Below are positions 1 to 64,000 of a stretch of 64,000 nt of DNA, in pieces. A program made the position numbers and the translations under genes. The stretch spans positions 1,730,578 through 1,794,577 of the forward strand of contig OZ245002.1 of NCBI GenBank assembly GCA_965223415.1, read 5' to 3'. A model generated the notes under the pieces. That model had not been told where the DNA came from and did not search any database. It saw only the letters and a list, made by a program, of their open reading frames with translations. Numbering within the stretch: the stretch's first letter is position 1; each line of letters begins with the position of its first letter. The stretch is from Myxococcota bacterium (lineage in GTDB: Bacteria; Myxococcota_A; UBA9160; UBA6930).

Positions 1-234
1 GGCGGCGTCGAGAAAGCCGCCGAGAGCGTCGGCGTCCACCACGTCGCAGGGAGCGGCGTAGGCGCGGACGCCGCGGGACTCGAGCTCCTTGGCCGTCGAC
101 TCGAGGGGTCCCTCGCTGCGCGCGCAGATCGCGACGTTCGCTCCCTCGTCGGCGAACGCCAGGGCCGTCGCCCGCCCGATGCCCTTGCTGCCGCCGGTGA
201 TCACCACGTTCCTGCCCGCGAGCCCGAGATCCAT
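1..234 (-). CDS. Short-chain dehydrogenase/reductase (SDR). Only the N-terminal part is in the window; the gene runs off the left edge.
   Basis: Reverse translation from the ATG at comp. 232-234 gives MDLGLAGRNVVITGGSKGIGRATALAFADEGANVAICARSEGPLESTAKELESRGV..., with the classic SDR TGxxxGIG Rossmann motif. A GAGGAGGA Shine-Dalgarno lies just upstream (comp. ~239-246). Confidence 0.85.
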   Translation of the reverse strand, partial: MDLGLAGRNVVITGGSKGIGRATALAFADEGANVAICARSEGPLESTAKELESRGVRAYAAPCDVVDADALGGFLDAA

Positions 235-506
235 GTCGTCCTCCTCGATCCGGGCATGCTATCGCGAACCGGCAGCCTCGCCTCAGCCCACGGGCTGGAG
301 CGTCCGATGAGCGGATATGGCGTCACGGGACTCCAGTCGCGCCTACCACTGCGATCGCTGTGGCTCCGAGGCCGGGCGCCCCGGCGGATTCGTGATTGCC
401 ATGCCTCCCGAGTCGCCGGGCTGGGGAGCGCTGTACCCGGTCGCCTCCTTGCTGGCCAACGTCTTCGTCTTCCCGGCCTTGCTCCTCCGACCGCTCGCTC
501 GACCGG

Positions 507-980
507 CTACCAGTACCGGACCGGCTCGACCCCCTGGGCGTCGACCAGCTCGGCCTTGACGGCGGCCACGTCGTAGCAGTTCAGCTCGAAGCGGTTGTCC
601 CAGGGATCCAGGAAGTCGAACGCGTAGCAGAGGTCGAAGTCGATCACGTCGTCGGGGCGGAGGGGCGCACCGCGGGGGCTGCGGATGTCACTCCCCTCGA
701 GTTGGCCGGCGAAGGCCAGGAAGGCCGCGGCATCGACCCGGAAGGCGGCCCCCATCTCGAGGGTGGTGCGCTCGTGACCGCCGCCCGCCTGGAAGAGCGC
801 GATGGCGCTGCGGCCGCCGTCCGCGGAGAGGTGGAGCGGCCCGCCCTCGATCTTCGTCCAGGGCTCGGCCTCCGGTACCGGGCGAAAGCCGAGGCGCTCC
901 TCGTACCAACGTGCGGCGGCGGCGCGATCGGGTACGACGACGTGCACATGATCGAGAGAACCCATCGCGAACGAGCTCAT
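507..980 (-). CDS. VOC (glyoxalase/bleomycin-resistance/dioxygenase) family protein
   Basis: This is the inner part of ORF 507..1313. The ATG at comp. 978-980 gives MSSFAMGSLDHVHVVVPDRAAAARWYEERLGFRPV...FDFLDPWDNRFEL, a VOC-fold pattern. The start overlaps the upstream stop (ATGA). Confidence 0.75.
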   Translation of the reverse strand: MSSFAMGSLDHVHVVVPDRAAAARWYEERLGFRPVPEAEPWTKIEGGPLHLSADGGRSAIALFQAGGGHERTTLEMGAAFRVDAAAFLAFAGQLEGSDIRSPRGAPLRPDDVIDFDLCYAFDFLDPWDNRFELNCYDVAAVKAELVDAQGVEPVRYW

Positions 981-1804
981 GACGTCGGTCCCTTCTCCGC
1001 GAGGCGCTTCATGAAGCCCCACTGGTAGCCCTCCGGGTCGGCGACGGTAAGCATCCGGACGCCGTAGGGCTGGTCTTCGGGCGGCCTGGCCTCCACGCCG
1101 GCCGCCTTCACCCGAGTGTAGACCGCGTCGACGTCGTCGACCCAGACGCCGACCCAGAGCGGCAGCGGCTTGCCGTCGGGGTCGCAGATGCGACGGCCGC
1201 CGCCGTCGAGCCACAGCTCGGTGGCACCGACGCGCATCTCCGCGTTCTGGACCGTGCCGTCGGGGTTCGACCAGCGGCCCTTCTCGACGAAGCCGAAGAC
1301 CCGCGCGTACCACTTGAGCATCGCCGCCGCGTCCTCGTAGAACAGGTAGGGGACGAGGCCGGTCACGGTCATGTCAGGGGTCCGGGCGAGGTGCGCTTCG
1401 AACCAGCGCGTGACGATGTGCCAGCCGTGGCGGGACACCCGCTTCGCCTCTTCCGGGTCGAGCTGGTCGAGGCCGCGGGTCTCGATCGAGACCCGGGTTC
1501 CCCCGGCGATCGGATCGAAGAGGACGTCGATCTCGCAGTCCTTCTCGTCGCGGAACACGAGCCGCCGACCGGGCTCCCAGACGGTGATCGTCCCGATGGT
1601 CGGGCCCTCGCCGGTCGCTGCATCGTGGACCTCGACGAGGCGTCCGCCGACGCCGGGCTCGACGCGCATGGCGACCGCACGCCGGGCGTCCTTCACGGTG
1701 TGCCGGCCGATCCGGTACCAATCGCCGAACTCCTCCGTGAAGACCCGGAACGCCTCGGCCGGCGCCGCCCGGACCTCGACCGCCAGTCGCACCGAAGCCT
1801 CCAT
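977..1804 (-). CDS. Fusion protein: SRPBCC/AHSA1-like domain plus VOC (glyoxalase-like) domain
   Basis: These are the last 275 codons of the artefactual 1721-aa ORF. MEASVRLAVEVRAAPAEAFRVFTEEFGDWY... (~144 aa, SRPBCC-like) continues without a stop into MTVTGLVPYLFYEDAAAMLKWYARVFGF...GVRMLTVADPEGYQWGF (VOC-like). There are ATGA overlaps at both ends. Confidence 0.7.
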   Translation of the reverse strand: MEASVRLAVEVRAAPAEAFRVFTEEFGDWYRIGRHTVKDARRAVAMRVEPGVGGRLVEVHDAATGEGPTIGTITVWEPGRRLVFRDEKDCEIDVLFDPIAGGTRVSIETRGLDQLDPEEAKRVSRHGWHIVTRWFEAHLARTPDMTVTGLVPYLFYEDAAAMLKWYARVFGFVEKGRWSNPDGTVQNAEMRVGATELWLDGGGRRICDPDGKPLPLWVGVWVDDVDAVYTRVKAAGVEARPPEDQPYGVRMLTVADPEGYQWGFMKRLAEKGPTS

Positions 1805-2127
1805 CAGCGGACCCTGCCTTCCACGTGCCTCTGGAAGCGCGTCAGCTGCTCGGACCAATGCGCCCGCACCTCGGCGAGCCATCGCTGGAGATCGTCGATG
1901 CGGTCTCCGCGGAGCCGGTAGATCCGGGCCCGGGCGTCGTCGTCGGGGGTCTCCGCCTCGACCACGCCGTGCTGCCGCAGCACCCGCAGATGGCGGCTCA
2001 TGGCCGGGCGTCCGACGCCGACCCGGTGAGCGAGCTCGCCGGCCCGGTGGGGCCGATCCCCGAGGAGCTCGACGACCCGCCGGCGGGCCGGATCGGCGAG
2101 CGAGGCGAGGATGGGATCGACGGCCAT
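1804..2127 (-). CDS. ArsR/SmtB family transcriptional regulator
   Basis: MAVDPILASLADPARRRVVELLGDRPHRAGELAHRVGVGRPAMSRHLRVLRQHGVV is a winged-helix HTH typical of ArsR/SmtB. An alternative in-frame ATG lies at 2151. The stop overlaps the next start (ATGA). Confidence 0.85.
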   Translation of the reverse strand: MAVDPILASLADPARRRVVELLGDRPHRAGELAHRVGVGRPAMSRHLRVLRQHGVVEAETPDDDARARIYRLRGDRIDDLQRWLAEVRAHWSEQLTRFQRHVEGRVR

Positions 2128-2293
2128 ATAATTTCGATAATGCGCAATCATTCATGAATTCGCAACAGAAGAATGTGCCCCTGGGGGACGGACACCAATC
2201 TGGCCGGCTTTCCGTAACCTCCTGCGTTCGCCTGCCGACACACCTCCCGGGGCCCCCTGCCCCGAGCCCCATCCCCGTCTCTGCGGAGCGCCC
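2128..2293. promoter_or_regulatory. Divergent promoter/operator region between the arsR-like operon and the 2294 gene
   Basis: This is the only AT-rich patch for kilobases (catataatttcgataatgcgcaatcattcatgaattcgcaacagaagaatg). It contains a perfect 10-bp palindrome, ATTCATGAAT, at 2150-2159, which is a plausible operator. No -35/-10 boxes could be assigned with confidence. Confidence 0.35.
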
Positions 2294-5200
2294 ATGAACA
2301 TCCTGCTCGAGATCCTCCTCGTCGCCCTCTTCGCCGTCGCTGTCTCCCGGCTGACGACCGATCCCTGGAAGGGACGACTGTTCTCGGCGCTCAAGCTGTG
2401 GCTGACCGTGCGCATGGTGTGGCTGCTCTCGGTCTGGCCGGTGACGCTCGAGGACGGAACGACGGCGCCGATCTGGCGGGTCGTGATGGACACGGCGGCG
2501 GCCATCGACCCGAGTGTGTTCTGGTCCTTCGTGGCCCTCGCCGTCGGCGTGAAGCTCATCGGGATCTTCTCCTCGATGTACCGCTGGCAGCTGATCCTGC
2601 GCGGCCAGGGCATCGAGTTCACCTTCCGCCACATCTTCGGGACGTTCCTGATCGGGCGCGCGATCGGCTTCTTCTTGCCGAGCACCGTCGGCCTCGACGC
2701 CTACATGCTCTACGACGCCGCCAAGCTCTCCGGGCGGACCGTCGAGGTGACGGCGGGCAAGTTCCTCGAGAAGGTGATCGGCTTCAGCGGCATCTTCATC
2801 TCGTTCCTCGTCGCCCTGCCCTTCGGCGTGGCCATCTTCGGCGAGCACGGCACGACCGTCGCGATGGTCACCATCCCCATCGCGAGCGGTGTGATCGTCG
2901 CGCTGATGATGCTGCTCTGGTTCCCGGGCATCGTGCAGTGGTTCCTCGAGAACGTGCCGATCCCCGCGAAGGCGCGACTGCAAGGCCTGTTGACCCGCGC
3001 CTCCAACGCGTCGGCAGCCTATCGGGACAAGAAGGGCCTCGTCGTCCTGCTCTTCTTCCTGAGCTTCCTGGTGCACTTCACCACCGCGGCCATGTACTAC
3101 TTCACGGCCATCGCTGTGGGTGTCGGCGACCGCGCCGAGTTCTGGCCGATCGCCTTCGGCTCCTCGATCCAGATCTTCGCGACGGTCGTCGGCCCGACGA
3201 TCGGCGGCATTGGCATCCGCGAGGCAGCCCAGTACGCGCTCCTCGGCAACCTGCTCGGGCCCGGCGGCGCGATCCTCTCGGCCAGTCTGGGCTTCCTGGC
3301 CGCCGAGGCGCCGACGGTGCTCGGTTTCGTGATCTGGCTCGTGCGCGGCGACGGCTATCGCCCCGCGGTCTGCAAGGTGGACGGCGTACAGGTGGACTAC
3401 GACGAGGCCGCCAAGGCGGCGCTCGCCCTCGAGACCGAAGAGGAGCGCGAGGCCTGGAAGGACTCGCCCCACGTCTCGGTGCCCCTGGCCAGCCGCATGC
3501 GCGACGGCGCCGCCTACGGCCTCGGCGCGGGCATCCTCGCCGGCCTGCTCGTGGGCCTGCCGGAGACCCTCGCCATCGCGGCGGGCGGGTTCGGCACCGA
3601 GGCCCAGGTGCTCTGGTACGGCCCGCTCGCCTACGCGGCGTTCTTCGGCGCCCTGTGTCTCGCCGGCGGCCTGGTGCTTGCGGTGCTGCCCATGAGCCGG
3701 GAGGAGATCCGCGGCTGGACGCCCTCGCTGGCGATCCTCGCGACGGCGGTGCCGATCGGCCTGGCGGTGACGGTGTTCCGCCTGCGCCGTGACCTGTACG
3801 CGGAGCAGATGCCCCCGCTGCCCGTGCTGCTCGCGGTGGTGGCCGGCTTCGGCGTCCTTGCGCTGCTGCTCTTCTTCGTCGGCCCGCGGCTCTTCCGCGG
3901 CGGCCTCGGCACCCTCGCGAAGCCGCTGCCGGCGCTGGGACTCGCGGGTCTCCTCGGCGTGATCGGCGCCCTCGGCACGGGTGCCGTGAACCTGGTCGAG
4001 ACCGGCGGCGCCGCACCGAGCGTGGTGCCGGTGCAGCTCGCCGAGCGCCCGAACCTCATCCTCGTGATGGTCGACACCCTGCGCGCCGACCACCTTTCCT
4101 GCTACGGCGGCCCGGTGGAGACGCCGAACCTGTGTCGCGTCGCCACGGACGGCGGCACGATCTACGACGGCTTCAGCCACTCCTCCTGGACCAAGCCAGC
4201 GACGGCGACGCTGCTGACCTCCCTCGTGCCCACCAGCCACCGGGCGATGTCGAAGCCCGCGGCCCTGGGCCCCGAGATCGACACTCTCGCCGAGGAGCTC
4301 CAGAGCCACGGCTACGCCACCGGCGGCTTCGTCTCGAACACGAACCTGACCGAGAGCTTCGGCTTCGCTCAGGGCTTCGACGAGTACCACTACCTGGGCC
4401 CGGACTACCTGTTCGGCGCCCAGGAGTCGTCGTCGAAGCTGGTGATGTACCAGATCCTGCGGCGGGTCTGGTTCGCGCTGCCCCAGGGCCTGCGCTTCGG
4501 CGATTTCTACCAGGATTCGGAGGTCGTGAACGGCCACGCGATGCCGTGGCTCGAGCGGCACAAGGACGCCCGCTTCTTCCTCTTCCTCCACTACATGGAT
4601 CCGCACGATCCCTACTTCGAGCACCCGTACAACGGCTACGGCATCGCGCGGGCATCGAATCAACATCCGCCGGCTTCGATGGCGGAGGAGATGCAGCGGC
4701 TCTACCGGCAGGAGATCGCCTATCTGGACGACCACTTCGGCCGGCTCCTGAATCACCTCGAGGACCTGGGCGTCTACGAGAACACGGTGATCGCCCTGGT
4801 CTCGGACCACGGCGAGGAGTTCCACGAGCACGGCGGCTTCTGGCACGGGCTCACGCTCTACGACGAGCAGATCCGCGTGCCTCTCCTGGTGAAGTGGCCG
4901 AAGGACCGGCGCGGCGCGGTGCCCGACGCTCGCGGCGAGGTGGCGCGGCTGATCGACGTGGCGCCCACCCTGCTGGCCCAGGCCGGTGCGCCGCCGGCGG
5001 ACGCCATGCAGGGCCGCGACCTGGCAATGGACCTGTCGCTGCGAAGCGAAGCCGAGCGCATGGTGTTCGCCGAGGAGGACCACGAGGGCAACGTGCTGCG
5101 CGCGATCCGCACCCGCTCCTGGAAGTGGATCGAAGCGAACGAGGGCAACCCGCGCGGCCTGCCCGGGAACGAGCTCTTCGACATGGTGTCCGATGCAGGG

Positions 5201-5398
5201 GAAACGCGAAATCTCCACGACCAGAAGACGAGCGTGGCTGCCGAGCTGCGGGCGCACGCCGAGGGCCAGCAACGGCTCGCCGAGAGCGGCCAGGTGGGCG
5301 AGGCCCACCAGGCCCAGATCTCTGCGGCGGAGTGCGAAGCCCTGATGGCGCTGGGCTACGTCGAGAGCTGCGACGAGGACGAGACCGCGACGCCCTGA
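2294..5398 (+). CDS. Large membrane fusion protein: N-terminal flippase-like (UPF0104, lysyl-PG-synthase TM-region-like) polytopic domain, additional TM segments, and a C-terminal sulfatase/alkaline-phosphatase-superfamily domain
   Basis: 1034 aa. The N-terminus is MNILLEILLVALFAVAV... followed by many hydrophobic helices, with the pattern FRHIFGTFLIGRAIGFFLPSTVGLDAY. The C-terminal part has PNLILVMVDTLRADHLSCYGG...FSHSSWTKPATATLLTSL...LHYMDPHDPY...ALVSDHGEEFHEHGG, matching sulfatase-family metal and nucleophile motifs. The nucleophile position reads T-K-P-A-T rather than C/S-x-P-x-R. Confidence 0.75.
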   Translation: MNILLEILLVALFAVAVSRLTTDPWKGRLFSALKLWLTVRMVWLLSVWPVTLEDGTTAPIWRVVMDTAAAIDPSVFWSFVALAVGVKLIGIFSSMYRWQLILRGQGIEFTFRHIFGTFLIGRAIGFFLPSTVGLDAYMLYDAAKLSGRTVEVTAGKFLEKVIGFSGIFISFLVALPFGVAIFGEHGTTVAMVTIPIASGVIVALMMLLWFPGIVQWFLENVPIPAKARLQGLLTRASNASAAYRDKKGLVVLLFFLSFLVHFTTAAMYYFTAIAVGVGDRAEFWPIAFGSSIQIFATVVGPTIGGIGIREAAQYALLGNLLGPGGAILSASLGFLAAEAPTVLGFVIWLVRGDGYRPAVCKVDGVQVDYDEAAKAALALETEEEREAWKDSPHVSVPLASRMRDGAAYGLGAGILAGLLVGLPETLAIAAGGFGTEAQVLWYGPLAYAAFFGALCLAGGLVLAVLPMSREEIRGWTPSLAILATAVPIGLAVTVFRLRRDLYAEQMPPLPVLLAVVAGFGVLALLLFFVGPRLFRGGLGTLAKPLPALGLAGLLGVIGALGTGAVNLVETGGAAPSVVPVQLAERPNLILVMVDTLRADHLSCYGGPVETPNLCRVATDGGTIYDGFSHSSWTKPATATLLTSLVPTSHRAMSKPAALGPEIDTLAEELQSHGYATGGFVSNTNLTESFGFAQGFDEYHYLGPDYLFGAQESSSKLVMYQILRRVWFALPQGLRFGDFYQDSEVVNGHAMPWLERHKDARFFLFLHYMDPHDPYFEHPYNGYGIARASNQHPPASMAEEMQRLYRQEIAYLDDHFGRLLNHLEDLGVYENTVIALVSDHGEEFHEHGGFWHGLTLYDEQIRVPLLVKWPKDRRGAVPDARGEVARLIDVAPTLLAQAGAPPADAMQGRDLAMDLSLRSEAERMVFAEEDHEGNVLRAIRTRSWKWIEANEGNPRGLPGNELFDMVSDAGETRNLHDQKTSVAAELRAHAEGQQRLAESGQVGEAHQAQISAAECEALMALGYVESCDEDETATP

Positions 5399-5464
5399 AC
5401 CCCGCCGGGACGGGCCTGCTACCTTCCCGCGCGGTGGCGATCTGATCCGAGGGACCCCAACCAC

Positions 5465-6769
5465 ATGCGCGCCCTTCTCCTCCTCGCGCTCCTCGCGAGC
5501 GCCTTCTCTACGGCTGTGTCCAGCGAGCCCGGTGCCGTCTCCGCGGCGGCGCGAGTGCCCGGCAAGATGCAGCTCGCGATCACGAGCCCGGGCTCCGGCA
5601 GCCGCGTGGAGTCGAAGATGCACATGGCCGAGATCCGCGGCACGGCGACGGCCGGCACCGACGGCCCGCGCGGCTTCGACGTGATGCTCGTGTTGGACAT
5701 CTCGAGGTCGACCCAGACCGCCAGCGGGGCCGACGTGGACGGCGACGGCGAGATCGGCGAGGACCCGCACCAGGGCCTCTACGCGCCGGGCGAGTTCCCG
5801 GACGACGTCTACTCGACGGATCCCGAGGACACGGTCCTCCACGCCGAAGTGCTGGCGGCGCGAACGCTGATCGAGGGCCTCGACCCGGAGCGGGTGCGCG
5901 TCGGCCTGATCACCTTCTCGGGGGAGGTCGATCCGGAGACCGGACAGCGCCGCGCCCCGGAGCAGCGGGACGCCACCCTGAAGGTGCCCCTCACCCGCGA
6001 TCACGCGCTGCTGCAGCGCGCCCTCGACGGCGTCCTCACCGAGGGCCCCCATGGCGCGACCAACTTCGCCGCCGGCATCCGGCTCGCCACCCAGGAGCTG
6101 GCTGGCATGTCCGGCGCCCGCAGCCGCCCGGCCGAGCGACACAAGAAGGTGATGCTGTTCCTGACCGACGGCATCCCGAGCTTCCCCTCAGGACGCGCCG
6201 ACACCCAGGACCCGGAGGACGTCGAGGCCGCGGTGCGCGCCGCGCGGGTCTCCCAGGCCGCGGGCATCCGCATCAACAGCTTCGCCCTTGGCACCGACGC
6301 CCTGGCCCGCCCGAAGGCCGCCACCGAGATCGCGGCAGTCACCCTCGGCACCTTCACCCCGGTGATCGAGCCCGGCGGCGTCGTCGCAGCGCTCCAGTCC
6401 GTCTCCTTCGCCAACGTGGAAGACGTGGGCGTCGTCAACGTCACGACCCAGGAGCACGCGTCCGACGTGCATCTGAACCCGGACGGCAGCTTCGTCGCCT
6501 TCGTGCCGGTGAAGGAGGGCCGCAACCGCGTCATCGTCAACGCCATCGCCTCTGACGGCGGCGAGGTGAACCGAGAGCTCGTCTTCGACTTCGCCATCAA
6601 GGAAGCGGAAGACGCGGAGAAGCTCCGCGAGCTCGAGCGGCTGCGAAAGCTGACGGACGAGCTGAAGCGGTATCACCTGGCGAAGCAGATGGAGCGGGAG
6701 CGACTGCGGAAGCGGCGGATGAAGCAGGTGCTGGACATCGAGGTCCGGGACGGGACCTCCGGCGAGTAG
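5465..6769 (+). CDS. Secreted von Willebrand factor type A (VWA) domain protein with a C-terminal charged coiled coil
   Basis: There is a signal peptide (MRALLLLALLASAFSTAVSS). MIDAS-type motifs are present: VMLVLDISRSTQ, ITFSGE and LFLTDGIPS. The C-terminal helix is KLRELERLRKLTDELKRYHLAKQMERERLRKRRMK. Confidence 0.8.
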   Translation: MRALLLLALLASAFSTAVSSEPGAVSAAARVPGKMQLAITSPGSGSRVESKMHMAEIRGTATAGTDGPRGFDVMLVLDISRSTQTASGADVDGDGEIGEDPHQGLYAPGEFPDDVYSTDPEDTVLHAEVLAARTLIEGLDPERVRVGLITFSGEVDPETGQRRAPEQRDATLKVPLTRDHALLQRALDGVLTEGPHGATNFAAGIRLATQELAGMSGARSRPAERHKKVMLFLTDGIPSFPSGRADTQDPEDVEAAVRAARVSQAAGIRINSFALGTDALARPKAATEIAAVTLGTFTPVIEPGGVVAALQSVSFANVEDVGVVNVTTQEHASDVHLNPDGSFVAFVPVKEGRNRVIVNAIASDGGEVNRELVFDFAIKEAEDAEKLRELERLRKLTDELKRYHLAKQMERERLRKRRMKQVLDIEVRDGTSGE

Positions 6770-7121
6770 GGACGGGGCCGCTTCGCTTCTTGGTGCGCGA
6801 TCGCGGGGCGGCGGGTGGGGGCGGCGAGAGAAGGAAATGGTGGAGGCAACGCGAACCGCACCTTGCTGCCCAGCCGCGAGACGGCTCCACCCCTTCCTCT
6901 TCTTGGCAGTTCGGCGCCCACCCCCGGCGACTCCCGAGCCCGCAGAAGGAGCGAAGCGGCCCCAGCTTGACCACCCCCCCAACCCCCCGTACCCTCAAAC
7001 ATTCGAGCACCTCTTTAAACACGGGTTGATTTCAGGCGCTTGCAGGACCCTCGGCTCGGCCCCACCGGGACCCGCACCCGAATCTGCTAAGTGCCCTCCG
7101 CCCTAGAAAGCGGGAAGCCTC

Positions 7122-8309
7122 ATGGCGAAGCGTCCGGAACGGCCGGGTCCCTCCACCAGGGCCGTCCATGCGGGACAGCGGGAGCGCGGCGAGAGCCACG
7201 CCCTCACCCCTCCCATCCACCAGACCTCCACCTTCTGGTTCCAGGATTCGGCGGAGCTGCGCGAGTACGCGGAGGGCCGACTCGATCGCGACGAGTACGG
7301 CCGCTACAGCAATCCCACCTGGCGGGTGGTGCAGGACAAGCTCTCGGAGCTGGAGGGTGCTGACGAGACGGTGCTGTTCAGCTCGGGGATGAGCGCGGCG
7401 ACGAGCACCTTCCTCGCGCTGCTCCCCCGCGGCGGGCACATCGTCGTCACCAACGATTGCTACCGGCGCACGCGGCAGTTCATCCAGCAGTATCTCTCGA
7501 AGCTCGACGTCACCGCGACGGTCATCGAGCCTGCCGACACCGCGGCGCTGAAGGACGCGCTGCGCGACGAGACCGTCTTCTTCTTCACCGAGAGCCCGAC
7601 CAACCCGTACCTGCGAGTGATCGACCTGCCGGAAGCCGCGCGCATCTGCCACGAGCGCAGCGTGAAGGTGATCATCGACGGCACCTTCGCCACACCGGTG
7701 AACCACCGACCCCTCGAGCAGGGCGCCGACCTGGTCGTCCACAGCGCGACCAAGTACCTGGCGGGCCACAACGACCTGATCGCCGGAACGGTCTCCGGGC
7801 CAGCGGAAGAGATCGCGCCGGTGCGCGAGGCCTGCGGCGTGCTCGGCGGCATCCTGGATCCCCACGCGTCGTACCTGCTGCTGCGCGGCATGAAGACCCT
7901 GGCCCTGCGCATGGAGCGCCACAACGCGAACGGCCTGGCGGTGGCCCGCTGGCTCGAAGGGCAGCCCGAGGTGCGGCGCGTGTGGTATCCGGGGCTCGAG
8001 AGCCACCCGGACCACGCCGTCGCCACGCGACTGATGCAGGGCTTCGCGGGCGTCGTCACCTTCGAGATCGAAGGCGACCTCGAGGCGGCCGTCCGCTTCA
8101 CCGACGCCTGCCGTCTGCCCTACATCGCCCCGAGCCTGGGCGGCGTCGACTCCCTCGTGGAGATGCCCGTGCTGATGTCCTACTGGGACTATCCGGCCGA
8201 GGAGCGTCAGGCCTACGGCATCACCGATTCGCTGATTCGCCTCGCCTGCGGCATCGAGGACCCGGACGACCTGATCGCGGATCTCGAGCAGGCCCTCGGC
8301 ACCGTCTAG
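7122..8309 (+). CDS. PLP-dependent Cys/Met-metabolism enzyme (cystathionine gamma-synthase/beta-lyase family)
   Basis: STRAVHAGQ...PPIHQTSTFWF...FSSGMSA...TESPTNPYLRVIDL...DGTFATPVNHRPLEQGADLVVHSATKYLAGHNDLIAG. The PLP-lysine motif SATKYLxGH is present. Confidence 0.85.
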   Translation: MAKRPERPGPSTRAVHAGQRERGESHALTPPIHQTSTFWFQDSAELREYAEGRLDRDEYGRYSNPTWRVVQDKLSELEGADETVLFSSGMSAATSTFLALLPRGGHIVVTNDCYRRTRQFIQQYLSKLDVTATVIEPADTAALKDALRDETVFFFTESPTNPYLRVIDLPEAARICHERSVKVIIDGTFATPVNHRPLEQGADLVVHSATKYLAGHNDLIAGTVSGPAEEIAPVREACGVLGGILDPHASYLLLRGMKTLALRMERHNANGLAVARWLEGQPEVRRVWYPGLESHPDHAVATRLMQGFAGVVTFEIEGDLEAAVRFTDACRLPYIAPSLGGVDSLVEMPVLMSYWDYPAEERQAYGITDSLIRLACGIEDPDDLIADLEQALGTV

Positions 8310-8830
8310 AGCAGGTCGCCGTCGAGCGGGGTGGCGTGCTCCATGGCCAGGAGCTTCTTCTTCATGGGCAGGCCGCCCGCATAGCCGCCGAGCTTGCCGC
8401 CGGCGGCGACGACGCGGTGGCAGGGCACGACCAAGGAGATCGGGTTCGCGCCGTTGGCCGTGCCGACGGCCCGCACCGCCTGGGGCTGGCCGATGTCGCG
8501 CGCGATGTCCGTGTACGTGCGGGTCTCGCCGTACGGGACCCTTTGCAGCGCCTCGTAGACGAGGTGTTGGAAGGGCGTCGCGCGGAGATCGAGGGGCAGC
8601 TCGAACGCCCTGCGCTTGCCCGCCAGGTACTCGGTGATCTGCTGGATCGCCCGGCGATTCGGCTCCCAGGCGACGGCCGCCTCCGCCTCCGGCGCGTGGC
8701 GGCGGCGCCAGCCCTCCAGGCCGCGCCCGCCGGCCCGCGGCAGGTGGACGTAGGCCAGGCCCTGCTCGGTGGAGGCGCAGCGCATGACGCCGAAGCGGGT
8801 CTCGAACTCCGCGACGTGGAGCTTCTCCAT
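8306..8830 (-). CDS. ogt: Methylated-DNA--protein-cysteine methyltransferase
   Basis: The C-terminal part reads YTDIARDIGQPQAVRAVGTANGANPISLVVPCHRVVAAGGKLGGYAGG, which includes the PCHRV active-site motif. Confidence 0.9.
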   Translation of the reverse strand: MEKLHVAEFETRFGVMRCASTEQGLAYVHLPRAGGRGLEGWRRRHAPEAEAAVAWEPNRRAIQQITEYLAGKRRAFELPLDLRATPFQHLVYEALQRVPYGETRTYTDIARDIGQPQAVRAVGTANGANPISLVVPCHRVVAAGGKLGGYAGGLPMKKKLLAMEHATPLDGDLL

Positions 8831-8867
8831 CGGGGCGTCACAATAGCAGGGGAACCCGGGAGGAACC

Positions 8868-9851
8868 TTGCCCCATCTACTCGTTTCCGGCGGTGCCGGC
8901 TACATCGGCAGCCACACCCTGCGCGCGCTGCGCAAGGCCGGCCACACGGCGGTGGTGGTCGACGATCTGCGCAGCGGCCGGACCTCCGCGGTCGAGGATG
9001 CACCGCTGGTCCGCTGTGACATCGGCGACCGGGACGGGCTGGATCGCCTCCTCGCGCGCTACGGCCCCTTCGAGGGCGTGCTGCACTTCGCGGCCTCGAT
9101 CCAAGTCGGTGAGTCCGTGGCCGACCCGCTGGCGTACTACCGGAACAACGTTCTGGGAGCGACCCAGCTGATCGAGCGCTCCCTCCACCACGGCGCTCGC
9201 GCGTTCGTGCTCTCCTCCACCGCGGCCGTATACGGGCACCCGGAGCAGCAGCCGATCCCGGAGACCGCGCCTCTCGCGCCGATCAATCCCTACGGGGCCG
9301 GGAAGGCCATGGTCGAGCGGATCCTCGCCGACGTGGAGGCCGCCCACGGCTTGCGCTGGGCCGCCTTGCGCTACTTCAACGCCTGCGGCGCCGACCCGGG
9401 CGGCGGCATCGGCGAGTGCCACGAGCCGGAGACCCATCTGATCCCCCTGGCGCTGGAGGCCGCCGCCGGCCTGCGCCCGGCGCTCCAGCTGTTCGGCACC
9501 GACTACCCCACGCCGGACGGCACCTGCATTCGCGACTACGTCCACGTGACCGATCTCGCCACCGCCCACGTGGCGGCGATGGAGGGGCTCCTCAGCGGGG
9601 GCCCCGGCGGGGCCTTCAACCTCGGAAGCGGGACCGGGCTCAGCAACCGCGAGGTGCTGGAGGGCATCGGCCGGGTCCTGGGCCTCCCGGTTCCCGTCGA
9701 GGACGCGCCGCGGCGCCCGGGCGATCCGCCGATCCTCGTCGCCGACGCGACGCGCTTCCGCAACGCCTTCGGCTGGGCGCCGCGCCACTCGGATCTCGAC
9801 ACGATCGTGCGTACGGCGTGGGAGTGGCTGCGCATCTGGCGAGGGCTCTGA
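8868..9851 (+). CDS. galE: UDP-glucose 4-epimerase
   Basis: The TTG start at 8868 is preceded by GGGAGGAA. LLVSGGAGYIGSHTLRAL...SSTAAVYG...YGAGKAM...LRYFNACGADP...IRDYVHVTDLA shows the extended-SDR GalE pattern. Confidence 0.9.
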   Translation: MPHLLVSGGAGYIGSHTLRALRKAGHTAVVVDDLRSGRTSAVEDAPLVRCDIGDRDGLDRLLARYGPFEGVLHFAASIQVGESVADPLAYYRNNVLGATQLIERSLHHGARAFVLSSTAAVYGHPEQQPIPETAPLAPINPYGAGKAMVERILADVEAAHGLRWAALRYFNACGADPGGGIGECHEPETHLIPLALEAAAGLRPALQLFGTDYPTPDGTCIRDYVHVTDLATAHVAAMEGLLSGGPGGAFNLGSGTGLSNREVLEGIGRVLGLPVPVEDAPRRPGDPPILVADATRFRNAFGWAPRHSDLDTIVRTAWEWLRIWRGL

Positions 9852-9914
9852 CCGCGCGGAAAGTGCCCTGACCCGGCCCCCACCGTACACTCCGCGGGAG
9901 CGGTAGGGGGGACC

Positions 9915-11537
9915 GTGGGCTGGGACCTGGGGCTGCTGCTGTCGACCGGCCTCTGCGTCGGGATCGCGATCGACAGCCTGGCGCGCCCGCGGCGCCCGGG
10001 CCTGACGTCCGTGCTGCTCCTCGCCGTCTGCGGCGCCCTGTGGAGCGGGGGAGAGCTTCTGCTCCACCACGCGGGCTCGGCGGAGGAGATGCTGGCCCCT
10101 CGGCGCATCCTGTTCGCGGGCGTGTGCGCGCTGGGCCCGGTGCTGCTCTGGACGGCGGGGCACCTCCACGGCCCCAGCCTCCGAAGGCTATGCACCGGGA
10201 TCGCCGTCGCGGGCGGGATCCTCGAGCTCGGGCTCTACACATCCTTCTACGGCAGCGACCACGACCTCTTCATCTCCGGCGAACCGGCGAATCCCGCGCG
10301 CGGTCCACTCTTCTTCGTCCACGGCGCCACCCAGTGGGGATTGCTGTCGCTCGGTCTGCTGCTCTTCGCCGCGGCGGCGCAACGGGTTCGGACACGCCGG
10401 AGAGCGACAGGCTGGATCGTCGTCGCGGGAATCTGCTTGCCCCTCCTCGTGAACTGGCTCTACGTGGGCCTCGATCTCGCGCCGCGGGATCCGACTCCGC
10501 TGGCCATGGGCGTGACGGCGGCGACCCTGCGGTGGGGCGTGCTCGAGATGGTGGGTGCACCGTTCCTCGCGAGCCTCGCGCGCTCCGAGCTCCTCGACCA
10601 GCTCGACGCCGCCGTCCTGGTCGCAGACGGTCGTGGACGCGTCCTGGAGCTGAATCACACGGGACATGAGCTGCTCGGAGGGAGCGACCCGACCGGCGCG
10701 GAGCTGGGCTTCCTTCTCGAGCCCTTCGAGCGGGACCCGGGCTACGACGTGCGCCGCTTCCCGTTGGAGCGCCACGGGCTGCGGGTCGGCGAGGGCGTGA
10801 TCGTCACCGATCGGCGGCAGGCTCGAGAGGCGGAACGCCGCACGGACGTGGCGACCCGTCTCGAGGCGCTGGGCCTGCTCTCCCAGGGCCTCGCCCACGA
10901 GATCAACAATCCGCTCACCTCCGTGCTGGTGAGCACCGACTTCCTCGGCGAGCACGTCCGTCGCAGCGTCCGCGACCCCCACCGATGGGAGGAAATGGAG
11001 GCCCTGCTGGACACGATCGCCAGCGAGAGCATGCGCATCGCCGAGATCGTGCGACGGCTCGAGAAGCTCGCCGTCCTGCCTCCGAACGACGGAGCACCGG
11101 GTCGTGCGGACGTGTCCGCGGTCGCCCACCGCGTCGTGGGGCTCACACGCATCGGCAAGGACCGGCGGCGGATCCGGATGGAGCTGCCGAACCCGCCCGT
11201 CGAGGCCGCGATCCGGCCCGAGGAGCTCCTACAGGTGCTCCTGCAGCTGGTCTCGAACGCACTCGAGTCCGACGAGCGCGGGCACCCCGTCGAGGTGCAG
11301 GTCGACCCGGACGACGTCCAGGTCGTCGTCGAGGTTCAGGACCGGGGAACGGGCTTCGCCGACGTCGACCCATCGCGGATCTTCGACCCGTTCTACACGA
11401 CGAAGCGTCCCGATCGGGGCGTGGGCCTGGGCCTCTCGCTCTGCTGGGAGATCGCCCGGCAGAACGGCGGCCGGCTGGAGGCCCTCGCGCGAGAAGGCGG
11501 CGGCGCCCGCCTCCGCCTGACCCTCCCCCGAGCCTGA
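9915..11537 (+). CDS. Sensor histidine kinase with a polytopic N-terminal membrane domain
   Basis: GTG start. The N-terminal ~200 aa are hydrophobic. The H-box is LGLLSQGLAHEINNPLTSVL. The HATPase region reads VSNALES...VQDRGTGF...FYTTKRPDRGVGLGLSLC. Confidence 0.85.
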   Translation: MGWDLGLLLSTGLCVGIAIDSLARPRRPGLTSVLLLAVCGALWSGGELLLHHAGSAEEMLAPRRILFAGVCALGPVLLWTAGHLHGPSLRRLCTGIAVAGGILELGLYTSFYGSDHDLFISGEPANPARGPLFFVHGATQWGLLSLGLLLFAAAAQRVRTRRRATGWIVVAGICLPLLVNWLYVGLDLAPRDPTPLAMGVTAATLRWGVLEMVGAPFLASLARSELLDQLDAAVLVADGRGRVLELNHTGHELLGGSDPTGAELGFLLEPFERDPGYDVRRFPLERHGLRVGEGVIVTDRRQAREAERRTDVATRLEALGLLSQGLAHEINNPLTSVLVSTDFLGEHVRRSVRDPHRWEEMEALLDTIASESMRIAEIVRRLEKLAVLPPNDGAPGRADVSAVAHRVVGLTRIGKDRRRIRMELPNPPVEAAIRPEELLQVLLQLVSNALESDERGHPVEVQVDPDDVQVVVEVQDRGTGFADVDPSRIFDPFYTTKRPDRGVGLGLSLCWEIARQNGGRLEALAREGGGARLRLTLPRA

Positions 11538-11571
11538 ACGCAGCAGGGGGACGGCGCCTCCGTTGCGTTCA
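11535..11571. terminator. Palindromic junction element (TGAACGCA...TGCGTTCA) between convergent genes; a likely bidirectional terminator
   Basis: tgaacgca gcaggggg acgg cgcct ccgt tgcgttca. The outer 8-bp arms and an inner 4-bp stem are complementary. TGA at 11535-37 is the kinase stop, and comp. 11569-71 is the NtrC-type gene stop. Confidence 0.55.
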
Positions 11572-13050
11572 GTCCATCTCCAGGCGCTTCATCATCTTCT
11601 GGAGCGACTGGCGTGGGATGCCGAGGCGTTCGGCGGCGCGGGTCTTGCTGCCGGCGTCCTCGATCGCCTGGGCGATCATCTGGCGCTTGAGCGTGTCGAC
11701 GGCGCGGTTCAGGTCGCGCTCCTGCGGCAGCTGGATGCCGCCGCCTTCGGCTTGCGGCGCCGCCGCCCGCAGGTGCTCCGAGAGCATGCTCTCGGAGATC
11801 ATCTCCTCCTCGCCGGCGAGAGCCACCGCCCGCTGGATCTCGTTCTCCAGCTCGCGGACGTTGCCGCTCCAGGCGTGATTCGTGAGCCGGTCCATGGCGG
11901 CGTTGGTGAAGCCGGCCAGGTGGCGGCCCATGCGTTCGTTGGTGACGTCGAGGAAGTGATGGGCGAGGGTCGGGATGTCCTCCCGGCGCTCTCGCAGCGG
12001 AGGGAGCTCCACTTCGACCACCCGCAGCCGGTAGTACAGATCCTCGCGGAAGCGGCCCTCCTGCACCTCGGCGCGCAGGTCACGGTTGGTGGCTGCGATG
12101 ATGCGCACGTCCACCTTGCGGGTCTCCGACGAGCCGAGCGGGCGGATCTCGCCGTCCTGCAGCACGCGAAGCAGGCGCACCTGCATGCCCGGCTCGGTCT
12201 CGCCGATCTCGTCGAGGAAGATCGTGCCGCCGTCGGCCAGCTCGAAGAGGCCCTTCTTGTCCTGGTGCGCCCCGGTGAACGCGCCGCGCTTGTGTCCGAA
12301 GAGCTCGCTCTCGAGTAGGGTGTCCGGCAGCGCACCGCAGTTCTGGGCGACGAAGCGATGCTCCTTGCGGGCCCCGGCGTAGTGGATGGCGCGGGCCACC
12401 ATGTCCTTGCCGGTGCCGGTCTCACCGGAGAGGAGAACCGTCGCGTCGGTCTGGGCGACCTTCTCCATCACGTCGAAGACCCGCTGCATGGCCGGGCTCG
12501 CCCCGATGATCTGGTCGAAGGCGTACTGCCGCTCCACCTCGCGGCGCAGGTAGAGGTTCTCGGCGCGCAGCTGCTCGTTGGCGTGGGCCAGGGCCGCGGC
12601 GAGCTGGGTGTTCTCGGCGTTGAGCCGATAGGCCTCGAGGGCGCGCTTCACGTCGAGGCGCAGGTCGTCGGGCTCCCAGGGCTTCTGGATGTACCGATAG
12701 ATGCGGCCGTCGTTGATGGCACGGACGATGGAGCTGATGTCCGCATAGCCCGTGAGCATCATGCGGACGCAGGAGGGCCGGATGTCGACGACCCTCTCCA
12801 GGAACTCGACGCCGCTCATCTCCGGCATCACCTGGTCGACGATGACCAGATCGATCTCCTCGTCCCGCATGATGCGAAGGCCGTCCCGCCCATTGTCGAC
12901 GGCGAAGACGGTGTAGTCCTCGGAGAGGGTCAGCTCGAGGGACTCGAGGATCGCCACCTCGTCGTCGACGAGCAGCACCTGGAAGGGCTGCTCGTCCTCG
13001 CCGGCGCCCTGGCGGGCGCCCTCGATGCTGGTCGGGGGTTCCGGGACCAC
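11569..13050 (-). CDS. Sigma-54-dependent response regulator (NtrC family: receiver + AAA+ + Fis-type HTH)
   Basis: Receiver: [14 protein letters not shown]...[17 protein letters not shown]+: [19 protein letters not shown]...GAFTGA...[12 protein letters not shown]...[10 protein letters not shown] (includes the GAFTGA sigma-54 contact motif). The C-terminal HTH is [25 protein letters not shown] chose the GTG at comp. 13048-50; the ORF stays open up to 13173. Confidence 0.85.
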
Positions 13051-13094
13051 TGCAGCGCACCCTAGCGGTCCGACCGGGGTGCAGCAAAACGCGG

Positions 13095-13169
13095 CACCCC
13101 GAAACGAAAACACCCCGAGGGGCGTTCCTTCACGCACGAAGGCGGCCGGCCCGAGGGCCGACCGCCTTC
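13095..13169 (-). terminator. Tandem intrinsic-terminator-like hairpins downstream of the histone-like gene
   Basis: On the minus strand, gaaggcggucggccc uc gggccggccgccuuc (13138-13169) forms a 15-bp stem with one G-U pair. It is followed by ccccucgggg (13113-13122) and then uguuuucguuu, a U-rich tail that is rare in this genome. Confidence 0.6.
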
Positions 13170-13191
13170 TCACGGCTGCCGGTGCCGGGTG

Positions 13192-13698
13192 CTAGCGCCG
13201 GCGGGCCGTCTTGCGTCGCGCGGTCTTCCGCGCCGTCTTGCGCCGAGCGGTCTTGCGAGCCGGCTTGCGGGCCGTCTTCTTCCGCGCGGTCTTCCTGCGG
13301 GTGGTCTTCTTCCGCGCCGTCTTCCGGGCGGTCTTCCGCTTGGGCGCCGCCTTGCGCCGGGCGGTCTTCTTGCGGGTCGTCTTCTTGCGCGCCGTCTTCC
13401 GCGCCGGCTTGCGGGCGGTCTTGCGGCGAGCCGTGGTCTTGCGCTTGGCCGTCTTCCGACGGGTCGGGCGCCCGCGCCGCGCCATCTTCGTGCGGGCCAC
13501 GTCGCCCTGCTTGTCGATGAAGTACAGGAAGCCGTCTTCCCGCTCGACGCCGACCTTCACGACCAGCTGCGGCTTGACCCGGGAGGGCTTGCCGCCACCC
13601 CGCGCCATCTTGGCCCGGCTCACGTGCCCCTTCTTGTCGAGGTAGTAGAGCCAGCCCTTCTCACGCTTGATTCCGGTCCTCGCGACCTTGGTGGCCAT
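13192..13698 (-). CDS. Chimeric basic DNA-binding-type protein: duplicated ~30-aa N-terminal module plus a histone H1/Hc2-like Lys/Arg/Thr/Ala repeat tail
   Basis: The ATG at comp. 13696-98 is preceded by AAGGAGG. The sequence is MATKVARTGIKREKGWLYYLDKKGHVSRAKMARGG...VKVGVEREDGFLYFIDKQGDVARTKMARRG, followed by 95 aa of (K/R)KTAR(K/R)-type repeats. Only the last 168 codons of ORF 13192..13827 are used. Confidence 0.75.
   Translation of the reverse strand: MATKVARTGIKREKGWLYYLDKKGHVSRAKMARGGGKPSRVKPQLVVKVGVEREDGFLYFIDKQGDVARTKMARRGRPTRRKTAKRKTTARRKTARKPARKTARKKTTRKKTARRKAAPKRKTARKTARKKTTRRKTARKKTARKPARKTARRKTARKTARRKTARRR
13195..13479 (-). repeat. Coding low-complexity repeat (KTARK/RKTAR units) of the histone-like tail
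   Basis: The DNA shows reiterated cgccgtcttgcg / gcgggtcttc-type 12-15-nt units. Translation gives RKTAKRKTTARRKTARKPARKTARKKTTRKKTARRKAAPKRKTARKTARKKTTRRKTARKKTARKPARKTARRKTARKTARRKTARRR. Confidence 0.8.
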
Positions 13699-13798
13699 GG
13701 ACCCCTCCTTGTTGGTGTGGTTCGGATGCCCGCCCGGGGAGAGCGGGGCTCTGGAGGAACCGCACCGCGGCAGGGGGAAGACCGGCGGTACACCGCAG

Positions 13799-13827
13799 AG
13801 GATCGGGAGCGCCACCGACGGTGTCAA
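13799..13827 (-). promoter_or_regulatory. Candidate sigma-70 promoter of the histone-like gene
   Basis: On the minus strand: TTGACA (comp. 13822-27), a 17-nt spacer, then GATCCT (comp. 13799-13804). This would give a leader of roughly 90-95 nt before the AAGGAGG RBS. The -35 is perfect and the -10 is weak. Confidence 0.45.
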
Positions 13828-13906
13828 TAGCGAAATCGAGGGTTTATCGACGGAGTTGCGAGTCGCCCGAGCCCCCCCCCCGGCGAGGGGGTCGGCCCGG
13901 ATGCGC

Positions 13907-14848
13907 CTACCGCGACTCCGCCAGCCGCTCCTCGACCCGCTCGATCACCGCCACCTCGTAGCGCGCCCCGTCCAGGGCGTTCATCTCCTGGATGCCCGTC
14001 GGGCTGGTGACGTTGATCTCGGTGAGCTTGCCGCCGATCACGTCGAGACCGACGAAGAACAGGCCGTCGCGCCGGATCCAGGGGGCGACCCGCTCGATGA
14101 TGGCGCGGTCCGTCGCGTCGAGGGCGCTCTTTCTGGCCTTGCCGCCGACGTGGAGGTTCGCCCGGATCTCGCCCTCCGGCGGCACGCGCAGCACGGCGCC
14201 GAGGGGCTCGCCCTCGAGCATCAGGATGCGCTTGTCGCCGGTGCGTACGTCGACCAAGAAGCGCTGGCCCATCACGCGGCGGGTACCGAAACGGGTGATC
14301 TGCTCGAGGATCGAGTGCAGGTTCGGATCGCTCCGCGAGACGCGGAAGATGCCCTCGCCGCCTCGGCCGTCCAGGGGCTTCACGATCATCTCGCCGCCGA
14401 GCGAATCCATGAATTCGAGCAGCCACGGGATCTCGTGGGTGACGAGGGTCTCGGCCATCAGGTCGGGGAAGTTCAGCGCGTAGAGCTTCTCGTTGGCCGC
14501 GAGGATGCCGGCCGGCCGGTTCAGCACGGTGGCCTTGCGGCACAGGCCCAGGATCTGGGTGGCGACGATGAACTCGTCGTCCACCGGTGGGTCCTTGCGC
14601 TGCCAGACCACGTCGAAAGCCTCGTCGAGGGCGACGTGCTCAGGCGCACCGGCGCGGAAGTGGTTGCCCCGCTCCCGCCGCATCGTGACGGGCCTCACGG
14701 TGGCGACGGCCCCCCGGGCGTCCACCCCCAGATCCGCCGGGTCGACGAAGGAGAGGCCGTGGCCCCGTTCCTGGGCGGCCAGCATCAGGGCGAAGGTGGT
14801 GTCGCCGTCGATGTCGATGGATTCCAGGGGATCCATCACGAAGGCCAT
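13907..14848 (-). CDS. gshB: Glutathione synthetase (ATP-grasp)
   Basis: MAFVMDPLESIDIDGDTTFALMLAAQERGHGLSFV...IVKPLDGRGGEGIF...GDKRILMLEGEPLGAV...NLHVGG...GLFFVGLDVIGGKLTEINVTSPTG closely follows the GshB N- and C-terminal patterns. The ORF stays open to 14869. Confidence 0.9.
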   Translation of the reverse strand: MAFVMDPLESIDIDGDTTFALMLAAQERGHGLSFVDPADLGVDARGAVATVRPVTMRRERGNHFRAGAPEHVALDEAFDVVWQRKDPPVDDEFIVATQILGLCRKATVLNRPAGILAANEKLYALNFPDLMAETLVTHEIPWLLEFMDSLGGEMIVKPLDGRGGEGIFRVSRSDPNLHSILEQITRFGTRRVMGQRFLVDVRTGDKRILMLEGEPLGAVLRVPPEGEIRANLHVGGKARKSALDATDRAIIERVAPWIRRDGLFFVGLDVIGGKLTEINVTSPTGIQEMNALDGARYEVAVIERVEERLAESR

Positions 14849-15020
14849 GCGCAGGGAGGATACAGCCACTCAGGAAGTCCTCAGCAAAGCAGGAGGGGAA
14901 CCCGAAACACGGGGAAGGGGTCTGGTTAGCGCAGGGCCTGCACCGTCGGCTACGGTGCGGTCCGAGATCCGGGGGGCCAAGGGCGTTGAGCCGCTTCCGC
15001 ATCCTGCCGACGGCCGGGCC

Positions 15021-17435
15021 GTGAGCCGGTTCCGCATCCTGCTCGCGGCCGTCGTGCTGCTGGGCGTCGCCGCCGGGGCCGCCGGCAGCGCCTTCTACCT
15101 GAAGTTCGTCCGCGATCTGCCGAGCTTCGAGACCCTGGCGGACTACCGCCCCCCGCTGACCAGCACGGTCGTCGATCGCCACGGCCAGCCCATCGGCGAG
15201 TTCTACGAGCACCGGCGCCAGCTGACGCCTCTGGAGGAGGTGCCGGGTGTCGTCATCGACGCCTTCCTGGCGGCGGAGGACGACACCTTCTTCGAGCACG
15301 ACGGCGTGGACTACGTGTCCATCCTGCGTGCGGCCTGGGCGAACCTGCGGGCCGGCGGCGAGACGGTGCAGGGCGCGAGCACCATCACCCAGCAGACCGT
15401 GAAGCAGCTGCTGCTGACGCCGGAGCAGACCTACGAGCGCAAGATCCGCGAGCTGATCCTGGCGCGGCGGATCGAGCAGCGCTTCAGCAAGGACGAGATC
15501 CTCTACCTCTACCTGAACCAGATCTACTTCGGCGCTGGTGCGTATGGCGTCGGCGAGGCGGCGCGCACCTACTTCGGCAAGGCGATCGGCGAGGTGGACG
15601 CGTCGGAGGCGGCGCTGCTGGCCGGGCTGCCGAAGGCCCCCGGGCGCAACTCGCCCTACCTGAACGCGGAGCGCGCCGAGGAGCGGCGGGTGTACGTGCT
15701 GCAGCGCATGCACGAGGAGGGCTTCCTCGACGCGGAGAGTTTCGGCGCGGCGCTCGCGAGCCCGCCGGCGCTGGCCAACCGTGAGCTGCCGGAAGCCTAC
15801 GAGGTGGCCTCCTACGTCACCGAGGACGTGCGACGGTCGCTGGTGGCGGCGCTGGGCAACGACGTGGTGCTGCGCGGTGGGCTGCGGATCGAGACGAGCG
15901 TCGATCTCGAGCTGCAGCGGGCGGCGGTGACCGCCGTGCAGACCGGTCTCGAGGCCCTCGATCGGCGGCGCGGCTACCGCGGGCCGCTCCGGCGCGTCGA
16001 GGATCCGGAGAACGCATGGACCGGGCTCGTCCCGGAAGAGGGAGAGGCGGACGCGCCCCGTCCGGATCGGCTGCAGGCGGTGGTGCTCGAGGTCGAGAAG
16101 GGACGCGCCCGGGTGGCCGTGGGGCCGGACCGGGAGGCGGAGCTTCGCCTGGAGGATCTCACCTGGGCGCGCCGGGAGGATGCACCGCGTCGCGAGGTGA
16201 AGGACCTGAACCGGGTGCTGGCCGTCGGCGACGTGGTGCCGGTGCGAATCGGCGAGGACGGCCAGGCCGTACTCGCCCAGCGTCCCCAGGCCCAGGGCGC
16301 GCTGCTCTCCTTCGACGTCGAGAGCGGTGACGTGCTCGCCATGGTCGGGGGCTACGACTTCGAGGACAGCGAGTTCAACCGTGCGACCCAGGCCAGCCGC
16401 CAGCCCGGCTCCGCCTTCAAGCCGATCGTCTACGCCGCCGCCCTCGGGCGGGGCTATACGCCGGCGTCGATGCTCTACGACCGGCCGGTCGTGATCGAGA
16501 GCGAGGGCTTCACCTGGCGTCCCGAGAACTACGGTCGCAAGTTCCTGGGCCCGATCCTGTTCGGCGAAGCGCTCGCCCGCTCGGTGAACAACGCCACGAT
16601 CCACCTGCTCCGGGACGTCGGCATCGACTACGTGATGGACTTCACGCGGCGGCTCGGGATCGAGGCGGAGCTCGAGCGCAACCTCGGGCTCGCCCTTGGA
16701 TCCAATCCGGTGACGCTACTCGAGCTCACGCGGGCCTACGGCGTGTTCGCGGCCGGCGGGCGCCGGGTGGAGCCGCGCCTGATCCACCGGGTGCTGGACC
16801 GGGACGGCGTGGTGCTGCTCGAGGCGGTGCCGCTGGCCCCGGTGCCGGAGGAAGACGAGGCACCGGAGGTGGCGGCCCGCCCGCCGGAGCCCCTGCGACC
16901 GGTGCTGCCGGAGCTCGCGGGCAGCGAAGGGGACGGGGCTCGGCCCGAGGACCAGCTCATTACGCCGCAGCACGCCTACCTGGCGAGCTCGGTGCTGCGT
17001 CTGGTGGTCGAGCATCCGCGGGGAACCGGGCGCCGGGCCGCGAGCCTCGGGCGTCCTCTGGCGGCGAAGACCGGCACGACCAATGATCAGGCCGACGCCT
17101 GGTTCGTCGGCTACTCGCCGGACGTGGCGACCGGTGTGTGGGTCGGCTTCGACGAGAAGCGGGTGCTAGGCCGCGGCGAGACCGGCAGCCGCGCCGCCGC
17201 GCCGATCTGGATCGAGTACATGGGCACCGCCCTGGCGGAGCGCCCCGTGCGCGACTTCCCCGTGCCCGAGGGCATCGTCTTCGCCCGCATCGACGGATCG
17301 AGCGGCCTGCTCGCCTCCAGCGCCAGCGAGCAGACCGTCTTCCAGGCCTTCGCCGAGGGCACCGAGCCGACCGAACGCGCCGACGCCGCCGTCACCGCCG
17401 CAAAGGAACGCCGCCGCCTGCAGCTCGACTTCTGA
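15021..17435 (+). CDS. mrcA: Penicillin-binding protein 1A (bifunctional glycosyltransferase/transpeptidase)
   Basis: TM segment: FRILLAAVVLLGVAAGAAGSAF. GT51 motifs: AFLAAEDDTFFEHDGVD, GASTITQQTVKQL, RKIRELILARRIE. Transpeptidase motifs: RQPGSAFKP, SVNN, KTGTTND. I chose the GTG at 15021; an alternative in-frame GTG lies at 14955. Confidence 0.9.
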   Translation: MSRFRILLAAVVLLGVAAGAAGSAFYLKFVRDLPSFETLADYRPPLTSTVVDRHGQPIGEFYEHRRQLTPLEEVPGVVIDAFLAAEDDTFFEHDGVDYVSILRAAWANLRAGGETVQGASTITQQTVKQLLLTPEQTYERKIRELILARRIEQRFSKDEILYLYLNQIYFGAGAYGVGEAARTYFGKAIGEVDASEAALLAGLPKAPGRNSPYLNAERAEERRVYVLQRMHEEGFLDAESFGAALASPPALANRELPEAYEVASYVTEDVRRSLVAALGNDVVLRGGLRIETSVDLELQRAAVTAVQTGLEALDRRRGYRGPLRRVEDPENAWTGLVPEEGEADAPRPDRLQAVVLEVEKGRARVAVGPDREAELRLEDLTWARREDAPRREVKDLNRVLAVGDVVPVRIGEDGQAVLAQRPQAQGALLSFDVESGDVLAMVGGYDFEDSEFNRATQASRQPGSAFKPIVYAAALGRGYTPASMLYDRPVVIESEGFTWRPENYGRKFLGPILFGEALARSVNNATIHLLRDVGIDYVMDFTRRLGIEAELERNLGLALGSNPVTLLELTRAYGVFAAGGRRVEPRLIHRVLDRDGVVLLEAVPLAPVPEEDEAPEVAARPPEPLRPVLPELAGSEGDGARPEDQLITPQHAYLASSVLRLVVEHPRGTGRRAASLGRPLAAKTGTTNDQADAWFVGYSPDVATGVWVGFDEKRVLGRGETGSRAAAPIWIEYMGTALAERPVRDFPVPEGIVFARIDGSSGLLASSASEQTVFQAFAEGTEPTERADAAVTAAKERRRLQLDF

Positions 17436-17458
17436 ACGCAACGCCCGGGTTGCGTTCA
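17433..17458. terminator. Palindromic junction element, TGAACGCAAC-gcccgg-GTTGCGTTCA
   Basis: Perfect 10-bp arms. The PBP1A stop is TGA at 17433-35 and the HAD gene stop is at comp. 17456-58, so both stops are the terminal triplets of the hairpin. Confidence 0.55.
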
Positions 17459-18139
17459 GGAGCGTTCCCCCTGCTGCGTCAGGGCGAGGAGGTCGGCGGG
17501 AGTGGAGGCGAGGTGGTGGGCGCCGGCTTCGCGGAGCTCGGCAGGGCCCCCGATGCCCCAGGTAGCGCCGATGGTGAGCAGGCCGTGGGCCTGGCCCGCT
17601 CGGATGTCGAGGTGGCGATCGCCGACCATCGCGGCGGAGGGCGACTCCGGGCCTCCGCCCAGGGCCGCGAGGGTCCGGCCGACCGTGGCCGTCTTGTCCT
17701 CGTGGTGGGTGCCTTCGAGGGGCGCGCCGACGATCGCCTCGAAGTGGCCGGCGAGCCCCAGGCTCTCAAGGATCGGAACCGCGAAGTCCGCCGGCTTCGA
17801 GGTCGCCACGGCCAGCCGATGCCGCGACGCCAGCGTCTCGAGACACGCCGGAATGCCCTCGAAGGCCGGCGTCTCCCGGGGCGCGACCACGGTGTAGCGC
17901 TCCCGGTAGTGGTCGATGGCCGTGGGGATCGACGCCGGATCGGCGTCCCGGGCCGCCAGCAGGGCGGAGAAGACCTGGTGGAGGGAGACCCCGATCCAGC
18001 CGTGCAGGGCGTGCTCGGGCTCCCGCTCGAGGCCCAGCGCTTCCAGTGCGTGGTTGATGCAGAGGCTGATCGGATGCCGGGAATCGACCAGCACGCCGTC
18101 CAGGTCGAAGAGGATCGCCTCGAGGGGGTGCATTGACAT
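17456..18139 (-). CDS. HAD-superfamily hydrolase (phosphoglycolate-phosphatase-like)
   Basis: MSMHPLEAILFDLDGVLVDS (DxDxV motif I), LAVATSKP (motif II), MVGDRHLDIRAG (motif IV). This is the inner start of ORF 17456..18451. Confidence 0.8.
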   Translation of the reverse strand: MSMHPLEAILFDLDGVLVDSRHPISLCINHALEALGLEREPEHALHGWIGVSLHQVFSALLAARDADPASIPTAIDHYRERYTVVAPRETPAFEGIPACLETLASRHRLAVATSKPADFAVPILESLGLAGHFEAIVGAPLEGTHHEDKTATVGRTLAALGGGPESPSAAMVGDRHLDIRAGQAHGLLTIGATWGIGGPAELREAGAHHLASTPADLLALTQQGERS

Positions 18140-18267
18140 GACGGCGCCCCGCACGTTAGCAACCGGGGTGGGGGGAACGTCCGATCGAGAGCTCGGCCCG
18201 GCCGCCGCTGCTTGCGACGCGCGAGAACGCGCTGGAGGGCGACCTCCAGACGCTGCTCGGTCGCGCC

Positions 18268-19365
18268 GTGGAGCGCCTCGCCGGCGCGACGCGCTGCACC
18301 CGCATCGCCGCCTGGGGACGTGGCCCGGACGGCGCACCGCAGGTGCTGGCGGCGCGGATCGAGGGCGCGGCGCTGACCGAGCCGCCGCCGGGGGCCCTCG
18401 AGGCCGCGACCCGTCTCGCCGGCGCTTGGGACCTGGGGGCGAGCGACACACCGCCCCCCCTCCAGGCGCTCGCCGATCAGGGCTTCAGCGCCGTAGCGCC
18501 AATCCGAACGGCGGAGCACGAGGGCGCGGTGGGCCTCCTCCTCCTCGGCGGGCCGGCGGAGCCGCTGGGCCGGGTGCGGCCGCGCACCCTGGCCGCCCTC
18601 GGCGCGGCGGCCGAAAGGCTTCGCGGCCCGTTCCTGGCCGCCGCCTCTGCCGCTCGGCTCGCCCGCCTCGACCTGGAGGTCCAACGGCTCGATCGCCTGG
18701 CCGCCCTCGGCGGACTGGTCGCCGAAATCGTCCACGAGATCCGCAATCCGCTGGTCTCCGTGAAGACCTTCCTCCAGCTGCTGCCCGAGCGGGAATCGGA
18801 TCCGGAGTTCACCGAGAGCTTCCTGGCGGTGGCCCGCGAGGAGCTGCAACGCATCGAGCGGCTCCTGGGCGTCGTCCTCCAGCACGGCCGCCCGCCGCGG
18901 GCGGACCGGGCGCCGGCCCGCGGCGATCTGGCCGAGGCCCTGGAGAGCGTGACCCAGCTGGTGCGCTTCCGGGCCGACGACCAGGAGCTCACCCTGGAGG
19001 CCGAGCTCCCGGGCCGCCTGCCGCCCGTCACCCTCGGCCCCGACGCGCTCCGCCAGGTGCTGCTGAACCTCGCGCTGAACGCCATCGAGGCCTCCCCGCG
19101 CTCCGGCACCGTTCGGGTCACCGCCGCGCGCTCCGGAGGGCGCCTGCGCATCCGCGTGGAGGACGAGGGGGATGGCATCCCGCCGGCGTTGCGCCCGCAC
19201 CTGTTCACCCCGTTCTTCTCCACCAAGACGGAGCGCCCCGGCGGCCTCGGGCTGGCGATCACGGCCCGCATCCTGGAGGAGGCCGGCGGCGGCATCCGGG
19301 CCGCCGATCGACCTGGCGGCGGGACACGGATGGAGGTGACGCTCCCGCTGGCTCCGAGGCGCTAG
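18268..19365 (+). CDS. Cytoplasmic sensor histidine kinase (GAF-like N-terminus)
   Basis: GTG start. H-box: LGGLVAEIVHEIRNPLVSVKTF. HATPase region: LNLALNAIEAS...VEDEGDGIP...FFSTKTERPGGLGLAI. There is no TM segment. Confidence 0.8.
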   Translation: MERLAGATRCTRIAAWGRGPDGAPQVLAARIEGAALTEPPPGALEAATRLAGAWDLGASDTPPPLQALADQGFSAVAPIRTAEHEGAVGLLLLGGPAEPLGRVRPRTLAALGAAAERLRGPFLAAASAARLARLDLEVQRLDRLAALGGLVAEIVHEIRNPLVSVKTFLQLLPERESDPEFTESFLAVAREELQRIERLLGVVLQHGRPPRADRAPARGDLAEALESVTQLVRFRADDQELTLEAELPGRLPPVTLGPDALRQVLLNLALNAIEASPRSGTVRVTAARSGGRLRIRVEDEGDGIPPALRPHLFTPFFSTKTERPGGLGLAITARILEEAGGGIRAADRPGGGTRMEVTLPLAPRR

Positions 19366-19994
19366 TCGCCCAGCCAGCCCGCCGCGCAGCGCGCCAGCTC
19401 GGCAAGACCCGTGGCGAAGAAGTGATCCGTCTCGGGGATCACCTTCAGCTCCACCTGGGGGACCGAAGCGAAGGCGGCCTCCAGCTCGGCGGCCGGCGCC
19501 AGGTGATCGAGGGCACCGGTCAGCACCAGCACGGGCATTCCGGAGGCAGCGACGGCCCCCGGCTCGACGAGGGCCGGCGGCGGCGCCACCAGGATCAGCC
19601 GCTCCACCCGCGGGTGGGCCGCCGCGACCCGCACCGCCGCCGCGGAGCCGAAGGAGTAGCCGCAGGCCGTCAGCTTGCCGGGCACGGTCTCGGCCAGGTG
19701 CTCGAGGGCGGAGCCGTAGTCGATGTCCGCGTCGGCGGCGTCCCCGCTCGGCCTACCGGAGCTGGCTCCGACTCCCCGCCAGTTGAAGCGAACCGTATCG
19801 AGGCCGGCCTTGAAGCAGGCGTAGGCCACCTCGTTCACTACCGGGGAGTCCATACTGCCGCCGTAGAGGGGGTGCGGCGGCGCCACCACCGCGCCCTTGG
19901 CCGCGTCCGGTCCGGCAGCGACGTAGATCGCCTCGAGGCTCTCCTCCGGCGCATCCCCGCGGGCCACCACCACCGCCTTCTCGACCCACTTCAT
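19362..19994 (-). CDS. Alpha/beta hydrolase fold protein
   Basis: MKWVEKAVVV...PHPLYGGSMDSPVV...CGYSFGSAAA (GxSxG nucleophile elbow)...LTGALDHLAP...ETDHFF. The stop overlaps the convergent kinase stop (CTAG). Confidence 0.7.
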   Translation of the reverse strand: MKWVEKAVVVARGDAPEESLEAIYVAAGPDAAKGAVVAPPHPLYGGSMDSPVVNEVAYACFKAGLDTVRFNWRGVGASSGRPSGDAADADIDYGSALEHLAETVPGKLTACGYSFGSAAAVRVAAAHPRVERLILVAPPPALVEPGAVAASGMPVLVLTGALDHLAPAAELEAAFASVPQVELKVIPETDHFFATGLAELARCAAGWLGD

Positions 19995-20094
19995 GGGCGG
20001 GAGAATGGGCGACGGCGGCCCCAGCGGCCAGTAGGGTGCTGAGCGCACCTATCTTCCGGGGGTCGTCGTTCGTCTTGTTTCTCGAGGAGACCCC

Positions 20095-21081
20095 ATGGCC
20101 GAGATCCCCGAACCGAGCGACCTGCGAAACGACCTGCACGCGAGCTGGGAGGCCTATCTGGATCTGCTGGTGCCGATCCGTCCCGACCTCTACGCCTACT
20201 GCCGGCGGCTCACCGCCAGCGTCTGGGATGCGGAGGACCTGGTGCAGGACACTCTCCTGCGGGGCTTCGGGCACCTGGGGTTCCTCGGCCAGGAGGTCGG
20301 CAGCGTGCGCGCCTACATGCTGCGCGCCGCATCCAACGCCTGGATCGACCGGCAGCGTCGGCGGGCTACGGAGGCCCGGATTCCCGACGATCGCCTCCCG
20401 ACCCCGGATGCGGTGGCGCGACCGGACCAGCGCACCGCAGTGCGCGATGCCGGCGCCAGGCTCCTGCATCGGCTCGCGCCGCAGGAGCGGGCCGCGATCG
20501 TCCTGAAGGAGGCCTTCGAGCTCCCGATCCGCGAGATCGCCGAGATCCTCGCCACGACGGAGGGCGCCGTGAAGAACGCGCTACACCGGGGACGCGATCG
20601 CCTTCGAGCGCCCGACGATGCGCAGGAGCGCCGCCCGGCTCCTCCGGACGCACTGGTCGATCGCTTCATCGAGCTCTGGGAAGCGAGAGACGTGGGCGGA
20701 CTCGTCGACCTGCTGGCCCCCGGCGGCTCGGCCGAGAACGTGGGCTTCGGTCTCCAGTACGGGCGCGACGCCTTCGAAGGAACCGAGAACTTCCTCTACA
20801 AGGCGGTGCATGGCCACGAGGAGTGGCCCGAGTGGTTCCAGCCGGAGTCGGTGCGCCTGGCTCCGGGCCGCTTCGAGGGCGTCCCTATCGTGCTCTGCTT
20901 CGCGACCCGGAGCGGAGAGGAGGCCCTCGAACAGGTGCTGCGCCTCGATGGCGTCGACGGGCGGATCGCGCGCCTGCGGGGCTACGGTTTCTGCCCCGAG
21001 ACCATGCGGGAGGTCGGCGCCGCCCTCGGCTTGGAGGTGCGGACGGGCCTGTACCGCGTTCCCAGCTTCGACGCGCCCTGA
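20095..21081 (+). CDS. ECF-type sigma-70 factor with a long C-terminal (SnoaL/NTF2-like) extension
   Basis: Region 2: YAYCRRLTASVWDAEDLVQDTLLRGF. Region 4: LAPQERAAIVLKEAFELPIREIAEILATTEGAVKNALHRGRDRL. About 140 extra C-terminal residues follow, as in SigJ/ECF41-like sigma factors. Confidence 0.8.
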   Translation: MAEIPEPSDLRNDLHASWEAYLDLLVPIRPDLYAYCRRLTASVWDAEDLVQDTLLRGFGHLGFLGQEVGSVRAYMLRAASNAWIDRQRRRATEARIPDDRLPTPDAVARPDQRTAVRDAGARLLHRLAPQERAAIVLKEAFELPIREIAEILATTEGAVKNALHRGRDRLRAPDDAQERRPAPPDALVDRFIELWEARDVGGLVDLLAPGGSAENVGFGLQYGRDAFEGTENFLYKAVHGHEEWPEWFQPESVRLAPGRFEGVPIVLCFATRSGEEALEQVLRLDGVDGRIARLRGYGFCPETMREVGAALGLEVRTGLYRVPSFDAP

Positions 21082-21102
21082 TCCGGGCCGGGCAGAGCAG
21101 CC

Positions 21103-21450
21103 ATGCAGTACCTGATCACGATGACCGACATCGAGGGCACCTGGGACGCGCTGACCCCGGAAGAGCAGGAGCGCGTGCTGGAACGCCACGACGAGTTCCG
21201 GGCGGCGCTGGAAGCGGAGGGCCGCTTCGTCCTCTCCCTGCACCTCCGTCCGCGCGAGGAAGCGAGAACCGTGCGCAGGGATGCCGCGGGCGCCTTCACC
21301 CGCGAGGAGGGCCCGTTCTCGCGGGCACCGGAAGGTGCGGGCGGCTTTTGCGTGATCGAGGCGGAGTCGATGGACGAAGCCCTCACGTGGGCGGAGCGCG
21401 GCCGCTTCATCGAGGGTGCGAACGAGGTCCGGCCGATCCACGACGAGTGA
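21103..21450 (+). CDS. YciI-like (DGPF domain) protein
   Basis: MQYLITMTDIEGTWDALTPEEQERVLERHDEFRAALEAEGRFVLSLHL...GFCVIEAESMDEALTWAER is the YCII-related pattern often found next to ECF sigma genes. Confidence 0.7.
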   Translation: MQYLITMTDIEGTWDALTPEEQERVLERHDEFRAALEAEGRFVLSLHLRPREEARTVRRDAAGAFTREEGPFSRAPEGAGGFCVIEAESMDEALTWAERGRFIEGANEVRPIHDE

Positions 21451-21485
21451 GCACAGGCGGAGGATTGGCTCTAGATTCGTCGCCC

Positions 21486-22124
21486 ATGCCCCGCGAGAGC
21501 GCCGCCGATCGCAAGAAGCGGGCCGGCCGGATCGGCCGCAAGCTGGCCCGCGCCTATCCGGACGCCGAGTGCGCGCTCCACCACGAGAACGCCTTCCAGC
21601 TGCTGATCGCGACGATCCTGTCGGCCCAGTGCACGGACCACATGGTGAACCAGGTGACGGCCGGGCTGTTCCCGAAGTACGGCACGCCGGTGGCGCTGGC
21701 GGACGCGGATCCGGCGGAGATCGAGACGCTGATCCGTCGCACGGGCTTCTACCGGCAGAAGACGAAGTCGATCCAGTCGGCGTCGCGGGACCTGTGCGAG
21801 AAGTTCGACGGCGAGGTGCCGCGCACCCTCGAGGAGCTGGTCACCCTGCGCGGCGTCGCGCGAAAGACGGCCAACGTGGTGCTGGGCAACTGCTTCGGCG
21901 TGCCGGGGCTCACCGTCGATACCCACATGAAGCGGGTGAACCGTCGGCTGGGCCTCACCCGGGAGGAGGATCCGGTGAAGATCGAGCGCGACCTCATGGC
22001 GCTCATCCCCGAGAAGGAATGGACCGTCTACTCCCATCGGGTGATCACCCACGGGCGGGAGTGCTGCGACGCGAGGCGCCCCCAGTGCACGGCCTGCCCG
22101 CTGCGCGAGGAGTGCCCCCATTGA
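21486..22124 (+). CDS. nth: Endonuclease III
   Basis: FQLLIATILSAQCTD...LIRRTGFYRQKTK...LRGVARKTANVVL...VDTHMKRV...CDARRPQCTACPLREECP shows the HhH-GPD fold and the 4Fe-4S Cys cluster. Confidence 0.9.
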   Translation: MPRESAADRKKRAGRIGRKLARAYPDAECALHHENAFQLLIATILSAQCTDHMVNQVTAGLFPKYGTPVALADADPAEIETLIRRTGFYRQKTKSIQSASRDLCEKFDGEVPRTLEELVTLRGVARKTANVVLGNCFGVPGLTVDTHMKRVNRRLGLTREEDPVKIERDLMALIPEKEWTVYSHRVITHGRECCDARRPQCTACPLREECPH

Positions 22125-22636
22125 GCCGCATCGTGTACGAGGGACGATCGATCACCGTGCGGATGGAGGAGGCCCACCTCCCCGGCGGCCGCACGGTGGA
22201 GCTGGACGTGGTGCGGCATCCGGGCGCCTCGGCGGTCGTGCCCTTCGAGAGTGAGGACGTGGTGCTGCTGATCCACCAGTACCGGCACTGCGCCGACGGC
22301 ATGATCTGGGAGGTGCCGGCGGGCAAGCTCGACGGCGACACGCCGGAGGTGTGTGCCGCGAAGGAGCTGGAGGAGGAGGCGGGACGCCGCGCGGGACGGT
22401 TCGAGAAGCTCGGCTCCGTGTGGACGACGCCGGGCTTCACCGACGAGGTGATCCACCTGTTCGCGGCCTTCGACCTGGAGGAGGTGCCGGCGCGGCCCGA
22501 GGACGACGAGGTGATCGAGGTCGTCCCGACCCCGCTCGGCCGCGCCCTCGAGATGGTCTGGAACGGCGAGCTGCGCGACGGCAAGAGCGCCCTCGCGCTC
22601 CTCCACGCCGCGCGGCGCCTGGGAAGGCTGGCTTGA
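22121..22636 (+). CDS. NUDIX hydrolase (ADP-ribose pyrophosphatase-like)
   Basis: Nudix box: PAGKLDGDTPEVCAAKELEEEAGR. I chose the TTG start at 22121, which overlaps the nth stop; GTG at 22133 is an alternative. Confidence 0.75.
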   Translation: MSRIVYEGRSITVRMEEAHLPGGRTVELDVVRHPGASAVVPFESEDVVLLIHQYRHCADGMIWEVPAGKLDGDTPEVCAAKELEEEAGRRAGRFEKLGSVWTTPGFTDEVIHLFAAFDLEEVPARPEDDEVIEVVPTPLGRALEMVWNGELRDGKSALALLHAARRLGRLA

Positions 22637-23616
22637 GCCAGGGCGCTTCGGGCCTGGGCCTGGTGCTGGCCTGGCAACACCAGCCGTGGGAGACGCTGCT
22701 CGAGCTGGTGCGCCACGCAGAGGCCTGTCGCTACGACGTGGTGTACGTCGACGGCGACGTCAGCATGATCCCGAGCCGCGGTGACGGAGACGTGCTGGAC
22801 GGCGCCAGCCTTACGACGGCGCTGCTCGCTTCGACGACACGCATTGGTGTCGGATCGATCCGGCTCGTCCACTTCTGGAGCCCGGCGCGCCTGGCCCAGT
22901 GGGCGGCGACCCAGGAGCGGATCTTCCCGGGCCGGCTGCACCTGCTGCTCGGAATCGGCGGCCAGCCGAGCGACCGGCGCTTCGGCCTGCCCTGGGCGCC
23001 GCCGGCGGAGCGCGCGGCGTGGCTGGAAGAGACCATCACCGCCTGCCGCGCCCTGTGGCGCGGGGAAGAGGTGAGCACCGCGGGCCCATGGGCTCGCTTG
23101 GACCGGGCGCGGGTGCGTCCGGTCCTGCCGGAAGGCCGCCCGGTGCTCGAGATCGGCTGCGGCGCTGGCTCGCCGGTGCTGCCCCTCGTGGCCCGGTTCG
23201 CGGACCGCTGGGACCTGAACGTGCCGCCGACACCGCAGCGGATCGCGGCGGCCCTGGCGGCGCTGGAGGCGGCCTGCGCGCGGGAGGAACGGGATGCGGC
23301 GTCGATCGGCCGGCAGCTCTGGATCATGACGCGGCCCCAGGGGGGCGGCAGCTCCTGGAGGCCCGAGGCGCTGCGGCAGGCCTTCCGACGCTGGTACCCG
23401 TGGTTCTCGTGGCTGCCCGACGCAGAGGTTCCGGACGCGATCGTCGCCGGGAGCCCGGAGGCGTGCCGCGAGCGGCTGGCCCGGCTGCGCGAGGCGGGCA
23501 TCGATCGACCGCTTCTCGATCTCAGCGGGCTCGATCGTGACGCAGCGCATCAGACGATTGACGCGCTCGCCCCCCGCGCCGAAAGCTTTGTTGACCCGCG
23601 GAGTTACACGCCGTAG
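22633..23616 (+). CDS. Luciferase-like monooxygenase (LLM) family oxidoreductase
   Basis: LGLVLAWQHQPWETLLELVRHAEACRYDVVYVDGD...TTRIGVGSIRLVHFWSPARLAQWAATQERIFPGRLHLLLGIGG...GSPEACRERLARLREAGID shows an LLM TIM-barrel pattern. The TTG start at 22633 overlaps the upstream stop. Confidence 0.65.
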   Translation: MSQGASGLGLVLAWQHQPWETLLELVRHAEACRYDVVYVDGDVSMIPSRGDGDVLDGASLTTALLASTTRIGVGSIRLVHFWSPARLAQWAATQERIFPGRLHLLLGIGGQPSDRRFGLPWAPPAERAAWLEETITACRALWRGEEVSTAGPWARLDRARVRPVLPEGRPVLEIGCGAGSPVLPLVARFADRWDLNVPPTPQRIAAALAALEAACAREERDAASIGRQLWIMTRPQGGGSSWRPEALRQAFRRWYPWFSWLPDAEVPDAIVAGSPEACRERLARLREAGIDRPLLDLSGLDRDAAHQTIDALAPRAESFVDPRSYTP

Positions 23617-23775
23617 TCTGGCTCGAGAACGCGGGAATCGCGCCCTCCCGCCTGTCTTCGCCGCTCTTCGGGGTTGCGGGGGGTCACACTGGGGGTGGCC
23701 CGTCGCGCCGAAGCGCGGCAAACACCCCGCGGTGTCACATCGAGTGGCACACCGAATGGGGGAGGCAAGCGAGCT

Positions 23776-24531
23776 TTGCAGGGACGCGGCTACCAGGTGG
23801 GCTTCGGCCCGCCCCACACACCCGACATCATCAAGTACCTGATGATCGCGAACGTCGGGGTGTACATCCTGCAGCACCTGACGTCGAACCCCGGTGAGTA
23901 CGGGCTGATCGACCGGCTCTTCGCGGTCTGGCCCCAGCTCGTCTGGCAGGGCGGCTACTTCTGGCAGCCGGCCACCTACATGTGGCTGCACTCGACCGCG
24001 AGCGTGTTCCACCTGCTGTTCAACATGTTCGCCTTGTGGATGTTCGGCTCGCCGGTGGCGAGCTACTGGGGCGACCGGCGCTTCCTGCGCTTCTACCTCG
24101 TGTGCGGCATCGGCGCCGGGTTGATCATCGCTGCCTGGCCTGCGCTGCTGGTCCTGTTCGGGAGTCACCCGGCGGCGTACACGATCCCGACCCTCGGCGC
24201 TTCCGGCGCCGTGTTCGGCGTGCTGCTGGCCTACTCGCTCACCTGGCCGGATCGCACGATCATGCTGCTCTTCCCGCCGATCCCGATCAAGGCGATCTGG
24301 TTCATCCCGTTCCTCTTCTTCATGGAGTTCTTCAGCAGCGCCAACGTGAGCCACGTGGGCCACCTCGGCGGCGTGCTCGTCGGCTGGATCCTCCTCCAGC
24401 GGATGGGCGTGGGTGGACGCTTCGGCCTCGGCCAGATCAAGTACCGCTACCGACGCTGGAAGATGCGCCGCAACCTCCGCGCGGTGCAGAGCGAGGAGCG
24501 CCGGCGCGACGACCACAGGACGTTCCACTGA
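23776..24531 (+). CDS. Rhomboid family intramembrane serine protease
   Basis: WLHSTASVFHLLFNMFALWMFG, GASGAVFGVLLAY (catalytic Ser), and HVGHLGGVLVGW (catalytic His). The ORF is open from 23674. I prefer the TTG at 23776 because GGGGGAGG lies 9 nt upstream. Confidence 0.8.
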   Translation: MQGRGYQVGFGPPHTPDIIKYLMIANVGVYILQHLTSNPGEYGLIDRLFAVWPQLVWQGGYFWQPATYMWLHSTASVFHLLFNMFALWMFGSPVASYWGDRRFLRFYLVCGIGAGLIIAAWPALLVLFGSHPAAYTIPTLGASGAVFGVLLAYSLTWPDRTIMLLFPPIPIKAIWFIPFLFFMEFFSSANVSHVGHLGGVLVGWILLQRMGVGGRFGLGQIKYRYRRWKMRRNLRAVQSEERRRDDHRTFH

Positions 24532-24532
24532 T

Positions 24533-25354
24533 ATGTCCGACGACTTCGTCCTGAACGCCACTCTCGACGCCGAGATCGCCTCGGCGGCCGACCTGCTCAG
24601 CGGAGCGGCTCGGGTGGTGGCGCTGACCGGCGCCGGCCTCTCGGTGGAGAGCGGTATCCCGCCCTTCCGCGGGCCCGGGGGCCTCTGGACGAAGTACGGC
24701 GAGCCGCCGATGGACGGCTACCAGCGCTTCCTGGCCGATCCGGCCAAGGCCTGGCGCGAGCGGCTGAACCCGACCGAGAGCTGGGCCAGGGGGCTACACG
24801 AAACCCTGGGCCGAGCCAAGCCGAACCTGGGACACGTCTCGATGGCGGGCCTCGAGGAGCTCGGCGTGCTGACGGCGACGATCACCCAGAACGTCGACGA
24901 CCTGCATCGTCAGGCGGGCAGCCGTTCGCTCCTCGAGATCCACGGCAACCACGTGCTGCTGCGCTGCATGGAGTGCCACCACCGCTACGAGCCGGGGAAG
25001 GTCCGGGTCGATCCCGAGGCGCTGCCCCCGCTCTGCGTGCGCTGCGGCGGCATCCTCAAGGGCGATACCGTGCAGTTCGGCGAGCCGATCCCGCCGGACG
25101 TGCTGCGCGGGTGCTACGAGGCGGTCTCCGGTTGCGACTGCATGCTCGTGGTCGGCACCTCGGCGACGGTGTATCCGGCGGCCGAGTTTCCGATGGAGGT
25201 GCTGCGCCGCGGCGGCGCCATCGTCGAGGTGAATCCCTACGAGAGCGAGCTCACGCCCGTCGCCACCGTCTCGTTGCGGGGGCCGGGCGGCGCGATCCTC
25301 GAGCGACTGCTCCACCATGCCCGGGCGCGCCAGCCACGCGAGGCAACCGCATGA
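24533..25354 (+). CDS. cobB: NAD-dependent protein deacylase (Sir2 family)
   Basis: VVALTGAGLSVESGIPPFRG, TQNVDDLHRQAG, EIHGN, and the Zn ribbon CMECHHRY...CVRCGGILKGDTVQFGE. Confidence 0.9.
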   Translation: MSDDFVLNATLDAEIASAADLLSGAARVVALTGAGLSVESGIPPFRGPGGLWTKYGEPPMDGYQRFLADPAKAWRERLNPTESWARGLHETLGRAKPNLGHVSMAGLEELGVLTATITQNVDDLHRQAGSRSLLEIHGNHVLLRCMECHHRYEPGKVRVDPEALPPLCVRCGGILKGDTVQFGEPIPPDVLRGCYEAVSGCDCMLVVGTSATVYPAAEFPMEVLRRGGAIVEVNPYESELTPVATVSLRGPGGAILERLLHHARARQPREATA

Positions 25355-26235
25355 GTCGAGACGGCTTCGACGACGAGCCGACCCGCGGGCGGGGAATCGG
25401 CGGCTTCATCCGGAGCCTGCTCTCGGGGATCCCGTGGAGCGAGCGGGCCGAGGAGAGCGAGACGCTCCGCTTGGAAACGCCCCCGCTGATGCGCCTGCGG
25501 GTGGACAACGCCAACGGTCGCACCCAGGTGATCGGGGAGGATCGGGGCGACCTCGAGATCGAGGTGACCAAGACGGCCCGCGCCGATTCCGAGGCCGGCG
25601 CGCGGAAGCTGGTGGAGGACATCCGGCTGGTCACGCGAGAGGACGCCCAGGGCGTGCTCGAGATCGAGGTGGACATCCCGGGCCGCTGGAACCGCCAGGG
25701 GCGCGCGGACCTGAAGCTGCGCGTGCCGCGGGAGCTGTGGGTGGCGGTGCAAGCGGCGAACGGCCGTATCTGCCTCGAGGGCCTGCGCGCCAAGGTGCGA
25801 GCGCGCTCCAGCAACGGCCCGGTCCGCGCCAGCGACATGGTGGGCGACATGGACCTCCAGGCCATGAACGCCAAGGTGCAGACCCGCTGCACCTGCGGGC
25901 GGCTCCTGGCACGCTCGAGCAATGGCAAGATCCAGGTCGAGGAGCACAAGGGCACCGTCGACGCCTCGACCACGAACGGCACGGTGACCTGCGAGATCGA
26001 GGAGCTCGGCAAGGAGGGCGTCACCCTCGTGACGAGCAACGGACGCATCTCCCTCGATCTGCCGGAGAACGCGGACGGCGACCTCGACGTGCGGGTCGAC
26101 AACGGCTTGATCCGCACCTCCCGCGATCTCCCCGGCACGAGCCCCGAACGCAGCGGCCGCCTCAAGGCCACCCTCGGCCAGGGCGGCACCCCCATCCGCC
26201 TCCGCGCCAGCAACGGAACCATCACCGTCCGCTAA
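25351..26235 (+). CDS. DUF4097-like beta-strand-repeat protein (putative adhesin fold)
   Basis: It has reiterated SxNGxI strands: SSNGPVRAS, SSNGKIQVE, TTNGTVTCE, TSNGRISLD, VDNGLIRTS, ASNGTITVR. The start overlaps the sirtuin stop (ATGA). Confidence 0.65.
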   Translation: MSRDGFDDEPTRGRGIGGFIRSLLSGIPWSERAEESETLRLETPPLMRLRVDNANGRTQVIGEDRGDLEIEVTKTARADSEAGARKLVEDIRLVTREDAQGVLEIEVDIPGRWNRQGRADLKLRVPRELWVAVQAANGRICLEGLRAKVRARSSNGPVRASDMVGDMDLQAMNAKVQTRCTCGRLLARSSNGKIQVEEHKGTVDASTTNGTVTCEIEELGKEGVTLVTSNGRISLDLPENADGDLDVRVDNGLIRTSRDLPGTSPERSGRLKATLGQGGTPIRLRASNGTITVR

Positions 26236-26238
26236 CCG

Positions 26239-26274
26239 TTGCGTCGGGGCCGGTTCAACCGGCCGCTAACGCAA
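26239..26274. repeat. Imperfect palindromic junction element of the TTGCGT(T/C)(A/G)GGGCCGGTT family
   Basis: ttgcgtcggggccggtt c aaccggccgctaacgcaa. The right arm contains the stop (comp. 26266-68) and the last two codons (L-R) of the phosphoesterase gene. Confidence 0.6.
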
Positions 26275-26754
26275 TACGTGGATCTCGGGCTCGAGGTGGG
26301 TGCCGGTGACGGTCAGGTGGCCGACGGAGCGGGTGCGACCGGGAGCGGGGGGGCCGGCGTAGCCGGGGTTGAAGTGGAGGCGGTCGCCGTGGCGTTCGAC
26401 CAGCGCTTCGTGGGTGTGGCCGTAGACGAGGGCGTGGGGGCGCCAGGTGTCCAGCTCGGCGGCGACGCGAGGATGGATGCGACCGAAGTTGTCGTACCAG
26501 TGGCAGAGGAGGATGCGCGCCGGGCCCAGCTCGACCCGTTGCTCCCACGGGTAGCGGTGGGTGAGCTCCGGATCGCCGTTGCCGACGACGGCGACGACCG
26601 GGGCCAGGGCGCGCAGTGCCTCGAGCAGGGCCTCATCCCCGACGTCGCCCGCGTGGAGGATGACGTCGGAGCCCTCCAGGGCCGCGCACACGTCGGGAGC
26701 GAGCACGCCGTGGGTATCGGCGACGATGCCCACCCGGGGCGAAGGCCCGCTCAT
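26266..26754 (-). CDS. YfcE/MJ0936-type metallophosphoesterase
   Basis: VGIVADTHG, ILHAGDVG, VVGNGD, LLCHW, ALVYGHTHE: the calcineurin-like phosphoesterase metal-binding motifs. There is an ATGA overlap with the upstream gene. Confidence 0.85.
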   Translation of the reverse strand: MSGPSPRVGIVADTHGVLAPDVCAALEGSDVILHAGDVGDEALLEALRALAPVVAVVGNGDPELTHRYPWEQRVELGPARILLCHWYDNFGRIHPRVAAELDTWRPHALVYGHTHEALVERHGDRLHFNPGYAGPPAPGRTRSVGHLTVTGTHLEPEIHVLR

Positions 26755-27794
26755 CGCCCGACGGGTCGTCGCAGGCGCGCGCCCCCGTGCAGGAAGACGA
26801 CGGCAGAGGGCTGGATCTCGCCGACCACGAGCACGCCCACGGCGTCGCCCTCCTGCAGCTCGAGCGGCTCCGGAAAGCCCTCCACCTCGACGCGAGCGCT
26901 GCGCCGCGCCGGATCCGGATGCCAGACAGTGCGCTCGACGGTCACCCGGGGTGCAGGCGGCACGCTCGCGACCCGCTTCGGCGACGGCTTCGGCTTCGCC
27001 TTGGGGGGTGCCGGAGCGGCGGGCTGCGGAGCCGGCGGCGCGGGACGCGCGAGCACCTCGGGCTCGGGCTGCGACTCCGCCACGGGAGGCCGTGTGGCAA
27101 CGCTTGGCGGGGGCGCAGGCCGGGCAAGGGGTTCCGCCTCCGCGACGGGCGGGGGCGCAGGCCGGGCAAGGGGCTCCGCCTCCGCGACGGGCGGGGGCGC
27201 AGGCCGGGCAAGGGGCTCCGCCTCCACGACGGGCGGGGGCGCAGGCCGGGCGAGGGGCTCCGCCTCCGCGGCCGGAGGCGGCCCAGGCCGCGCGAGGGGC
27301 TCCCGCTCGGCGACCGGAGGCGGGGGCAACAGGTCGCTGGCGAGCGCGAGATCGTCGGCGGCCTCGCGCGAGGGCCCGGGCGAAGGAGCCGGTCTGGCCA
27401 GGGGCTCCGACGGCGGCTGGCCGGGAGCCGCTCCGGGCGGCGGCACGACGGGACCGGCCGTGGCCAGCTCCTCTTCCGGCTGGACCGCAGAGGCCGGCGG
27501 CCCCGCCGGCGGCTCGACGGGACCCGCCGCCTCGGCCGGCTCCACCGCTACCTCCGGCTCGCCTCCGGTCGGGGTCCACAGCCAGGCGAGGAGCAGGGTG
27601 AGGGCCACGGCGGCGGCCCCAGCCAGGGCGCCGCGCCACGGCAGGCGGCGCCGGATGCCGGCTGCCGGGACGCGGTCGCCGGGCTCTCGCGGCGGCCCGC
27701 CTTCGCTGGGCGTCCCCGGCTCCGCCGGTGCATCGGAGCGGCCATGTCGCTCGTCCTCTTCGACCTTCTGGAGCGCCTTCAGGATCGTGCTCAC
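26751..27794 (-). CDS. gspB: GspB/ExeB-like protein with a proline-rich tandem-repeat linker
   Basis: The N-terminus MSTILKALQKVEEDER is the GspB signature, followed by one TM segment (GALAGAAAVALTLLLAWLW). The linker has five copies of AEAEPLARPAPPPV. The C-terminus is VERTVWHPDPARRSARVEVEGFPEPLELQEGDAVGVLVVGEIQPSAVVFLHGG, resembling the T2SS-B C-terminal domain. Confidence 0.65.
   Translation of the reverse strand: MSTILKALQKVEEDERHGRSDAPAEPGTPSEGGPPREPGDRVPAAGIRRRLPWRGALAGAAAVALTLLLAWLWTPTGGEPEVAVEPAEAAGPVEPPAGPPASAVQPEEELATAGPVVPPPGAAPGQPPSEPLARPAPSPGPSREAADDLALASDLLPPPPVAEREPLARPGPPPAAEAEPLARPAPPPVVEAEPLARPAPPPVAEAEPLARPAPPPVAEAEPLARPAPPPSVATRPPVAESQPEPEVLARPAPPAPQPAAPAPPKAKPKPSPKRVASVPPAPRVTVERTVWHPDPARRSARVEVEGFPEPLELQEGDAVGVLVVGEIQPSAVVFLHGGARLRRPVGR
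27106..27316 (-). repeat. 42-bp tandem repeat, about 5 units, in-frame within the gspB-like gene
   Basis: The unit is ggcgggggcgcaggccgggcaaggggctccgcctccgcgacg, with a period of 42 nt (for example ggcggggg at 27106 and 27148). It encodes (A/V)EAEPLARPAPPPV. Confidence 0.85.
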
Positions 27795-29602
27795 GAGGAG
27801 CCTTTCGGAGCCTCGGGCGCCAGGCCTGGGACCGCATAGCCGGGCAGCTCCCGATAGAGCTGGATCTTCGTGACCGGACCGACGGTGCCATCGACACCTA
27901 GCTCCAGGCGCTCCTGCAATGCGCGGACGCCGGCGATGGTGTTCGCGTCATAGTGCCCGGACGTCGCGTCGCTGAGCAGGCCCAGGTGGGTGAGCGCCCA
28001 CTGAAGCCAGCGAACCGGCTCGCCCTGGGCGCCAGGGCGCATCACCGACGGAAGGCCTTCGAAGTCCCGCCAGGGAACGAAGGCCTCGCCCGTCCAGTGG
28101 GCGAGGATCTCCTCGTCGGTAACGACCAGAGGGGCCGCGGCCACGCCGTGGAGCCGCGCACCTTCGCCGTCGAGCCCGGTGAGCGCCGCATAACGAGGTG
28201 CTCCGTCCAGCGCTTCGAGCACGAGCAGGGCCGGCAGGTCCAGGGCGCGGAGGGTGGAGAGGCGGGCCTCCCGCAGGTTCAGCAGTGAGAAGCCCTGGGC
28301 CCGCAGCGCCTCCACGAGCTCGGGGAGGGAAAGGACGCCGGCGCCGATCGGCACCTCCTCCCACTGCTCGAGCAGGGCATCCAGGGAGCTGGCCATCGTC
28401 ACGGCCGGCGAGCTGCGCGCGAGGGCGCGCCCCATGTCCTGGGCCGGCGGCGGAAGCTCCCCGGGATCGGGGAGGTCGCCCTCCTCCAGCGCCGCGAGCT
28501 CGTCCAGCGCAGCCGGGAGCTCCGCCGGCGGCGCCGACGCGACGGGAGGCAGCGCGTCCGCGGACGGCCCCGGCACTTCGGCCGTGACCTCGGCGGCAGG
28601 CGGTGAGGACACCTCCGGCAGGGCACCGCCGCCGCTGGCCGGCGCGAAGGCGAGCCAGCCGCCGATGGCGATGGTCACGAGCCCCACGCCGGCGGCCACG
28701 GGCAGGGCGCCGTCCCGGATCCAGGTCGGGATGCGCAGCCCCGACAGGCTGGGCAGGCTCGGCAGCCGCGCGGCCGTGCGGCGCGGCTTCGAGCCGGCGC
28801 TGGCGCGCACCTCCCGGTCGGTCTGGGTCACCAGCCCGAGGCCGATCGCCTTGGCCTCGGCGGCGTAGCCGGCCAGCAGGGCACGATCGCACAGCAGGTT
28901 GATCACCCGCGGAATACCCCCCGAGCGGCGGTGGATCTCGCGAAGCGCCAGATCCGTGAACAGCTCCCGGGGCGCGCCGGCGGCGATGCGCAGCCGGTGG
29001 CGCACGTAGTCCCGGGTGTCCGTCGCCGAGAGCGGCTCGAGCCGCCAGCGCACGCTGATGCGCTGACGCAGCTGGCGCAGATCCGGCGATTCGAGCAGCG
29101 TGTCCAGCTCGGGCTGCCCGATCAGCACGATCTGGATCAGCTTGGCGGTGTTCGTCTCCAGGTTCGAGAGCAGCCGCACCTGCTCGAGGGCGTCCCGCTC
29201 CATCACCTGGGCCTCGTCGATGATCAGCAGCACCTTGCGACCGTCGCGGCGCTTCGCGAGGAGGAAGCGGTTCAGCTGCTCATGGAGCTGACGGCGGTCG
29301 AGCCCTTCGAGGGGCAGGCCCAGCTCGGCGTTGATCGCCTGGAGCAGCTCCAGGCCCGAGAGCTGGGGGTTGAAGATGAAGGCGACCTCGGTGCCCGCCT
29401 CCAGGCGGCCGAGCAGGGTCCGGCACAGGGTGGTCTTGCCCGTGCCGACCTCGCCGGTGACGCAGATGAAGCCCTCGCCCTGCTCGATTCCGTACAGCAG
29501 GTGCGCCAGGGCTTCCCGGTGGGGATCCGCCAGGAAGAGATAGCGAGGGTCCGGGCTCAGGGAGAAGGGCTTCTCCCGGAGACCGTAGAACTGGGTATAC
29601 AT
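27791..29602 (-). CDS. gspA: ExeA/GspA-type AAA+ ATPase with a C-terminal peptidoglycan-binding domain
   Basis: MYTQFYGLREKPFSLSPDPRYLF...ITGEVGTGKTTLCR (Walker A)...LLIIDEAQ (Walker B), then a TM segment, and a C-terminal VRWLQWALTHLGLLSDATSGHYDANTIAGVRALQERLELGVDGTVGPVT (PG_binding_1-like). Confidence 0.85.
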   Translation of the reverse strand: MYTQFYGLREKPFSLSPDPRYLFLADPHREALAHLLYGIEQGEGFICVTGEVGTGKTTLCRTLLGRLEAGTEVAFIFNPQLSGLELLQAINAELGLPLEGLDRRQLHEQLNRFLLAKRRDGRKVLLIIDEAQVMERDALEQVRLLSNLETNTAKLIQIVLIGQPELDTLLESPDLRQLRQRISVRWRLEPLSATDTRDYVRHRLRIAAGAPRELFTDLALREIHRRSGGIPRVINLLCDRALLAGYAAEAKAIGLGLVTQTDREVRASAGSKPRRTAARLPSLPSLSGLRIPTWIRDGALPVAAGVGLVTIAIGGWLAFAPASGGGALPEVSSPPAAEVTAEVPGPSADALPPVASAPPAELPAALDELAALEEGDLPDPGELPPPAQDMGRALARSSPAVTMASSLDALLEQWEEVPIGAGVLSLPELVEALRAQGFSLLNLREARLSTLRALDLPALLVLEALDGAPRYAALTGLDGEGARLHGVAAAPLVVTDEEILAHWTGEAFVPWRDFEGLPSVMRPGAQGEPVRWLQWALTHLGLLSDATSGHYDANTIAGVRALQERLELGVDGTVGPVTKIQLYRELPGYAVPGLAPEAPKGSS

Positions 29603-29698
29603 GGAGGTGCCGGCCCCGAGCGGGTCCGGACGAGGGTACCAGGCGAGCCCCCGAAGGGGAAAGCGTGGAGGACGAGAGTGTCAGGGGCGGAGCGGGCG

Positions 29699-30511
29699 AT
29701 GGGCGTCGACCTGGGGGCGAGCCTGGCGAAGCTGGCGATCCGCCACGGCCCGGGCGAGCGGGAGCTGCGGCTGTTGCCGGCGGAGGACGAGGGCGCCGTG
29801 CTCGGGGCGGTGGAGGAGCTAGCACCCCAGCGTGTCGGCCTCACCGGCGCCGGCGCCACGGGATTGGCCGGCCGGCTGCCCGGGGAGCCCCTGCTCGTGA
29901 ACGAGTTCGCGGCCTGGGGCCGGGGGGCGGCGGTGCTGCTCGACCAGCGCGAGGGCGGCGAAACGGAGCCCTTCCTGCTCGTCTCCCTCGGCACGGGCAC
30001 CTCGGTGATGCTGTGCGACGGCGTGGCGGTCAGCCGGATCGGCGGCACCGCGCTCGGCGGCGGCACCGTGCTGGGCCTCGGCGCGCTCCTGGTGGGCGAG
30101 GCGTCCTTCGAGCGCCTCGCCACGCTCGCGACCCAGGGCGACCGGCGCCGGGTGGACCTCCTGGTGGGCGACATCTACGAGCCGGGCCAGATCGCCCTCA
30201 TCGGCGATGCCACGGCGGCCGCCTTCGGCAAGCCAGGCATCCGCGGCGAGCCGCCGGCGGCCGAGGACCTCGCCCAGGCCATCATGGGCCTGGTCGGCGA
30301 GAACGTGGCGCTGCTCTGCTCGGCCCTCGCGAGCGCGCACCAGGTGAAGCGCATCGTGTTCGGCGGCTCGACCCTGCGCCACAACGGCGCTCTTCGCGCG
30401 ATCCTGCTCGGCACCACCGCCGCTTTCGGCCGCGAGCCGGTCTCCCTCGACGACGGCGAGTTCGCCGGCGCCCTCGGCGCCCTCGCCCTGGTCCGCGAAA
30501 CCGCCGCCTGA
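29699..30511 (+). CDS. ASKHA-fold kinase, type II pantothenate kinase (Fumble)-like
   Basis: MGVDLGASLAKLAI...GLTGAGA...FLLVSLGTGTSVMLCDG...RIGGTALGGGTVLGLGALL...RRVDLLVGDIYE...IVFGGSTL follows the Fumble/CoaW-type pattern. This is an inner ATG of ORF 28931..30511. Confidence 0.6.
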   Translation: MGVDLGASLAKLAIRHGPGERELRLLPAEDEGAVLGAVEELAPQRVGLTGAGATGLAGRLPGEPLLVNEFAAWGRGAAVLLDQREGGETEPFLLVSLGTGTSVMLCDGVAVSRIGGTALGGGTVLGLGALLVGEASFERLATLATQGDRRRVDLLVGDIYEPGQIALIGDATAAAFGKPGIRGEPPAAEDLAQAIMGLVGENVALLCSALASAHQVKRIVFGGSTLRHNGALRAILLGTTAAFGREPVSLDDGEFAGALGALALVRETAA

Positions 30512-30552
30512 GAACGCAAGCCCGGGGACGTTCCGTCCCCGGGCTTGCGTTC
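30512..30552. terminator. Perfect 19-bp-stem hairpin filling the convergent junction
   Basis: gaacgcaagcccggggacg ttc cgtccccgggcttgcgttc. The flanking stops are at 30509-11 (TGA) and comp. 30551-53 (TGA). It contains the GGGGACGTTCC core shared with the 57.6-kb and 63.7-kb palindromes. Confidence 0.7.
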
Positions 30553-32041
30553 AGAGCTTGGGGGCGGGCTCGCTGGGCTCGTCTTCGGGACGGGCGATGG
30601 TGCGCAGGACGCGCTGGGTGCGGGCGATGGCGGCGCGTTGGACCCGGAGCTCCTCGGTCTGGGCCGATGCTTGACGCTCGAGGCGCTCCTTGGCGTCGAC
30701 GACCTCCTCGAGGCGTGTCTCCAGGTGCGCGATGCGGCGCTCGAACTCCTCGACGATCTTCCCTACCTCGGCGTTGCCGACTTCGTTGGGGCCGACCGCG
30801 GCCATCGGTGCGACGGGAGCCACCGGAACGGCGGGCGCGCCGCCGATGCCGGCGGGCGCCGGGAAGTCCTCTTCCGGATCGTCGGTTCCCTCCACGACGG
30901 CCTCCTCCGCAGGCGCGCCCTCGTGGACGGCGCCGGGCTCGATGTCGTACTGGCTCGCCGGCGGCAGGCCCTCGTCCCGGGCCCCGGCGGCGCCCTCTCC
31001 CTCCAGGCCTTCGGAGAAGGCGAAGCCGGCCTCGGGCTCGGCATCCTCCGCCACGTCGAGGGGCGAGAGGACCTCGCCCTCGTCGGCATCGGCGCTTCCC
31101 CGCCGGCGGCGCCCCAGCACGAACAGCAGGGCCACGACCGCGAGGCCGGCCAGGGCGGTCAGTACGACCGGGCTGCCGAGCAGGCTTCCGCTGCCCTGGG
31201 CCGCGGGCGGCTCCAAGGGCGGCGTCGCCACCGGCGCGTCGGCGAGGGGCTCCTCGGAAACGACTTCGCCGATCTCCACGCCGGCGAAGGCGTCGTCGGA
31301 CCCCGGCTCGGGCTCGAGCCCTTCCGGCGCGTCCCCGAGCACCTCGCCTTCGAGGAGCGGCTCGTCGAGCGCCGCGAGCTCTGCTTCGGCCAGCGCCTCG
31401 TCCATCGCGGCGTCGTCCGCCGGATCGACCAGGTCGTCGCCGGCCATGGCCAGCTCTTCGACGGCGGCGTCGGAAGGGGCGAGCTCGTCCGCGGCTTCGA
31501 CGGCGCCCTCGTCCGCCGGGGCGAGGGGCTCGGCCACCGCGGCCAGCTCCCCGCTCTCCCGCAGCGGCTCCGCCGCGGGCGCGGGACTCGCGGTGAGGCT
31601 CGACACCAGGGAAGCCTTCCCGGCCCCCGGATCGAAGAAGTCCAGCACGATCCGGTCCGGCCCCCGGAGCACGAGCTCCTTCATCTCGGCATCGCCCGAC
31701 AGCCGGATGCGGACGTCGGTCTTGCCGCTCTCCCCGGCGCGCACGCGAACCGCCCGGATATGCCGGCTCTTGGCCGGACGGATCGGCGCGATCTCGCTGG
31801 GCGCGGCGTCGAGGGCGACGATCAGCACCTGGCTGCCGTCTTCCTTGGGCTGCATCCCGACCAGCTGGTAGGGCGAAATGCCGTCGAGCTGGAAGACCAC
31901 CCGCGAGTAGTCGGCGTGAACGCCGACCCGCACGTCGGTCAGGTTTGCGCCGCTCGCCGGGCCGGCGAGCAGCAGGACCACGCCGGCGATCAAGACGATC
32001 GTTCGGCCGCGGCCTTGGTCACGGAGCATTCGACACGGCAC
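30551..32041 (-). CDS. Bitopic envelope protein: signal peptide, AMIN-like domain(s), acidic linker, one TM segment, acidic region, and a C-terminal coiled coil
   Basis: Signal peptide: RTIVLIAGVVLLLAGPASGA. AMIN-like: DVRVGVHADYSRVVFQL and IRAVRVRAGESGKTDVRIRLSGDAEMKELVLRGPDRIVLDF. TM: LLGSPVVLTALAGLAVVALLFVLGRRRRG. Coiled coil: GKIVEEFERRIAHLETRLEEVVDAKERLERQASAQTEELRVQRAAIARTQRVL. The start is GTG at 32041 or ATG at 32029. Confidence 0.65.
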   Translation of the reverse strand: MPCRMLRDQGRGRTIVLIAGVVLLLAGPASGANLTDVRVGVHADYSRVVFQLDGISPYQLVGMQPKEDGSQVLIVALDAAPSEIAPIRPAKSRHIRAVRVRAGESGKTDVRIRLSGDAEMKELVLRGPDRIVLDFFDPGAGKASLVSSLTASPAPAAEPLRESGELAAVAEPLAPADEGAVEAADELAPSDAAVEELAMAGDDLVDPADDAAMDEALAEAELAALDEPLLEGEVLGDAPEGLEPEPGSDDAFAGVEIGEVVSEEPLADAPVATPPLEPPAAQGSGSLLGSPVVLTALAGLAVVALLFVLGRRRRGSADADEGEVLSPLDVAEDAEPEAGFAFSEGLEGEGAAGARDEGLPPASQYDIEPGAVHEGAPAEEAVVEGTDDPEEDFPAPAGIGGAPAVPVAPVAPMAAVGPNEVGNAEVGKIVEEFERRIAHLETRLEEVVDAKERLERQASAQTEELRVQRAAIARTQRVLRTIARPEDEPSEPAPKL

Positions 32042-32047
32042 CTCTGG

Positions 32048-32875
32048 TCACCCCCCTGTAGCCATGAGGTTCCGGAGCGCATGGAGCGCTCGGAAGATGC
32101 GAGGACCGTACCAAGACACCCATGTGCCGTCGATCACGTGGATGCGCCCGCTGCTCGCGGCCGGAACCGGCAGCCGCCCGAGCTCCTGGGCGTCCCGATC
32201 GGTGAAGGCGTAGGGCTCGTCCGGCAGCAGGATGACCTCCGGGGCCGCCGCGACGATGTCCTCCTCCCGGACCCGCGGATAGCGCCGGTCGGCCCGGTTT
32301 GCGAACACGTTCGCACCTCCGCACAGCCGCAGCAGATCGTGGGCGTAGGTGTCGGCGCCCACGGACATCCACGGGCCCTTCCAGATCGGACAAAAGACCC
32401 GCAGCGGGCGCTCGGGAAGCGCCGCCCCGGCCTCCTCCACCGCCGCCACGGTCGGATGGACCACCCGGCGCACCGCCTCCGGCTCGGCGCCGAGCCCGGC
32501 GAGGGCTACCAGCAGATGGGCGGCCTCGCGAACGCTGCGCGGATAGGTCACCCACACGGACACTCCGGTGTCGGCCAGCTTCGCCACGTCCTGCCGGCGG
32601 TTCTCCTCGTGGTTCGCGATCACCAGATCGGGCTCGAGGGCGAGCAGCGCCGCCACGTCCGGGTTCTTGGTGCCGCCCAGCTTGGGGAGCGGCGCGACCC
32701 CCTGGGCCGGGTGGATGCACCAGTCCGTCACGCCGACCACCCGCTCGCCCAGGCCCAGCTCGAACAGGGCCTCGGTCAGGCTCGGGACGAGGCTGACAAT
32801 GCGCCGGTACGTGCCCTCGGGCCGATCCTCATGGATCCCGAGATGCGTGCCTTCGGCCCGATCCTCGTGGATCAC
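32048..32875 (-). CDS. TroA/BtuF-fold (periplasmic-binding-protein type) protein without a signal peptide
   Basis: RRIVSLVPSLTEALFELGLGERVVGVTDWC...LGGTKNPDVAALLALEPDLVIAN...VILLPDEPY matches the cobalamin/siderophore-binding cluster-A fold pattern. The GTG start overlaps the upstream stop (GTGA). The N-terminus carries a duplicated IHEDR(A/P)EGT(H/Y) decapeptide. Confidence 0.65.
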   Translation of the reverse strand: MIHEDRAEGTHLGIHEDRPEGTYRRIVSLVPSLTEALFELGLGERVVGVTDWCIHPAQGVAPLPKLGGTKNPDVAALLALEPDLVIANHEENRRQDVAKLADTGVSVWVTYPRSVREAAHLLVALAGLGAEPEAVRRVVHPTVAAVEEAGAALPERPLRVFCPIWKGPWMSVGADTYAHDLLRLCGGANVFANRADRRYPRVREEDIVAAAPEVILLPDEPYAFTDRDAQELGRLPVPAASSGRIHVIDGTWVSWYGPRIFRALHALRNLMATGG

Positions 32876-34029
32876 GAGAAGTCGACGGCGAGAACGCCGC
32901 CCTGGAGGCTGGCCCGGTAGACCGGACGCCCCACGAGGCTGCGGGGCAGGGCCACGACCCGGCTGGCGTCCCGCAGCCGGATGAGCAGATCGTCGCCGCG
33001 GGTCCCGACCTCCAGGGCCTCCTTGGTCGCGCCGGGCAGCTCGATCTCGAGGCGCGTGCGCCCCGAGTGGGTGCGCAGCCGAATCGGCCGCCCCTGCCGC
33101 CAGAGCGCCCCGGGGTCGCGCTCGGCGAAGAGCCGCCCTGCCAGGGCCTGGAGCGCGGGCAGTCCCAGCACCTCGCGGGGCTCGAGCGGCGCCTCGATGC
33201 GCGGCACCGGAAACGAGCTGCGGATCTCCTCCAGCACCGCCCGCTCCCGCTCGCCCCAGCGGCCGAACCACCCGCCGGCGGCGGATTCCGGCAGGACCCG
33301 GTTCACGATCACCCCGTCGGTGGCGACACCGTAGAGCGACAGGTAGGCGAAGGAGCGGCGGGCCTCCTCCAGCACCACCTGGGTCGGGTTGACGACGAGC
33401 CGCGCCGTCGTGCGGCTGGTGTCCATCAGGATCTCCCGCACGTCGTCCACGTCGCCCCACAGCCGCTCGAAGGCGTCAAAGATCTCTTCGCCCGGCACGA
33501 GAGCGCCCGCCCGGAAGGGCTCGAGCAGCGGCTTCAGCAGGCGCGCTCCGCGACGCTCCAGCTCGAAGAAGTTCTCCATGAACAGCCGCAGCACGTCCGG
33601 GAAGCGGAGCATGCGCAGGGTCGAGCCGGTCGGCGCGCAGTCGACCACGCACACGTCGAAGTCGCCGGTGGCCTCGACGTCGCGGACGGCGCGAAGGGCG
33701 ATGAGCTCCTCCAGCCCCGGGAAGACCAGCAGCTCGTCGGCGACGAGGCTGTCCACGTCGTCCTTCAGCAGCTGACGCAGGTAGCGCTGCAGCACGCCCC
33801 AGCTGCGATCGAGCTCGTCGAGGGCCGACACCTCCTGGGCCACGACGCCCTCGACCACCGGGACGGGCCGCGCGCCGACGGGCTGGCGCAGGGCGTCGCC
33901 GAGGCTGTGGGCGGCGTCCGTGGAGAGGAGGAAGACCCGGTGGCCGCGAGCTGCGGCGCCGAGGGCCGTGGTGACGGCGTGGGTCGTCTTGCCGACGCCG
34001 CCCTTGCCGGTGAGCAGGATGACCCGCAC
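32872..34029 (-). CDS. ArsA/Get3-family ATPase (second of a pair) with an HSP20-like C-terminal domain
   Basis: VRVILLTGKGGVGKTT (deviant Walker A), LLSTDAAHSLGD, VVDCAPTGSTLRML (switch II), and the C-terminal RTRLEIELPGATKEALEVGTRGDDLLIRLRDASRVVALP. The GTG start at comp. 34027-29 lies 1 nt after the upstream stop. Confidence 0.8.
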   Translation of the reverse strand: MRVILLTGKGGVGKTTHAVTTALGAAARGHRVFLLSTDAAHSLGDALRQPVGARPVPVVEGVVAQEVSALDELDRSWGVLQRYLRQLLKDDVDSLVADELLVFPGLEELIALRAVRDVEATGDFDVCVVDCAPTGSTLRMLRFPDVLRLFMENFFELERRGARLLKPLLEPFRAGALVPGEEIFDAFERLWGDVDDVREILMDTSRTTARLVVNPTQVVLEEARRSFAYLSLYGVATDGVIVNRVLPESAAGGWFGRWGERERAVLEEIRSSFPVPRIEAPLEPREVLGLPALQALAGRLFAERDPGALWRQGRPIRLRTHSGRTRLEIELPGATKEALEVGTRGDDLLIRLRDASRVVALPRSLVGRPVYRASLQGGVLAVDFS

Positions 34030-34030
34030 G

Positions 34031-35227
34031 TCAGGCCGACCCGAAACGGACCCGCAGCACGCCGTCGCGACAGCGGGCGCCGAGCACGCCCTGGCCGAGG
34101 AGGTGGCGGGGCAGCGGAATGGGCCGGCGCAGGCCGCCGGCGCGCACCACGAGCTGGTCGCCGACCCGCGCCACCTCGAGCTGGTCGGCGCGGGCGTTCG
34201 GCAGCGGCACGCGGAGGGCATAGCCCTCGCCGTCCGGCTCGAACCGCAGGCCCGGCTCCCGACACAGGACGGCCGCCGGGTCCCGCTCGTCGAAGAGGGC
34301 GGCGCCCTGGGCCCGGAGCCGCGACAGGCCGGTGACCTCGTCGTCCTGGAGCGGACCGACCAGGAGGGGGAGAGGCGCGAACAGCGATGCGACCTCGCGC
34401 CGGCGCTCCTTCTGCTGGCGAGCCCACTCGGCGAAGAAGGGCTCGCCGGCGGCTTGCGCCGGAAGGAGCCGGTTCATCACGACCGCGTCCACGGCCACGT
34501 CGAACAGCGCCAGGTCGGTGCGTGCGCGCAGGCTCTCGTCGATCACCATCCGCTCGGGCGTCAGCACGAGCCGCACGCTCGTCCCCGGGTCGGCCAGGCG
34601 GTCCCGCAGCCGGCCGAGCTGCCGGTAGATCAGCGCCTCGGCATCGCGGAACACCTCGGAGCCCGGAAGCGGCGCCGCCACCAGGTTGCGGGCGAGGGGT
34701 GTGACGAGGGAGGTGAGCGCCCGCTGCACCTTGAGCAGGATGCGGAGCGCGGCGTGGGCGGCTTCCGGCAGCGTCAGCAGGCGCAGCGCGGAATCCGTGG
34801 GCGCGCAGTCGACCACGACCAGGTCGTAGTCGCCCTTGCGCGCCCAGCCGTCGACGGCCAGTAAGGTGGTCAGCTCCTCCAGGCCGGGCAGCAGGGCCAG
34901 CTCGTCGGCGACGACCTCCTCGATCCCCTGGTGGCGGAAGAGCTGGCCGAGGTAGTCGCGCACGGCACCCCAGTGGCGCTCCACCTCGGTCCGGGCGTCC
35001 ACCTCGGCGGCGAGCAGCCTACCGGGGTGGGGGGCTCCGGGAAGCGCGATGGGCTCCGGCTCGGCCCCGAGCGGCGCCCCTGGACGGAGCACGTCCCCCA
35101 GGCTGTGGGCGGCGTCTGCCGAGGCGACCAGGACCCGCTTGCCGCGAGCGGCCGCCCAGACGGCCGTGGCCGCGGCCGTGGTCGTCTTGCCGACGCCTCC
35201 CTTCCCGGTGTACAGGACGACGCGCAC
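34031..35227 (-). CDS. ArsA/Get3-family ATPase (first of a pair) with an HSP20-like C-terminal domain
   Basis: GTG start. VRVVLYTGKGGVGKTT, VASADAAHSLGD, VVDCAPTDSALRLL, and the C-terminal GYALRVPLPNARADQLEVARVGDQLVVRAGGLRRPIPLP. Confidence 0.8.
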   Translation of the reverse strand: MRVVLYTGKGGVGKTTTAAATAVWAAARGKRVLVASADAAHSLGDVLRPGAPLGAEPEPIALPGAPHPGRLLAAEVDARTEVERHWGAVRDYLGQLFRHQGIEEVVADELALLPGLEELTTLLAVDGWARKGDYDLVVVDCAPTDSALRLLTLPEAAHAALRILLKVQRALTSLVTPLARNLVAAPLPGSEVFRDAEALIYRQLGRLRDRLADPGTSVRLVLTPERMVIDESLRARTDLALFDVAVDAVVMNRLLPAQAAGEPFFAEWARQQKERRREVASLFAPLPLLVGPLQDDEVTGLSRLRAQGAALFDERDPAAVLCREPGLRFEPDGEGYALRVPLPNARADQLEVARVGDQLVVRAGGLRRPIPLPRHLLGQGVLGARCRDGVLRVRFGSA

Positions 35228-35242
35228 ACCGGGACGGTAGGG

Positions 35243-35455
35243 CTAGGCAGCCGCCGCCGCCGCGACCCGGTCGAGGCGCGCGGGCCGCGGAGAGCCCAGG
35301 CGCAGCGGGGTGGAAACGGCCCGCTCGGTCCAGCGGTGGTCGCAGCGCGGGCACTCGGCGAGCAGAACGACGCCGCGATCGACGACCTGATCGGTCTCGA
35401 CCTCGGTGAAGCCACAGACGAGGCAGCGGGTGAGGGTGCGGGTGGCAGCGGTCAT
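35243..35455 (-). CDS. Small 4-Cys zinc-ribbon protein (70 aa)
   Basis: MTAATRTLTRCLVCGFTEVETDQVVDRGVVLLAECPRCDHRWTERAV... carries two CxxC knuckles. An AGGAGG RBS lies 5 nt upstream. GC3 is high throughout. The stop lies 15 nt before the first ArsA-like start. Confidence 0.6.
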   Translation of the reverse strand: MTAATRTLTRCLVCGFTEVETDQVVDRGVVLLAECPRCDHRWTERAVSTPLRLGSPRPARLDRVAAAAAA

Positions 35456-35693
35456 GGGGCCTCCTGGCTCTCCATGGATCTCTCCATGGTGGGGGAGCGC
35501 CCCCGGCGGCGATCTCGTTGGGGGCCGTGATACCGCCGGGGGCTCGGGGGGGTTGGGGGCGTGCCGTCATCACGAGGATCAGGAAACCAGCCGCCTGTGA
35601 CGGTTCCGGTCACGGAGGCGAAAAAAAACCGAACCTCCGGCGCGGCTCCGGCAAAGCCCGTAGCCTGTGCCTCCCCGCCCCGGAGGAGGAGCC

Positions 35694-36335
35694 ATGCCCA
35701 GCGAGGTGCCGTCGGTCCGGCCGGTTCCCGGCCTCGCCCTGCTGGCCGACGATCTGCGCGCGTTGACGGAGCAGATGCTGCGTGTTCCGGCCCTGCCCGC
35801 CGACGCCGCGGAGGCGGTGGCCCGGACGCGTCGGGACCTCCGGGCCCTCACCCGCCAGCTCGCCGCCCACGCCCCCGACGACCGCACTCCGCGGATGGGG
35901 CCGGAGCCCGCCGCCCAGCGCCCCTACTTCGTGAGCGGCGTGATCCTGGGTGACCATCACCCCCTGCGCCCGGACCTCACCGTCTCGCACCGGCCCGGGG
36001 TGACCCGCGGCACGGTCCGCTTCGGCGTCACCTTCGAGGGGCCGCCCGGCAGCGTCCACGGCGGCTTCGTCGCCCATTTCTTCGATCAGGTGCTGGGCCA
36101 GCACAACCTGAACGAGCACATCCCGGCGATGACCGGCTCGTTGACCGTCCGCTACCGCGCCGCCACGCCGATCCTCACCGAGCTCGCCTTCGAGGTGCGC
36201 CACGAGCGCGTCGGCGAGCGCAAGGTGCGCACCTCGGGCGCCCTCGAGGCCGCGGGCACCGTGTACGCCGAAGGCGAGGGCACCTTCATCATCCCCCGCA
36301 ATGCCCATTGGAGCGAAGGAGGCCCGGAAGCGTGA
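35694..36335 (+). CDS. PaaI/hotdog-fold thioesterase with a long N-terminal extension (paralog 1)
   Basis: The ATG is preceded by GGAGGAGGAG. FEGPPGSVHGGFVAHFFDQVLGQHN...MTGSLTVRYRAATP...GERKVRTSGALEAAGTVYAEGEGTFI is the PaaI-type pattern. Confidence 0.75.
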   Translation: MPSEVPSVRPVPGLALLADDLRALTEQMLRVPALPADAAEAVARTRRDLRALTRQLAAHAPDDRTPRMGPEPAAQRPYFVSGVILGDHHPLRPDLTVSHRPGVTRGTVRFGVTFEGPPGSVHGGFVAHFFDQVLGQHNLNEHIPAMTGSLTVRYRAATPILTELAFEVRHERVGERKVRTSGALEAAGTVYAEGEGTFIIPRNAHWSEGGPEA

Positions 36336-36718
36336 GCCTGGAATCGAAACGCATCGTCGTCGATGGCGTCGGCCGCCTGCCCGTCTTCTCCCATGCCGCC
36401 ACCGCCGGCGACCTGATCTTCGTGTCGGGCACCCTCGGCACCGAGCCGGGAGGCGTCTCGCTCGTACCGGGCGGCATCGGGCCGGAGACGAAGCAGACCC
36501 TCGAGAACATCCGCACCATCCTGGAAGGGGCCGGCGCGAGCCTGGCCGACGTGATCAAGGTGAGCGTCTACGTCACCGACATGGCCGACTTCCGCGCGAT
36601 GAACGAAGCCTACGCCGGGTTCTTCCCCGCAGAGCCGCCGGCGCGGATCACCCTGCAGGTGGCGGGGCTCGCCCTGGGCGCGGCGGTGGAGATCGAGTGC
36701 GTGGCGGTGCGGCGCTAG
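36332..36718 (+). CDS. RidA/YjgF family enamine/imine deaminase
   Basis: PVFSHAATAGDLIFVSGTLG...TKQTLENIRTILEGAGASLADVIKVSVYVTDMADFRAMNEAY...PARITLQVAGLALGAAVEIE. The GTG start at 36332 overlaps the upstream stop, with GAAGGAGG 9 nt upstream. Confidence 0.8.
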   Translation: MSLESKRIVVDGVGRLPVFSHAATAGDLIFVSGTLGTEPGGVSLVPGGIGPETKQTLENIRTILEGAGASLADVIKVSVYVTDMADFRAMNEAYAGFFPAEPPARITLQVAGLALGAAVEIECVAVRR

Positions 36719-37668
36719 CCGAGCGCCCGCCACGCCGCGCAGAGCTCCCGGGCGGCCTCCGGCCAGCTCGGATGGTCGAAGACGAACCCGGCCTCGAGCA
36801 GACGTCCCGGGACGACGCGGCGGCTCTTCAGCACCAGCTCGGTCTCGGTGCGCAGGAAGAGCGCGCCGACCTCGAGCATCCAGCGCGTGGCGGGCAGGCC
36901 GATGCGGGTGCCCCAGGCCTCGCGGAGCGCTCTCATGAAATCCGCGTTGGGAAGCGGCGCCGGCGCGGTGAGGTTCACGACGCCGCGGAACTCCGGATGG
37001 TCGAGGAGCCAGCGGATCGCGCCCACGAAGTCGCCGTGGTGGATCCACGAGACGAACTGACGCCCGTCGCCGGAGGTCCCGCCGAGGCCGCGGCGCGCCA
37101 GACCCAGCAGGACGTCGAAGATGCCGCCCCGGTCTGGGCTCAGGACGATCGCGGAGCGCAGCTTGATGTGGCGCGTTCCCGGTGTCTCGCACTCTTCGAA
37201 GGCCTGCTCCCAGGCCTTGGCGACCTCGGTGCTGAAGCGCCAGGTGGCGGGCACGCCCGGCTCGTCGCCACCGAGGGGACCGGTCTCGTCGTTGGCCGCG
37301 TCGTAGCGATGGGCGTAGATCGTGGCGGTGCTCGACTGGAGCCACGTCTTCGGCGGATCGGTGCACCGGGCGACGGCCTCGCCGAGGACGCGGGTCGATT
37401 CGATTCGGGAATCGAGGATGCGCCGGCGATTGGCGCGGCCGTAGCGACAATCGACGGTGTGGCCCGCCAGGTTGACCAGCGCGTCGGCGCCCTCGAGCTC
37501 GGCGGCCCAGGGGCCGAGCGTCCGGCCGTCCCAGGCGACCTGGCGCGCGAGGCCGGGCGCGCTGCGGGGAGTGCGACTCAGCACCACCACCTCGTGGTCG
37601 TCGCGCCCGAAGCCACGGGCGAGGATCGTGCCCACCTGCCCCGAGCCGCCGGGCAGGACGATCTTCAC
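36715..37668 (-). CDS. Epimerase family protein, SDR39U1/YfcH type (NAD-binding plus a DUF1731-like C-terminus)
   Basis: MKIVLPGGSGQVGTILA...VNLAGHTV...RLRSAIVLSPDGG...GDGRQFVSWIHHGDF...VNLTAPAPLPNADFMRAL. Confidence 0.75.
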   Translation of the reverse strand: MKIVLPGGSGQVGTILARGFGRDDHEVVVLSRTPRSAPGLARQVAWDGRTLGPWAAELEGADALVNLAGHTVDCRYGRANRRRILDSRIESTRVLGEAVARCTDPPKTWLQSSTATIYAHRYDAANDETGPLGGDEPGVPATWRFSTEVAKAWEQAFEECETPGTRHIKLRSAIVLSPDRGGIFDVLLGLARRGLGGTSGDGRQFVSWIHHGDFVGAIRWLLDHPEFRGVVNLTAPAPLPNADFMRALREAWGTRIGLPATRWMLEVGALFLRTETELVLKSRRVVPGRLLEAGFVFDHPSWPEAARELCAAWRALG

Positions 37669-38669
37669 GGGCCGGCCAGGGTGAGGCCGACGCGACCGGT
37701 CACGTGGGGACCGAGCGCGTTGGTCCCGGTGACGGCCACCGCCACGTCGGCTCCCTCCGCCTCGATGACTTCACCGGTGAAGACCATCCGGTCCCCCGGG
37801 TAGTTCGGCGCACCGAGGCGAATGCGCAGGCTCGTGAGACGCGCTTCGGGGCCGGCCCAGTCCGTGACGTAACGCCCGACCAGCCCGCTGGTGGTGAGGA
37901 TGTTCATGAAGATGTCCGGCGAGCCTCGCTCCCGGGCGAGGTCGCGATCGTGATGGACGTCCTGATAGTCGCGGGACGCGATGGCGCCGGCGACGATTAG
38001 GGTCGTCGTGACATCGACGGAGCAGGGCGGCAGGGCCGTCCCCGGGGTCACGTCGGCCGGGACGAGATCGGTCTCCCGCCGCGGCGGACGCGGAACCGCG
38101 CCCGGCGGCGGCGGGCGCTCCGGTCCACCCCCGCCCTTCGGCGCGCGTCCGGTTCCCGGCTCGAACTTGAGGACGCGGAAGCGCATGCGCCCGACCTCCT
38201 CGCCGTCCTGGGTGCGGTAGCGACTCACCCAGGTGACGAAGTGGCCCCGGCCGAGGGCGGTCTGCTTCTCCTCGGACACGCTCTCGGCGGCCTGGGTCGC
38301 GTGGAGGAGATCCCCCAGGCGCAGGTAGCGCAGGTACTCGTGCTCCGAGTCGGTGGCGACCACGGAGGTGAAGCCCGCGGTGTCGAGGGACCGAAGGAGA
38401 GCACCGGTGGGCGACGCTGCGGAAGGACGGGGGACCAGGCCCGGCATGGTCCACGCGTTGAGCATGGCCGGCGGGGCGACCAGCTCGCCGTGGGAGGAGC
38501 GGGCCGCCGCCTGCGGATCCGTGTAGCAGGGGTGCGCGTCCTCCATCGCGTCGCACCAGTGGCGGATCATCGCCGGGTTCACCGGATCGCGGGCGATCTC
38601 CTCCGGCCCTTCCTTCCCGATGTGGCTGCGCAGCTCGTCCGTGAAGCTCACACGGGGGAGAGATAGCAT
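37665..38669 (-). CDS. Double hotdog MaoC-like (R)-specific hydratase/dehydratase
   Basis: N-terminal half: IRHWCDAMEDAHPCYTD...GHFVTWVSRYRTQDGEEVGRMRFRVLKF. A Pro-rich linker follows. C-terminal half: IASRDYQDVHHDRDLARERGSPDIFMNILTTSGLVGRYVTDW...GDRMVFTGEV. There is an ATGA overlap with the downstream gene. Confidence 0.7.
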   Translation of the reverse strand: MLSLPRVSFTDELRSHIGKEGPEEIARDPVNPAMIRHWCDAMEDAHPCYTDPQAAARSSHGELVAPPAMLNAWTMPGLVPRPSAASPTGALLRSLDTAGFTSVVATDSEHEYLRYLRLGDLLHATQAAESVSEEKQTALGRGHFVTWVSRYRTQDGEEVGRMRFRVLKFEPGTGRAPKGGGGPERPPPPGAVPRPPRRETDLVPADVTPGTALPPCSVDVTTTLIVAGAIASRDYQDVHHDRDLARERGSPDIFMNILTTSGLVGRYVTDWAGPEARLTSLRIRLGAPNYPGDRMVFTGEVIEAEGADVAVAVTGTNALGPHVTGRVGLTLAGP

Positions 38670-38701
38670 GCCGGCATGGCATACCCGCCCGGGAAGGGAT
38701 C

Positions 38702-39427
38702 GTGAGCGAGGGCGCGGGCGAGGACGTCCGCAAGCGCTTCTTTCGGCTGCGCTGGGAGGCGAGCCAGCAGCCGGTGCGGGGCGTGTGGGCCATGCGCCGG
38801 CGGCTCGCGGACGCGATGCGCCGCGTGATCGAGCGCCTGCTCACGAGTGACGCCCCCGAGGCCGAGCTCGGGGCCGCGGCGGAGCGGCTGGAGGAGTATG
38901 CGGAGCGCCTGGCGGGCCATCCCCGCCGCGAGCGTTACCTGGGCTTCGCTGAGACCGCCGTCGCCGACCCGGACGCGGAGATCACGCCGCCCGAAGGCGG
39001 CGGTCACTTTGATTTCAGCCCGCTGATCGGCCGCTCGAACCCGCTGGCGCCGCCCATCGAGATGTCGTCGGACGAGGCCGGCACGGTCCATGGGGTGGCC
39101 GTCTTCGGCACCGCCTACGAGGGCCCGCCGGGCTGCGTCCACGGCGGCTACATCGCGGCCGCCTTCGACGAGGTGCTGGGCTACGCCGAGACCTTCTCCG
39201 GCCAGCCCGGCATGACCGGCACCCTCACCACCCGCTACCGCACCCCGACCCCCCTCCACACCGAGCTCCGCTTCACCGCGAAGCTCGACCGCGTCGAAGG
39301 CCGCAAGATCTTCTGCAGCGGCACCCTCCACGCCGGCGACCGCCTCTGCGCCGAAGCCAACGCCATCTTCGTCACCAGCCGCCCCGGCACCTACACCCAG
39401 CTCCTCGAACAAAGGAAGTTGCGTTAG
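38702..39427 (+). CDS. PaaI/hotdog-fold thioesterase with a long N-terminal extension (paralog 2)
   Basis: GTG start. YEGPPGCVHGGYIAAAFDEVLGYAE...MTGTLTTRYRTPTP...GRKIFCSGTLHAGDRLCAEANAIFV is colinear with the 35694 protein. Confidence 0.75.
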   Translation: MSEGAGEDVRKRFFRLRWEASQQPVRGVWAMRRRLADAMRRVIERLLTSDAPEAELGAAAERLEEYAERLAGHPRRERYLGFAETAVADPDAEITPPEGGGHFDFSPLIGRSNPLAPPIEMSSDEAGTVHGVAVFGTAYEGPPGCVHGGYIAAAFDEVLGYAETFSGQPGMTGTLTTRYRTPTPLHTELRFTAKLDRVEGRKIFCSGTLHAGDRLCAEANAIFVTSRPGTYTQLLEQRKLR

Positions 39428-39484
39428 GGGCCGGTTCTGTTCGTTGCATTGCGTGTTGCATTAGGGGCCGGGTCCGTTTGTTGC
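39418..39484. repeat. Two direct copies of the GTTGC(G/A)TTAGGGGCCGG(T/G)TC-type half-element in a convergent junction
   Basis: Copy 1 is gttgcgttaggggccggttctgttcgttgc (39418-39447). Copy 2 is gttgcattaggggccgggtccgtttgttgc (39455-39484). Copy 1 encodes the last two codons and the stop (L-R-TAG) of the thioesterase. Confidence 0.7.
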
Positions 39485-39485
39485 G

Positions 39486-40976
39486 TTACCGGAGCTCGCG
39501 CTTGAGGATCTTGCCGGTGGGGCCCTTCGGGAGGGTGTCGATGATCTCGACGATGCGCGGGTACTTGTAGGCGGCGAGGTTCTGCTTGCAGTAGGCGACG
39601 AGCTCCTCGGGGGTCGTCTGCTGCTCCTTGCCCAGGGCGACGACCGCCTTCACCTCCTCACCGTGGCTCTCGTGGGGGACGCCGATCACGGCGGCCTCGA
39701 CGACGGCCGGATGGGCGTAGAGCACCTCCTCGACCTCGCGCGGATAGACGTTGAAGCCGCCTCGCAGGATCATGTCCTTCACCCGGTCGACGATGCGGTA
39801 GCTACCGCCGGGATCGCGGATGCCGATGTCGCCGCTGTGGAACCAGCCGCTGCGCATCGTCTCGGCCGTGGCCTCGGGGCGGTTCCAGTAGCCCTTCATG
39901 ATGTTGTGGCCGCGGATGCAGATCTCGCCGCGCTCCCCGTCCGGCAGGGGCTGGTCCTTGTCGTCGAGGATGGCCATCTCGACGCCCCACACCGGGTAGC
40001 CGATCGAGCCGGGCGTGCGCGGCTTGTCCGGCTGGTTGAAGCTCGCCACGGGCGAGGTCTCCGAGAGCCCGTAGCCCTCGAGGATCTCCACGCCGAATTT
40101 CGCCTCGAAGGCCTTCATCACTTCCACCGGCATGGGCGCGCCGCCGGCCATGCAGTAGCGAAGCGACGAGAGATCGGGCTGGCGCGCCCCCTCGTGGTGG
40201 AGGAGCGCGAAGTACATCGTCGGCACACCGGCGAAGAGCGTGACCTTGTCGCGCTCCATGATCTCCATCGCCTCCTCGGGCGTGAAGCGGGGGAGCAGCG
40301 TAAAGGTGCCGCCGGTCGCGATGGTCGCGTTCTGGATGCAGGTCTGGCCGAAGGAGTGAAAGAGCGGCAGCGTCGCCAGCGCCACGTCGTCCTTGCCGAG
40401 GGGCAGCAGCTTCGGCACCACCACCGCGCAGTTCACGAACAGGTTCGCGTGGCTGAGCTCGGCGCCCTTCGGCTTGCCGGTCGTGCCCGACGTGTAAAGG
40501 ATGACCGCCGTGTCGTCGGGGCTCGTCTCGTGGAACGCCGGGAGCGGCGCCACCGCCGCCATCGCCGGCAGGTCGTCGTCCGCCTCGCCGTCGACCCACG
40601 CTACGGGCACGCCGGCGCCGTTGGCGCCGGTCGCCGCCGGCTCGCCGAACAGCGGATGGGCGATCAAGAGCTGCGCCTCGGAGTCCTCGATGTGGTAGGT
40701 CACCTCGGGCGCCGAGAGCAGGACGTTCAGGGGCACCACCGCGCAGCCGGCGTAGAGGATCCCGTAGTAGGCGATCGTGAACTCGGGGACGTTCGGGATC
40801 ATCACCGCCACCTGGGAGCCGGGGGCGATGCCCCGTTCGCGCAGGCCGGTGGCGACGCCGCGGGCCGCCCGGTCGAGCTCGGCGTAGCTCAGGCTCCGCT
40901 CGCCGAGGCGGATGGCGGGATGTTCCGGGCGGTCCTGGGCGGCCGCCATCAGGATGGATCCGAGATTCAGGCTCAT
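39486..40976 (-). CDS. AMP-dependent acyl-CoA synthetase (long/medium-chain fatty-acid--CoA ligase type)
   Basis: ILYTSGTTGKPKGAEL (AMP motif I), EGYGLSETSP, WFHSGDIG, GGFNVYPREVE, PKGPTGKILKREL. Confidence 0.85.
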   Translation of the reverse strand: MSLNLGSILMAAAQDRPEHPAIRLGERSLSYAELDRAARGVATGLRERGIAPGSQVAVMIPNVPEFTIAYYGILYAGCAVVPLNVLLSAPEVTYHIEDSEAQLLIAHPLFGEPAATGANGAGVPVAWVDGEADDDLPAMAAVAPLPAFHETSPDDTAVILYTSGTTGKPKGAELSHANLFVNCAVVVPKLLPLGKDDVALATLPLFHSFGQTCIQNATIATGGTFTLLPRFTPEEAMEIMERDKVTLFAGVPTMYFALLHHEGARQPDLSSLRYCMAGGAPMPVEVMKAFEAKFGVEILEGYGLSETSPVASFNQPDKPRTPGSIGYPVWGVEMAILDDKDQPLPDGERGEICIRGHNIMKGYWNRPEATAETMRSGWFHSGDIGIRDPGGSYRIVDRVKDMILRGGFNVYPREVEEVLYAHPAVVEAAVIGVPHESHGEEVKAVVALGKEQQTTPEELVAYCKQNLAAYKYPRIVEIIDTLPKGPTGKILKRELR

Positions 40977-41032
40977 GGGTTCTCCTCGCTGGACGGCCCA
41001 CTCTACACTGGCGTGCAGAGGGAGCCCATCGG

Positions 41033-41989
41033 GTGGACGTGGTCGTATTCGGTGCCGGTGCGGTGGGTCTGGGCCTGGCCAGCGCCCTGATCGAAGCGGG
41101 GGCGACGGTGACGATCGTCGCCCGTCCGTCCGTCGCCGAGGCCCTCGCGAGCCGCGGCCTGCTCCGGAGCGGGCTCTTCGGGAGCACCCGGCACGCCCCG
41201 GCGTCGTTCCGGATCGCGACGGAGGCCGAGGAGCTCTCGCGAGCCCCGGACTTCGTGCTCGTGGCCACCAAGTCCTTCGACAGCGCCGCGGCGGCCGAGC
41301 GCCTGGCCGGTGCAGACACGGTGGGACCGGACACGTGCATCGTCCTGTGCCAGAACGGCTGGGGCAATGCCGGGCACTTCACCGCCCGGTTCCGCGAGCC
41401 GCAGGTGTGGAACGCGCGCGTCATCACGGGGTTCCGCAAGCCGGAGCCCCACCACGTCGAGATCACCGTGCACGCCGAGCCGGTGCACGTCGGCAGCCTG
41501 TTCGGCGAGCCTGCAAGGCGCGTCGCGCCGCTGTGTGCAGGCATCGCTCGCGGAGGCCTGCCCTGCGAGGCGACCGACGCGATCGCGGAGGACCTGTGGG
41601 CGAAGCTGCTCTACAACGGCCTGCTCAACCCGCTCGGCGCGATCTTCGACGTGCCCTACGGCGCGCTCGGCGAGAGCGAGGCCTCCCGCGGCCTCCTCAC
41701 CGAGCTCGCCCACGAGATCTTCGGCGTGATGCGGGCGGCGGGCTTCGCGACCCACTGGCCGGACGCAGACACCTACCTCTCCCATTTCTACTCCGTCCTG
41801 CTGCCGCCGACCGCTGCTCACGAGTCGTCCACGCTCCAGGACCTGCGAGCCGGCAAGCGCACCGAGATCGATGCGCTCACCGGCGCCGTGGTCCGGCTGG
41901 GCGAGGAGCACGGGGCGCCGGTTCCCATGAACCGCGCGCTCCTCGCCATGGTGCGCTTCATCGAGGATCAGCGCCGGCTCCGTCGTTAG
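41033..41989 (+). CDS. panE: 2-dehydropantoate 2-reductase (ApbA/PanE family)
   Basis: GTG start. VVVFGAGAVGLGLASAL, VLVATKSFD, QNGWGN, KLLYNGLLNPLGA, SSTLQDLRAGKRTEID. The 3' end overlaps the convergent pspA-like gene by 32 nt. Confidence 0.7.
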   Translation: MDVVVFGAGAVGLGLASALIEAGATVTIVARPSVAEALASRGLLRSGLFGSTRHAPASFRIATEAEELSRAPDFVLVATKSFDSAAAAERLAGADTVGPDTCIVLCQNGWGNAGHFTARFREPQVWNARVITGFRKPEPHHVEITVHAEPVHVGSLFGEPARRVAPLCAGIARGGLPCEATDAIAEDLWAKLLYNGLLNPLGAIFDVPYGALGESEASRGLLTELAHEIFGVMRAAGFATHWPDADTYLSHFYSVLLPPTAAHESSTLQDLRAGKRTEIDALTGAVVRLGEEHGAPVPMNRALLAMVRFIEDQRRLRR

Positions 41990-42692
41990 GCGCGTCCGCG
42001 TCCGACGCCGGGTCGGCGGCGGACCCGGCCACCTCATAGCGCCGCAGCGCTTCCTCGGCGAGGGCCGCCTGCTCTTCCTCGTCCTCTTCCAAGGTGGGGA
42101 GGTCGATGCAGCCCTGGGCAACGCGGGTGCGGCCGACGGCCACCTCCCGCTCCTCCTCGAGCTTCTCCTGCACGCGCTCGAGGGTGCCCTCGCACACGCC
42201 GATGCCGCCCTGCATCGAGGCCGCCATCTCGGAGAGCTCGGCCTGGGCGCGCTGGATCTTCACGGTGCTGATCGTGCGCTTCAGGCCCTCGAGCTTCGCC
42301 CGCGCCGCGTCGACCGATGCGTCCCGGCTCTTCACCAGGTTGCGATAGGTCTCCTCCGCCTGCTCGAGCTGGCCCAGGAGCTCCTCGCGCTCCTGTCCCA
42401 CGGTCTCGAGCCGCAACGCCAGCTCGGCCGCGCGCTCGCGCTTGCCCGCCTCGAGGAAGCGGTCGATGCGCGTGCGCAGCGTCACCGCCTCCTTGCCGAG
42501 CATCTCGCGCCGCGCCCGGAGGCGCTCGCACAGGCCGGCGTGGCCCGCCAGGTTCCGGTTGTACTGGGCGATCTGGACGCGGAGCTGCTCGCGCTCGTAG
42601 TCGAGCACCGCCTCCGGATGCTGGGCCTCCAGCTCGGTCACCGCGTGACCGCTGATCGCCGCGAACAGTCGTCGGATACGCACCCGCAGCAT
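41958..42692 (-). CDS. pspA: PspA/IM30 family protein
   Basis: It is all-helical with a heptad-rich sequence: AQHPEAVLDYEREQLRVQIAQYNRNLAGHAGLCERLRARREMLGKEA...RAAELALRLETVGQEREELLGQLEQAEETYRNLV. It ends in an acidic disordered tail. There is an ATGA overlap with the upstream yiaAB-like gene. Confidence 0.7.
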   Translation of the reverse strand: MLRVRIRRLFAAISGHAVTELEAQHPEAVLDYEREQLRVQIAQYNRNLAGHAGLCERLRARREMLGKEAVTLRTRIDRFLEAGKRERAAELALRLETVGQEREELLGQLEQAEETYRNLVKSRDASVDAARAKLEGLKRTISTVKIQRAQAELSEMAASMQGGIGVCEGTLERVQEKLEEEREVAVGRTRVAQGCIDLPTLEEDEEEQAALAEEALRRYEVAGSAADPASDADAPNDGAGADPR

Positions 42693-42973
42693 CAGGCCGC
42701 CTCCTCACCGTACTCGCGGAGCATGCGCTCGGCCCGGGCCTCGTTGATCTTGTTCATCACCTTCTCGCGCTCGTGCTGGTCGCGCAGGGTCTTCGCCAGC
42801 GTGAAGCACGAGGACACGGTGAAGTAGAGGCCGACGCCGAGGTAGCCCTTCACCCAGACGTCCACCGGCAGGTAGAGCACGCCGACGGTGGTGAGCGAGA
42901 GGGCCAGGCCGAACGCCACCCACACCTGCATGCGCCAGGCCTGGGTGTCGAGGTCCATCATCTTGCGGTCCAT
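42692..42973 (-). CDS. YiaA/YiaB two-helix-domain inner membrane protein
   Basis: MDRKMMDLDTQAWRMQVWVAFGLALSLTTVGVLYLPVDVWVKGYLGVGLYFTVSSCFTLAKTLRDQHE matches the YiaAB domain pattern. An AAGGAG RBS lies 6 nt upstream. Confidence 0.7.
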   Translation of the reverse strand: MDRKMMDLDTQAWRMQVWVAFGLALSLTTVGVLYLPVDVWVKGYLGVGLYFTVSSCFTLAKTLRDQHEREKVMNKINEARAERMLREYGEEAA

Positions 42974-43008
42974 GGGAATCTCCTTTCGGGGGGTTGCCCG
43001 GCTCCCAG

Positions 43009-43024
43009 TGCAGCCGCCGTGCCA
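43009..43024 (-). promoter_or_regulatory. Sigma-54 (-24/-12) promoter upstream of yiaAB-pspA
   Basis: The minus strand reads TGGCAC ggcgg CTGCA against the consensus TGGCAC-N5-TTGCW. The -12 element ends about 35 nt upstream of the ATG at 42973. Confidence 0.6.
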
Positions 43025-43182
43025 GCCGTCTGCACGCCGCTCCGGCCGTCTCGCGCCGGGCTGCGGGCAGGTGATGAACGCCTGCGTACAACGGATGTAC
43101 GAGCCGCGGGCGGGGGAGCGCACGAGAGGGCGCCGGGCGGGCGGCACGACCCTTGCTCTCGCGGACCAGCGAGGAGAACCCC

Positions 43183-44052
43183 ATGAAACACTCGACCACG
43201 AACGTCCGCGTCGTCGGCCAGGAGATCCCCGTCTGCGAGTGGCGGCCGGAAGGCGCTCCCACCGTCCTCTTCCTGCACGGCTTCGGCCGCCCTCCCGCCC
43301 AGTACGCGATGGCGAGCGCCCTCGCCCACCTGCACGGCTTCCGCGTGCTCGCACCCTTCCTGTACCCGAACAACGAGCTGGCGGAGCCGCCGCGGAGCTT
43401 CCGCGCTTGCGTCGCCCTCACCCGGGCGGTGGTGCGGGCCCTCGAGCACGAGGGGGAGCTGCTTCCGGGCTACACCGTCGTGGGTCACTCGACCGGTGGC
43501 GGCGTGGCCCAGTGCCTGGCGGACCTGCAGCCCCGCCCGGGCGCGATCCTCGCCCTGAACCCGGTGATGCCGGTGCCCTACGGCCCCATGGGCTTCGTCG
43601 CCCGCGGCGCGCTCATCACCGCCAACCAGCTGATCGGGCGCAGCGGCCCCGCCCGCCGGGGCTGGGCACTGACCCTGCGCCACGGTGCCTCCATGCTCGC
43701 GAACCTGGCGCGCAACCCCGGCGCCAGCTGGGCGCTGATCTCGAGCCTCGCGGAGCTGCAGCTCCAGGAGTACCGGCTCCTCTACGACGCGTCGGGGAGC
43801 CGGGGGTCCCGCTTCCGCGTGCCGACCGCCGTGTTCCAGAGCGCAGGGGACGAGTTCTTCCGCCTTCCGGACGACCTGCGCGCCTGGATGGGCCTGTGCT
43901 TCGCCCACTTCGAGCTGCGGCAGCTGCGCGACGTGCGGGGCCACGAATGGCCGCTGATGCACCCGGAGCTGGCCGCCCAGAAGGTCGCCGCCTGGATCGT
44001 CGCCCGGGCCCGACCGCGTGGCACCGATGCGATCCTCCGACTGACTGCGTAA
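43183..44052 (+). CDS. Alpha/beta hydrolase
   Basis: The ATG is preceded by GAGGAG. TVLFLHGFG...VVGHSTGGGVA (GxSxG)...a C-terminal His region, RGHEWPLMHP. Confidence 0.7.
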   Translation: MKHSTTNVRVVGQEIPVCEWRPEGAPTVLFLHGFGRPPAQYAMASALAHLHGFRVLAPFLYPNNELAEPPRSFRACVALTRAVVRALEHEGELLPGYTVVGHSTGGGVAQCLADLQPRPGAILALNPVMPVPYGPMGFVARGALITANQLIGRSGPARRGWALTLRHGASMLANLARNPGASWALISSLAELQLQEYRLLYDASGSRGSRFRVPTAVFQSAGDEFFRLPDDLRAWMGLCFAHFELRQLRDVRGHEWPLMHPELAAQKVAAWIVARARPRGTDAILRLTA

Positions 44053-44065
44053 CCTCTCGCGCGAC

Positions 44066-44959
44066 ATGGGAGCTTCCACGGCCGGGGACGAGCTCGCGAT
44101 CTGGCGCGAAGAGCTCCAGCTCCCGGAACGGTCGCTCTCCCGGCTGCGCCCGCCGTCGCCGATGGCCGACGACGTGATGAAGCTGCGCATCCGCGACGAG
44201 CGCGGGCACAGCAGCGGCGTCGCCCTGTGCTCGTCGCCGGGCTGGCCGGACATGGTGGCCCGCGGCGTGGAGCGTGCCCGGGCGGCCCGCGGCGCCCTGG
44301 GCGACGAGCTCGGCGCCGTCGTGCTCGAGCCGGTGCGGGAGGGCCGCCTCGACGGGCGCTCCTATGCCGTGCTGCCCTACCACGAGCCCCTGCCCGGCGG
44401 GCGTCTGGCCTGGGCGTTCCAACGACCGCGCTTCCGGACCGCGGTGGCCGATTGGCTGGCCGAGGCGACGGCTCGCACGGCCCGGCTGCCGGAGGGTGCC
44501 GAGCTCGAGGCCGGGTTCCGGGCGCCGCTCCGGGCCCTGTCGGAGCTCGCCGGGGTCTCCGAACGGGTGCGCGCCGCCGCCGGCGAGGCGTTCGCCCGCC
44601 TGGAGGGAGGCTGGTCCCCGCGCCACGTGCTGATGCACGGGGACCTGTGGCCGGGCAACGTGCTTCGCGCCGACAACCGCTTCGGCTTCGTGCTGATCGA
44701 CTGGGCGGGCAGCCGCACCGACGGCCACGGCGTGTTCGATCTCCTGCGCTGGGCTGAGGCCACGCGCCTGGGCGCGGCTCCCCTGCGTGCGCGGCTCGAG
44801 GTGCACTGCAGCCAGCTCGACTGCGATGTCGCCGACGCCCGCTCGACGCTGCTCGGCGCCCTCGCCCGGATCGCGAGCAGCCTGGGGGAGTTCCCGCTCG
44901 ACCAGTTCGCGGCGATGGCGGAGCGCTGCCTCGACGGGCTGGCGCGGGCCGGCGCCTAG
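44066..44959 (+). CDS. Aminoglycoside-phosphotransferase/choline-kinase-like (APH family) kinase
   Basis: Catalytic loop: RHVLMHGDLWPGNVL. FVLIDWAG is the DxxG-type Mg-binding region. The start is uncertain (ATG at 44066 or 44162). Confidence 0.65.
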   Translation: MGASTAGDELAIWREELQLPERSLSRLRPPSPMADDVMKLRIRDERGHSSGVALCSSPGWPDMVARGVERARAARGALGDELGAVVLEPVREGRLDGRSYAVLPYHEPLPGGRLAWAFQRPRFRTAVADWLAEATARTARLPEGAELEAGFRAPLRALSELAGVSERVRAAAGEAFARLEGGWSPRHVLMHGDLWPGNVLRADNRFGFVLIDWAGSRTDGHGVFDLLRWAEATRLGAAPLRARLEVHCSQLDCDVADARSTLLGALARIASSLGEFPLDQFAAMAERCLDGLARAGA

Positions 44960-45127
44960 GAGCCTGACCCGAGACCGGGTGCGCTGGGCCTCGAGGCGCC
45001 GCGCCCAGTCGGCCCGCCTGGGCGCGCGACCGAGGCGTAGCGGTGTCTACGGCGATGGCAGCGCAACGCAGTCGGCGCGGATGCATCGGCGTCCAGACCG
45101 TGCGCCCGGTCTCGGGTCAGGCTCCTA
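44957..45127. repeat. 171-bp element bounded by 23-bp perfect terminal inverted repeats (MITE-like or a structured RNA)
   Basis: taggagcctgacccgagaccggg (44957-44979) is the exact reverse complement of 45105-45127. The 125-bp core has internal stems (ctgggc/gcccag, gtag/ctac). CGCC flanks both ends. The left TIR begins with the kinase stop codon TAG. Confidence 0.55.
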
Positions 45128-45132
45128 CGCCC

Positions 45133-46365
45133 CTACCTGCGGAAGCGCCGCTCCACGTGGGCGCGGCGCGCGGCGATCTGCTTGCGGCGCGCCTCCGCGT
45201 CGAAGACGGGTGTGTCGGGCGGGAGCAGGCTGCGCACCCCCGCCACGGGCACGACCCGGGCCGCGGGCACCGGGGCGTCCTTCGACCAGATCCAGCGGAA
45301 GGGAAGGCGACCGCGGCGCCGGCCGGCGGTGTCGATCCAGTTCTGGACGCCCGGGTCCCGGGCGGAGACGACGATGCGCACCTTGCCATCCGCGTCGACG
45401 TGGGCCTGGGCCCCGTTCAGGCTGGTCTGCCGGTTCGCGAAATCCGGCGACTCGAACCAGTGATAGGTCACCCACTGGAAGCTCCAGTAGCGGGCGTCGG
45501 GCACCGGAGTCTCGATCAGCAGCGCCTCTTCCGGTGCGAGCTCGAAGGGGATGCCGCCGTAGTAGATGTCCCGGGAGCCGCCCGGGACGTTGCGGGGAGG
45601 GATCACCGTGTTCGGGGGCAGCTCGGCGGAGCCGTTGCGGGAGAACCGGTTCCAGAACGGAAGGGACGTCTCGACCCAGCGCGCCGCCGCGTCGAGGCGC
45701 GCGACCATGTCCGCGGGCTCCAGGTCCTCTGGATGCGTGGGCCCTTCGCTGACACGCTCGATGTGGAACTCGCCCGGCGTGTGTGCCTCCCAGTCGTAGA
45801 AGAACTGACGGATGCCGACGTGCTCTGCGTCGGGCGACAGCTGGATTCCGTCGCCGGGCGCGACCTCCGGCCCCAGCATCAGCTCGAAGTCGCCGTTCGC
45901 GTCGATCTCGAGCTCGCGCCGATCGAGATCGCCGACGACACCGGTCTTCCCCTGGTGCATGTGTCCGTTGCGCGCGGAGATGATGAGATCGTGCAGCCCG
46001 GCCACGTTGCCGCTCAGCCGGTAGGTGGCGTCGCCACGGATGCGGGCCTGCATGTAGGTGTTGTCGACGTTGGGCCCGCCCCACTTGGTAACGTCGTCGT
46101 TGTTCCGGTAGAAGGCGGGGAAGTCCGGATCCGCGAAGTCCACCTCCCACTGCAACGCCATGCCGACGGTGCGCGCCAGGTGCCGGAACCCCTCCGCCCG
46201 CTCCTCGGGCGTGCCCGGATACTCCTCGGAGAGGAGCGACTGCCCGACCGCCTTCATGCGATCGCAGAAGTCGGCCCACGCGGCGGCGGGATCGGGCTCG
46301 GCGGCGATCGACCCCGCCGGCTGGAGGAGGAGGAGAAGCGAGAGAAGGGGGATGCGTAGACGCAT
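45133..46365 (-). CDS. Secreted protein, DUF1214-like
   Basis: Signal peptide: MRLRIPLLSLLLLLQPAGSIAA. RYWSFQWVTYHWFES...VSARDPGVQNWIDTAG recalls the DUF1214 family. The name is assigned from memory of that pattern only. Confidence 0.5.
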   Translation of the reverse strand: MRLRIPLLSLLLLLQPAGSIAAEPDPAAAWADFCDRMKAVGQSLLSEEYPGTPEERAEGFRHLARTVGMALQWEVDFADPDFPAFYRNNDDVTKWGGPNVDNTYMQARIRGDATYRLSGNVAGLHDLIISARNGHMHQGKTGVVGDLDRRELEIDANGDFELMLGPEVAPGDGIQLSPDAEHVGIRQFFYDWEAHTPGEFHIERVSEGPTHPEDLEPADMVARLDAAARWVETSLPFWNRFSRNGSAELPPNTVIPPRNVPGGSRDIYYGGIPFELAPEEALLIETPVPDARYWSFQWVTYHWFESPDFANRQTSLNGAQAHVDADGKVRIVVSARDPGVQNWIDTAGRRRGRLPFRWIWSKDAPVPAARVVPVAGVRSLLPPDTPVFDAEARRKQIAARRAHVERRFRR

Positions 46366-46374
46366 CCGCGCACG

Positions 46375-46926
46375 TTACACCGGCAGGTCGTCCCTCGTGA
46401 AGACGGCCTCGAGCTCGATACCCCGCTCGGCGAAGGCCTCTGCGGCGCCTTCCCCCCGGTCCACGAGGCAGAGCACGCGGATCACCCTGCCGCCGGCCGC
46501 CTCGACGAGCTCGAGGGCCTCGAGGGTGGAGGCGCCGGTGGTGCAGGTGTCCTCGACCAGGGCGACCTTCTGGCCCGGCGCGAAGCCGCCCTCGATCTGG
46601 CGGGTCTTGCCGTGCTTCTTCGTCTCCTTGCGCACGAAGAAGCCCTGGAGCTTCGTGCCGGGATCGTGGTGCGCGGCGGCCGAGAGCACCGCCGAGACGA
46701 GCGGCACGGCGCCCACCGCCATCCCGCCCACGGCGTCGACCCACGGTCCGATCATCAGCCGGCCCAGGACCTGCTCGCCGGCCAGCTTCTGGCCCTGGGG
46801 CGTCATCAGGGGAATGCGGCAATCGAGGTAGAAGCCCGATTTCTTCCCGCTGGAGAGCGTGATCTCACGCTCCTCGAACGTGGCGAGGATCATGTCGAGG
46901 AGCTTCTGGCGTTCTTCTTCGTACAT
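46375..46926 (-). CDS. pyrE: Orotate phosphoribosyltransferase
   Basis: FTLSSGKKSGFYLD...VGGMAVGAVP...KVALVEDTCTTGAS (PRPP-binding motif). This is the inner ATG of ORF 46375..47727. Confidence 0.85.
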   Translation of the reverse strand: MYEEERQKLLDMILATFEEREITLSSGKKSGFYLDCRIPLMTPQGQKLAGEQVLGRLMIGPWVDAVGGMAVGAVPLVSAVLSAAAHHDPGTKLQGFFVRKETKKHGKTRQIEGGFAPGQKVALVEDTCTTGASTLEALELVEAAGGRVIRVLCLVDRGEGAAEAFAERGIELEAVFTRDDLPV

Positions 46927-48104
46927 CACTGCTTCCGGATGCCGAGCATGAACTCGGCGATCATCTTGGTGTGGAGCTCGCTCGTGCCCTCGCCGAACTC
47001 CAGGGACTTGGCCTCGAGGAGCAAGCGCCCCACCTCGTACTCCTCGGAGAGCCCGTAGCCTCCGTGGATCTGGATCGCGTCGAGGGCGTTCTGGACGGCG
47101 GCCTGGCTCGCCATCAGCTTCGCCATCGAGCTCTCCATCGAGGCGCGCGGAGCCCCGGCGTCCTTCATGCGACCGAGCTGATAGACGGCGTTGCGGGCGG
47201 CCTGGGTGCGGCAGGTCATGTCGGCGATCTTCTGCTGGACCATCTGGAACTCGCCGATCCGCTGGCCGAAGGCCTCCCGCTCGAGGGCGTAGGGCAGGGC
47301 CAGGTCGATGCAGCGCTGGGCCTGACCGACGCAGCGGGCCGCCACCGAGAAGCGGCCCGTGTCGAGGGCCGAGCCGAGCACGGGGAAGCCCTTCCCGGGC
47401 TCGCCCAGGATGGCGTCTTCCGGGATGAAGGCGTCCTCGAAGTGCACCTCGGCGAGCTTGTCGCGCTTCAGCGTGCGCATCGGGAAGGCGCCGATGGTGA
47501 TGCCCTCGGTCTCGCGGGGGTCGACCAGGAAGGCGGTCACGCCGCCGTGCTTCCGGGCGAGGTCCACGCTCGCCACCACGAAGAAGAGCCCGGCGTGGTC
47601 GGCGTGGGAGATGAAGACCTTCGTGCCGTTCAGCTTCCAGCCGCCGTCGACCTTCGTAGCGGTCGTCTTCATGTTGCCGAGATCGGTGCCGCCGCCGGGC
47701 TCGGTCAGGCAGGCCGAGCAGAGGCACGAGCCGTCGGCCACCTGCGGCAGCCAGCGCTGCTTCTGCTCCTCGGTGCCGAACTTCAGGATCGAGCCGGCGA
47801 CCAGCGAGTTGGCCACCGAGACCACCGAGGCGACCACCCAGTCGACCCGGGCCAGCTCCTCCATCAGGATCCCGTAGCTGACGACGTCCTGGAAGGCGCC
47901 GCCGTACTCCTCAGGGATCATCGGCGCCATGAAGCCCAGGGGCGGGAGCTTTGCGACGAGCTCGAGGGGGTAGCGCTCCTCCCGCTCGTACTGCTCGACG
48001 TGGGGGAGGATCTCCTTCTCGGCGAACTCCCGGACCGCCTGGCGCACCTGCCGCTGCTCGGGGGTGAGATCGAAGTCGGCCAGGCGGTCGAGGGGGGTCT
48101 GCAA
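46926..48104 (-). CDS. Acyl-CoA dehydrogenase
   Basis: DFDLTPEQRQVRQAVREFAEKEI...CLTEPGGGTDLGNMKTTA...GWKLNGTKVFISHA...QIHGGYGLSEEYEVGRLLLEAKSLEFGEGTSE. I chose the TTG start at comp. 48102-04. There is an ATGA overlap with pyrE. Confidence 0.85.
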   Translation of the reverse strand: MQTPLDRLADFDLTPEQRQVRQAVREFAEKEILPHVEQYEREERYPLELVAKLPPLGFMAPMIPEEYGGAFQDVVSYGILMEELARVDWVVASVVSVANSLVAGSILKFGTEEQKQRWLPQVADGSCLCSACLTEPGGGTDLGNMKTTATKVDGGWKLNGTKVFISHADHAGLFFVVASVDLARKHGGVTAFLVDPRETEGITIGAFPMRTLKRDKLAEVHFEDAFIPEDAILGEPGKGFPVLGSALDTGRFSVAARCVGQAQRCIDLALPYALEREAFGQRIGEFQMVQQKIADMTCRTQAARNAVYQLGRMKDAGAPRASMESSMAKLMASQAAVQNALDAIQIHGGYGLSEEYEVGRLLLEAKSLEFGEGTSELHTKMIAEFMLGIRKQ

Positions 48105-48187
48105 GGGGCCTCCAGGGGTCAGGGGCGCCCGGGACTGTAGATTTTTCCTGGGGTTTCGCCTAGTTTGCCCGTCCCCGCGAGGACCCC

Positions 48188-48316
48188 ATGCGCAAGAGCA
48201 CCAAGCTCCCCCATCGGAACCGCAGCCGCAGCGCGCGCCACCGCAGCAAGCTGCGCCGGAAGCTGCAGCGCCGCCGGCTCCGCCAGAGCCGCGGGGGACG
48301 CAAGTTCCACCGCTGA
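48188..48316 (+). CDS. Unannotated small (42 aa) extremely basic protein
   Basis: ATG at 48188 to TGA at 48314-16 gives MRKSTKLPHRNRSRSARHRSKLRRKLQRRRLRQSRGGRKFHR. Forty of 42 codons end in G/C, matching genome coding bias. A rare AT-rich stretch lies upstream (tagatttttcctggggtttcgcctagtttg). It falls below the 60-aa cut-off of the ORF track. Confidence 0.5.
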   Translation: MRKSTKLPHRNRSRSARHRSKLRRKLQRRRLRQSRGGRKFHR

Positions 48317-48373
48317 CCCGGCCGACGCTGGAGCGGCTCGGCGTTAGACTCCCCCGCATCGACGAGGGGTCGA

Positions 48374-50020
48374 TTGAACGAGCAGCTCTTCCTGGCGACG
48401 GGCGTCGTGTTCGTCGTGTTGGTGACCGTGGCCATGCTCCGTGTGGAAGCGCGGAGGGGCGGCGCAGCGTGGGCTGCCTCCTGGATCTGCCTCTACCTCT
48501 CGGGCATGGCTGCGCTCTTCGCCGAGCGGTGGCCGGCCTTGGGCCCGCTCTACGCGGTGCTCGGTACCTGCTTCGCCGCTCTGCTCTGGATCGGCGCCCG
48601 GTACTTCGCGGGCAAGGGCCTGCCCGGGTGGTTCCTGCCGGTGGTGGGCGGCGTCGTCCTCGTGCGTGCGGCGGCGCATCCCTTCCTCCCGGAGGCCGGC
48701 GTCCAGGTCGTCGGGTCGAGCCTGGTGACCCTGGGCGCACTGTGGGCGGCGTGGGAGGTCGGGAAGGCCTCGCTCACACCGGAAGGCAGCGCGGGCGATT
48801 GCGTGCTCGCCACGAGCTTCACGCTGCTGGCTGCGACGAGCTGGGTCTACGCCTGGTGGAAGGTGACCGGTACCACCGCGAACGGCTTCTACCTCTGGCT
48901 CGTGGCGGGCATCCTGGTATCGGGCCTCCAGACCGGTGCGCTCATGGCGCGGGTCTCCCGCTCCGTCGAGCGCGGGCGCGGTGCGCTGGCGGCGCTCTTC
49001 GACTCGGTACCGATCGGCCTCGTGCTCTCGGGGGTCGACGGCGCGGTCAAGGTGACGAACCGGGTCATGGCGGAGATGGTCGGCGGCGAGCCCGCCGACG
49101 CCTGGCCCAGGCGCCCCGTGGCCGACCTCCTCGCGCGCCTCGATCCCGGCCGTCCGTCGGCTCCGGCGAGCCTGGCAGACCCCTGGGCGGGGGTGCGGAA
49201 CGAAGAGCTCCGCCCCTCGGACCAACGCGTGATCGAGGCCCAGGGCCGTCCCGTCGAGGCCGAGGACGGCGAGATCGTGGGGCGCCTGATCCTGGCTCGC
49301 GACGTGACCCACGAGCGGCGGATGCAGGAGCAGCTGCAACGCTCCGGGCGGCTCGAGACCCTCGGACGCCTGGCCGGCGGCATCGCCCACGACTTCAACA
49401 ACAAGCTCACCACGGTCCTCGGCAACGCGGCGTTGGTTCGCTCGAGCCTGCCGCCCGGCCACCCCCAGCACGCCGCGCTGGCGGATCTCGAGAGCGCGGC
49501 CATCGCCTGCGCCGATCTGACCAACGACCTGCTCGACTTCTCGAAGCGGGGCCCGCGGGCGCTGCGGCCGGTCGCCCTCGCTCCGCTGCTCGAGCAGCTC
49601 GCCGGCGAGTTCGCGAGCCAGCTGGGGGACGACGTGAAGCTCGAGATACAGATCGCACCGGACCTGGGCCTGCTGCGCGCGGATCCGAAGCAGCTCGAGC
49701 GCGTGCTCACGAACCTGATGCTGAACGCCCGCGACGCGGTGGGGCAGAGTGGGCGCGTCGCCCTCTCCGCCGCACGCGCCCGGCGAACGCGCCGGGAGGT
49801 GATCGAGATCGCCATCTCGGACGACGGGACGGGCATGGACGACGAGACCCGACAGCGCATCTTCGACCCCTTCTTCTCCACCAAGGGGAGCGGGACCGTC
49901 GCGACCGGCCTGGGCCTCGCGATCGTCCACGGGATCGTCGCCTCCCACGACGGAGAGATCCACGTGGAGAGCCTCCCGGGCCGCGGCACCCGGGTGGTGA
50001 CGACCTGGCCGACGGCCTAG
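48374..50020 (+). CDS. Membrane sensor histidine kinase (polytopic N-terminus, PAS-like, HisKA, HATPase)
   Basis: TTG start. There are about 6 hydrophobic helices. PAS-like: LFDSVPIGLVLSGVDGAVKVTNRVMAEMVG. H-box: LAGGIAHDFNNKLTTVLG. ATPase: LMLNARDA...ISDDGTGMD...FFSTKGSGTVATGLGLAIV. Confidence 0.85.
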   Translation: MNEQLFLATGVVFVVLVTVAMLRVEARRGGAAWAASWICLYLSGMAALFAERWPALGPLYAVLGTCFAALLWIGARYFAGKGLPGWFLPVVGGVVLVRAAAHPFLPEAGVQVVGSSLVTLGALWAAWEVGKASLTPEGSAGDCVLATSFTLLAATSWVYAWWKVTGTTANGFYLWLVAGILVSGLQTGALMARVSRSVERGRGALAALFDSVPIGLVLSGVDGAVKVTNRVMAEMVGGEPADAWPRRPVADLLARLDPGRPSAPASLADPWAGVRNEELRPSDQRVIEAQGRPVEAEDGEIVGRLILARDVTHERRMQEQLQRSGRLETLGRLAGGIAHDFNNKLTTVLGNAALVRSSLPPGHPQHAALADLESAAIACADLTNDLLDFSKRGPRALRPVALAPLLEQLAGEFASQLGDDVKLEIQIAPDLGLLRADPKQLERVLTNLMLNARDAVGQSGRVALSAARARRTRREVIEIAISDDGTGMDDETRQRIFDPFFSTKGSGTVATGLGLAIVHGIVASHDGEIHVESLPGRGTRVVTTWPTA

Positions 50021-50934
50021 TCCGAGCGCACGGCGGCGGCGAGGGCACCGACGGCCGCCTCCAGCATCCGGTCGAAGGCGCGCTCCCACGCCCGCGGGTC
50101 GGCGACCGCGCCGTCCTCCGGGAAGAGGACGCCGCGGGACGAGCTCACGACGCCACCTTCGAGCAGCCCGTCGGGGCCCGGGACGAAGCCGGCGACCGCG
50201 TCCTCGGCCCCGCCACCCTGGACGCCGAAGCCGGGGACGAGCAGCAGGTTCGTCGGCATGCGCTCGCGGGCGCGCCGGGCCTCGGCCGGCCAGGTCGCGC
50301 CGAGCACGGCGCCGACGCCGGACCACCCGGTGGCGGCCCCGGCGAGGCGCGGGGCGGCCTCGGCGAGCCGGGCGGCTACATGGGCGTGGATCGGCTGGCC
50401 GTCGGCATGGCGATCCTGGAAGTCTCCGGAGCCGGGATTGCTGGTCTTCACCAGGACGAAGAGACCCGTGCCGCTGGCCTCGGCCGCGGCCAGGAAGGGC
50501 TCCACGGTGTCGATCCCGAGGTAGGGGCTCACGGTGACGGCGTCGGCACGGAGCGGCGCGTCCTCGGCGAGGTAGGCGGCGGCGTAACCCTCGGCCGTGG
50601 AGCCGATGTCCCCGCGCTTCGCGTCGAGGATCACCAGGAGATCGCGCTCCCGCGCGCCCCGCAGCACGCGGTCGAGCACCTCGATGCCGCGCCATCCGAG
50701 CCGCTCGAAGAAGGCGCTCTGGGGCTTCACGCAGGCGACGCGTCCGGCCACCCGGTCGAGCACGGCGAAACAGAAGTCGGCGACGGCGTCGGCCGTTTCC
50801 TTGGCCGCGGGCTCCATCCCGCCGCGACGGAAGGAAGGCGGGATCCGCTCGAGATGGGGATCGAGGCCGACACAGAGCGGGTGGCCGAGCGCGCGAACCC
50901 GCAGGATGAGGCGATCGGCGAAGGCTTCGACCAT
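50017..50934 (-). CDS. pyrF: Orotidine 5'-phosphate decarboxylase, type 2
   Basis: PLCVGLDPH...VKPQSAFFE...LVILDAKRGDIGSTA...VTVSPYLG...LVPGFGVQGG. Confidence 0.85.
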   Translation of the reverse strand: MVEAFADRLILRVRALGHPLCVGLDPHLERIPPSFRRGGMEPAAKETADAVADFCFAVLDRVAGRVACVKPQSAFFERLGWRGIEVLDRVLRGARERDLLVILDAKRGDIGSTAEGYAAAYLAEDAPLRADAVTVSPYLGIDTVEPFLAAAEASGTGLFVLVKTSNPGSGDFQDRHADGQPIHAHVAARLAEAAPRLAGAATGWSGVGAVLGATWPAEARRARERMPTNLLLVPGFGVQGGGAEDAVAGFVPGPDGLLEGGVVSSSRGVLFPEDGAVADPRAWERAFDRMLEAAVGALAAAVRSD

Positions 50935-50976
50935 GCGACGGCCAAGGTAACGAAACCGCTACCTTCGCGCCCCGCC

Positions 50977-52086
50977 ATGGCCTTCCGCTTCACCCTCCAG
51001 CGCAGCGACGGCGCCGCGCGCGCCGGCGTGTTCGCGACACCCCACGGTGACGTCCATACGCCGGCCTTCATGGTCGTCGGCACCCAGGCGGCGGTGCGCG
51101 CCATGACGCCGACGCAGGTGCGCGAGACCGGCGCCGAGGTGGTGCTCGCGAACACCTACCACGTGGCGCTGCGGCCCGGCGAGGGGCTGGTGCAGAAGAT
51201 GGGCGGGCTCCACGCCTTCATGGCCTGGGACCGGCCCATCCTCACCGACAGCGGCGGCTTCCAGGTGTTCTCCCTGCCCAACAAGGAGATCAGCGACCGG
51301 GGCGTGCGCTTCAAGAACGAGGTGGACGGCAGCGAGGTGGATCTCACGCCCGAGCGCTCGATCGAGATCCAGAACGCGCTCGGCGCCGACGTGATCATGG
51401 CCTTCGACGAGTGCACGCCCTTCCCCGCCGACGAGGCGCTCGCCGCCACCGGCGTGAGGCGAACCCTCTCCTGGACCCTTCGCTGCGCGAAGGCCCACGC
51501 GCGGCCGCGGGACCAGGCGCTCTTCGGCATCGTGCAGGGCAGCACCTACGAGCACCTGCGCAGCGCCTGCGCGGAAGCGCTGGTGGCGATGGACCTGCCG
51601 GGCTATGCGATCGGCGGCGTTTCGGTGGGCGAGGGACACGAGCTCTTGTGCCGCATCACCTCCCACACGGCGCCGCTCCTCCCGGAGCGCAAGCCCCGCT
51701 ACCTGATGGGCGTCGGCCTGCCCGAAGACCTGATCGCCGCGATCGGCTACGGGATCGATCTCTTCGACTGCGTGATCCCGACGCGATACGCGCGCTCCGC
51801 CAGCGTGTTCACCCGGCGCGGTCGCATCCGGCTCACCCAGCGGCGCTACCGGCGCGACGGCTACCCGATCGATCCCTCCTGCGACTGCACCGCCTGCACC
51901 GGCGGCTTCACCCGCGCCTACCTGCACCACCTGTTCCAGGCGAATGAGATCCTCTCGGCGATCCTCGCCTCGATCCACAACGTGCGCTTCTACCAGCGCC
52001 TCGTGCAGGACGCGCGCGAGGCGATCCTCGCCGGCGGCTTCGAAGCGTGGCGAGAGGCGTTCCTGGCGGAGTACGCATCGGCGTAG
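50977..52086 (+). CDS. tgt: Queuine tRNA-ribosyltransferase (tRNA-guanine transglycosylase)
   Basis: TPAFMVVGTQA, LANTYH, ILTDSGGFQVFSL, MAFDEC, GIVQG, YAIGGVSVGE, PRYLMGVG, FDCVIPTR, and the Zn motif CDCTAC...H. This is an inner ATG of the artefactual ORF 48064..52086. Confidence 0.9.
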   Translation: MAFRFTLQRSDGAARAGVFATPHGDVHTPAFMVVGTQAAVRAMTPTQVRETGAEVVLANTYHVALRPGEGLVQKMGGLHAFMAWDRPILTDSGGFQVFSLPNKEISDRGVRFKNEVDGSEVDLTPERSIEIQNALGADVIMAFDECTPFPADEALAATGVRRTLSWTLRCAKAHARPRDQALFGIVQGSTYEHLRSACAEALVAMDLPGYAIGGVSVGEGHELLCRITSHTAPLLPERKPRYLMGVGLPEDLIAAIGYGIDLFDCVIPTRYARSASVFTRRGRIRLTQRRYRRDGYPIDPSCDCTACTGGFTRAYLHHLFQANEILSAILASIHNVRFYQRLVQDAREAILAGGFEAWREAFLAEYASA

Positions 52087-52125
52087 GCTGGCGGGCGGCG
52101 GCGAATCCGTCACCTTCCCGGACCC

Positions 52126-53220
52126 ATGGCACTGCGCTGCGGCATCGTGGGCCTCCCGAACGTCGGCAAGAGCACGCTCTTCAACGCGCTCACCGAGGCC
52201 GGGATCGCGGCCGAGAACTACCCGTTCTGCACCATCGAGCCGAACTCGGGCATCGTGCCCGTGCCGGACGAGCGGCTGGGGGGCCTCGACGCCATCGTGC
52301 ACGCCCAGCAAGTCGTTCCCGCGACGGTCGAGTTCACGGACATCGCCGGGCTGGTGCGCGGCGCCTCCCGGGGCGAAGGCCTCGGCAACCAGTTCCTGGC
52401 GAACATTCGCGAGACCGCGGCCGTTGTCCACGTGGTGCGCTGTTTCGAGGACGACGACGTCACCCACGTCGAGGGCAGCGTGGACCCGCTACGGGACGTG
52501 GAGACCATCGAGACCGAGCTCGGCCTGGCGGACCTCGAGACCGTGGAGAAGCGGCTCGACCGGGCGCAGCGCGCGGCCAAGGCGGGGCGCAAGGAGGACC
52601 GGGAGGAGGCGGCCTTCTTCGAGGCGCTGCTCGCGCACCTCTCGGAAGGGAGCCCGGCCAGGAGCTTCGAGGTTCCCGCCGAACAGGCCCAGACCTTTCG
52701 CGAGAGCTTCCTGCTGACCGCGAAGCCGGTCCTGTACGTCGCGAATGTGGACGAGGACGGGCTCACGGAGGGCAACGAGGCGGTGCGAGCCCTGGAGGAA
52801 TACGCTGCGAAGGTGGGCGCGGGCGTCGTGCGCATCTGCGCGAAGGTCGAGGCGGAGCTGGCCGAGCTCGACGCGGAGGAGAAGCGGGAGTTCCTCGACG
52901 ATCTGGGCCTCGCGGAGCCGGGCCTCCACCGCCTGGCCCGAGCCGCCTACGACCTGCTCGAGCTGATCACCTACCTGACGGCGGGGGAGAAGGAGGTGCG
53001 CGCCTGGACCGTGCGCCGGGGCACCCACGCGCCCCAGGCGGCCGGCGAGATCCACACGGACTTCGAGCGCACCTTCATCCGGGCCGAGGTGATCCCCTAC
53101 GATGACTACGTCGCGTGCGGGGGAGAGAACGAAGCCAAGGCCCGCGGCAAGATGCGGGCGGAAGGGAAGGATTACGTGGTGCAGGACGGTGACGTCATCC
53201 TCTTCCGGGTGGGCGCCTGA
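52126..53220 (+). CDS. ychF: Redox-regulated ATPase YchF
   Basis: CGIVGLPNVGKSTLFNALT, NYPFCTIEPN, FTDIAGLVRGAS, and the C-terminal TGS region RAWTVRRGTHAPQAAGEIHTDFERTFIRAEV. Confidence 0.9.
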   Translation: MALRCGIVGLPNVGKSTLFNALTEAGIAAENYPFCTIEPNSGIVPVPDERLGGLDAIVHAQQVVPATVEFTDIAGLVRGASRGEGLGNQFLANIRETAAVVHVVRCFEDDDVTHVEGSVDPLRDVETIETELGLADLETVEKRLDRAQRAAKAGRKEDREEAAFFEALLAHLSEGSPARSFEVPAEQAQTFRESFLLTAKPVLYVANVDEDGLTEGNEAVRALEEYAAKVGAGVVRICAKVEAELAELDAEEKREFLDDLGLAEPGLHRLARAAYDLLELITYLTAGEKEVRAWTVRRGTHAPQAAGEIHTDFERTFIRAEVIPYDDYVACGGENEAKARGKMRAEGKDYVVQDGDVILFRVGA

Positions 53221-53245
53221 TGCCCGTCCATGTGGCGGCTGCCTG

Positions 53246-53728
53246 ATGCCCACCGACTTCCTCACGCCCGAGGAGGTGCTCGCCCGATACACCGCGGGGC
53301 CCAAGACGGGCGTCTTCACCGACGGCTCCTGCGAAGGCAACCCGGGCCCCGGCGGCTGGGGCTTCGTCTGGGTCGAGGACGACGAGATCCGTGCCGAGCG
53401 CTCGGGCCACGATCCCCAGACGACGAACAACCGCATGGAGCTCACCGCGCTGATCGAGGCCTACAAGGCGCTGTCCGAGGACGCCGAGATCACCGTCCAT
53501 TCCGACAGCCAGCTCTGCGTCAAGACCGTCAACGAGTGGGCCGCCGGCTGGGAGCGCCGGGGCTGGAAGCGCAAGACCGGCCCCATCGCGAACCTCGAGC
53601 TCGTGCAGCAGCTCTACGCCCTGGCGAACGCCCACCCCGGAGTGACCCTCCAGTGGATCAAGGCCCACGACGGCAGCCGCTGGAACGAGTACGCCGACGC
53701 CCTCGCCTCCAGCTTCGAAGACCGCTGA
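53246..53728 (+). CDS. rnhA: Ribonuclease HI
   Basis: VFTDGSCEGNPGPGGWGFV, TNNRMELTALIEA, VHSDSQ, WIKAHDGSRWNEYADALA: the DEDD catalytic pattern. Confidence 0.85.
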   Translation: MPTDFLTPEEVLARYTAGPKTGVFTDGSCEGNPGPGGWGFVWVEDDEIRAERSGHDPQTTNNRMELTALIEAYKALSEDAEITVHSDSQLCVKTVNEWAAGWERRGWKRKTGPIANLELVQQLYALANAHPGVTLQWIKAHDGSRWNEYADALASSFEDR

Positions 53729-53740
53729 CGTTGCGTCGGG

Positions 53741-53815
53741 TGTTGCGTTAGGGGCCGGTTCCGTTTGTTGCGTTGCGAAGCAACGCAACAAACGGAACCG
53801 GCCCCTAACGCAACA
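53741..53815. repeat. 75-bp perfect palindrome (36-nt arms, 3-nt loop) of the TTGCGTTAGGGGCCGGTT family
   Basis: tgttgcgttaggggccggttccgtttgttgcgttgc gaa gcaacgcaacaaacggaaccggcccctaacgcaaca, with every arm position checked as complementary. The right arm contains the last codons and stop (V-L-R-TAG, comp. 53805-) of the CoA-transferase. An extra partial copy, gttgcgtcggg, lies at 53730-53740. Confidence 0.85.
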
Positions 53816-54998
53816 CGCCGTTCTGGCGGAGGGCGGCGAGCGCCTCGTCGGCGAGGCCCAGCTCTTCGCGGAGGACTTCGTCGCTGTGCTCGCCGAGGAG
53901 GGGGGCGCGGGTCATCTCGACCTCGCTGGCCGAGAGGCGGGGCGCGAAGCCGAGCAGCCGGACGCGGCCGCGCTCCGGGTGCTCCACCTCCTGGACGAAG
54001 CCGCGCTCCAGCAGATGGGGGTCGTGGTGGAGATCGCGGGTATCGAGAATCGCCGAGCAGGGAACGCCCGCCTTGCCGAGGACCTCCATCACCTCGTACT
54101 TCGTGCGCTCGCGGATCCAGGCGGTCACCTCTTCGCGCAGGGCCTCGCCGTTCTCCATCCGCGCCGCCTCGGTCTCGAAGCGCGGATCCACCAGCATGTC
54201 CAGGCGCTCCATCGCCATGCACAGGTGGTCCCAGTGCCGATTCGTCACGGTGATCAGGTAGGCGTAGTCGTTCGCGCCGAAGGGCTTGCAGGGATAGAGC
54301 CCGGTCGGCGAAGAGCCCATCGTGTTGCCGATGCGCGGCACCACCTGCTCGCCGAAGTCCGACGCGAAGGAAATGCGCGTGCGCATGAAGTAGGTCATCG
54401 CCTCCTGCATCGAGATCTCGATCTGCTGCCCCTCGCCGGTGCGCATGCGCTGAATCACGGCGGCGAGGATCGCCACGGCGAGCTGCACGCCGGTGCCCGA
54501 ATCGGCGGTCGTCGGCCCGGGGAGCATCGGCGGCCCGTCGAACTCCCCGGTCACCGAGAAGGTCCCCGCGGCGGCCTGGGCGATCATGTCGTAGCTCTTG
54601 TACTCCGCGTAGGGCCCGGAGCCGCCGAAGCCCTTGATCTGAGCGTAGATGATCCCGGGATGCGCGGCCTTGAGGGTCTCGTACTCGAGGCCCATCCGCT
54701 CCACGACACCGGGCCCGTAGTTCTCGACGAAGACGTCGAAGCGCGGCGCCAGCTTCAGCAGGATGTCTCGCCCTTCGGCCGTGGTGAGGTCGAGGGCGAG
54801 GCTGCGCTTGTTCGCGTTCCAGTTGCAGAAGTAGGGCGAGTAGTCGCCGCCCACCACGAGCGTGCGCCCCGGATCGCCGTGCTTGGGCGCCTCCACCTTC
54901 ACGACGTCGGCGCCGAGCCAGGCCAGGGCCTGGGTGCAGGAGGTGCCCGCCTCGTACTGGGTCATATCGAGAATGCGCAGACCGTCGAGAGCCGCCAT
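53805..54998 (-). CDS. CaiB/BaiF family (class III) CoA-transferase
   Basis: MAALDGLRILDMTQYEAGTSCTQALAWLGADVVKVE...FVENYGPGVVERMGL...TTADSGTG...LGEHSDEVL. A GGAGG RBS is present. This is the inner ATG of ORF 53805..55694. Confidence 0.85.
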   Translation of the reverse strand: MAALDGLRILDMTQYEAGTSCTQALAWLGADVVKVEAPKHGDPGRTLVVGGDYSPYFCNWNANKRSLALDLTTAEGRDILLKLAPRFDVFVENYGPGVVERMGLEYETLKAAHPGIIYAQIKGFGGSGPYAEYKSYDMIAQAAAGTFSVTGEFDGPPMLPGPTTADSGTGVQLAVAILAAVIQRMRTGEGQQIEISMQEAMTYFMRTRISFASDFGEQVVPRIGNTMGSSPTGLYPCKPFGANDYAYLITVTNRHWDHLCMAMERLDMLVDPRFETEAARMENGEALREEVTAWIRERTKYEVMEVLGKAGVPCSAILDTRDLHHDPHLLERGFVQEVEHPERGRVRLLGFAPRLSASEVEMTRAPLLGEHSDEVLREELGLADEALAALRQNGVLR

Positions 54999-55012
54999 GG
55001 GAGCCTCCTCCG

Positions 55013-55579
55013 TCAGGCCGAGAGGGTACGCCGCCCGGTGGCTCTCCGCGCCAGGAGCCACGCGACGCCCGCGCACACCAGGATCGGCGCCGCCGCGTAG
55101 CTGCCCTCGAAGGACGCCGGGAAGCGCAGGCCGGTCGCCGCCAGGGTGGCGTCGTCGGCATGGGCGCGGATCCAGCCGAGGGCGAGCCAGAACCCCGGGT
55201 TCCAGTGCAGCGCCCGGTGCAGACCGGCCGGCAGCACGAAGAGCAGCGCCGGAAGCGCCGCGATGCCGAGCCCGAGGGCCGCCGTCTGGGCGGCCTTGGC
55301 TTGCGTCGCGCGGGTCGCCACGGCGAAGGCGAGCAGGTTGCCCGCCAGCGCCGCACCGAGCAGGAGCCCGCAGAAGAGTGCCGGCCGCACCAACGGGAGC
55401 CCGTGCAGCGCGAAGCCCAGCCAGCCTATGGGCACGGCGATCGCCACGCACACCAGGGCGTGGCGCAGCCCCGGAAGCACCCCGCTGCGCCGCCAGTGGG
55501 TGCCGGCAGCGAGGCCCACCGCGAGCACGCCCGCCAGCGGAAGCACCGGCGAACGGAACAGCGCCTCGAACTCGTTCAC
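55013..55579 (-). CDS. Hypothetical polytopic membrane protein (~6 TM segments)
   Basis: VNEFEALFRSPVLPLAGVLAVGLAAG...VCVAIAVPIGWLGFAL...FCGLLLGAALAGNLLAFAV...ALGLGIAALPALLFVL. The GTG start overlaps the nitroreductase stop (GTGA). I recognised no family. Confidence 0.5.
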   Translation of the reverse strand: MNEFEALFRSPVLPLAGVLAVGLAAGTHWRRSGVLPGLRHALVCVAIAVPIGWLGFALHGLPLVRPALFCGLLLGAALAGNLLAFAVATRATQAKAAQTAALGLGIAALPALLFVLPAGLHRALHWNPGFWLALGWIRAHADDATLAATGLRFPASFEGSYAAAPILVCAGVAWLLARRATGRRTLSA

Positions 55580-56244
55580 GCTGCGGCGTCCCCGCCCGGC
55601 TCCTCGTAGCGCTCCCAGTGCAGCAGGTCGTCCACCGGCCGGCGCGGCGGACGGTCGTAGCGACCCACCGGCCAACCGATCGGCAGCAGCGCACAGCTGG
55701 GGCATTCCTCGGGCAGTCCGAGCCAGCGATCGCACTCCTCGCCGAAGCCCGTGTGCAGGGTCGTCAGGCTGGCGCCCAGGCCGACGGCCCGGCACGCGAG
55801 CAGCACGTTCTGGATGCACGGCATCAGGGCCTGGAGCTGCGGCTGCCCCCGGCGCCGATAGCCCGCCACGAACAGGTGCACGGGCACCTCGTACAGGCGA
55901 TCGGCCAGGTGGATCGCTGCCCGCTGCATGCGCCGCCGGGCCTCGGGGAAGGCCGGATCCCGCTCCGCGCGCTCCACGGCGGGCGCGATGTAGCGATGGA
56001 AGCGGGGCCGGTAGCGATCCGCGACCCACTGCCGACGCTCCGGATCGGTAACGGCGACGAAGCGCCAGGGCTGCCGGTTTCCGCCGCTCGGCGCGAAGGT
56101 GCCCGCCTCGCACACCTTGCGGATCAGGGCCCGGGGCACCGGGTCGGGCCGCAGCCGACGGATGGCCCGGGTGGTGCGGATGCCTTCGAGGAGCGGAACC
56201 TCCTCGCCCAGGCGCTCGATGGCGGCAGCGTCGAGGTCGGACAT
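55576..56244 (-). CDS. Nitroreductase family protein
   Basis: TTRAIRRLRPDPVPRALIRKVCEAGTFAPSGGNRQPWRFVAV...IQNVLLACRAVGLGASLTT...LLPIGWP. Confidence 0.8.
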   Translation of the reverse strand: MSDLDAAAIERLGEEVPLLEGIRTTRAIRRLRPDPVPRALIRKVCEAGTFAPSGGNRQPWRFVAVTDPERRQWVADRYRPRFHRYIAPAVERAERDPAFPEARRRMQRAAIHLADRLYEVPVHLFVAGYRRRGQPQLQALMPCIQNVLLACRAVGLGASLTTLHTGFGEECDRWLGLPEECPSCALLPIGWPVGRYDRPPRRPVDDLLHWERYEEPGGDAAA

Positions 56245-56266
56245 GGCCTGACGCTAGACTTCCGGC

Positions 56267-57106
56267 ATGCACGAGGCAAAGCGGGTGCGGGTCGGTCCCC
56301 TGGAGATGGAGTACACCGAGGCCGGCCGGGGCGAGCGGCCCTTCGTCCTGGTCCATGGCTTCACCGGCTCGCGGGACGACTTCGCGGACGTGCTTGCGCA
56401 CCTGGGCGAGCTGGGCCACACGGTGACGCCGGACAACCGAGGCCACGGGGGAACCACGAACCCGGGCGTGCCCGAGGCCTACAGCCTCGAGCACCTGCGC
56501 GACGATCTGCTGGGCCTGCTCGACGCCCTGGGCCACGAGCGGGTCGACCTGCTGGGCCACTCCCTCGGCGGCATGATCGCCCTGCGCTTCGTGCTCGCGC
56601 ACCCGGACCGGGTCGCGTCGCTGGTGCTGATGGATACGGCGCCGGCGGCGATGCGGGGCATGCCGCGGGAGGTGTTCGAGGCGGGCGCCAAGGTCGCCCG
56701 CGAGCACGGCATGGCGGCACTCTTCGCGGGCATGCGGGCGCGCCCACCGGGGATCCAACCGGAGGCCGTGAAGCGCACCATCGAGAGGATGGGTGAGGAG
56801 CGCTACTGGGCGCGCATCGAGGCGAAGCTCCTGGCCATGGATCCGGAGGCCTTCGCGACCCTGTCCGCGGTGCTCGCGGAGCAGGAGCCGGTGACCGGGC
56901 GGCTCGGGGAGATCCGCTGCCCCACCCTGGTCCTGGTCGGCGAGCAGGACGTGCCCTTCGTCCCACCTTCCCGAGAGATGGCCGAGCGCATCCCCGCCGC
57001 CGAGCTCCTGGTGGTGGAAGGCGCCGCCCACAGCCCCCAGTTCGAGAACGAAGCCGTCTGGCTGGACGCGGTCACGAGCCATCTTCGCCGCGCACGCGCC
57101 GGGTGA
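56267..57106 (+). CDS. Alpha/beta hydrolase
   Basis: FVLVHGFTGS, LLGHSLGGMIAL (GxSxG), VLVGEQD, GAAHSPQFE. Confidence 0.8.
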   Translation: MHEAKRVRVGPLEMEYTEAGRGERPFVLVHGFTGSRDDFADVLAHLGELGHTVTPDNRGHGGTTNPGVPEAYSLEHLRDDLLGLLDALGHERVDLLGHSLGGMIALRFVLAHPDRVASLVLMDTAPAAMRGMPREVFEAGAKVAREHGMAALFAGMRARPPGIQPEAVKRTIERMGEERYWARIEAKLLAMDPEAFATLSAVLAEQEPVTGRLGEIRCPTLVLVGEQDVPFVPPSREMAERIPAAELLVVEGAAHSPQFENEAVWLDAVTSHLRRARAG

Positions 57107-57600
57107 ACGTCCACTTCCAGGCGCTGGCCCGCTACAACCGCGGCGCCAACGTGCGGCTCTACCGGGCCTGCGGCAGCTTGGCCGACGAGGAACGCCGTCG
57201 CGATCGCGGCGCCTTCTTCGGCTCGATCCACGCCACCCTCAACCACATCCTGGTCGGCGACCGCATCTGGATGGCCCGCTTCGAGGGCGAGGCGGTCCCT
57301 TCGACCGGGCTGGACGCGATCCTCTACGACGACTGGGGCGATCTGCGCGCGACCCGCCGCGTCGAAGACGATCGCATCCTCCACTTCACGGAGACCCTCG
57401 AGCCGGCCTTCCTCGAGAGCGAGATCGAGTACGTCAACAACGAAGGCCGCACCTTCCGCGACCCCGTCGCCGTGCTCCTTTCCCACTTCTTCAACCACCA
57501 GACCCATCACCGCGGCCAGATCCACTGCCTCCTCACCCAGGCCGGTGTCGAGGCGCCGGTGCTCGACATGCACCGCGTCCTCATCCCCCATCCACCGTAG
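57103..57600 (+). CDS. DinB family protein
   Basis: The GTG start overlaps the upstream stop. ARYNRGANVRLY...IHATLNHILVGDRIWMARF...LLSHFFNHQTHHRGQIHCLLTQAG shows the His triad of the DinB/YfiT fold. Confidence 0.75.
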   Translation: MNVHFQALARYNRGANVRLYRACGSLADEERRRDRGAFFGSIHATLNHILVGDRIWMARFEGEAVPSTGLDAILYDDWGDLRATRRVEDDRILHFTETLEPAFLESEIEYVNNEGRTFRDPVAVLLSHFFNHQTHHRGQIHCLLTQAGVEAPVLDMHRVLIPHPP

Positions 57601-57678
57601 AAGTGCAAGAGTGGGGACGTTCCTTGCAACTTGCGCAATTGCGCAAGTTGCAAGGAACGTCCCCACTCTTGCACTTCT
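57599..57678. repeat. 80-bp perfect, loop-less palindrome in a convergent junction
   Basis: agaagtgcaagagtggggacgttccttgcaacttgcgcaa|ttgcgcaagttgcaaggaacgtccccactcttgcacttct. All 40 pairs were checked. Each arm can also fold on itself (tgcaag...cttgca), displaying GGGGACGTTC. It starts inside the DinB stop codon (TAG at 57598-600). Confidence 0.9.
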
Positions 57679-57683
57679 CTACT

Positions 57684-58106
57684 TCAGGGGGTCTTGCCGA
57701 GCTTGAGGATGTGGTCGAAGGCCTTCTTGTCGATGGGCATGACCGAGAGACGGGATTGCTTGACGAGGGCGATCTCGGCGAGCTTCGGGTCGGCCTTGAT
57801 GGCGGCGAGGGTGACGGGCTCCTTCAGCGGCTTCAGCGGTGCCAGGTCGACCACGACCCAGCGCTCGTCGTCGGTGGTCGGGTCCGGATAGCTCTCGCGG
57901 GTGACCTTCGCGACGCCCACCACTTCCTTGCCCTCGTTCGAGTGGTAGTAGAGGACGTGGTCTCCCTTCTTCATGGCCTGCAGGTTGTTGCGCGCGGTGT
58001 AGTTGCGCACGCCGTCCCAGTAGGTGCTCCGGTCCTTCACGAGCTGATCCCACGAGTACTTAAACGGCTCCGACTTCACGAGCCAGTAGCTGCGCGCCCG
58101 CGCCAT
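57684..58106 (-). CDS. EVE (PUA-like, DUF55) domain protein
   Basis: MARARSYWLVKSEPFKYSWDQLVKDRSTYWDGVRNYTARNNLQAMKKGDHVLYYHSNEGKEVVGVAKVTRESYPDP is the canonical EVE-domain pattern. GGAGG lies upstream. Confidence 0.85.
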   Translation of the reverse strand: MARARSYWLVKSEPFKYSWDQLVKDRSTYWDGVRNYTARNNLQAMKKGDHVLYYHSNEGKEVVGVAKVTRESYPDPTTDDERWVVVDLAPLKPLKEPVTLAAIKADPKLAEIALVKQSRLSVMPIDKKAFDHILKLGKTP

Positions 58107-58119
58107 CCGCGCCTCCTCT

Positions 58120-59049
58120 ATGATCCGGGGCATGGACGATACCCCGGCCCTCCAGGATCTCGACCTCGGAAGCGCCACGGTGCTGCTCGGCGAGAAGCAG
58201 GGCAAGTATCCCCAGGGCAACTCCGTCCTCGTGCGCGGGAGCGAGGAGACGGTGGTGATCGACCCGTGCCTCGGCCTCGTGCCACGCCGCGAAGCGCTGC
58301 CGGCGGTGGACCGCGTGTTGCTGAGCCACTGCCACGAGGATCACCAGGCGGGTGCCTTCCTCTTCCCGGAAACGCCGATCCACCTGCACGAGGCGGACCT
58401 GCCGGGGCTCCAGAGCCTTCCGGGCTTCCTCGCCATCTTCGGCTTCGACGACTACCCGGAGGTCGCGTCCGCCTGGGAAGAGGCGGTCCAGCAACAGTTC
58501 CACTTTCAAGTGCGGCGAGACGCCCTCCCGTTCCGGGACGGCGACATCTTCGAGCTGGGTGGCGACGTGCGTGTCGAGGTCGTGCACACGCCGGGGCACA
58601 CCCGCGGCCACTCGGCCTTCCACCTGCAGCCCGCCGACGTCCTCTTCCTCGGCGACATCGACCTCTCGAGCTTCGGCCCCTACTACGGCGACGCCTGGTC
58701 GGATCTCGAGGCCTTCGAGCGCAGCCTGGCCCGCGTCCGCGACATCCCCGCGCGCCACTACGCCACCTTCCACCACGTCGGAGTGGTCGACCGCCCCATC
58801 TTCCTGGAGCGGCTCGAGCGGTTCTCGGCGAAGATCGCCGAGCGGGAGGGCCGGCTGCTCGAGTTCCTGGCCGAGCCCCACAGTCTGGACGACGTGGCCC
58901 GCCACCGCTTCGTCTACCGTCCGGGCGACCCCGTGGCCTTCGCCGAGCCCGTCGAGCGGCGCAGCATGGCCCAGCACGTCGAGCGGCTGGTGCGCCAGGG
59001 ACGTGTGGAGGAGGTGGAACCCGGCGTCTTCCGGAGCAATGGGGTATAG
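58120..59049 (+). CDS. MBL-fold metallo-hydrolase
   Basis: VLLSHCHEDHQAG (HxHxDH), VVHTPGHTRGH, FLGDID. An alternative start is ATG at 58132. Its start lies only 13 bp from the divergent EVE start. Confidence 0.8.
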   Translation: MIRGMDDTPALQDLDLGSATVLLGEKQGKYPQGNSVLVRGSEETVVIDPCLGLVPRREALPAVDRVLLSHCHEDHQAGAFLFPETPIHLHEADLPGLQSLPGFLAIFGFDDYPEVASAWEEAVQQQFHFQVRRDALPFRDGDIFELGGDVRVEVVHTPGHTRGHSAFHLQPADVLFLGDIDLSSFGPYYGDAWSDLEAFERSLARVRDIPARHYATFHHVGVVDRPIFLERLERFSAKIAEREGRLLEFLAEPHSLDDVARHRFVYRPGDPVAFAEPVERRSMAQHVERLVRQGRVEEVEPGVFRSNGV

Positions 59050-59099
59050 ATTCTGCCTCGCGCGGCCCGGGCCGACCCGGGAGTGCCACGGAGGGAACG

Positions 59100-59315
59100 A
59101 TGAAGGTCAAGGTCGACTGGGACCTGTGTGAGGCCAACGCCGTCTGCATGGACGTCGCCCCGGCGCTGTTCCACGTGAACGACGAGGACGAGTTCAGTCA
59201 CAAGGTCGCGGGCGATGCCGAGGACACCTCGGGCGCGATCCCGGGGGATCAGGTCGACAAGGCGAAGGAGGCGGTGCGCCTCTGCCCCCGTCAGGCCCTG
59301 TCCATCATCGAGTAG
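59100..59315 (+). CDS. Small single-cluster ([3Fe-4S]-type) ferredoxin
   Basis: GGAGGGAAC lies upstream. MKVKVDWDLCEANAVCMDVAPALFHVNDE...AKEAVRLCPRQALSIIE follows the CxxxxxC...CP pattern of the small actinobacterial-type ferredoxins. Confidence 0.75.
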   Translation: MKVKVDWDLCEANAVCMDVAPALFHVNDEDEFSHKVAGDAEDTSGAIPGDQVDKAKEAVRLCPRQALSIIE

Positions 59316-59324
59316 ACGGGCGCT

Positions 59325-59741
59325 TCAGGCGCCCGCCTCCGGGTCCATGGACTCGTCGAGGCGGAGCGCCACGGAGTTCATGCAGTAGCGCTGGCCCGTC
59401 GGCCGGGGACCGTCGGGGAAGACGTGGCCCAGGTGGCCGCCGCAGGCTGCGCACACCACCTCGGTGCGGACCATTCCGAGGCTGGTATCGCTGTGCTCCA
59501 CCACTCGATCCGGCGCGATCGGCTCCCAGAAGCTGGGCCAGCCGGTGCCGGAATCGAACTTCGTGGTCGAACGGAACAGCGGCGTGTCGCATCCCGCACA
59601 GCGGTAGATGCCCGGCGTCTTCTCGTCGTGGTAGGCGCCGGTGAACGCCCGCTCGGTTCCCGCCTGCCGCAGCACCGCGTACTGGTCGGGCGTGAGCTCC
59701 GCCTTCCACTCCTCGTCCGTCCTCTCGTCCTTGCCGCCCAT
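59325..59741 (-). CDS. msrB: Peptide-methionine (R)-S-oxide reductase
   Basis: [11 protein letters not shown]...GWPSF...[18 protein letters not shown]...RYCMNS: the two CxxC Zn motifs and the catalytic Cys. Confidence 0.9.
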
Positions 59742-59759
59742 CTCGCTTCCTCCCGGGTG

Positions 59760-60047
59760 CTAGCCGTTCCCGCAGGTGCGGAGCATCGACATCGCCATGG
59801 CCAGTACCGCGGTGATGATCCAAACCAGGTTGCGCCCGCGGCTCTGGATCTCCCGCTCCTCCGAGTCCTCGTCGTGCTCGTAGGGAACGGCCATCTCGCC
59901 GCCGAGCGGCGGCTCCTCCCGACGCTGGATCACACCGAGGATCCCGCGTCCGAGCGGCCCGCCGCAATGGACGCAGCGCTTCGTGCCGGGAGCGAACGAC
60001 GTCTGGCACCGCTCGCAACGCACCTCATAGACGCTGGATTCAGCCAC
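59760..60047 (-). CDS. Small zinc-ribbon protein with a C-terminal TM helix
   Basis: MAESSVYEVRCERCQTSFAPGTKRCVHCGGPL... followed by NLVWIITAVLAMAMSML. I recognised no family. Confidence 0.5.
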   Translation of the reverse strand: MAESSVYEVRCERCQTSFAPGTKRCVHCGGPLGRGILGVIQRREEPPLGGEMAVPYEHDEDSEEREIQSRGRNLVWIITAVLAMAMSMLRTCGNG

Positions 60048-60081
60048 ACCCGGAAGTTAACGGAGGATCCGGCCCCTGGGC

Positions 60082-60537
60082 TCACTGGGGGATCTGGAGG
60101 GCCTCGGGAAGGGTGCCTTCCATGAAGGCCTGGTCCTCGCGGCGGCTCGCGATGCGCCAGCCGTCGGGCGTGCGGACAAGATCGTCCACGTAGTAGGCAC
60201 CGACGGTGAACTGGTGGAGGCTGCCGTCCGGGTTGGCGAAGCCCATCGGGTTGAGCACCGCGGTGCGGGCGCGCGCGCGATCGCCGTCGAGGGTGACCTC
60301 GGAGTTGGTGATGTAGTGGACGGTCATCGGGAAGGGCGCCAGCGCCTTCTCGAGCCAGGCGCGCGCCTCCGGATAGGAGCCCTTGATGCCGCCGGAGGAG
60401 ACGTAGTCCACCTCCGCGTCGGGCGTGAAGCACTCGTCGAGGAGCGCCCAGTCCTTCTCGTCGATCGCCTTCGTGTAACGAACGAGCAGGTCCTGGATCT
60501 CGAGGCGATCCGAGACCTCCTGGAGCGACAGCGCCAC
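60082..60537 (-). CDS. SnoaL-like/NTF2-fold protein
   Basis: The GTG start at comp. 60535-37 lies 2 nt after the thiolase stop. LEIQDLLVRYTKAIDEKDWALLDECFTPDAEVDY...TVGAYYVDDLVRTPDGWRIASR is the SnoaL_4 pattern. Confidence 0.7.
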   Translation of the reverse strand: MALSLQEVSDRLEIQDLLVRYTKAIDEKDWALLDECFTPDAEVDYVSSGGIKGSYPEARAWLEKALAPFPMTVHYITNSEVTLDGDRARARTAVLNPMGFANPDGSLHQFTVGAYYVDDLVRTPDGWRIASRREDQAFMEGTLPEALQIPQ

Positions 60538-60539
60538 GG

Positions 60540-61730
60540 TTAGCGCTTCACGATCACGGAGGAGCCGTGACCGAAGAGGCCGTAGTTGGCGGTGATGCCG
60601 AGGCGCGCGTTCTCGACCTGACGTCCAGGCGCCTCGCCGCGCAGCTGCCAGGTGAGCTCGCATACCTGGGCGATCGCCTGGGCGGGGATCGCCTCGCCGA
60701 AGGCCCCGAGACCGCCGCTGGTGTTCACCGGGATGCGGCCGCCGACGGAGGTATCGCCCTCGCGCACGAGCTTCTCCGCCTCGCCCTCTTTGCACAGCCC
60801 GAGGATCTCGTACCAGTCGAGCTCGAGGGCGGAGGAGAGGTCGTAGACCTCGGCCAGGTCCATGTCGTCCGGACCGACGCCCGCCTGCTCGTAGGCGTAC
60901 TTCGCGATCGACGGGCGGAAGGGCACGTCGGGCATCTGCACGCCGGCGGCCGAGTCGGTCGAGAAGTTGGGCATCTCGATCAGGGTGTTCGGGTACTTCG
61001 GCGTGACGTTCGAGACCGCGGGGATCGTGACGAAGCTCGTCGCGTGCTTGCGGGCGAACTCGGTGCTCGTGAGCACGATCGCCGCGCCGCCGTCGCTGGT
61101 CGCGCAGATCTGCAGCAGGCGCAGCGGATCGGACACGATCGGCGAGGCCAGCACCTCGTCGAGAGAGAAGGATTTCTGGTAGCGCGCATTCGGGTTCTGG
61201 GCGCCGTGGCGGCTGTTCTTCACCTTGACCTTGGCGAAGTCCTCCTCGGTGGCGCCGAAGAGCTCCATGCGTCGCCGTGCCCACAGGCCGAAGTAGACCG
61301 GGTTCGTGGCGCCGACGAGTCGGAAGCGCAGCCAGTCCGGGTCCTTGGTGCGATCGCCGCCCCCGGTGGGAGCAAAGAAGCCCTTGGGCGTGGTGTCGGC
61401 GCCGACCACGAGGGCCACGTCGCACAGGCCTGCCAGGATCTGGGCCCGGGCCGTGGCGATGGCCTGGGAGCCGGAAGCGCAGGCCCCGTAGGAGCTGGCG
61501 ACCTGGGCGCCCTGCCAGCCCAGGGCCTGGGCGAAGGTCGCGCCAGCGACGTAGCCCGGGTAGCCGTTGCGGATCGTGTCGCCGCCGGCGACGAACTGGA
61601 CGTCCTTCCACTCGAGGCCCGCGTCGGCCAGGGCGTCCTTGGCTGCCTTCACCCCGTACTCGACAAAGTTCCGGCCCCACTTGCCCCAGGGATGCATTCC
61701 GACCCCGAGGATCGCGACTTCACTCGACAT
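60540..61730 (-). CDS. Thiolase-fold protein, SCP-x/lipid-transfer type
   Basis: VAILGVGMHPWGKW...SSYGACASGSQAIATA (active-site Cys)...VNTSGGLGAFGEAIPAQAI...NYGLFGHGSS. Confidence 0.85.
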   Translation of the reverse strand: MSSEVAILGVGMHPWGKWGRNFVEYGVKAAKDALADAGLEWKDVQFVAGGDTIRNGYPGYVAGATFAQALGWQGAQVASSYGACASGSQAIATARAQILAGLCDVALVVGADTTPKGFFAPTGGGDRTKDPDWLRFRLVGATNPVYFGLWARRRMELFGATEEDFAKVKVKNSRHGAQNPNARYQKSFSLDEVLASPIVSDPLRLLQICATSDGGAAIVLTSTEFARKHATSFVTIPAVSNVTPKYPNTLIEMPNFSTDSAAGVQMPDVPFRPSIAKYAYEQAGVGPDDMDLAEVYDLSSALELDWYEILGLCKEGEAEKLVREGDTSVGGRIPVNTSGGLGAFGEAIPAQAIAQVCELTWQLRGEAPGRQVENARLGITANYGLFGHGSSVIVKR

Positions 61731-61751
61731 TCGTTGGACTCCTCGGGCTCG

Positions 61752-62183
61752 TTAGGCGGCGGGGCGCCACTTCCAGACCAGGTACTCGTTGTCGTCGTCC
61801 TCGTAGAGGGTGTCGAGGACGAGCTCCATCTCCATGCCAGCCTCGAGGTCCGCGACGCCGACGCCGCCCACCACCTGGCCGATCACGATCATCTTCTCCG
61901 CCTCGAGCTCCACGGCGGCGATCGAGTAGGGCTCGAAGGGCTCCTTGGCCACGAAGGGCTCGGGCGGCGCGTAGCAGTTGTTGGTGAAGGACCAGACGCG
62001 GCCGGTCCGGGAGAGCGGGATCTCCTCGAACTCGGTGCCGCCGCACTCCGGGTTGCGGCAGTAGGCCTCCTCCTTGGGGAAGAAGACGTTGCTGCAGCGG
62101 GTGCAACGGGTGCCGAGCAGGCGCGGCGCCTGCCGGTCCATGGTGAACCAGCCGGGGACAGCGGGGACGGCGGTCTTGCTCAT
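61752..62183 (-). CDS. DUF35 Zn-ribbon/OB-fold protein (thiolase partner)
   Basis: LLGTRCTRCSNVFFPKEEAYCRNPECGG (rubredoxin-like knuckles) is followed by OB-fold strands, GRVWSFTN...IAAVELEAEKMIVIGQVV. Confidence 0.8.
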   Translation of the reverse strand: MSKTAVPAVPGWFTMDRQAPRLLGTRCTRCSNVFFPKEEAYCRNPECGGTEFEEIPLSRTGRVWSFTNNCYAPPEPFVAKEPFEPYSIAAVELEAEKMIVIGQVVGGVGVADLEAGMEMELVLDTLYEDDDNEYLVWKWRPAA

Positions 62184-62376
62184 GGCGGGGGTTTATCACA
62201 GGGGTCCGGCGCCGGCCGGTGGGCTGGCCCCGGGGGGAGCGAGCCCTATCGGAGGATGCGACCGGGTCGCGAGTGACATTTCCTGGTCCCCAGGCCACAT
62301 ACCCAACGGGGGGTTTCGGCTTCGGCCACGGCCTCAAGATGCGGATTTTGAAGCGATTCTTCGCGGGAGACCTGAG

Positions 62377-62943
62377 ATGAAACGATCTGGTTGGTTTGGC
62401 GCGCTGTTGGCCGCGGTATTGCTCATCGGAGGTGCCGCCGGGGCGACTCCGATCTACGACGAAGGCACGGATGGGGACATTTCCACGGACGACACCCAGC
62501 CGACGATCATCACGGCGGTGGCTGGCCTCAACGAGATCGTCCTGACCTTCGGCCCCGGCGATACCCAGAACTTCTTCGAGATCGACCTCGGCGGGAGCCT
62601 GGCGCTCACCCAGGTGGTGCTGAACGGCTTCTCGACGTCGCCGGCGAATCTCGCCAGCCTGCTCGGCAACTGCTCGCCCGGTGCCGGGTGCACCGCCTTC
62701 AATGCCCAGGCGAGTGAGCGGCTCGAGACGGCCGCCGTGGGCTCGGACCTGTTGCCGGGGCTGCTCGGGGACCTCGGGCCGAACGAGACCCTGACGAACC
62801 GCTGGGTGACTGCCGAGAGTCAGGCCTCCACGACCGTGAGCCTGATCTTCGTGACCACCACGGTGCCCGAACCCTCCCTGCTCGGACTCGGCCTGGTGGG
62901 GCTAGCCGCCCTCACTTTCAAACGTCGTCTCGCCGATTCATGA
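62377..62943 (+). CDS. PEP-CTERM sorting-signal protein
   Basis: Signal peptide: MKRSGWFGALLAAVLLIGGAAGA. The C-terminus VPEPSLLGLGLVGLAALTFKRR has the PEP motif, a TM helix and a basic tail. This is the inner ATG of ORF 62074..62943. Confidence 0.8.
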   Translation: MKRSGWFGALLAAVLLIGGAAGATPIYDEGTDGDISTDDTQPTIITAVAGLNEIVLTFGPGDTQNFFEIDLGGSLALTQVVLNGFSTSPANLASLLGNCSPGAGCTAFNAQASERLETAAVGSDLLPGLLGDLGPNETLTNRWVTAESQASTTVSLIFVTTTVPEPSLLGLGLVGLAALTFKRRLADS

Positions 62944-63018
62944 AGGTGGGGTGAAACCGGCCCCCAGGCGTGCGCGGGGTCACGCCCTAAACGGGTTGGA
63001 TCTGCTCCACTGTGACCC

Positions 63019-63678
63019 ATGGTGGAGAGAGGTTCGACGGACGCGGTCCACGATCGCGTCCAGGCGCACTTCGGTGAGGTGATCGACGAGGCCCGGCGCA
63101 TGGAACGCCGGATCGCGGGCTGGGTCAGCCGGGAAGAGCTGGTTTCGTGGGGGGGCATGGGCCTGCTGGAGGCGGCCCAGCGCTTTCGGCCGGACTTCGG
63201 TGTTCCCTTCACCCAGTACGCCCGATACCGGGTTCGCGGCGCCATGCTCGATGGCCTCCGCGAGGTGAACGGCGTGCCCCAGGGGTTGTGGCGGGCGCGC
63301 TCCCGGGAGGATGAGGCGGCCTCCGCCACCCTGGACGCCCACGCCGAACGGGTGGCCGGTGCGCGCACCAGCGGCTGGCTGGCGGAGACCGGCTCCGACG
63401 AGTGGGGCCAGCCCATCGCGGTGGACCGGGAGCCGGATCCGGAGGCCATGGCCAGCGACCGGCAGCTCGCCGGGGTGGTCGAGGAGGCGCTGGACGCCCT
63501 TCCCGAGGCCGAGGCCACGGTCATCCGCCGCCACGTCCTGGCGGACGAGCCCCTGGCGGAGGTCGCCCTGGAGCTCGGCGTGAGCAACCCGCGAGCCCAC
63601 CAGATCCGCGCCCGCGCCCTCCGCCGCCTGGCCCCGCGCCTGCGCGGCCTCGCCCACCCCGAGCGCGCCGCCGGGTGA
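63019..63678 (+). CDS. Sigma-70 family factor, group-3/FliA-like
   Basis: Region 2: EELVSWGGMGLLEAAQRFRPDFGVPFTQYARYRVRGAMLDGLRE. Region 4: EATVIRRHVLADEPLAEVALELGVSNPRAHQIRARALRRL. Confidence 0.75.
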   Translation: MVERGSTDAVHDRVQAHFGEVIDEARRMERRIAGWVSREELVSWGGMGLLEAAQRFRPDFGVPFTQYARYRVRGAMLDGLREVNGVPQGLWRARSREDEAASATLDAHAERVAGARTSGWLAETGSDEWGQPIAVDREPDPEAMASDRQLAGVVEEALDALPEAEATVIRRHVLADEPLAEVALELGVSNPRAHQIRARALRRLAPRLRGLAHPERAAG

Positions 63679-63746
63679 GACAAGGGGACGTTCCTTTCTG
63701 TCTCACGGTCGCCGTGAGACAGAAAGGAACGTCCCCTTGTCTCACC
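63674..63746. repeat. 73-bp perfect palindrome (35-nt arms, 3-nt loop) in a convergent junction
   Basis: ggtgagacaaggggacgttcctttctgtctcacgg tcg ccgtgagacagaaaggaacgtccccttgtctcacc, with all 35 pairs checked. The sigma-factor stop TGA (63676-78) and the first base of the ligase stop (comp. 63746-48) lie in the arms. Each arm self-folds (tgagaca...tgtctca) around GGGGACGTTCC. Confidence 0.9.
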
Positions 63747-64000
63747 TAGATGTCGCGGGTGCGGTTCTGCCAGTAGCGGTCGCGCAGGCGGCGGACGTAG
63801 AGCTTGCCGGCGGCGGTGCGCGGCAGCTCCGGCTCGAAGTCCACGGAGCGGGGCACCTTGTAGGCGGCGAGGTGCTCCCGGGCGAAGGCGCGCAGCTCCT
63901 CAGCCAGCTCCGCGCTCGGCGCATGGCCGGGCGCCAGCTCGACGGCGGCCTTCACCTGCTCGCCCCACTCGTCGTCGGGAATCCCGAAGACACCCACATC
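63746..64000 (-). CDS. AMP-dependent acyl-CoA synthetase/ligase. Only the C-terminal part is in the window; the gene runs off the right edge.
   Basis: GIPDDEWGEQVKAAVELAPG...LRAFAREHLAAYKVPRSVDFEPELPRTAAGKLYVRRLR is the AMP-binding C-terminal domain, including the conserved Lys (AAGKL). Confidence 0.8.
   Translation of the reverse strand, partial: DVGVFGIPDDEWGEQVKAAVELAPGHAPSAELAEELRAFAREHLAAYKVPRSVDFEPELPRTAAGKLYVRRLRDRYWQNRTRDI

Follow-up and report, generated by a model that had tools for sequence, protein, structure and literature searches.

The window, by which is meant the whole 64-kb (64,000-nt) stretch of DNA that was analysed, contains three pairs of convergent genes whose entire intergenic spacer is one hairpin running from the TGA of one gene to the TGA of the other. 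The first hairpin (positions 11535-11571) separates a histidine kinase gene on the plus strand from the gene for an NtrC-type regulator on the minus strand, the second (17433-17458) lies between the genes for PBP1A (plus) and a HAD protein (minus), and the third (30509-30553) lies between a Fumble-like gene (plus) and an AMIN gene (minus). This arrangement, which was the core of the original prediction, reads as described at all three sites, and the identities given to the flanking genes agree with Pfam (HisKA/HATPase, Sigma54_activat, Transgly+Transpeptidase, HAD and AMIN-like domains) and, for the Fumble-like gene, with the precomputed annotation (PF03630 Fumble).

These hairpins (type A) differ in length and in perfection; like the other palindromes described below, they are assigned to neither strand. 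In the third, the TGA is followed by perfect 19-bp arms, GAACGCAAGCCCGGGGACG / CGTCCCCGGGCTTGCGTTC, around the loop TTC (30512-30552; arms 19 nt, loop 3 nt), with the stop codons at 30509-30511 and at the complement of 30551-30553 and with an 11-nt core, GGGGACGTTCC, at 30524-30534. The second, TGAACGCAAC-gcccgg-GTTGCGTTCA, is the shortest form and has no core. The first, which begins and ends as TGAACGCA...TGCGTTCA, is imperfect: its stem consists of an outer 8 bp and an inner 5 bp, and it reads TGAACGCAGCAGGGGGACGGCGCCTCCGTTGCGTTCA, with a degenerate core, GGGGGACGG. Predicted RNA folds of the first, second and third hairpins have energies of -22.8 (z -4.6), -15.1 (z -3.9) and -41.8 kcal/mol (z -9.8), respectively; for the minus-strand RNA of the first, the energy is only -15.3 kcal/mol (z -2.1). 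None of the three is followed by a T-run, and a terminator scan flags none of them (0/3), in agreement with the statement that they have no U-tract. A further statement, that all six flanking genes end in TGA followed by ACGCA, is accurate for five; the Fumble-like gene reads TGA-GAACGCAA, and thus its stop codon lies outside the perfect palindrome.

The pattern GAACGCA-N(0-30)-TGCGTTC occurs three times in the 64-kb window versus 0.02 expected; none of 100 shuffled sequences contained three or more matches. Each type-A hairpin is a single unit that starts with (T)GAACGCA, and the arms have 8-9 specific bases in common past the TGA. If internal deletions are allowed for, the copies align to W-GCCCGGGG(ACG)-W'; the stretch common to them is only 8-16 nt, and their divergence is far above that of the type-B or type-C copies described below. 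None of the three has GTAG or CGTC as an unpaired tag at its end. A possible older type-A remnant is present on the minus strand at 17459-17480, within the 3' end of the HAD gene, where ACGCAGCAGGGGGA, identical to 11538-11551, codes for the non-conserved HAD tail TQQGERS*.

The motif is not limited to these three sites: related repeats are present at further convergent junctions, and altogether 9 of the 11 non-overlapping convergent junctions in the window contain them. The parts of a unit are an outer word (TTGCGTT/AACGCAA), a short spacer, and the core GGGGACGTTCC or one of its variants, GGGGACGG and GGGGCCGGTTCC; the sequence TGAACGCAA, given originally as the arm of the hairpins, combines a stop codon with the outer word of this wider, modular family. 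Units can be single (type A; here the loop or its vicinity holds the core), can form an inverted doublet, which is a long perfect palindrome, or can stand in tandem. The tally for the window is three type-A hairpins, five to six type-B units and two type-C doublets, and all copies lie at convergent junctions with stop codons 0-5 nt away. AACGCAA is present 12 times versus 1.6 expected, at six convergent junctions; every copy is beside a stop codon and none (0/12) is intragenic. The copies of GGGGAC..TCC (5/5) and of GGGGCCGG.T(C/T) (8/8) are likewise intergenic or on a stop codon.

Type-B units are found both inverted and direct. An inverted pair, CGTTGCGTCGGGGCCGGTTC / TTGCGTTAGCGGCCGGTTG, is located at 26236-26274, where the minus-strand gene ends TTG CGT TAG. 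A direct, head-to-tail pair on the plus strand (39419-39488) consists of units of the form TTGC(G/A)TTAGGGGCCGG(T/G)TC(T/C)GTT(C/T)GTTGC; here TTG CGT TAG closes the plus-strand gene, the TAA of the minus-strand gene is followed by CGCAAC, and in this direct order the units form no long hairpin. At 53729-53816 a doublet with 37-nt perfect arms, GTGTTGCGTTAGGGGCCGGTTCCGTTTGTTGCGTTGC, is preceded by a partial unit, CGTTGCGTCGGG, and the end of the minus-strand gene, GTG TTG CGT TAG, falls within the palindrome. Type-B copies are 91-94% identical to one another at sites 14 kb apart. Since this near-identity is seen in both inverted and direct order, it is not structure alone that is conserved. 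Variants with CGTC are present at 26242 and 53735.

The two type-C doublets are REPIN-like or resemble repeats found beside transposase genes in other genomes (see below). The doublet at 57597-57682 is an 80-nt perfect palindrome, with the arm GTAG-AAGTGCAAG-AGT-GGGGACGTTCC-TTGCAACTT; its left GTAG supplies a TAG stop codon, and it is homologous to an element at 270-358 of the relative L263. The doublet at 63674-63748 has 35-nt perfect arms, each of which is a small hairpin, GAGACA-A-GGGGACGTTCC-TTTC-TGTCTC. A TGA stop codon lies within its left arm, a TAG stop codon adjoins its right arm, and the arm is similar to the repeat that flanks the RayT-like gene at locus L256. Together with the type-B doublet, these elements (53740-53816, 57599-57678 and 63674-63746) provide the inverted doublets of the window, and perfect palindromes of 73-80 nt are among the family. 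An inverted repeat of ~28 nt, (C/G)TAG-GAGCCTGACCCGAGACCGGG, surrounds a 115-nt interior at 44957-45127; a GTAG tag is present on one side, and the upstream gene uses the left TAG as its stop codon. GTAG tags are found at 57597-57600 and, on the complement, at 57679-57682 and 45124-45127. Three unrelated genes of the window end in LR*, coded by TTGCGTTAG. Rfam at gathering score, run on the window and 20 core-bearing loci, returned only rRNA and tRNA.

The suggestion that such elements insert at or create stop codons is supported only in part. They do supply stop codons and protein tails. However, the sequence outside the palindrome edges showed neither a conserved target motif nor a duplication, and at the NtrC junction the stop codons are shared with a relative. 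At the Fumble/AMIN junction of relatives with ~78% identity, both protein ends are kept, the stop codons are TAG, the spacers are unrelated, and no hairpin comparable to 30512-30552 is present. A SECIS or other recoding hairpin after the UGA was rejected, because the orthologues stop at the identical residue with TAG. At the PBP1A/HAD junction L263 contains a different palindrome of 85 nt, L262 contains a remnant and L264 contains nothing, and the HAD tails differ across all four genomes. At the NtrC junction, TGA...TCA and TGAACGCAGC.GGGGG are common to the window and L263 (76% identity), as is the left half of 11535-11571, so this copy is not a recent insertion and half of it is ancestral. 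L263 reads TGAACGCAGCCGGGGGCGCTCA here, whereas in the window the right side reads TTGCGTTCA and can pair with the left side, which is conserved. All relatives have a short palindrome from stop to stop, TGAGCGC...GCGCTCA, at this junction. The divergence of the type-A copies could mean that they are old relics or that they evolved partly in situ.

The core extends well beyond the window. The pattern GGGGACGTTCC-N(10-40)-GGAACGTCCCC matches at least 120 metagenome loci with GC contents of 0.28-0.74, and the core is also present in syntenic relatives. Among the analysable matches listed, 66 of 86 have, on one or both sides, an ORF of 100 codons or more that ends no farther than 45 nt away, versus 99 of 430 controls, and the most frequent gaps between the stop codon and the edge of the palindrome are -2 to +3 (37 of 117 among the matches listed). 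The outer word varies from genome to genome; the core alone persists. No gene family is common beside the 120 listed metagenome matches (at most seven loci per family). Genes lying between two palindromes at L231 and L186 proved to be ordinary genes rather than transposases. A metagenome scan with the 23-nt type-B unit gave no matches, and these units are thus so far known from the window alone. A scan of IMG/VR with TGAACGCAA-N(0-30)-TTGCGTTCA gave 49 matches, all in unrelated contigs of 33-63% GC, and so this pattern by itself is too unspecific for database scans. Contigs scanned with an ECF-sigma gene yielded 80 loci, with at most 60% identity and no synteny to the window; one of these, L013, contains an 87-nt palindrome that carries the core. 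No relevant paper was found in a literature search for the core string.

In other genomes, core-like inverted repeats flank genes for RayT-like Y1 transposases at all five loci examined. For example, the L194 gene at 53-829 codes for a Y1_Tnp protein whose top NCBIfam match is the REP-associated tyrosine transposase and whose homologues are named RayT by JGI, and core-bearing repeats lie on its flanks. The RayT-like genes of L256, L258, L259 and L260/261 have inverted W-GGGGAC..CC-W' repeats on either side. These RayT-like proteins score 64-70 bits, below the NCBIfam equivalog cut-off of 80. Within the 64-kb window no RayT gene was found. A Y1_Tnp gene at L049 was discarded as a linked transposase; the match is weak and its surroundings contain no cores.

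The repeats can be compared with known systems. Classical REP families have only a tetranucleotide tag in common, whereas the 11-nt core described here is common to very different genomes. Like the REP/REPIN-RAYT systems of E. coli, Pseudomonas and Stenotrophomonas (SMAGs), the window family consists of short, GC-rich, lineage-specific hairpin repeats that occur as singles, inverted doublets (REPINs) and tandems, that lie at 3' ends and in convergent gaps, and whose relatives, seen in other genomes, flank a RayT-like gene. Unlike them, the type-A hairpins have no GTAG or CGTC, the overlapping stop codon is TGA rather than TAG, and the arms, with lengths of up to 40 nt, are perfect. According to PMC3733652, REPs that separate convergent genes are no more than 20 bp from either ORF; REP termini may supply a stop codon, and their GTAG often provides the TAG. 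The same source describes families of terminal inverted repeats (TIRs) with the motif GGGGWSAS that surround such genes, and describes TIRtron TIRs as moderately abundant families with dimers and clusters, Acidobacteria being among the groups (PMC3733652). The TIRtrons/TIRYT of Di Nocera, De Gregorio & Rocco (2013) resemble the present elements in their longer inverted repeats and in starting with GGGG. GGGGWSAS is fitted by GGGGACAG (L259, L260) and GGGGACAC (L013), whereas GGGGACGT, the core of the window, and GGGGACGG, which are carried by the window, L194, L256 and L258, differ from it at positions 7-8; this comparison was made on the motif as given there. REPs of E. coli act as terminators and mRNA stabilisers (bioRxiv 10.64898/2026.03.23.713779).

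Thus, the three hairpins are probably short, partly decayed singlets of a REP/REPIN-type, non-autonomous palindromic repeat family. The earlier suggestion of a REP-like family is retained as the best reading, given a core class that flanks RayT-like genes elsewhere, although, contrary to what had been proposed, TGAACGCAA arms are not its defining feature. It is a known kind of element that needs no new mechanism, and overlap with stop codons is already described for GTAG REPs. By analogy with the loci elsewhere at which the same core class flanks RayT-like genes, the units would be copied, now or formerly, by a RayT-like HUH/Y1 enzyme via single-stranded hairpin intermediates. In this compact genome of 71% GC, copies would survive only at harmless sites, the few bases between convergent genes, and for this reason an element would take up the whole spacer. 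The palindrome may then grow outward until it meets coding constraint; as stop codons are interchangeable, they could be absorbed as TGA...TCA, TAG...CTA or TAA...TTA. An element that cuts into a gene end would contribute the last few codons together with the stop. Once transcribed, the hairpins probably form structures at the 3' ends of both convergent mRNAs that, although devoid of a U-tract, hinder read-through and exonucleases, as has been shown for the REPs of E. coli. E. coli REPs situated up to 15 nt from a stop codon lower expression.

The last of these roles raises the question of whether the hairpins are instead host-evolved, I-shaped bidirectional terminators without a U-tract, which arose independently at each junction and resemble one another through constraint, not through descent or mobility. 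Such terminators of high-GC bacteria too are stable hairpins placed right after the stop codon, shared by two convergent genes and devoid of a U-tract. All three hairpins have strong predicted folds and occupy precisely the gap between two convergent genes, strong hairpins are found at nearly all spaced convergent junctions, and the NtrC stop-to-stop palindrome, present in all relatives, suggests that structure is conserved there. However, terminators are not repeat families that share words and cores, are not associated with transposases and do not form tandem direct units, whereas here the arms have 8-9 bases in common beyond the TGA (three occurrences versus 0.02), the direct repeat at 39419-39488 has the same word and core but cannot make a long hairpin, and the same core flanks RayT-like genes elsewhere. 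In addition, arms of 35-40 nt are perfect as DNA, without drift of the G-U type, and the relatives' Fumble/AMIN junction has no comparable hairpin. Nor is the GC-rich hairpin accompanied by the U-tract of a Rho-independent terminator. An independent origin as terminators is therefore rather unlikely; a terminator role could be secondary to a repeat origin.

Distinctly unlikely is the possibility that the palindromes arose in place by template switching (snap-back repair), with the shared words left over from a few ancestral spacers and no transposase involved. It would account for the perfect arms, for the NtrC junction, where the right side in the window has become complementary to the left side that is shared with L263, and for the failure to find a target-site duplication or flanking motif. 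It leaves unexplained the same word in 12 copies, together with cores, at unlinked junctions, the identity among distant type-B copies, an 11-mer core that recurs at 120 or more loci with widely differing GC contents, and the core around RayT-like genes; template switching may help to keep the arms perfect. It is highly improbable that AACGCAA/TTGCGTT and GGGGACGTTCC are sites for a host DNA-binding protein or an uptake system, in the manner of the inverted DUS/USS pairs that also serve as terminators, even though these short motifs are strongly over-represented and often form inverted pairs downstream of genes. Uptake sequences (DUS/USS) are dense and largely intragenic, whereas no copy of AACGCAA (0/12) or of the core (0/5) is intragenic here; moreover, the outer word changes between genomes while the core persists, and the core class flanks transposase genes.

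A REP/REPIN-type family thus remains the preferred explanation. A broader proposal is speculative and, on balance, unlikely: elements with the GGGGACGTTCC core would constitute an uncharacterised, cross-phylum REPIN superfamily, served by a distinct RayT-like clade with a C-terminal HTH and sub-cut-off scores, and would be inserted or kept precisely at stop codons, routinely rewrite the stops and last codons of unrelated genes, and form, in lineages like this one, the default bidirectional 3'-end structure without a U-tract. For the genome at hand, almost all spaced convergent junctions of the window (9/11) are repeat DNA. Since the elements encode several stop codons and C-terminal ends (LR* and those of the HAD proteins), terminator predictions and comparative alignments of gene ends will be misleading if the repeats are left unmasked. 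The 11-nt core, present at loci of 28-74% GC and beside RayT-like genes, provides a handle for REPIN-type families and their transposases beyond Proteobacteria, and this uncultured Myxococcota-like lineage is a suitable place for testing termination without a U-tract.

At three convergent junctions of the window (GC content 71.4%), the whole spacer between the two stop codons is a hairpin. Direct reading of the sequence agrees with the original description at each site, and a GC3-based gene call made for this analysis, in which start codons are crude, places the facing gene ends at 11537/11569, 17435/17456 and 30511/30551. This call yields exactly the 804-aa PBP1A protein on record, and 270 aa for the Fumble-like gene versus 277 aa on record. 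Pfam and precomputed annotation identify the flanking genes, as originally named, as histidine kinase/NtrC-type regulator, PBP1A/HAD and Fumble-like/AMIN. The pattern GAACGCA-N(0-30)-TGCGTTC has exactly three matches in the window (11536-11570, 17434-17457 and 30512-30552), compared with a mean of 0.02 in 100 dinucleotide-preserving shuffles, none of which reaches three. The predicted RNA folds at 11535, 17433 and 30512 have energies of -22.8, -15.1 and -41.8 kcal/mol (z = -4.6, -3.9 and -9.8, respectively); the 11535 hairpin is imperfect, and its minus-strand fold is weak. As had been noted, there is no U-tract: a T-run follows none of the three hairpins, and a terminator scan flags none. The statement that all six genes end in TGA followed by ACGCA holds for five of them, but the Fumble-like gene reads TGA-GAACGCAA.

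The three hairpins belong to a wider repeat family, for which all counts in the source genome come from the 64-kb window. The window contains 16 convergent junctions, five overlapping and 11 with a spacer, and strong inverted or direct repeats of a few common words are present at nine of the latter. AACGCAA occurs 12 times versus 1.6 expected, never within a gene; all copies are next to stop codons, spread over six convergent junctions. The core GGGGACGTTCC has five copies, all at convergent junctions (one within the 30512-30552 hairpin), and the eight copies of GGGGCCGG.T(C/T) are all intergenic or on a stop. The elements can be grouped into three types. Type A consists of the three stop-to-stop hairpins, which align as GAACGCA(A/G)-GCCCGGGG(ACG)...-TTGCGTTC with internal deletions. 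The type B unit, TTGCGTT-A-GGGGCCGGTTCC-GTTTG-TTGCGTT, is present as a perfect palindrome with 37-nt arms (53740-53816), a truncated inverted pair (26236-26274), and two head-to-tail copies for which a long hairpin is impossible (39419-39488); the copies are 91-94% identical to one another. Type C is represented by two perfect palindromes, one of 80 nt (57599-57678) and one of 73 nt (63674-63746); in both, each arm is itself a short hairpin whose loop holds GGGGACGTTCC. Types A and B have the outer word TTGCGTT/AACGCAA in common, and types A and C the core; thus, the originally described "TGAACGCAA" joins a stop codon to a modular repeat family's outer word.

These repeats also supply gene ends. 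Three unrelated genes finish with the rare-codon string TTG CGT TAG, provided by the type B repeat, at 26266-26274 (minus strand; ...VLR*), 39419-39427 (plus strand; ...KLR*) and 53805-53816 (minus strand; ...VLR*). The gene that ends at 57600 takes its TAG from the final three bases of a GTAG tag, and in the gene that ends at 63678 the TGA falls within the palindrome. In the HAD gene, the seven terminal codons include ACGCAGCAGGGGGA, identical to 11538-11551, and this tail is not conserved among orthologues. Four convergent pairs overlap by the 4 nt CTAG (8306-8309, 19362-19365, 36715-36718 and 50017-50020), both genes ending in TAG with stops that share bases; such an overlap is a stop-to-stop palindrome at its smallest. 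The 261-nt convergent spacer at 13646-13906 contains no family words; its predicted fold is very stable, at -123 kcal/mol for 279 nt, and there is a C10 run close to 13880. A different element of about 190 nt (6767-6965), with terminal inverted repeats GGGGCCGCTTCGCTTCT / AGAAGGAGCGAAGCGGCCCC, directly follows a TAG stop at 6767-6769; a highly structured 461-nt spacer in a syntenic relative (L081, 18352-18814) has similar ends, GCCGCTTTGCTTCTC.

Orthologous junctions were compared in the closest retrievable relatives, which are uncultured Myxococcota-like MAGs and metagenome contigs, fully syntenic and with 69-79% protein identity. At Fumble/AMIN, both proteins of the relatives terminate at the same residues as in the window, the stops are TAG rather than TGA, and the spacers, of 42 and 68 nt, bear no relation to that of the window and carry their own repeats; the window's hairpin is absent from this junction in the relatives compared. 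At PBP1A/HAD, one relative (L263, 7783-7867) has a different, 85-nt perfect palindrome with outer word AAGTCAAC and core GGGGACGGGG, which extends into the HAD gene and codes for its last ten residues. A remnant of this HAD-end arm is present in L262 (9433-9470) in another reading frame; the arm encoding the last ~10 HAD codons in both is AGCGGGGACGGGGTTTACAATTG. The two genes overlap by 4 nt in L264, and the HAD tails of the window, L262, L263 and L264 all differ. The NtrC junction is TGA...TCA with a 13-16-nt spacer in all relatives. It reads TGAACGCAGCCGGGGGCGCTCA in L263 and shares TGAACGCAGC.GGGGG with the window, whose right side, TTGCGTTCA, is changed; this copy is thus an old one, and any change to it in the window lineage was at most a remodelling. 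Consequently, the comparison proposed as a means of refutation has a mixed outcome: gain, loss or replacement at Fumble/AMIN and PBP1A/HAD, and partial ancestry at NtrC. Core-bearing palindromes also lie beside stops elsewhere in L263 (270-358, TAG-CGGGGACGTTCCTTGCGAACTTG...-CTA, homologous to the window's 57599 element) and L264 (11500-11603, TGA-C-GGGGACGTTCT...).

The 7TM histidine kinase gene beside the 11535 hairpin (9915-11537) is absent from the syntenic relatives, where the NtrC-type regulator directly faces a convergent epimerase gene; the kinase gene appears to be an insertion that captured the TGA of this junction. An ECF-type sigma gene (20095-21081) whose product carries a long extension at the C-terminus has no counterpart at this position in the syntenic relatives L081, L262, L263 and L264, and its closest homologues (at most 60% identical) lie in non-syntenic contexts.

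Neither the 64-kb window nor the syntenic relatives contain a RayT gene. In other genomes, the core repeats are linked to RayT-like transposases. One core-bearing locus (L194) encodes a 258-aa Y1_Tnp protein whose top NCBIfam match is the REP-associated tyrosine transposase (64 bits, below the cut-off of 80) and whose homologues carry the JGI name "REP element-mobilizing transposase RayT". The same core-bearing repeats flank the gene, and another palindrome of this family lies 1.6 kb away, after the stop of the next gene. All homologue loci examined (L256/257, L258, L259 and L260/261; 43-71% identity) have inverted W-GGGGAC(GT/GG/AG)..CC-W' repeats on both sides of the gene, W being the outer word and W' its complement, and the L256 repeat GAGACAAAAGGGGACGTACCTTGTGTCT closely resembles an arm of the window's 63674 element, GAGACAAGGGGACGTTCCTTTCTGTCTC. 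Contigs with such genes among the homologue matches are mostly only 1-5 kb, consistent with assemblies breaking at the flanking repeats. A weak Y1_Tnp (IS200-like) ORF in a Haliangiales MAG (L049, 15505-16347; Pfam E = 3e-6) has no GGGGAC-core repeats nearby. The proposed REP-like family is the best reading of these repeats.

A metagenome scan finds GGGGACGTTCC-N(10-40)-GGAACGTCCCC at at least 120 loci, where a rough estimate allows only a few chance matches. The matches listed run from 28% to 74% in GC content, and some come from gut, sediment or soil assemblies; among them outer words vary by family (GTTGACTT, CTTGCTTT, CCGTCAC, GCCGGCAC, AGACAAAA) around an invariant core, which has A/T-rich positions on its flanks and a pyrimidine after it; units form doublets and tandem arrays. 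An ORF of at least 100 codons ends within 45 nt on at least one side at 66 of the 86 analysable listed matches versus 99 of 430 control positions, and on both sides at 21/86 versus 8/430. The distance from stop to palindrome edge peaks at -2 to +3 nt (37 of 117 among the matches listed). In an uncultured deltaproteobacterial MAG (L013, 10992-11078), a perfect palindrome of 87 nt contains both GGGGACGTTCC and GGGGACACTCC as cores in each arm; a TGA lies 5 nt from its left edge, and a TAG abuts its right edge. No conserved motif or duplication was found just beyond the palindrome edges among the matches listed, no Rfam family covers the core palindromes, and a literature search gave no relevant occurrence of the core string.

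All these observations fit the known REP/REPIN-RAYT picture, certain differences aside. REPs are described as single units, head-head/tail-tail dimers and clusters, mostly within 20 bp of both ORFs at convergent genes, and their GTAG termini often supply the TAG stop; TIRYTs are described as RAYT-like genes with longer inverted repeats on either side, which share GGGGWSAS and make up repeat families in groups that include Acidobacteria (Di Nocera, De Gregorio and Rocco, PMC3733652). According to Bertels and colleagues, the mobile unit is the REPIN (REP doublet), and RAYTs are, for the most part, single-copy genes inherited vertically. The window elements differ in that the overlapping stop is TGA and the arms are long and perfect; type A lacks a GTAG or CGTC tag, and the conserved core is 11 nt, whereas classical families share a 4-nt tag.

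A purely host-evolved terminator origin for the hairpins is unlikely, since their common words occur also around transposase genes and in arrangements from which no hairpin can form. A secondary role as terminator or stabiliser is plausible. In E. coli, REPs within 15 nt of a stop are summarised as stalling ribosomes (PMC12306157), and a 2026 preprint (bioRxiv 10.64898/2026.03.23.713779) reports that one REP is both a partial terminator and an mRNA stabiliser and that both members of convergent pairs show higher expression. Formation of the palindromes in situ by template switching may help to keep arms perfect and may account for the remodelled NtrC junction, but it cannot account for the same units at unlinked sites. 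Most likely, the hairpins are REP/REPIN-type repeats that persist in the only DNA where a compact genome tolerates them. Such a palindrome would extend up to the stop codons and could absorb them, stops being interchangeable.

Follow-up and report, generated by a model that had tools for sequence, protein, structure and literature searches.

What does a compact gene cluster that pairs two Get3/ArsA-family ATPases with an envelope protein do in a member of the Myxococcota? We examined this in a 64,000-nucleotide stretch of DNA (the window), in which five minus-strand genes, here called g1 to g5, span positions 30551-35455. They encode a 70-aa zinc-ribbon protein (g1, 35243-35455), ATPase A of 398 aa (g2, 34031-35227), ATPase B of 385 aa (g3, 32872-34029), a 275-aa protein with a BtuF/heme-PBP fold (g4, 32048-32875) and a 496-aa bitopic envelope protein (g5, 30551-32041). 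The reading that we favor, with a probability of about 40%, is that the cluster encodes a Get3-like chaperone ATPase that works as a heterodimer and docks on an inner-membrane receptor pinned to peptidoglycan, forming a lineage-specific envelope-anchoring module. The initial annotation had interpreted the genes as an envelope-anchored ATPase module, perhaps for positioning or delivery. That interpretation is partly supported: the module idea fits the evidence and appears strengthened by a near-invariant cytoplasmic helix in g5, while positioning and delivery are putative functions.

Layout of the cluster

The gene order, junctions and end signals described in the initial annotation were all confirmed. 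The gaps are 15 nt between g1 and g2, 1 nt between g2 and g3 and 6 nt between g4 and g5, and the g3-g4 junction is a GTGA overlap (-4 nt) in which the g4 start overlaps the g3 stop codon. A public protein collection contains identical g1, g2 and g4 products (70, 398 and 275 aa) as gene calls. Upstream, an AGGAGG ribosome-binding site (35460-35465, minus strand) lies 4 nt 5' of the g1 ATG. The promoter is presumed to lie in the divergent intergenic region at 35456..35692 (237 bp if the neighboring gene starts at the ATG at 35693), which carries an A8/T8 tract in a genome of ~72% GC; neither a sigma-70 consensus site nor any Rfam family, the cobalamin riboswitch included, was found in this region. 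At the other end, a hairpin at 30512-30552 with a perfect 19-bp stem and a GAA loop (folding energy, -52.2 kcal/mol; z = -7.5 versus shuffles) sits between the stop codons of g5 and a convergent Fumble gene, adjoining the latter, and the g5 stop codon contains the first 2 nt of its stem. The hairpin, which has no U-tract, is likely a shared bidirectional terminator. Gene spacing alone suggests that g1 to g5 are co-transcribed.

The ATPase pair

Profile HMMs supported all four domain assignments made for the cluster (ArsA, ArsA_HSP20, Peripla_BP_2 and AMIN), and structure models agreed. For g2 and g3, respectively, ArsA_ATPase (PF02374) scored 229 and 238 bits and TIGR00345 scored 198 and 215 bits (cut-off, 135), while ArsA_HSP20 (PF17886) scored 62 and 49 bits, confirming the HSP20-like C-terminal extension predicted for both. 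As annotated, the Walker A motif GKGGVGKTT is present in both proteins, along with the switch II sequences DCAPTDSALRLL and DCAPTGSTLRML. Their other catalytic motifs are intact (S(A/T)DAAHS, DCAPT and an A-loop-like PLxxxEVxGL), and both keep the beta-7 Asn (MNRLLP and VNRVLP). Foldseek placed the AF2 model of g2 (pLDDT 79.8) nearest to archaeal Get3 (3zq6, 1e-20), aligned it over its full length to NosGet3d (8egk) and AtGet3d (8elf), and also matched it to BagB. Helices at residues 154-186 have low confidence in that model; across the TRC40-insert region, the alignment to Get3 of Methanothermobacter thermautotrophicus is gap-free, and both g2 and g3 keep the helical client-binding insert. 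The two proteins are 42% identical, share a common architecture, and fall into A and B clades that are each monophyletic with parallel topologies in a tree of Myxococcota loci. They are ancient Get3/ArsA-family paralogs, each with the C-terminal HSP20/alpha-crystallin domain of the Get3d architecture.

A described family closer to these ATPases than the one used for comparison in the initial annotation is Get3d ("Group 6"), in which Get3 carries an alpha-crystallin domain (PMC10248533, PMC6593721). The initial annotation did not name it and instead compared the pair with Mycobacterium tuberculosis Rv3679/Rv3680 (BagA/BagB). That comparison holds as an analogy, both being pairs of adjacent genes, but not as a family assignment, as the BagA and BagB models score only 45-57 bits on these ATPases against cut-offs of 400-521. 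Published work states that Get3d-type ATPases have no known partners (PMC10248533) and leaves the role of bacterial alpha-crystallin Get3 homologs open (PMC6593721).

Several features of better-studied relatives are missing. The ArsA metalloid-binding cysteines are absent at the equivalent positions of g2 and g3, the only conserved Cys being one beside switch II, and the Get3 CxxC motif occurs in neither protein. Unlike eukaryotic tail-anchor-binding Get3, the two are Met-poor, with 2 and 3 Met in total. Finally, by our own alignment g2 has no acidic counterpart of DELYED, the Get1/Get2-binding patch of the yeast protein, so any mode of docking would have to be new.

The partner proteins and their conservation

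The envelope protein g5 contains, in order, a signal peptide, a periplasmic AMIN domain that by its family is peptidoglycan binding (aa 33-136; 31634..31945), an acidic, Pro-rich periplasmic linker, a TM helix (aa 287-310; 31112..31183, located by a hydropathy scan that included orthologs) followed by RRRR, an acidic cytoplasmic linker and a coiled coil (aa 426-483; 30593..30766), all on the minus strand. The architecture originally predicted therefore stands, except that there is one AMIN domain rather than repeats. The combined Asp and Glu content of the two linkers is 26% and 24%, and the TM helix with its trailing RRRR places the C terminus in the cytoplasm. The AMIN assignment appears solid: AMIN-like scored 28.1 bits (cut-off, 27) and AMIN 26.6 bits (cut-off, 20.5), PF11741 was found in 20/20 orthologs and PF24837 in 19/20, and the domain profile matched the AMIN region of Escherichia coli AmiC (4bin, E = 1e-3). 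HMM searches gave no homology to Get1, Get2 or WRB, and g5 was rejected as a homolog of any of them.

The strongest new signal at the locus is an Arg-rich cytoplasmic helix of 29 residues in g5. Across 20 species, the helix is at least 90% conserved and the remainder of the protein is 30-40% identical or unalignable, the overall architecture being retained. The near-invariant block, KERLERQ..QTEELRVQRAAIARTQRxxR (aa 451-480; nt 30602-30691, minus strand), is 95% conserved at codon positions 1 and 2 versus 69% at position 3, indicating that selection acts at the protein level. This C-terminal block matched no Pfam family. A database search with the helix returned 332 matches, all apparently from the same type of cluster, and ArsA genes were present in 4/4 contexts examined.

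We compared the locus across 31 species-level Myxococcota metagenome-assembled genomes (MAGs) (clade loci) and 49 loci from other phyla (outgroup). The two ATPase genes adjoin in nearly all of the 31 MAGs, even though their ATPase A proteins are only 53-64% identical, and the g2-g3 spacing falls between -4 and +3 nt at 26/28 loci, so the tight coupling noted in the window recurs in relatives. The g1 motif was found at 29/31 clade loci, and g5 at 24 of the 25 with enough downstream sequence, always on the same strand and directly 3' of g3 or g4 (24/24). In the outgroup, by contrast, the ATPase homolog is a single gene without cluster partners, often behind a MarR-like regulator (15 loci), and g1 and g5 occur in 0/49 loci. 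These single-gene relatives manage without g1 or g5. Synteny thus extends well beyond this genome but stays within one uncultured Myxococcota lineage. Neither g1 nor the g5 helix was found at a locus without the ATPase pair.

The small protein g1 carries the motif CxxC-x21-CxxC-HRWT, followed by a variable tail and a C-terminal -AA. Its family comprises 257 representative clusters, every member a small protein, and the -AA terminus is present in 108 of 124 motif-bearing representatives (87%); matches to zinc-ribbon HMMs in Pfam and NCBIfam were sub-threshold only. Because the conserved Ala-Ala resembles the ssrA degron recognized by ClpXP, this zinc-ribbon regulator may be short-lived, perhaps persisting only when bound.

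As predicted, g4 has a binding-protein fold (NF038402, 203 bits; Peripla_BP_2 PF01497, 68 bits) but no signal peptide in any of 22/22 orthologs examined, and is presumably cytoplasmic for that reason. Its AF2 model (pLDDT 91.4) matched BtuF (5ysc, 1e-20, TM 0.78) and heme-binding proteins (TM ~0.78). Positions invariant among orthologs include W52, C53, E90, E91, C162, C185, R197 and R198. The gene is missing at 8 of 29-30 scorable clade loci, about a quarter, all of which keep g2, g3 and g5 and six of which keep g1. The expected co-occurrence of partners therefore holds for the zinc-ribbon and AMIN genes but not for this one, and the "five-gene operon", while tightly linked, is not a conserved core of five: g4 is a facultative, accessory member.

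A candidate chaperone module and its alternatives

In the model that we favor, g2 and g3 would form an obligate A/B heterodimer, as BagA/BagB do in M. tuberculosis. Its inner-membrane anchor or receptor would be g5, pinned to peptidoglycan through the AMIN domain and the Pro-rich acidic linker, with the Arg-rich helix serving as a docking or ATPase-regulating element, by analogy with the docking of Get3 on the coiled coil of Get1 and the basic helices of Get2 and with the regulation of MinD and ParA by basic peptides. Over its ATP cycle, the dimer would hold on to clients that are hydrophobic or prone to aggregation (tail-anchored and other membrane proteins, for example) and let them go at inner-membrane sites marked by the wall. 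The zinc-ribbon protein g1 would be a small adaptor or regulator, and g4 an optional ligand-binding accessory in the cytoplasm.

An alternative that we consider unlikely, though the best of the others, is that g5 is a polar or septal landmark that recruits the deviant-Walker-A pair to position a cargo, such as a complex or organelle, instead of inserting membrane proteins. Its layout matches that of HubP/FimV (wall-binding periplasmic domain, TM helix, acidic cytoplasmic region and conserved C-terminal module); HubP anchors three ParA-like ATPases, the AMIN domains of AmiC and PilQ target septal or polar peptidoglycan, and an Arg-rich helix is the type of element that regulates ParA and MinD. 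Get3/ArsA, moreover, sits in the Mrp/MinD branch of SIMIBI NTPases (PMC10248533). However, the client-binding insert and alpha-crystallin domain make these ATPases Get3-like by fold, unlike ParA or MinD, the cluster contains no ParB-like, MinE-like or cargo gene, and Pfam detected neither a LysM domain nor the FimV C-terminal domain in g5.

Slightly less probable still is that the genes do not form one system. The two ATPases, possibly together with g1, would then act as a soluble chaperone under stress, their adjacency to g5 being synteny inherited within one lineage, and g5 would function with the neighboring GspA/ExeA-like and GspB-like envelope proteins or have no specific partner. Synteny in this lineage extends broadly into the surroundings of the cluster (an acyl-CoA synthetase lies ~4 kb away in 20 loci), so co-occurrence partly reflects shared ancestry and synteny alone is weaker evidence than it appears. 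Wherever a locus is long enough, g5 is followed by a GspA/GspB-like pair, at one locus (L005) directly and on the same strand; the GspA-like gene encodes AAA_22 plus PG_binding_1 (TIGR03015, 290 bits), and g5 could work with this neighboring ATPase instead. The single ATPase genes of other phyla likewise lack a membrane partner. Against this reading stand the 6-nt gap before g5, its constant placement 3' of g3 or g4, and the confinement of g1 and the g5 helix to loci with the pair. The cluster also persists where upstream synteny is broken: the distance to a 222-aa upstream gene varies among clade loci, RidA is present in 0/31 of them, and an insertion separates g1 from g2 at L007.

More doubtful is a role in cofactor or metal handling, in which g4 and g1 would bind a corrinoid, heme or metal, its transfer would be powered by the two ATPases and g5 would serve as the point of exit or delivery at the membrane, much as ArsD hands arsenite to ArsA or as G3E metallochaperones act. 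The fold of g4, its lack of a signal peptide and its overlap with the g3 stop codon fit this idea, as do the His-rich N terminus of some orthologs, the invariant C53, His55, C162 and C185, and an acidic pair kept on each lobe (E90/E91 and D219/E220). Yet the loci without g4 retain the rest of the cluster, the ATPases lack metalloid-site cysteines, the B12-contacting tryptophans of BtuF (W66 and W85) are not conserved in g4 by visual inspection of the alignment, no riboswitch was found upstream, and g1 resembles a structural zinc ribbon.

Although the Pfam family is named ArsA_ATPase and relatives are annotated as "arsenite-transporting ATPase" in sources, arsenite/antimonite resistance by a split ArsA with its transporter encoded elsewhere is highly improbable, and the cluster is not arsenic machinery: the two proteins reach only 82-84 bits with the ArsA equivalog TIGR04291 (cut-off, 650), they lack the cysteines that bind metalloids, they have a TRC40-type insert and an appended alpha-crystallin domain, both typical of Get3 and not ArsA (PMC6593721), and ArsB, ACR3, ArsC and ArsD are absent among conserved neighbors. 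The initial annotation's statement that the window has no arsB, arsC or arsD holds for the cluster neighbors and the ten further window ORFs covered by our check.

We found no paper describing this gene combination, in agreement with the initial annotation's view that it is undescribed as a system. As a putative envelope-anchored Get3-like chaperone module, the cluster supplies the first candidate partners of this family of bacterial ATPases.

Layout and distribution of the cluster

The five genes all lie on the minus strand, as a read of 30380-35800 and the ORF list bore out. They encode, in order, a zinc-ribbon protein of 70 aa (g1, 35243-35455), ATPase A of 398 aa (g2, 34031-35227), ATPase B of 385 aa with a GTG start (g3, 32872-34029), a BtuF-fold protein of 275 aa whose GTG start lies within a GTGA overlap (g4, 32048-32875), and an AMIN-TM-coiled-coil membrane protein of 496 aa (g5, 30551-32041). 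Reading the sequence gave junctions of 15 nt, 1 nt, -4 nt (the GTGA) and 6 nt, exactly as the initial annotation had described, and a public protein collection holds the exact products of g1, g2 and g4 as gene calls. An AGGAGG ribosome-binding site, also claimed earlier, was found 4 nt ahead of the ATG of g1; the divergent intergenic region upstream is likewise there, at a length of 237 bp rather than 238 bp. The GC content of the window is ~72%. A 791-aa ORF on the plus strand (30545-32920; GC3 0.81) runs antisense to g4 and g5, and a simple GC3-based gene picker favored it over the real genes; we rejected it as a GC-rich shadow ORF with no independent support.

At the 3' end of the cluster, the perfect 19-bp-stem hairpin that had been reported is present at 30512-30552, with a folding energy of -52 kcal/mol (z = -7.5). 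One edge falls inside the g5 stop codon and the other at the stop of the convergent gene Fumble; lying between two convergent stops and having no U-tract, the hairpin probably serves both genes as a terminator. Our terminator scan missed this hairpin because it has no T-tract. Rfam revealed no RNA element, either across the whole window at the gathering threshold or in a permissive scan of 35200-35800, which argues against a cobalamin or other riboswitch, and a sigma-70 scan of 30300-35900 found no site. The divergent intergenic region contains, at 35621-35648, an A8/T8 run that follows a short GC stem, in a genome of 72% GC. The scan scored this run, upstream of g1, as terminator-like on the minus strand, and it might be a promoter/UP-type element or a regulatory site.

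Scanning one genome per GTDB species with an alignment of ATPase A yielded 80 loci, to which the window proteins were compared by tblastn. We found that the synteny extends beyond this genome, recurring in 31 loci (L002-L032, hereafter the clade), all of them from MAGs, mostly labelled Myxococcota or "delta proteobacterium," with ATPase A 53-64% identical. Gene A is present in all clade loci and gene B in each that reaches far enough, and the A-B junction measures between -4 and +3 nt in 26 of 28. The outgroup loci (L033-L081), from Chloroflexota, Bacillota, Dormibacterota, Armatimonadota and Fibrobacterota, hold one ATPase gene each, 35-46% identical, and no g1, g4 or g5. The five-gene unit originally proposed therefore stands in part: g1, g2, g3 and g5 form a conserved core, and g4 is an accessory that is missing in eight loci. 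This core is confined to one uncultured Myxococcota lineage. It is a frequent one in metagenomes: ATPase A homologues at least 60% identical to the window protein fill more than 120 clusters at 90% identity.

As a caveat, the wider region is also syntenic within the clade: nearly all loci have Fumble and a GspA/ExeA-like and GspB-like gene pair after g5, and in 20 loci a gene for an acyl-CoA synthetase lies ~4 kb upstream of the cluster. Upstream, the order breaks: a 222-aa gene is found at varying distances, and RidA is never present in clade loci. Next to the single-gene homologues of L033-L081, a MarR-like regulator alone recurs, and there is no recurrent membrane partner. The MarR-like gene lies directly ahead of the single Get3 gene with its alpha-crystallin domain, on the same strand, in 15 of these loci (for example, at 9458-9937 of L037, a Chitinispirillaceae MAG), which hints that the single-gene form is a stress-regulated chaperone.

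Two diverged ATPases with Get3d-type architecture

Both ATPases carry the deviant Walker A GKGGVGKTT and the DCAPT switch II that had first been read in them, as well as a switch I, S(A/T)DAAHS; the Walker A, switch I Asp and switch II residues are invariant in a 20-sequence alignment. Profile searches agreed with the domains assigned: g2 and g3 scored 197.7 and 215.2 bits with TIGR00345 (TRC40/GET3/ArsA; cut-off, 135), 229 and 238 bits with PF02374 (ArsA_ATPase), and 61.7 and 48.6 bits with PF17886 (ArsA_HSP20; cut-off, 22.5). The AF2 model of g2 (pLDDT 79.8), which has beta strands over residues 328-396, is nearest to archaeal Get3 in Foldseek (3zq6; 1e-20) and aligns over its full length, beta-sandwich included, to NosGet3d (8egk) and AtGet3d (8elf); BagB (6bs3_B) is also among its structural matches. 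The insert region aligns gap-free to Get3 of M. thermautotrophicus, with low pLDDT in the matching g2 helices; the two ATPases contain little methionine. The only cysteines are C141, C322 and C386 in g2 and C127 and C131 in g3, and neither sequence contains the CxxC motif of the dimer-interface zinc. Together, the HSP20 domain, the Get3 fold, the full-length Get3d alignment and the lack of CxxC place g2 and g3, as judged from sequence and predicted structure, in the Get3/ArsA superfamily with the architecture called "Get3d" or "Group 6."

By the same profile comparisons, g2 and g3 are not orthologues of NosGet3d, BagAB or ArsA. With the NosAFP equivalog model NF050088 (cut-off, 325) they scored 109.6 and 119.9 bits; they have the architecture in common with NosGet3d without being orthologous to it. 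The models for BagA (NF053622; best, 44.8 bits against 400) and BagB (NF053621; best, 57.4 bits against 521) matched the N-terminal part only, and with the ArsA equivalog TIGR04291 (cut-off, 650) the two proteins scored 82.1 and 83.6 bits. Both contain one ATPase domain, as opposed to the two fused halves of ArsA, and cysteines at what we take to be the E. coli ArsA positions flanking switch II are absent from both.

Homologues of Get3 that carry an alpha-crystallin domain occur widely in bacteria and chloroplasts, and their partners and function are unsettled (PMC10248533; PMC6593721). The Get3d structure paper, which concluded that new partners must exist, links the architecture to photosynthesis (PMC10248533), whereas an earlier survey found it to be widespread in non-phototrophs (PMC6593721); consistent with that survey, the closest single-gene relatives in our scan come from Bacillota, Dormibacterota, Armatimonadota and Fibrobacterota. 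Like g2 and g3, the Get3d proteins (AtGet3d, 8ELF; NosGet3d, 8EGK) combine one Get3/ArsA domain, whose Walker A is deviant, with a C-terminal HSP20-like domain (PF17886), and they have no CxxC; their TRC40-type helical insert is probably present in g2 and g3 as well. Unlike AtGet3d and NosGet3d, however, both g2 and g3 keep an intact switch I, the adenine-selecting (beta-7) Asn and an A-loop-like motif; in addition, their host is not known as a phototroph, and their genes are linked to those for a dedicated membrane protein and a zinc ribbon.

A further difference is that Get3d is a homodimer encoded by a single gene, whereas g2 and g3 are abutting paralogues that are 42% identical. In a neighbor-joining tree, A and B are each monophyletic, with parallel topologies. 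As two diverged paralogues from abutting genes, they probably form a heterodimer rather than a homodimer. BagA and BagB of M. tuberculosis (Rv3679/Rv3680; 6BS3) are likewise a Get3-like ATPase pair from adjacent genes, and they form a heterodimer, but they are non-orthologous to g2 and g3 and have another gene context. Full-text searches turned up no publication that describes linkage between an ArsA/Get3 pair and genes for AMIN, zinc-ribbon or BtuF-like proteins. To our knowledge, no such linked genes have been described for BagAB.

The linked membrane, zinc-ribbon and BtuF-fold proteins

The g5 protein is predicted to begin with a signal peptide and an AMIN domain; an acidic and Pro-rich linker then leads to a TM helix, which is followed by RRRR, a second acidic linker and a C-terminal coiled coil. 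The AMIN assignment held, as one domain rather than possible repeats. Its scores in the window protein are marginal (26.6 against 20.5 bits for PF11741 and 28.1 against 27 bits for PF24837); among orthologues, PF11741 matched 20 of 20 and PF24837 19 of 20, and the family profile matches the AMIN region of AmiC (4bin, E = 1e-3). By this sequence likeness, the AMIN domain would pin g5 to peptidoglycan. Outside it, g5 has no Pfam match, and a search for a known family at the C-terminus gave only sub-threshold generic coiled-coil matches, PUMA_CC and SlyX among them.

Within the cytoplasmic coiled coil lies a near-invariant Arg-rich helix (aa 451-480; RERLERQVAAQTEELRVQRAAIARTQRxxR) that is at least 90% conserved in 20 species, the same species in which the AMIN domains are 27-41% identical and the linkers unalignable. 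Its codons are 69% conserved at position 3 compared to 95% at positions 1 and 2, and this free third-position change points to selection at the protein level. Of the 25 loci whose sequence extends far enough, 24 carry one copy of the g5 signature VRVGxHxxYTRVV, lying downstream on the same strand. A database search with the C-terminal region returned 332 proteins. Stand-alone proteins of 70-230 aa bearing the helix were rejected as a separate form, as the four contexts opened proved to be the same cluster, frameshifted or cut at a contig end. In these contigs (L082-L085; ENA ERZ250394xx/ERZ250396xx, JGI), we observed that frameshifts split the cluster in some long-read metagenome assemblies; the fragments appear in protein databases as apparent stand-alone "coiled-coil" proteins, and some carry the JGI labels EnvC, TatA or chromosome segregation ATPase.

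The zinc-ribbon protein g1 matches zinc-ribbon HMMs at sub-threshold scores only, and its CxxC..CxxC-HRWT motif is found once, just upstream of the ATPases, in 29 of the 31 clade loci (missing in L005 and L021). An exhaustive phmmer search of 1.84 billion proteins recovered 257 representative clusters of the family, essentially all of them small proteins, with no fusion to an ATPase or to anything informative. Most members end in Ala-Ala (108 of 124 motif-bearing representatives at no more than 50% mutual identity, from P0361-P0510, and 22 of 29 clade loci), on tails of 20-50 aa that are otherwise variable. In the ssrA degron, which ClpXP recognizes, the C-terminal -AA is the critical element, and by this resemblance g1 is plausibly a proteolytically controlled factor. 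In one clade locus (L007, 8645-10001), two opposite-strand genes, one for a 98-aa RRM-type RNA-binding protein and one for a 168-aa protein, lie between g1 and g2; g1 can thus be parted from the ATPases and yet be kept.

The periplasmic-binding-protein pattern seen in g4 was borne out by profile searches, which gave 203 bits with NF038402 (TroA-like "helical backbone metal receptor"; cut-off, 30) and 68 bits with PF01497 (Peripla_BP_2; cut-off, 27.5). Its AF2 model (pLDDT 91.4), in which residues 132-151 form a long helix, matched BtuF and haem-binding proteins in Foldseek (E = 1e-20, TM ~0.78, 24-26% identity). Like the class III binding proteins BtuF, ShuT, BhuT and RhuT, g4 has this fold and acidic residues, in pairs, on both lobes. 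In contrast to them, it has three invariant cysteines, lacks a signal peptide (as first noted in the window, and in 22 of 22 orthologues) and is encoded within an ATPase operon, with no adjacent ABC permease or ATPase gene and no ABC permease gene in the conserved neighborhood. A WC(V/I)HP loop is conserved, the B12-contacting tryptophans of BtuF are unconserved in an alignment by eye, and the BtuF equivalog PRK03379 gave 75 bits against a cut-off of 234.

We found g4 in 22 clade loci. It is absent from L004, L005, L009, L010, L014, L021, L024 and L029, where g5 then follows g3, except in L014, in whose remaining sequence g5 was not found. The best 120 matches in a g4 homologue search all belong to the same clade (62-78% identical), making this search uninformative on outgroups. 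At its N-terminus (window 32800-32875), g4 has a tandem 10-12-aa repeat, IHEDRAEGTHLG then IHEDRPEGTY; in several orthologues (L019, L023, L025, L026 and L032), an HP(R/H)VH motif takes its place before the binding-protein fold. Going by its composition, this His-rich extension could be a metal-binding tail.

A candidate envelope-docked ATPase and its alternatives

We observed a conserved gene order with tight coupling, defined domain folds, parallel divergence of A and B, and lineage-specific co-occurrence of the ATPases with g1 and g5. Our tentative reading, to which we give a probability of about 0.4, is that g2 and g3 form a heterodimeric holdase docked to g5 under the peptidoglycan, with g1 as adaptor and g4 as accessory. 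The heterodimer, for which BagAB (6BS3) offers a precedent, would hold or target hydrophobic clients in the manner of Get3. The invariant Arg-rich helix of g5 would be its cytoplasmic docking or regulatory element, while the AMIN domain and Pro-rich linker would hold the complex under the wall; g1 would be labile, and g4 an optional ligand-binding component.

A more specific proposal, which we consider doubtful, is that the cluster encodes an independently evolved GET-like pathway, in which a Get3d-like heterodimer, g5 as a peptidoglycan-pinned receptor that docks it by the invariant Arg-rich helix, and g1 as a degron-bearing zinc-ribbon adaptor that gates it would deliver membrane or hydrophobic clients to spatially defined inner-membrane sites. 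Get3 with Get1/Get2 (WRB/CAML) follows a common logic, a dimeric Get3-fold ATPase together with a membrane protein, and on the cytoplasmic side both Get1/Get2 and g5 offer a coiled coil or basic helix that is conserved. However, g5 has no homology to Get1/Get2, carries a periplasmic wall-binding domain and has a single TM helix, and therefore no insertase-like membrane domain. The acidic patch of Get3 that binds Get1/2 is presumably unconserved in g2. Alternatively, the cluster could be a positioning system of the HubP type, which we regard as unlikely. HubP/FimV and g5 are alike in having a domain that binds peptidoglycan in the periplasm, a single TM helix, a long acidic stretch in the cytoplasm and a conserved C-terminal module, and HubP recruits ParA-family ATPases. 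In g5, however, the periplasmic domain is AMIN rather than LysM, the partner ATPases are of Get3 type rather than ParA type, and Pfam detects neither LysM nor the FimV C-terminal domain. The resemblance to HubP/FimV is architectural only, and we use the Get1/2 and HubP comparisons as analogies that supply working logic, not family membership.

It is rather unlikely that there is no integrated system and that g5 belongs instead with the adjacent GspA-like/GspB-like pair (26751-29602, minus strand), which lies beyond the convergent Fumble gene. The GspA/ExeA-like protein, encoded at 27791-29602, has an N-terminal AAA domain (AAA_22), a TM helix and PG_binding_1 (TIGR03015, 290 bits against a cut-off of 324.5), and the 347-aa protein has a GspB-type N-terminus, STILKALQKVEEDER. 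In every clade locus of sufficient extent the GspA-like gene follows, and the gene for the 347-aa protein was seen in 14 loci. In favor of grouping g5 with this pair, in L005 (14104-15903), a locus without Fumble, g5 has the GspA-like gene immediately after it on the same strand; the pair may be part of the same envelope system. The predicted periplasmic linker of the 347-aa protein (~27090-27320, minus strand) contains about five tandem Pro-rich units of ~14 aa, AEAEPLARPAPPPV.

Handling of a cofactor or metal centered on g4 and g1 is quite improbable, being weakened by the dispensability of g4 and by the lack of metal-binding cysteines in the ATPases. Arsenic resistance is effectively excluded: the ATPases fall short of TIGR04291 and lack the Cys triad, and their conserved neighbors are the zinc-ribbon, BtuF-like, AMIN, Fumble and GspA-like genes, with no arsB, ACR3 or arsD. 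Within the window, the ORFs scanned include no arsB, arsC or arsD, in agreement with the initial annotation. An ArsR/SmtB-family HTH gene (1804-2151, minus strand), divergent from the gene for a 1,034-aa LPG_synthase_TM and sulfatase protein (span, 1804-5398), lies ~29 kb away and seems to have no connection with the cluster.

If the GET-like pathway is real, this would be the first bacterial Get3-type ATPase with a set of partners defined genetically, in a module restricted to an uncultured Myxococcota lineage. Conserved linkage nominates three candidate partners: g5 with its near-invariant helix, g1 with its degron-like end, and the cytoplasmic BtuF-fold protein g4. These candidates are small and suited to co-expression, pull-down and AF-Multimer, and the cluster turns the question of bacterial Get3 partners into direct binding and ATPase experiments. 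Should the link hold, it would show coupling of a soluble chaperone ATPase to the bacterial envelope and might guide the search for partners of plant and cyanobacterial Get3d.

Follow-up and report, generated by a model that had tools for sequence, protein, structure and literature searches.

A perfect palindrome of 77 bp, at positions 53740-53816 of a 64-kb stretch of DNA from a high-GC Myxococcota-like genome (the whole of the DNA analysed, hereafter the window), lies between two converging genes and contains the end of one of them. It belongs to a family of short repeats, the copies of which in the window all lie between convergent genes and touch or overlap their stop codons. We consider it likely that the palindrome is a REPIN-like inverted dimer of a mosaic, REP-like family that occupies convergent gaps, that the family has a transposase-borne origin and that the two genes share the resulting 3' hairpin. 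The element is a new subfamily member of an already known type (REP-like or TIR repeats) and has barely altered the three proteins that its copies overlap; for the window itself its significance is minor, as a repeat-family hairpin at a gene junction, beside protein tails that are essentially native. In a wider setting, an exact 11-nt core carried by other palindromes of the window, GGGGACGTTCC, recurs in gene-end palindromes of very different bacteria and is tied to one clade of Y1 (HUH) transposases, which makes it a concrete candidate for the sequence recognized by a transposase subclass that is large but still little understood. Such repeats at stop codons will confront gene callers and terminator predictors in many metagenome-assembled genomes (MAGs).

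The palindrome and its relatives in the window

The palindrome is flanked by an RNase H-like gene on the + strand (stop 53726-53728) and a family III CoA-transferase gene on the - strand (stop 53805-53807). Its 37-nt arms are 100% complementary; the initial annotation had seen almost all of it, as a perfect palindrome of 75 bp with 36-nt arms and a GAA loop. The left arm was delimited by an inverted-repeat scan and by alignment to units from other genomes. The parts of the locus are as follows.

53730-53739, + strand: extra copy of repeat X' (GTTGCGTCGG), an allele without a stop codon, beginning 1 nt past the TGA of the RNase H-like gene
53740-53776, + strand: left arm, GTG-TTGCGTTA-GGGGCCGGTTCC-GTTTG-TTGCGTT-GC, that is, X', core variant, X'
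53777-53779, strand not given: loop GAA, with apex GCGAAGC
53780-53816, + strand: right arm, exact reverse complement of the left arm
53805-54998, - strand: family III CoA-transferase gene (match to PF02515), with its 3' end within the right arm

The outermost 12 nt of the right arm (53805-53816) double as the terminal V, L and R codons and the stop of the CoA-transferase gene. As a repeat, the palindrome consists of two inverted copies of a unit of ~35 nt, which runs from TTGCGTTA (X') through a G4...CC core (GGGGCCGGTTCC) and GTTTG to TTGCGTT. The TTGCGTT copies within this unit are direct, not inverted, and a single unit is not an imperfect palindrome. The core (GGGGCCGG...) is without the GGGGAC head found in other members, and matches exactly neither GGGGWSAS nor the 11-mer GGGGACGTTCC.

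Short repeats of TTGCGT type are a component of the unit. Three TTGCGT/ACGCAA hexamers per arm had been counted initially; two are exact, the third being TTGCGA at the apex, and the extra copy reported beside the palindrome is present at 53731. Across the window, which has a GC content of 71.4%, the TTGCGT hexamer is mildly enriched (21 copies versus 14.6 expected) and its copies cluster at gene junctions.

Transcribed into RNA, the palindrome is predicted to fold with -89.0 kcal/mol on the + strand and -87.2 kcal/mol on the - strand, versus about -42 kcal/mol on average for shuffled sequences (z-scores of -13.6 and -13.3, respectively; 0 of 200 shuffles folded equally well). No U-tract or T-run follows the hairpin on either strand, and a simple terminator scan of 53700-53830 was empty. 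Rfam covariance models gave no gathering-level match within the 64-kb window.

The 20-mer GTTGCGTTAGGGGCCGGTTC, with up to 3 mismatches allowed, has five matches at three loci (26256, 39418, 39455, 53742 and 53795), for which shuffled sequences lead one to expect 0. The two related copies that had been pointed out earlier are thereby recovered, at 26238-26275 and 39418-39489, and further palindromes in the window share parts of the unit.

11535-11571, strand not given: imperfect palindrome, TGAACGCA...GGGGGACGG...TGCGTTCA, from stop codon to stop codon of convergent genes
17433-17480, strand not given: small palindrome, TGAACGCAAC-GCCCGG-GTTGCGTTCA, both ends of which are TGA stops of convergent genes
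26238-26275, + strand: imperfect and truncated inverted dimer, GTTGCGTC-GGGGCCGGTT / AACCGGCCGC-TAACGCAAT, with -30.6 kcal/mol and z = -3.7 on the + strand
30512-30552, strand not given: perfect palindrome with 19-nt arms, GAACGCAAG-CCC-GGGGACG-TTC-CGTCCCC-GGG-CTTGCGTTC
39418-39489, + strand: direct tandem dimer of a ~36-nt unit, filling exactly the gap between a thioesterase gene and an acyl-CoA synthetase gene
57599-57678, strand not given: perfect palindrome of 80 bp, with 40-nt arms, no loop and the canonical core GGGGACGTTCC in each arm
63674-63746, strand not given: perfect palindrome with 35-nt arms and the canonical core, each arm being X-core-X' (GTGAGACA...TGTCTCAC)

The truncated dimer at 26238-26275 sits between a + strand gene (TAA 26233-26235) and a metallophosphoesterase gene on the - strand (stop 26266-26268). 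In the tandem copy, the TAG of the thioesterase gene (39425-39427) falls within the first X' and the TAA of the acyl-CoA synthetase gene (- strand, 39486-39488) within the last. The X'-N4-X' layout of the 53730 region recurs there, at 39443-39462, and the spacing of 12 and 25 nt between the repeats of 53730-53767 is reproduced at 39443-39480. This copy is not palindromic and does not fold (z = +0.5). The same unit is thus seen as an inverted dimer, a direct tandem and a truncated dimer, which identifies it as a repeat unit in several configurations and not as a hairpin that evolved once in place. Moreover, given the direct repeats within the unit and the tandem that does not fold, hairpin function cannot account for all of the copies.

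The exact 11-mer GGGGACGTTCC is common to the three other perfect palindromes, at 57599, 63674 and 30512. The arms of the first two are X-core-X' hairpins; at 30512-30552, repeat X is joined to the canonical core, between convergent genes. The convergent genes on either side of the palindrome at 57599-57678 end at 57600 and 57684, and the palindrome at 63674-63746 reaches from one stop codon to the other of a convergent pair. The short ACGCAA/TTGCGT repeat is also present in the junction palindromes at 11535, 17433 and 30512, and after the palindrome at 17433-17480 a core-like sequence, GGAGCGTTCCCCC, falls within the last coding stretch of the - strand gene. Throughout the window, each convergent gene pair either overlaps by CTAG or is split by a palindrome that touches or contains the stop codons, in keeping with the earlier observation that the element overlaps coding sequence and with the earlier suggestion that it may favour gene ends. 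No target-site duplication or flanking direct repeat was found at any copy, and no conserved GTAG or GTGG at the unit ends, the GTAG at 57597 being stop codon context only. The window holds, separately, a true MITE-like insert with TA flanks, at 44957-45127.

Ends of the overlapped genes

Three genes end in the same nine nucleotides, TTG CGT TAG, as the initial annotation had stated: the CoA-transferase gene (...GVLR-stop; - strand, stop 53805-53807), the metallophosphoesterase gene (...HVLR-stop; - strand, stop 26266-26268) and the thioesterase gene (...RKLR-stop; + strand, 39419-39427). From this it had been proposed that the element remodelled the C termini of three unrelated proteins. The ancestry of the tails can be read from homologs; for the CoA-transferase and the thioesterase, the nearest relatives have 80-82% identity and come from Myxococcota or 'Deltaproteobacteria' MAGs; a Streptomyces-type terminator, which the 71% GC had suggested, was set aside on that ground.

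The CoA-transferase has the same length, 397 amino acids, as 68 of its 120 best homologs, among which the tails follow the pattern G-[VIL]-[VIL]-[RG] (27 end in LG, 23 in VR and 5 in LR). Two orthologs that end in LR are free of the element, and their genes terminate in GTA CTG CGC TAG and GCG CTG CGC TAG. The window gene ends in GTG TTG CGT TAG, so that its Leu and Arg codons differ from those of both orthologs by synonymous transitions only; relative to the first ortholog the changes are CTG to TTG, CGC to CGT and, in the Val codon, GTA to GTG, all of them synonymous. Element-free orthologs of this protein therefore already end in LR-stop, two synonymous changes away, and the proposed remodelling fails for it. 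Judged from these comparisons, the tail is ancestral; the arm appears to have fused with the end of the gene and to have left the protein as it was. At the loci of the nearest CoA-transferase relatives (81-82% identity), neither a palindrome nor synteny was found.

The proposal likewise does not hold for the metallophosphoesterase, in which the Leu of the LR tail is at least 90% conserved and homologs end 0-20 residues beyond it. Only for the thioesterase does part of it survive. The tail of this protein is a variable basic region that follows a conserved ...L-x-x-x-R; the window protein has 241 amino acids and ends in QRKLR-stop, and its nearest homolog has 246 amino acids, 5 more, and ends in ERNARQP-stop. 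Alone among the three, the thioesterase may have undergone a mild C-terminal remodelling or slight shortening. All six gene ends that adjoin the 53740 subfamily are Arg-stop.

The overlap between the element and the last codons would follow from the close resemblance of its outer repeat, GTG TTG CGT TAG, to a common native end, GTN CTG CGC TAG. Insertion beside a native ...CTG CGC TAG could have produced two near-identical tandem 12-mers, the collapse of which would have left a single sequence serving as both arm and gene end.

The core and its transposase neighbours in other genomes

The exact 20-mer GTTGCGTTAGGGGCCGGTTC has 0 matches in 185,579 species-representative GTDB genomes. Relatives of the unit occur at three loci of delta-proteobacterial MAGs (L066, L069 and L112), where they read TTGCGTTAA-GGACCGTCCCC-N4-TTGCGTTAG, have the same repeat-to-repeat spacing as the 53740 unit and align with it in 14 invariant and 7 near-invariant columns. 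They form the outer layer of composite palindromes of ~150 nt, the inner part of which carries the exact GGGGACGTTCC core, and the short repeat provides the TAA stops of flanking genes. As the unit is present in other genomes, it must be older than this one and cannot have arisen from the tail of the CoA-transferase. The initial annotation had named restriction of the element to the three loci as an outcome that would count against its finding; no such restriction applies.

A scan of GTDB genomes with the pattern GGGGACGTTCC-N15-45-GGAACGTCCCC returned at least 115 loci from many phyla, the loci listed including Coriobacteriia, Clostridia, Myxococcota and 'delta' MAGs, Omnitrophota, Spirochaetales, Gammaproteobacteria, Actinomycetota and others. 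We do not take this raw count as proof that the core is conserved, as a background of ~54 matches is expected for any 11-mer doublet, and for this reason we used an internally controlled metagenome scan instead. With the pattern GGGGASSTTCC...GGAASSTCCCC, the true core was matched 96 times, as opposed to 12, 4 and 2 times for three matched palindromic controls and 7 times for combinations that are not palindromic; palindromes with the true core are thus around 16 times commoner than those with matched control cores. The core is conserved across phyla, in host DNA that ranges from 23.5 to 75.1% GC. Viral contigs gave 0 matches to the core doublet and hence were of no use as a control.

Copies within one genome end sharply at GGGG...CCCC, lie in unrelated flanking sequence and show no target duplication. 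Side repeats are specific to each lineage (for example, GCCGGCACT, GTTGACTT, CTTGCTTT, CGTCAC and TTGCGTTC), and the sequence 5' of the core recurs behind it in direct (15%) or inverted (14%) orientation, versus 3% in controls. Among the elements of other genomes the outer arms are conserved, the apices vary yet remain self-complementary, and the two arms co-vary through Watson-Crick double changes. At the at least 115 loci the elements adjoin the stops of ORFs that are mostly convergent, as judged by crude ORF calling. No gene consistently adjoins them. Those between pairs of elements have housekeeping roles and are unrelated to one another; among the neighbours, just the AMP-binding synthetase family, which is abundant anyway, recurs. 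In eight foreign loci, Rfam models found nothing beyond chance similarities that stayed below threshold, namely hairpin-like matches to precursors of miRNAs and to a hairpin family of plastid 3'UTRs; a literature search for the core string returned just an unrelated primer and oligonucleotides.

In other organisms, the canonical core is associated with Y1 transposase genes. Two loci that had been selected by the core alone hold element-flanked Y1_Tnp genes on the - strand, at positions 53-817 of L195 and at approximately 3300-3903 of L072; the former was detected by tblastn with a RAYT sequence and the latter with a profile built from L195 homologs. Both ORFs score above the cut-off of Pfam PF01797 (44.6 and 27.9 bits, respectively). 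The best NCBIfam match of the transposases is the model for REP-associated tyrosine transposases, at 34-78 bits, which is below the equivalog cut-off of 80. The L195 ORF encodes 254 amino acids with the motifs NHIH and YIYQNP and a weak HTH_7 match; that of L072 has the motifs HTHLH and YIELNS. The L195 gene is flanked by family copies with the core GGGGACGTACC, and a copy with the exact core lies 1.6 kb away. In L072, the exact core encodes the 3' end of the gene, and a palindrome with the exact core lies ~100 nt upstream.

The association was also seen from the side of the protein. All six distinct loci chosen by protein homology alone (from Sporomusa sphaeroides, a Clostridia MAG, Schinkia and three metagenome contigs) have inverted repeats containing GGGGAC or GTCCC near the transposase gene. 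In at least three of the six (Sporomusa L241, L243 and L244 of the Clostridia MAG) an upstream X-GGGGAC..CC-X' is mirrored downstream; in the rest the repeats are degenerate or one-sided. The flanks of the fetched transposase genes carry the variants GGGGACAG, GGGGACGG and GGGGACGT.

No Y1 transposase gene was found within the 64-kb window by tblastn and profile search. The link of the 53740 palindrome to the transposase-associated class is indirect and would run through its architecture and its alignment to units of the L069 type. We infer that a cognate transposase is encoded in this genome and that the variant core is mobilized in the same way, or formerly was.

Origin of the palindrome and comparison with known elements

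In the account that we consider likely, the X'-core-X' unit (X', TTGCGTTA; core, GGGGCCGGTTCC) belongs to a mosaic family of short palindromic elements in this high-GC Myxococcota-like genome. Because elements with the canonical core flank single-copy, IS200-like Y1 (HUH) genes of the TIRYT type elsewhere, its most likely origin would be spread as single-stranded hairpin DNA by a Y1 transposase of TIRYT type, or RAYT subclass 2.1, which may have been followed by local duplication, truncation and arm-to-arm correction. Both converging transcripts would then receive one very stable 3' hairpin, which probably terminates transcription in both directions, impedes 3' exonucleases or does both.

Much of the layout could also be explained by an ordinary bidirectional terminator that evolved in place and was lengthened by template-switch (quasi-palindrome) correction, with no mobile ancestry and with shared constraints as the source of resemblance among loci. 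Every instance lies between convergent genes and abuts stop codons; the arms are perfect, yet copies at different loci differ at several positions; the apices vary but stay self-complementary; and the outer 12 nt of the right arm match the gene's own ancestral end with synonymous changes. We nevertheless consider this origin unlikely, as a 20-mer at three loci together with an exact 11-mer at three others within 64 kb is impossible by convergence. The unit is, moreover, found in other genomes, the units of one copy stand in direct tandem and cannot fold, and elements elsewhere have sharp, identical boundaries and unrelated flanks and adjoin Y1 transposase genes. The tandem, which retains the short repeats although it does not fold, would be accommodated if a DNA- or RNA-binding protein of defined sequence specificity recognized an array of TTGCGT(T) repeats placed 12 and 25 nt apart, the hairpin being incidental. 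The three to four repeats per locus at equal spacing (53730-53767 and 39443-39480) and the repetition of the 5' flank after the core, much more frequent than in controls, are what such an array would predict; but the short repeat is lineage-specific and the core universal, which fits recognition of a transposase or guide type better than a host regulator, and no candidate binding protein is encoded nearby. We regard a binding array as quite improbable.

An active remodelling of C termini, in which insertion gave three unrelated proteins new Leu-Arg-stop tails with functional consequences, draws on the identity of the nine nucleotides in three genes, in codons that are rare for a genome of 71% GC, and on a thioesterase that lacks 5 residues relative to its nearest homolog and differs from it in the tail. 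It is very improbable in view of the CoA-transferase, in which both tail and length are ancestral and element-free orthologs end in CTG CGC TAG, of the conserved (at least 90%) Leu of the phosphoesterase and of the position of the thioesterase tail in a non-conserved region. Hardest of all to credit is that a DDE transposase moved the element as a conventional MITE, bounded by terminal inverted repeats and a target-site duplication. The element is nearly all inverted repeat, and the window does contain the true MITE-like insert at 44957-45127; however, no copy has a target-site duplication, units also occur singly, in tandem and truncated, and the genes associated with them elsewhere are Y1/HUH and not DDE.

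Several familiar structures resemble the palindrome in part. Bidirectional intrinsic terminators likewise place a stable hairpin symmetrically between two gene ends, identical on both strands; here, by contrast, there is no U- or A-tract, the 37-bp stem is far beyond need and the sequence is common to loci and genomes. The CGTC REPs are also small REP-like repeats, but have stems of 8-9 bp, loops of 4-5 nt, an unpaired CGTC tag and a CCA tail, and are known mostly from Alphaproteobacteria with no associated transposase (PMC3733652); this identity was rejected on architecture, and the CGTC in the reverse core GGAACGTCCCC is coincidental. Other candidates were dropped: a SECIS element (the stops are TAA and TAG, and the loop is unlike), operators of LexA, PurR or LacI type (the spacing is wrong), mimicry of the tRNA-Glu acceptor stem (a shared 7-mer only, in the wrong polarity) and, for poor fit, the 16S rRNA 3' helix 45 hairpin, integron attC sites and Neisseria-type uptake-sequence terminators.

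The REP/REPIN-RAYT systems and BIMEs of Proteobacteria, which are GTAG-tagged, also resemble it. They too consist of short palindromic extragenic repeats, usually inverted dimers built from mosaic modules and enriched between convergent and tandem genes, and ORFs beside them often take their TAG stop from a REP terminus (PMC3733652). Mobilization by a single-copy Y1 transposase has been proposed for them, and in Escherichia coli REPs act as terminators and mRNA stabilizers and are enriched between convergent genes (bioRxiv 10.64898/2026.03.23.713779). The window family has the general features of such repeats: several dispersed copies (5 units at 3 loci in 64 kb, and the canonical core at 3 more), inverted pairing at 53740-53816 and, imperfectly, at 26238-26275 (39418-39489 being a direct dimer), and an extragenic position between convergent genes for all copies. 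It differs in having no GTAG or GTGG tag, in that the conserved part is an 11-nt quasi-palindromic core with lineage-specific side repeats, and in that the unit of the 53740 subfamily is not itself a hairpin.

A further likeness is to TIRtrons, or TIRYTs (subclass 2.1 TnpAY1; Bertels group 1). TIRYTs are Y1 transposases flanked by TIRs that share GGGGWSAS, and some TIRs have been amplified into families of repeats arranged as dimers (Di Nocera, De Gregorio & Rocco 2013, PMC3733652). Subclass 2.1 TnpAY1 proteins, of ~238 amino acids, with NH[VYF]H and YIELNP motifs and a C-terminal HTH, are present in 14.9% of strains, and no REP-like sequences were found for them (Quentin et al. 2018, PMC6006769). 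The proteins of the foreign loci match the type (Y1/HUH genes of ~250 amino acids, with NH(I/V)H, Y---N(P/S) and a C-terminal HTH). The inverted repeats that flank TIRYT genes start with GGGG[AT][CG], and the canonical elements of the window (GGGGACGTTCC) share the GGGGAC head; elements with an identical core flank such genes in L072 and L195; and some TIRYT repeats form dispersed families of dimers. We tentatively propose, as a possibility that falls somewhat short of probable, that subclass 2.1 Y1 transposases have in the palindromes with the GGGGACGTTCC core the abundant REPIN-like partners that they had seemed to lack. In that case, a single recognition core of 11 nt would have remained unchanged across phyla and from 23 to 75% GC, lineage-specific side repeats of 6-10 nt would co-evolve with it, perhaps as guide or specificity determinants, and core elements would routinely build the stop-to-stop junctions of converging genes. 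The differences from published TIRYTs lie in sequence and in distribution. The published consensus is GGGGWSAS, whereas the core here is GGGGACGT(TCC) and that of the studied palindrome GGGGCCGG; GGGGACGT and GGGGCCGG each agree with the consensus at 6 of 8 positions. In published accounts the families are moderately abundant and confined to few genomes or, for subclass 2.1, no REP-like sequence was found, whereas the elements described here form perfect palindromes of REPIN type at the ends of genes from many phyla, and the breadth and exactness of their core somewhat exceed the descriptions in PMC3733652 and PMC6006769.

Gene ends beside units of the palindrome's subfamily

All six genes in the window that adjoin units of the subfamily to which the palindrome belongs, the ~35-nt repeats, end in an arginine codon followed directly by a stop. 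The codons are CGT TAG at three of these ends and CGG TAA, CGC TGA and CGC TAA at one each; three of the six ends do not overlap a unit.

Arg-stop gene ends adjoining subfamily units (window)
26233-26235, 26266-26271, 39422-39427, 39486-39491, 53723-53728, 53805-53810

The minus-strand ORF at 26751-27794, which lies upstream of the metallophosphoesterase domain, encodes a 13-residue repeat (AEAEPLARPAPPPV) in approximately five tandem copies.

Core elements in other genomes

In a delta-proteobacterial metagenome-assembled genome (MAG), the repeat core GGGGGAACGTCCCC itself encodes the final residues, RGNVPS, of a Y1 transposase (locus L072, 3297-3330). Across many Collinsella species (loci within L006-L120), a palindrome with the same core lies 22-24 nt downstream of an orthologous gene for a PTS sorbose-family IIB component (for example, L006 7191-7244), and the palindrome stems show Watson-Crick compensated changes (CACTT/AAGTG, CACTC/GAGTG, CACCT/AGGTG and CAGTT/AACTG). 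A single Omnitrophota MAG carries three copies of the element in which both 28-nt arms are identical and the 3-4-nt loops all differ (GTTA, TGAC and GTA).

Element copies in the Omnitrophota MAG
L014 551-610
L018 2388-2447
L035 5737-5797

Convergent gene pairs and other elements in the window

In four convergent pairs the genes share exactly 4 nt, CTAG, which provides a TAG stop on either strand; in a fifth the overlap is 32 nt long.

Overlaps of convergent gene pairs (window)
CTAG, 4 nt: 8306-8309, 19362-19365, 36715-36718, 50017-50020
32 nt: 41958-41989

Two further features of the window carry inverted sequences.

Other inverted-repeat features (window)
44957-45127: MITE-like insert of ~170 nt between convergent genes
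6774-6791 and 6946-6963: 18-nt inverted arms, 94% complementary (GGGGCCGCTTCGCTTCTT / AAGGAGCGAAGCGGCCCC)

The terminal inverted repeats of the MITE-like insert are perfect over 21 nt (GGAGCCTGACCCGAGACCGGG) and a TA lies on each flank, the left TA and the first G of the repeat together forming the TAG stop of a plus-strand gene. Rfam contained no match for this insert. The 18-nt arms are separated by 154 nt within a 350-nt intergenic region directly after a gene that ends at 6769, and may be part of a larger structured element.

CoA-transferase neighbourhood and palindrome apex

On a metagenome contig (L250), the next gene after the orthologous CoA-transferase encodes a YchF GTPase C-terminal domain (1291-1550). 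A YchF-like gene also lies two genes away from the CoA-transferase in the window (52126-53220), in the opposite arrangement; its presence near this gene in both may reflect residual synteny. At its apex (window 53773-53783) the palindrome reads GCGAAGC, the classic DNA mini-hairpin sequence known for its unusual stability.
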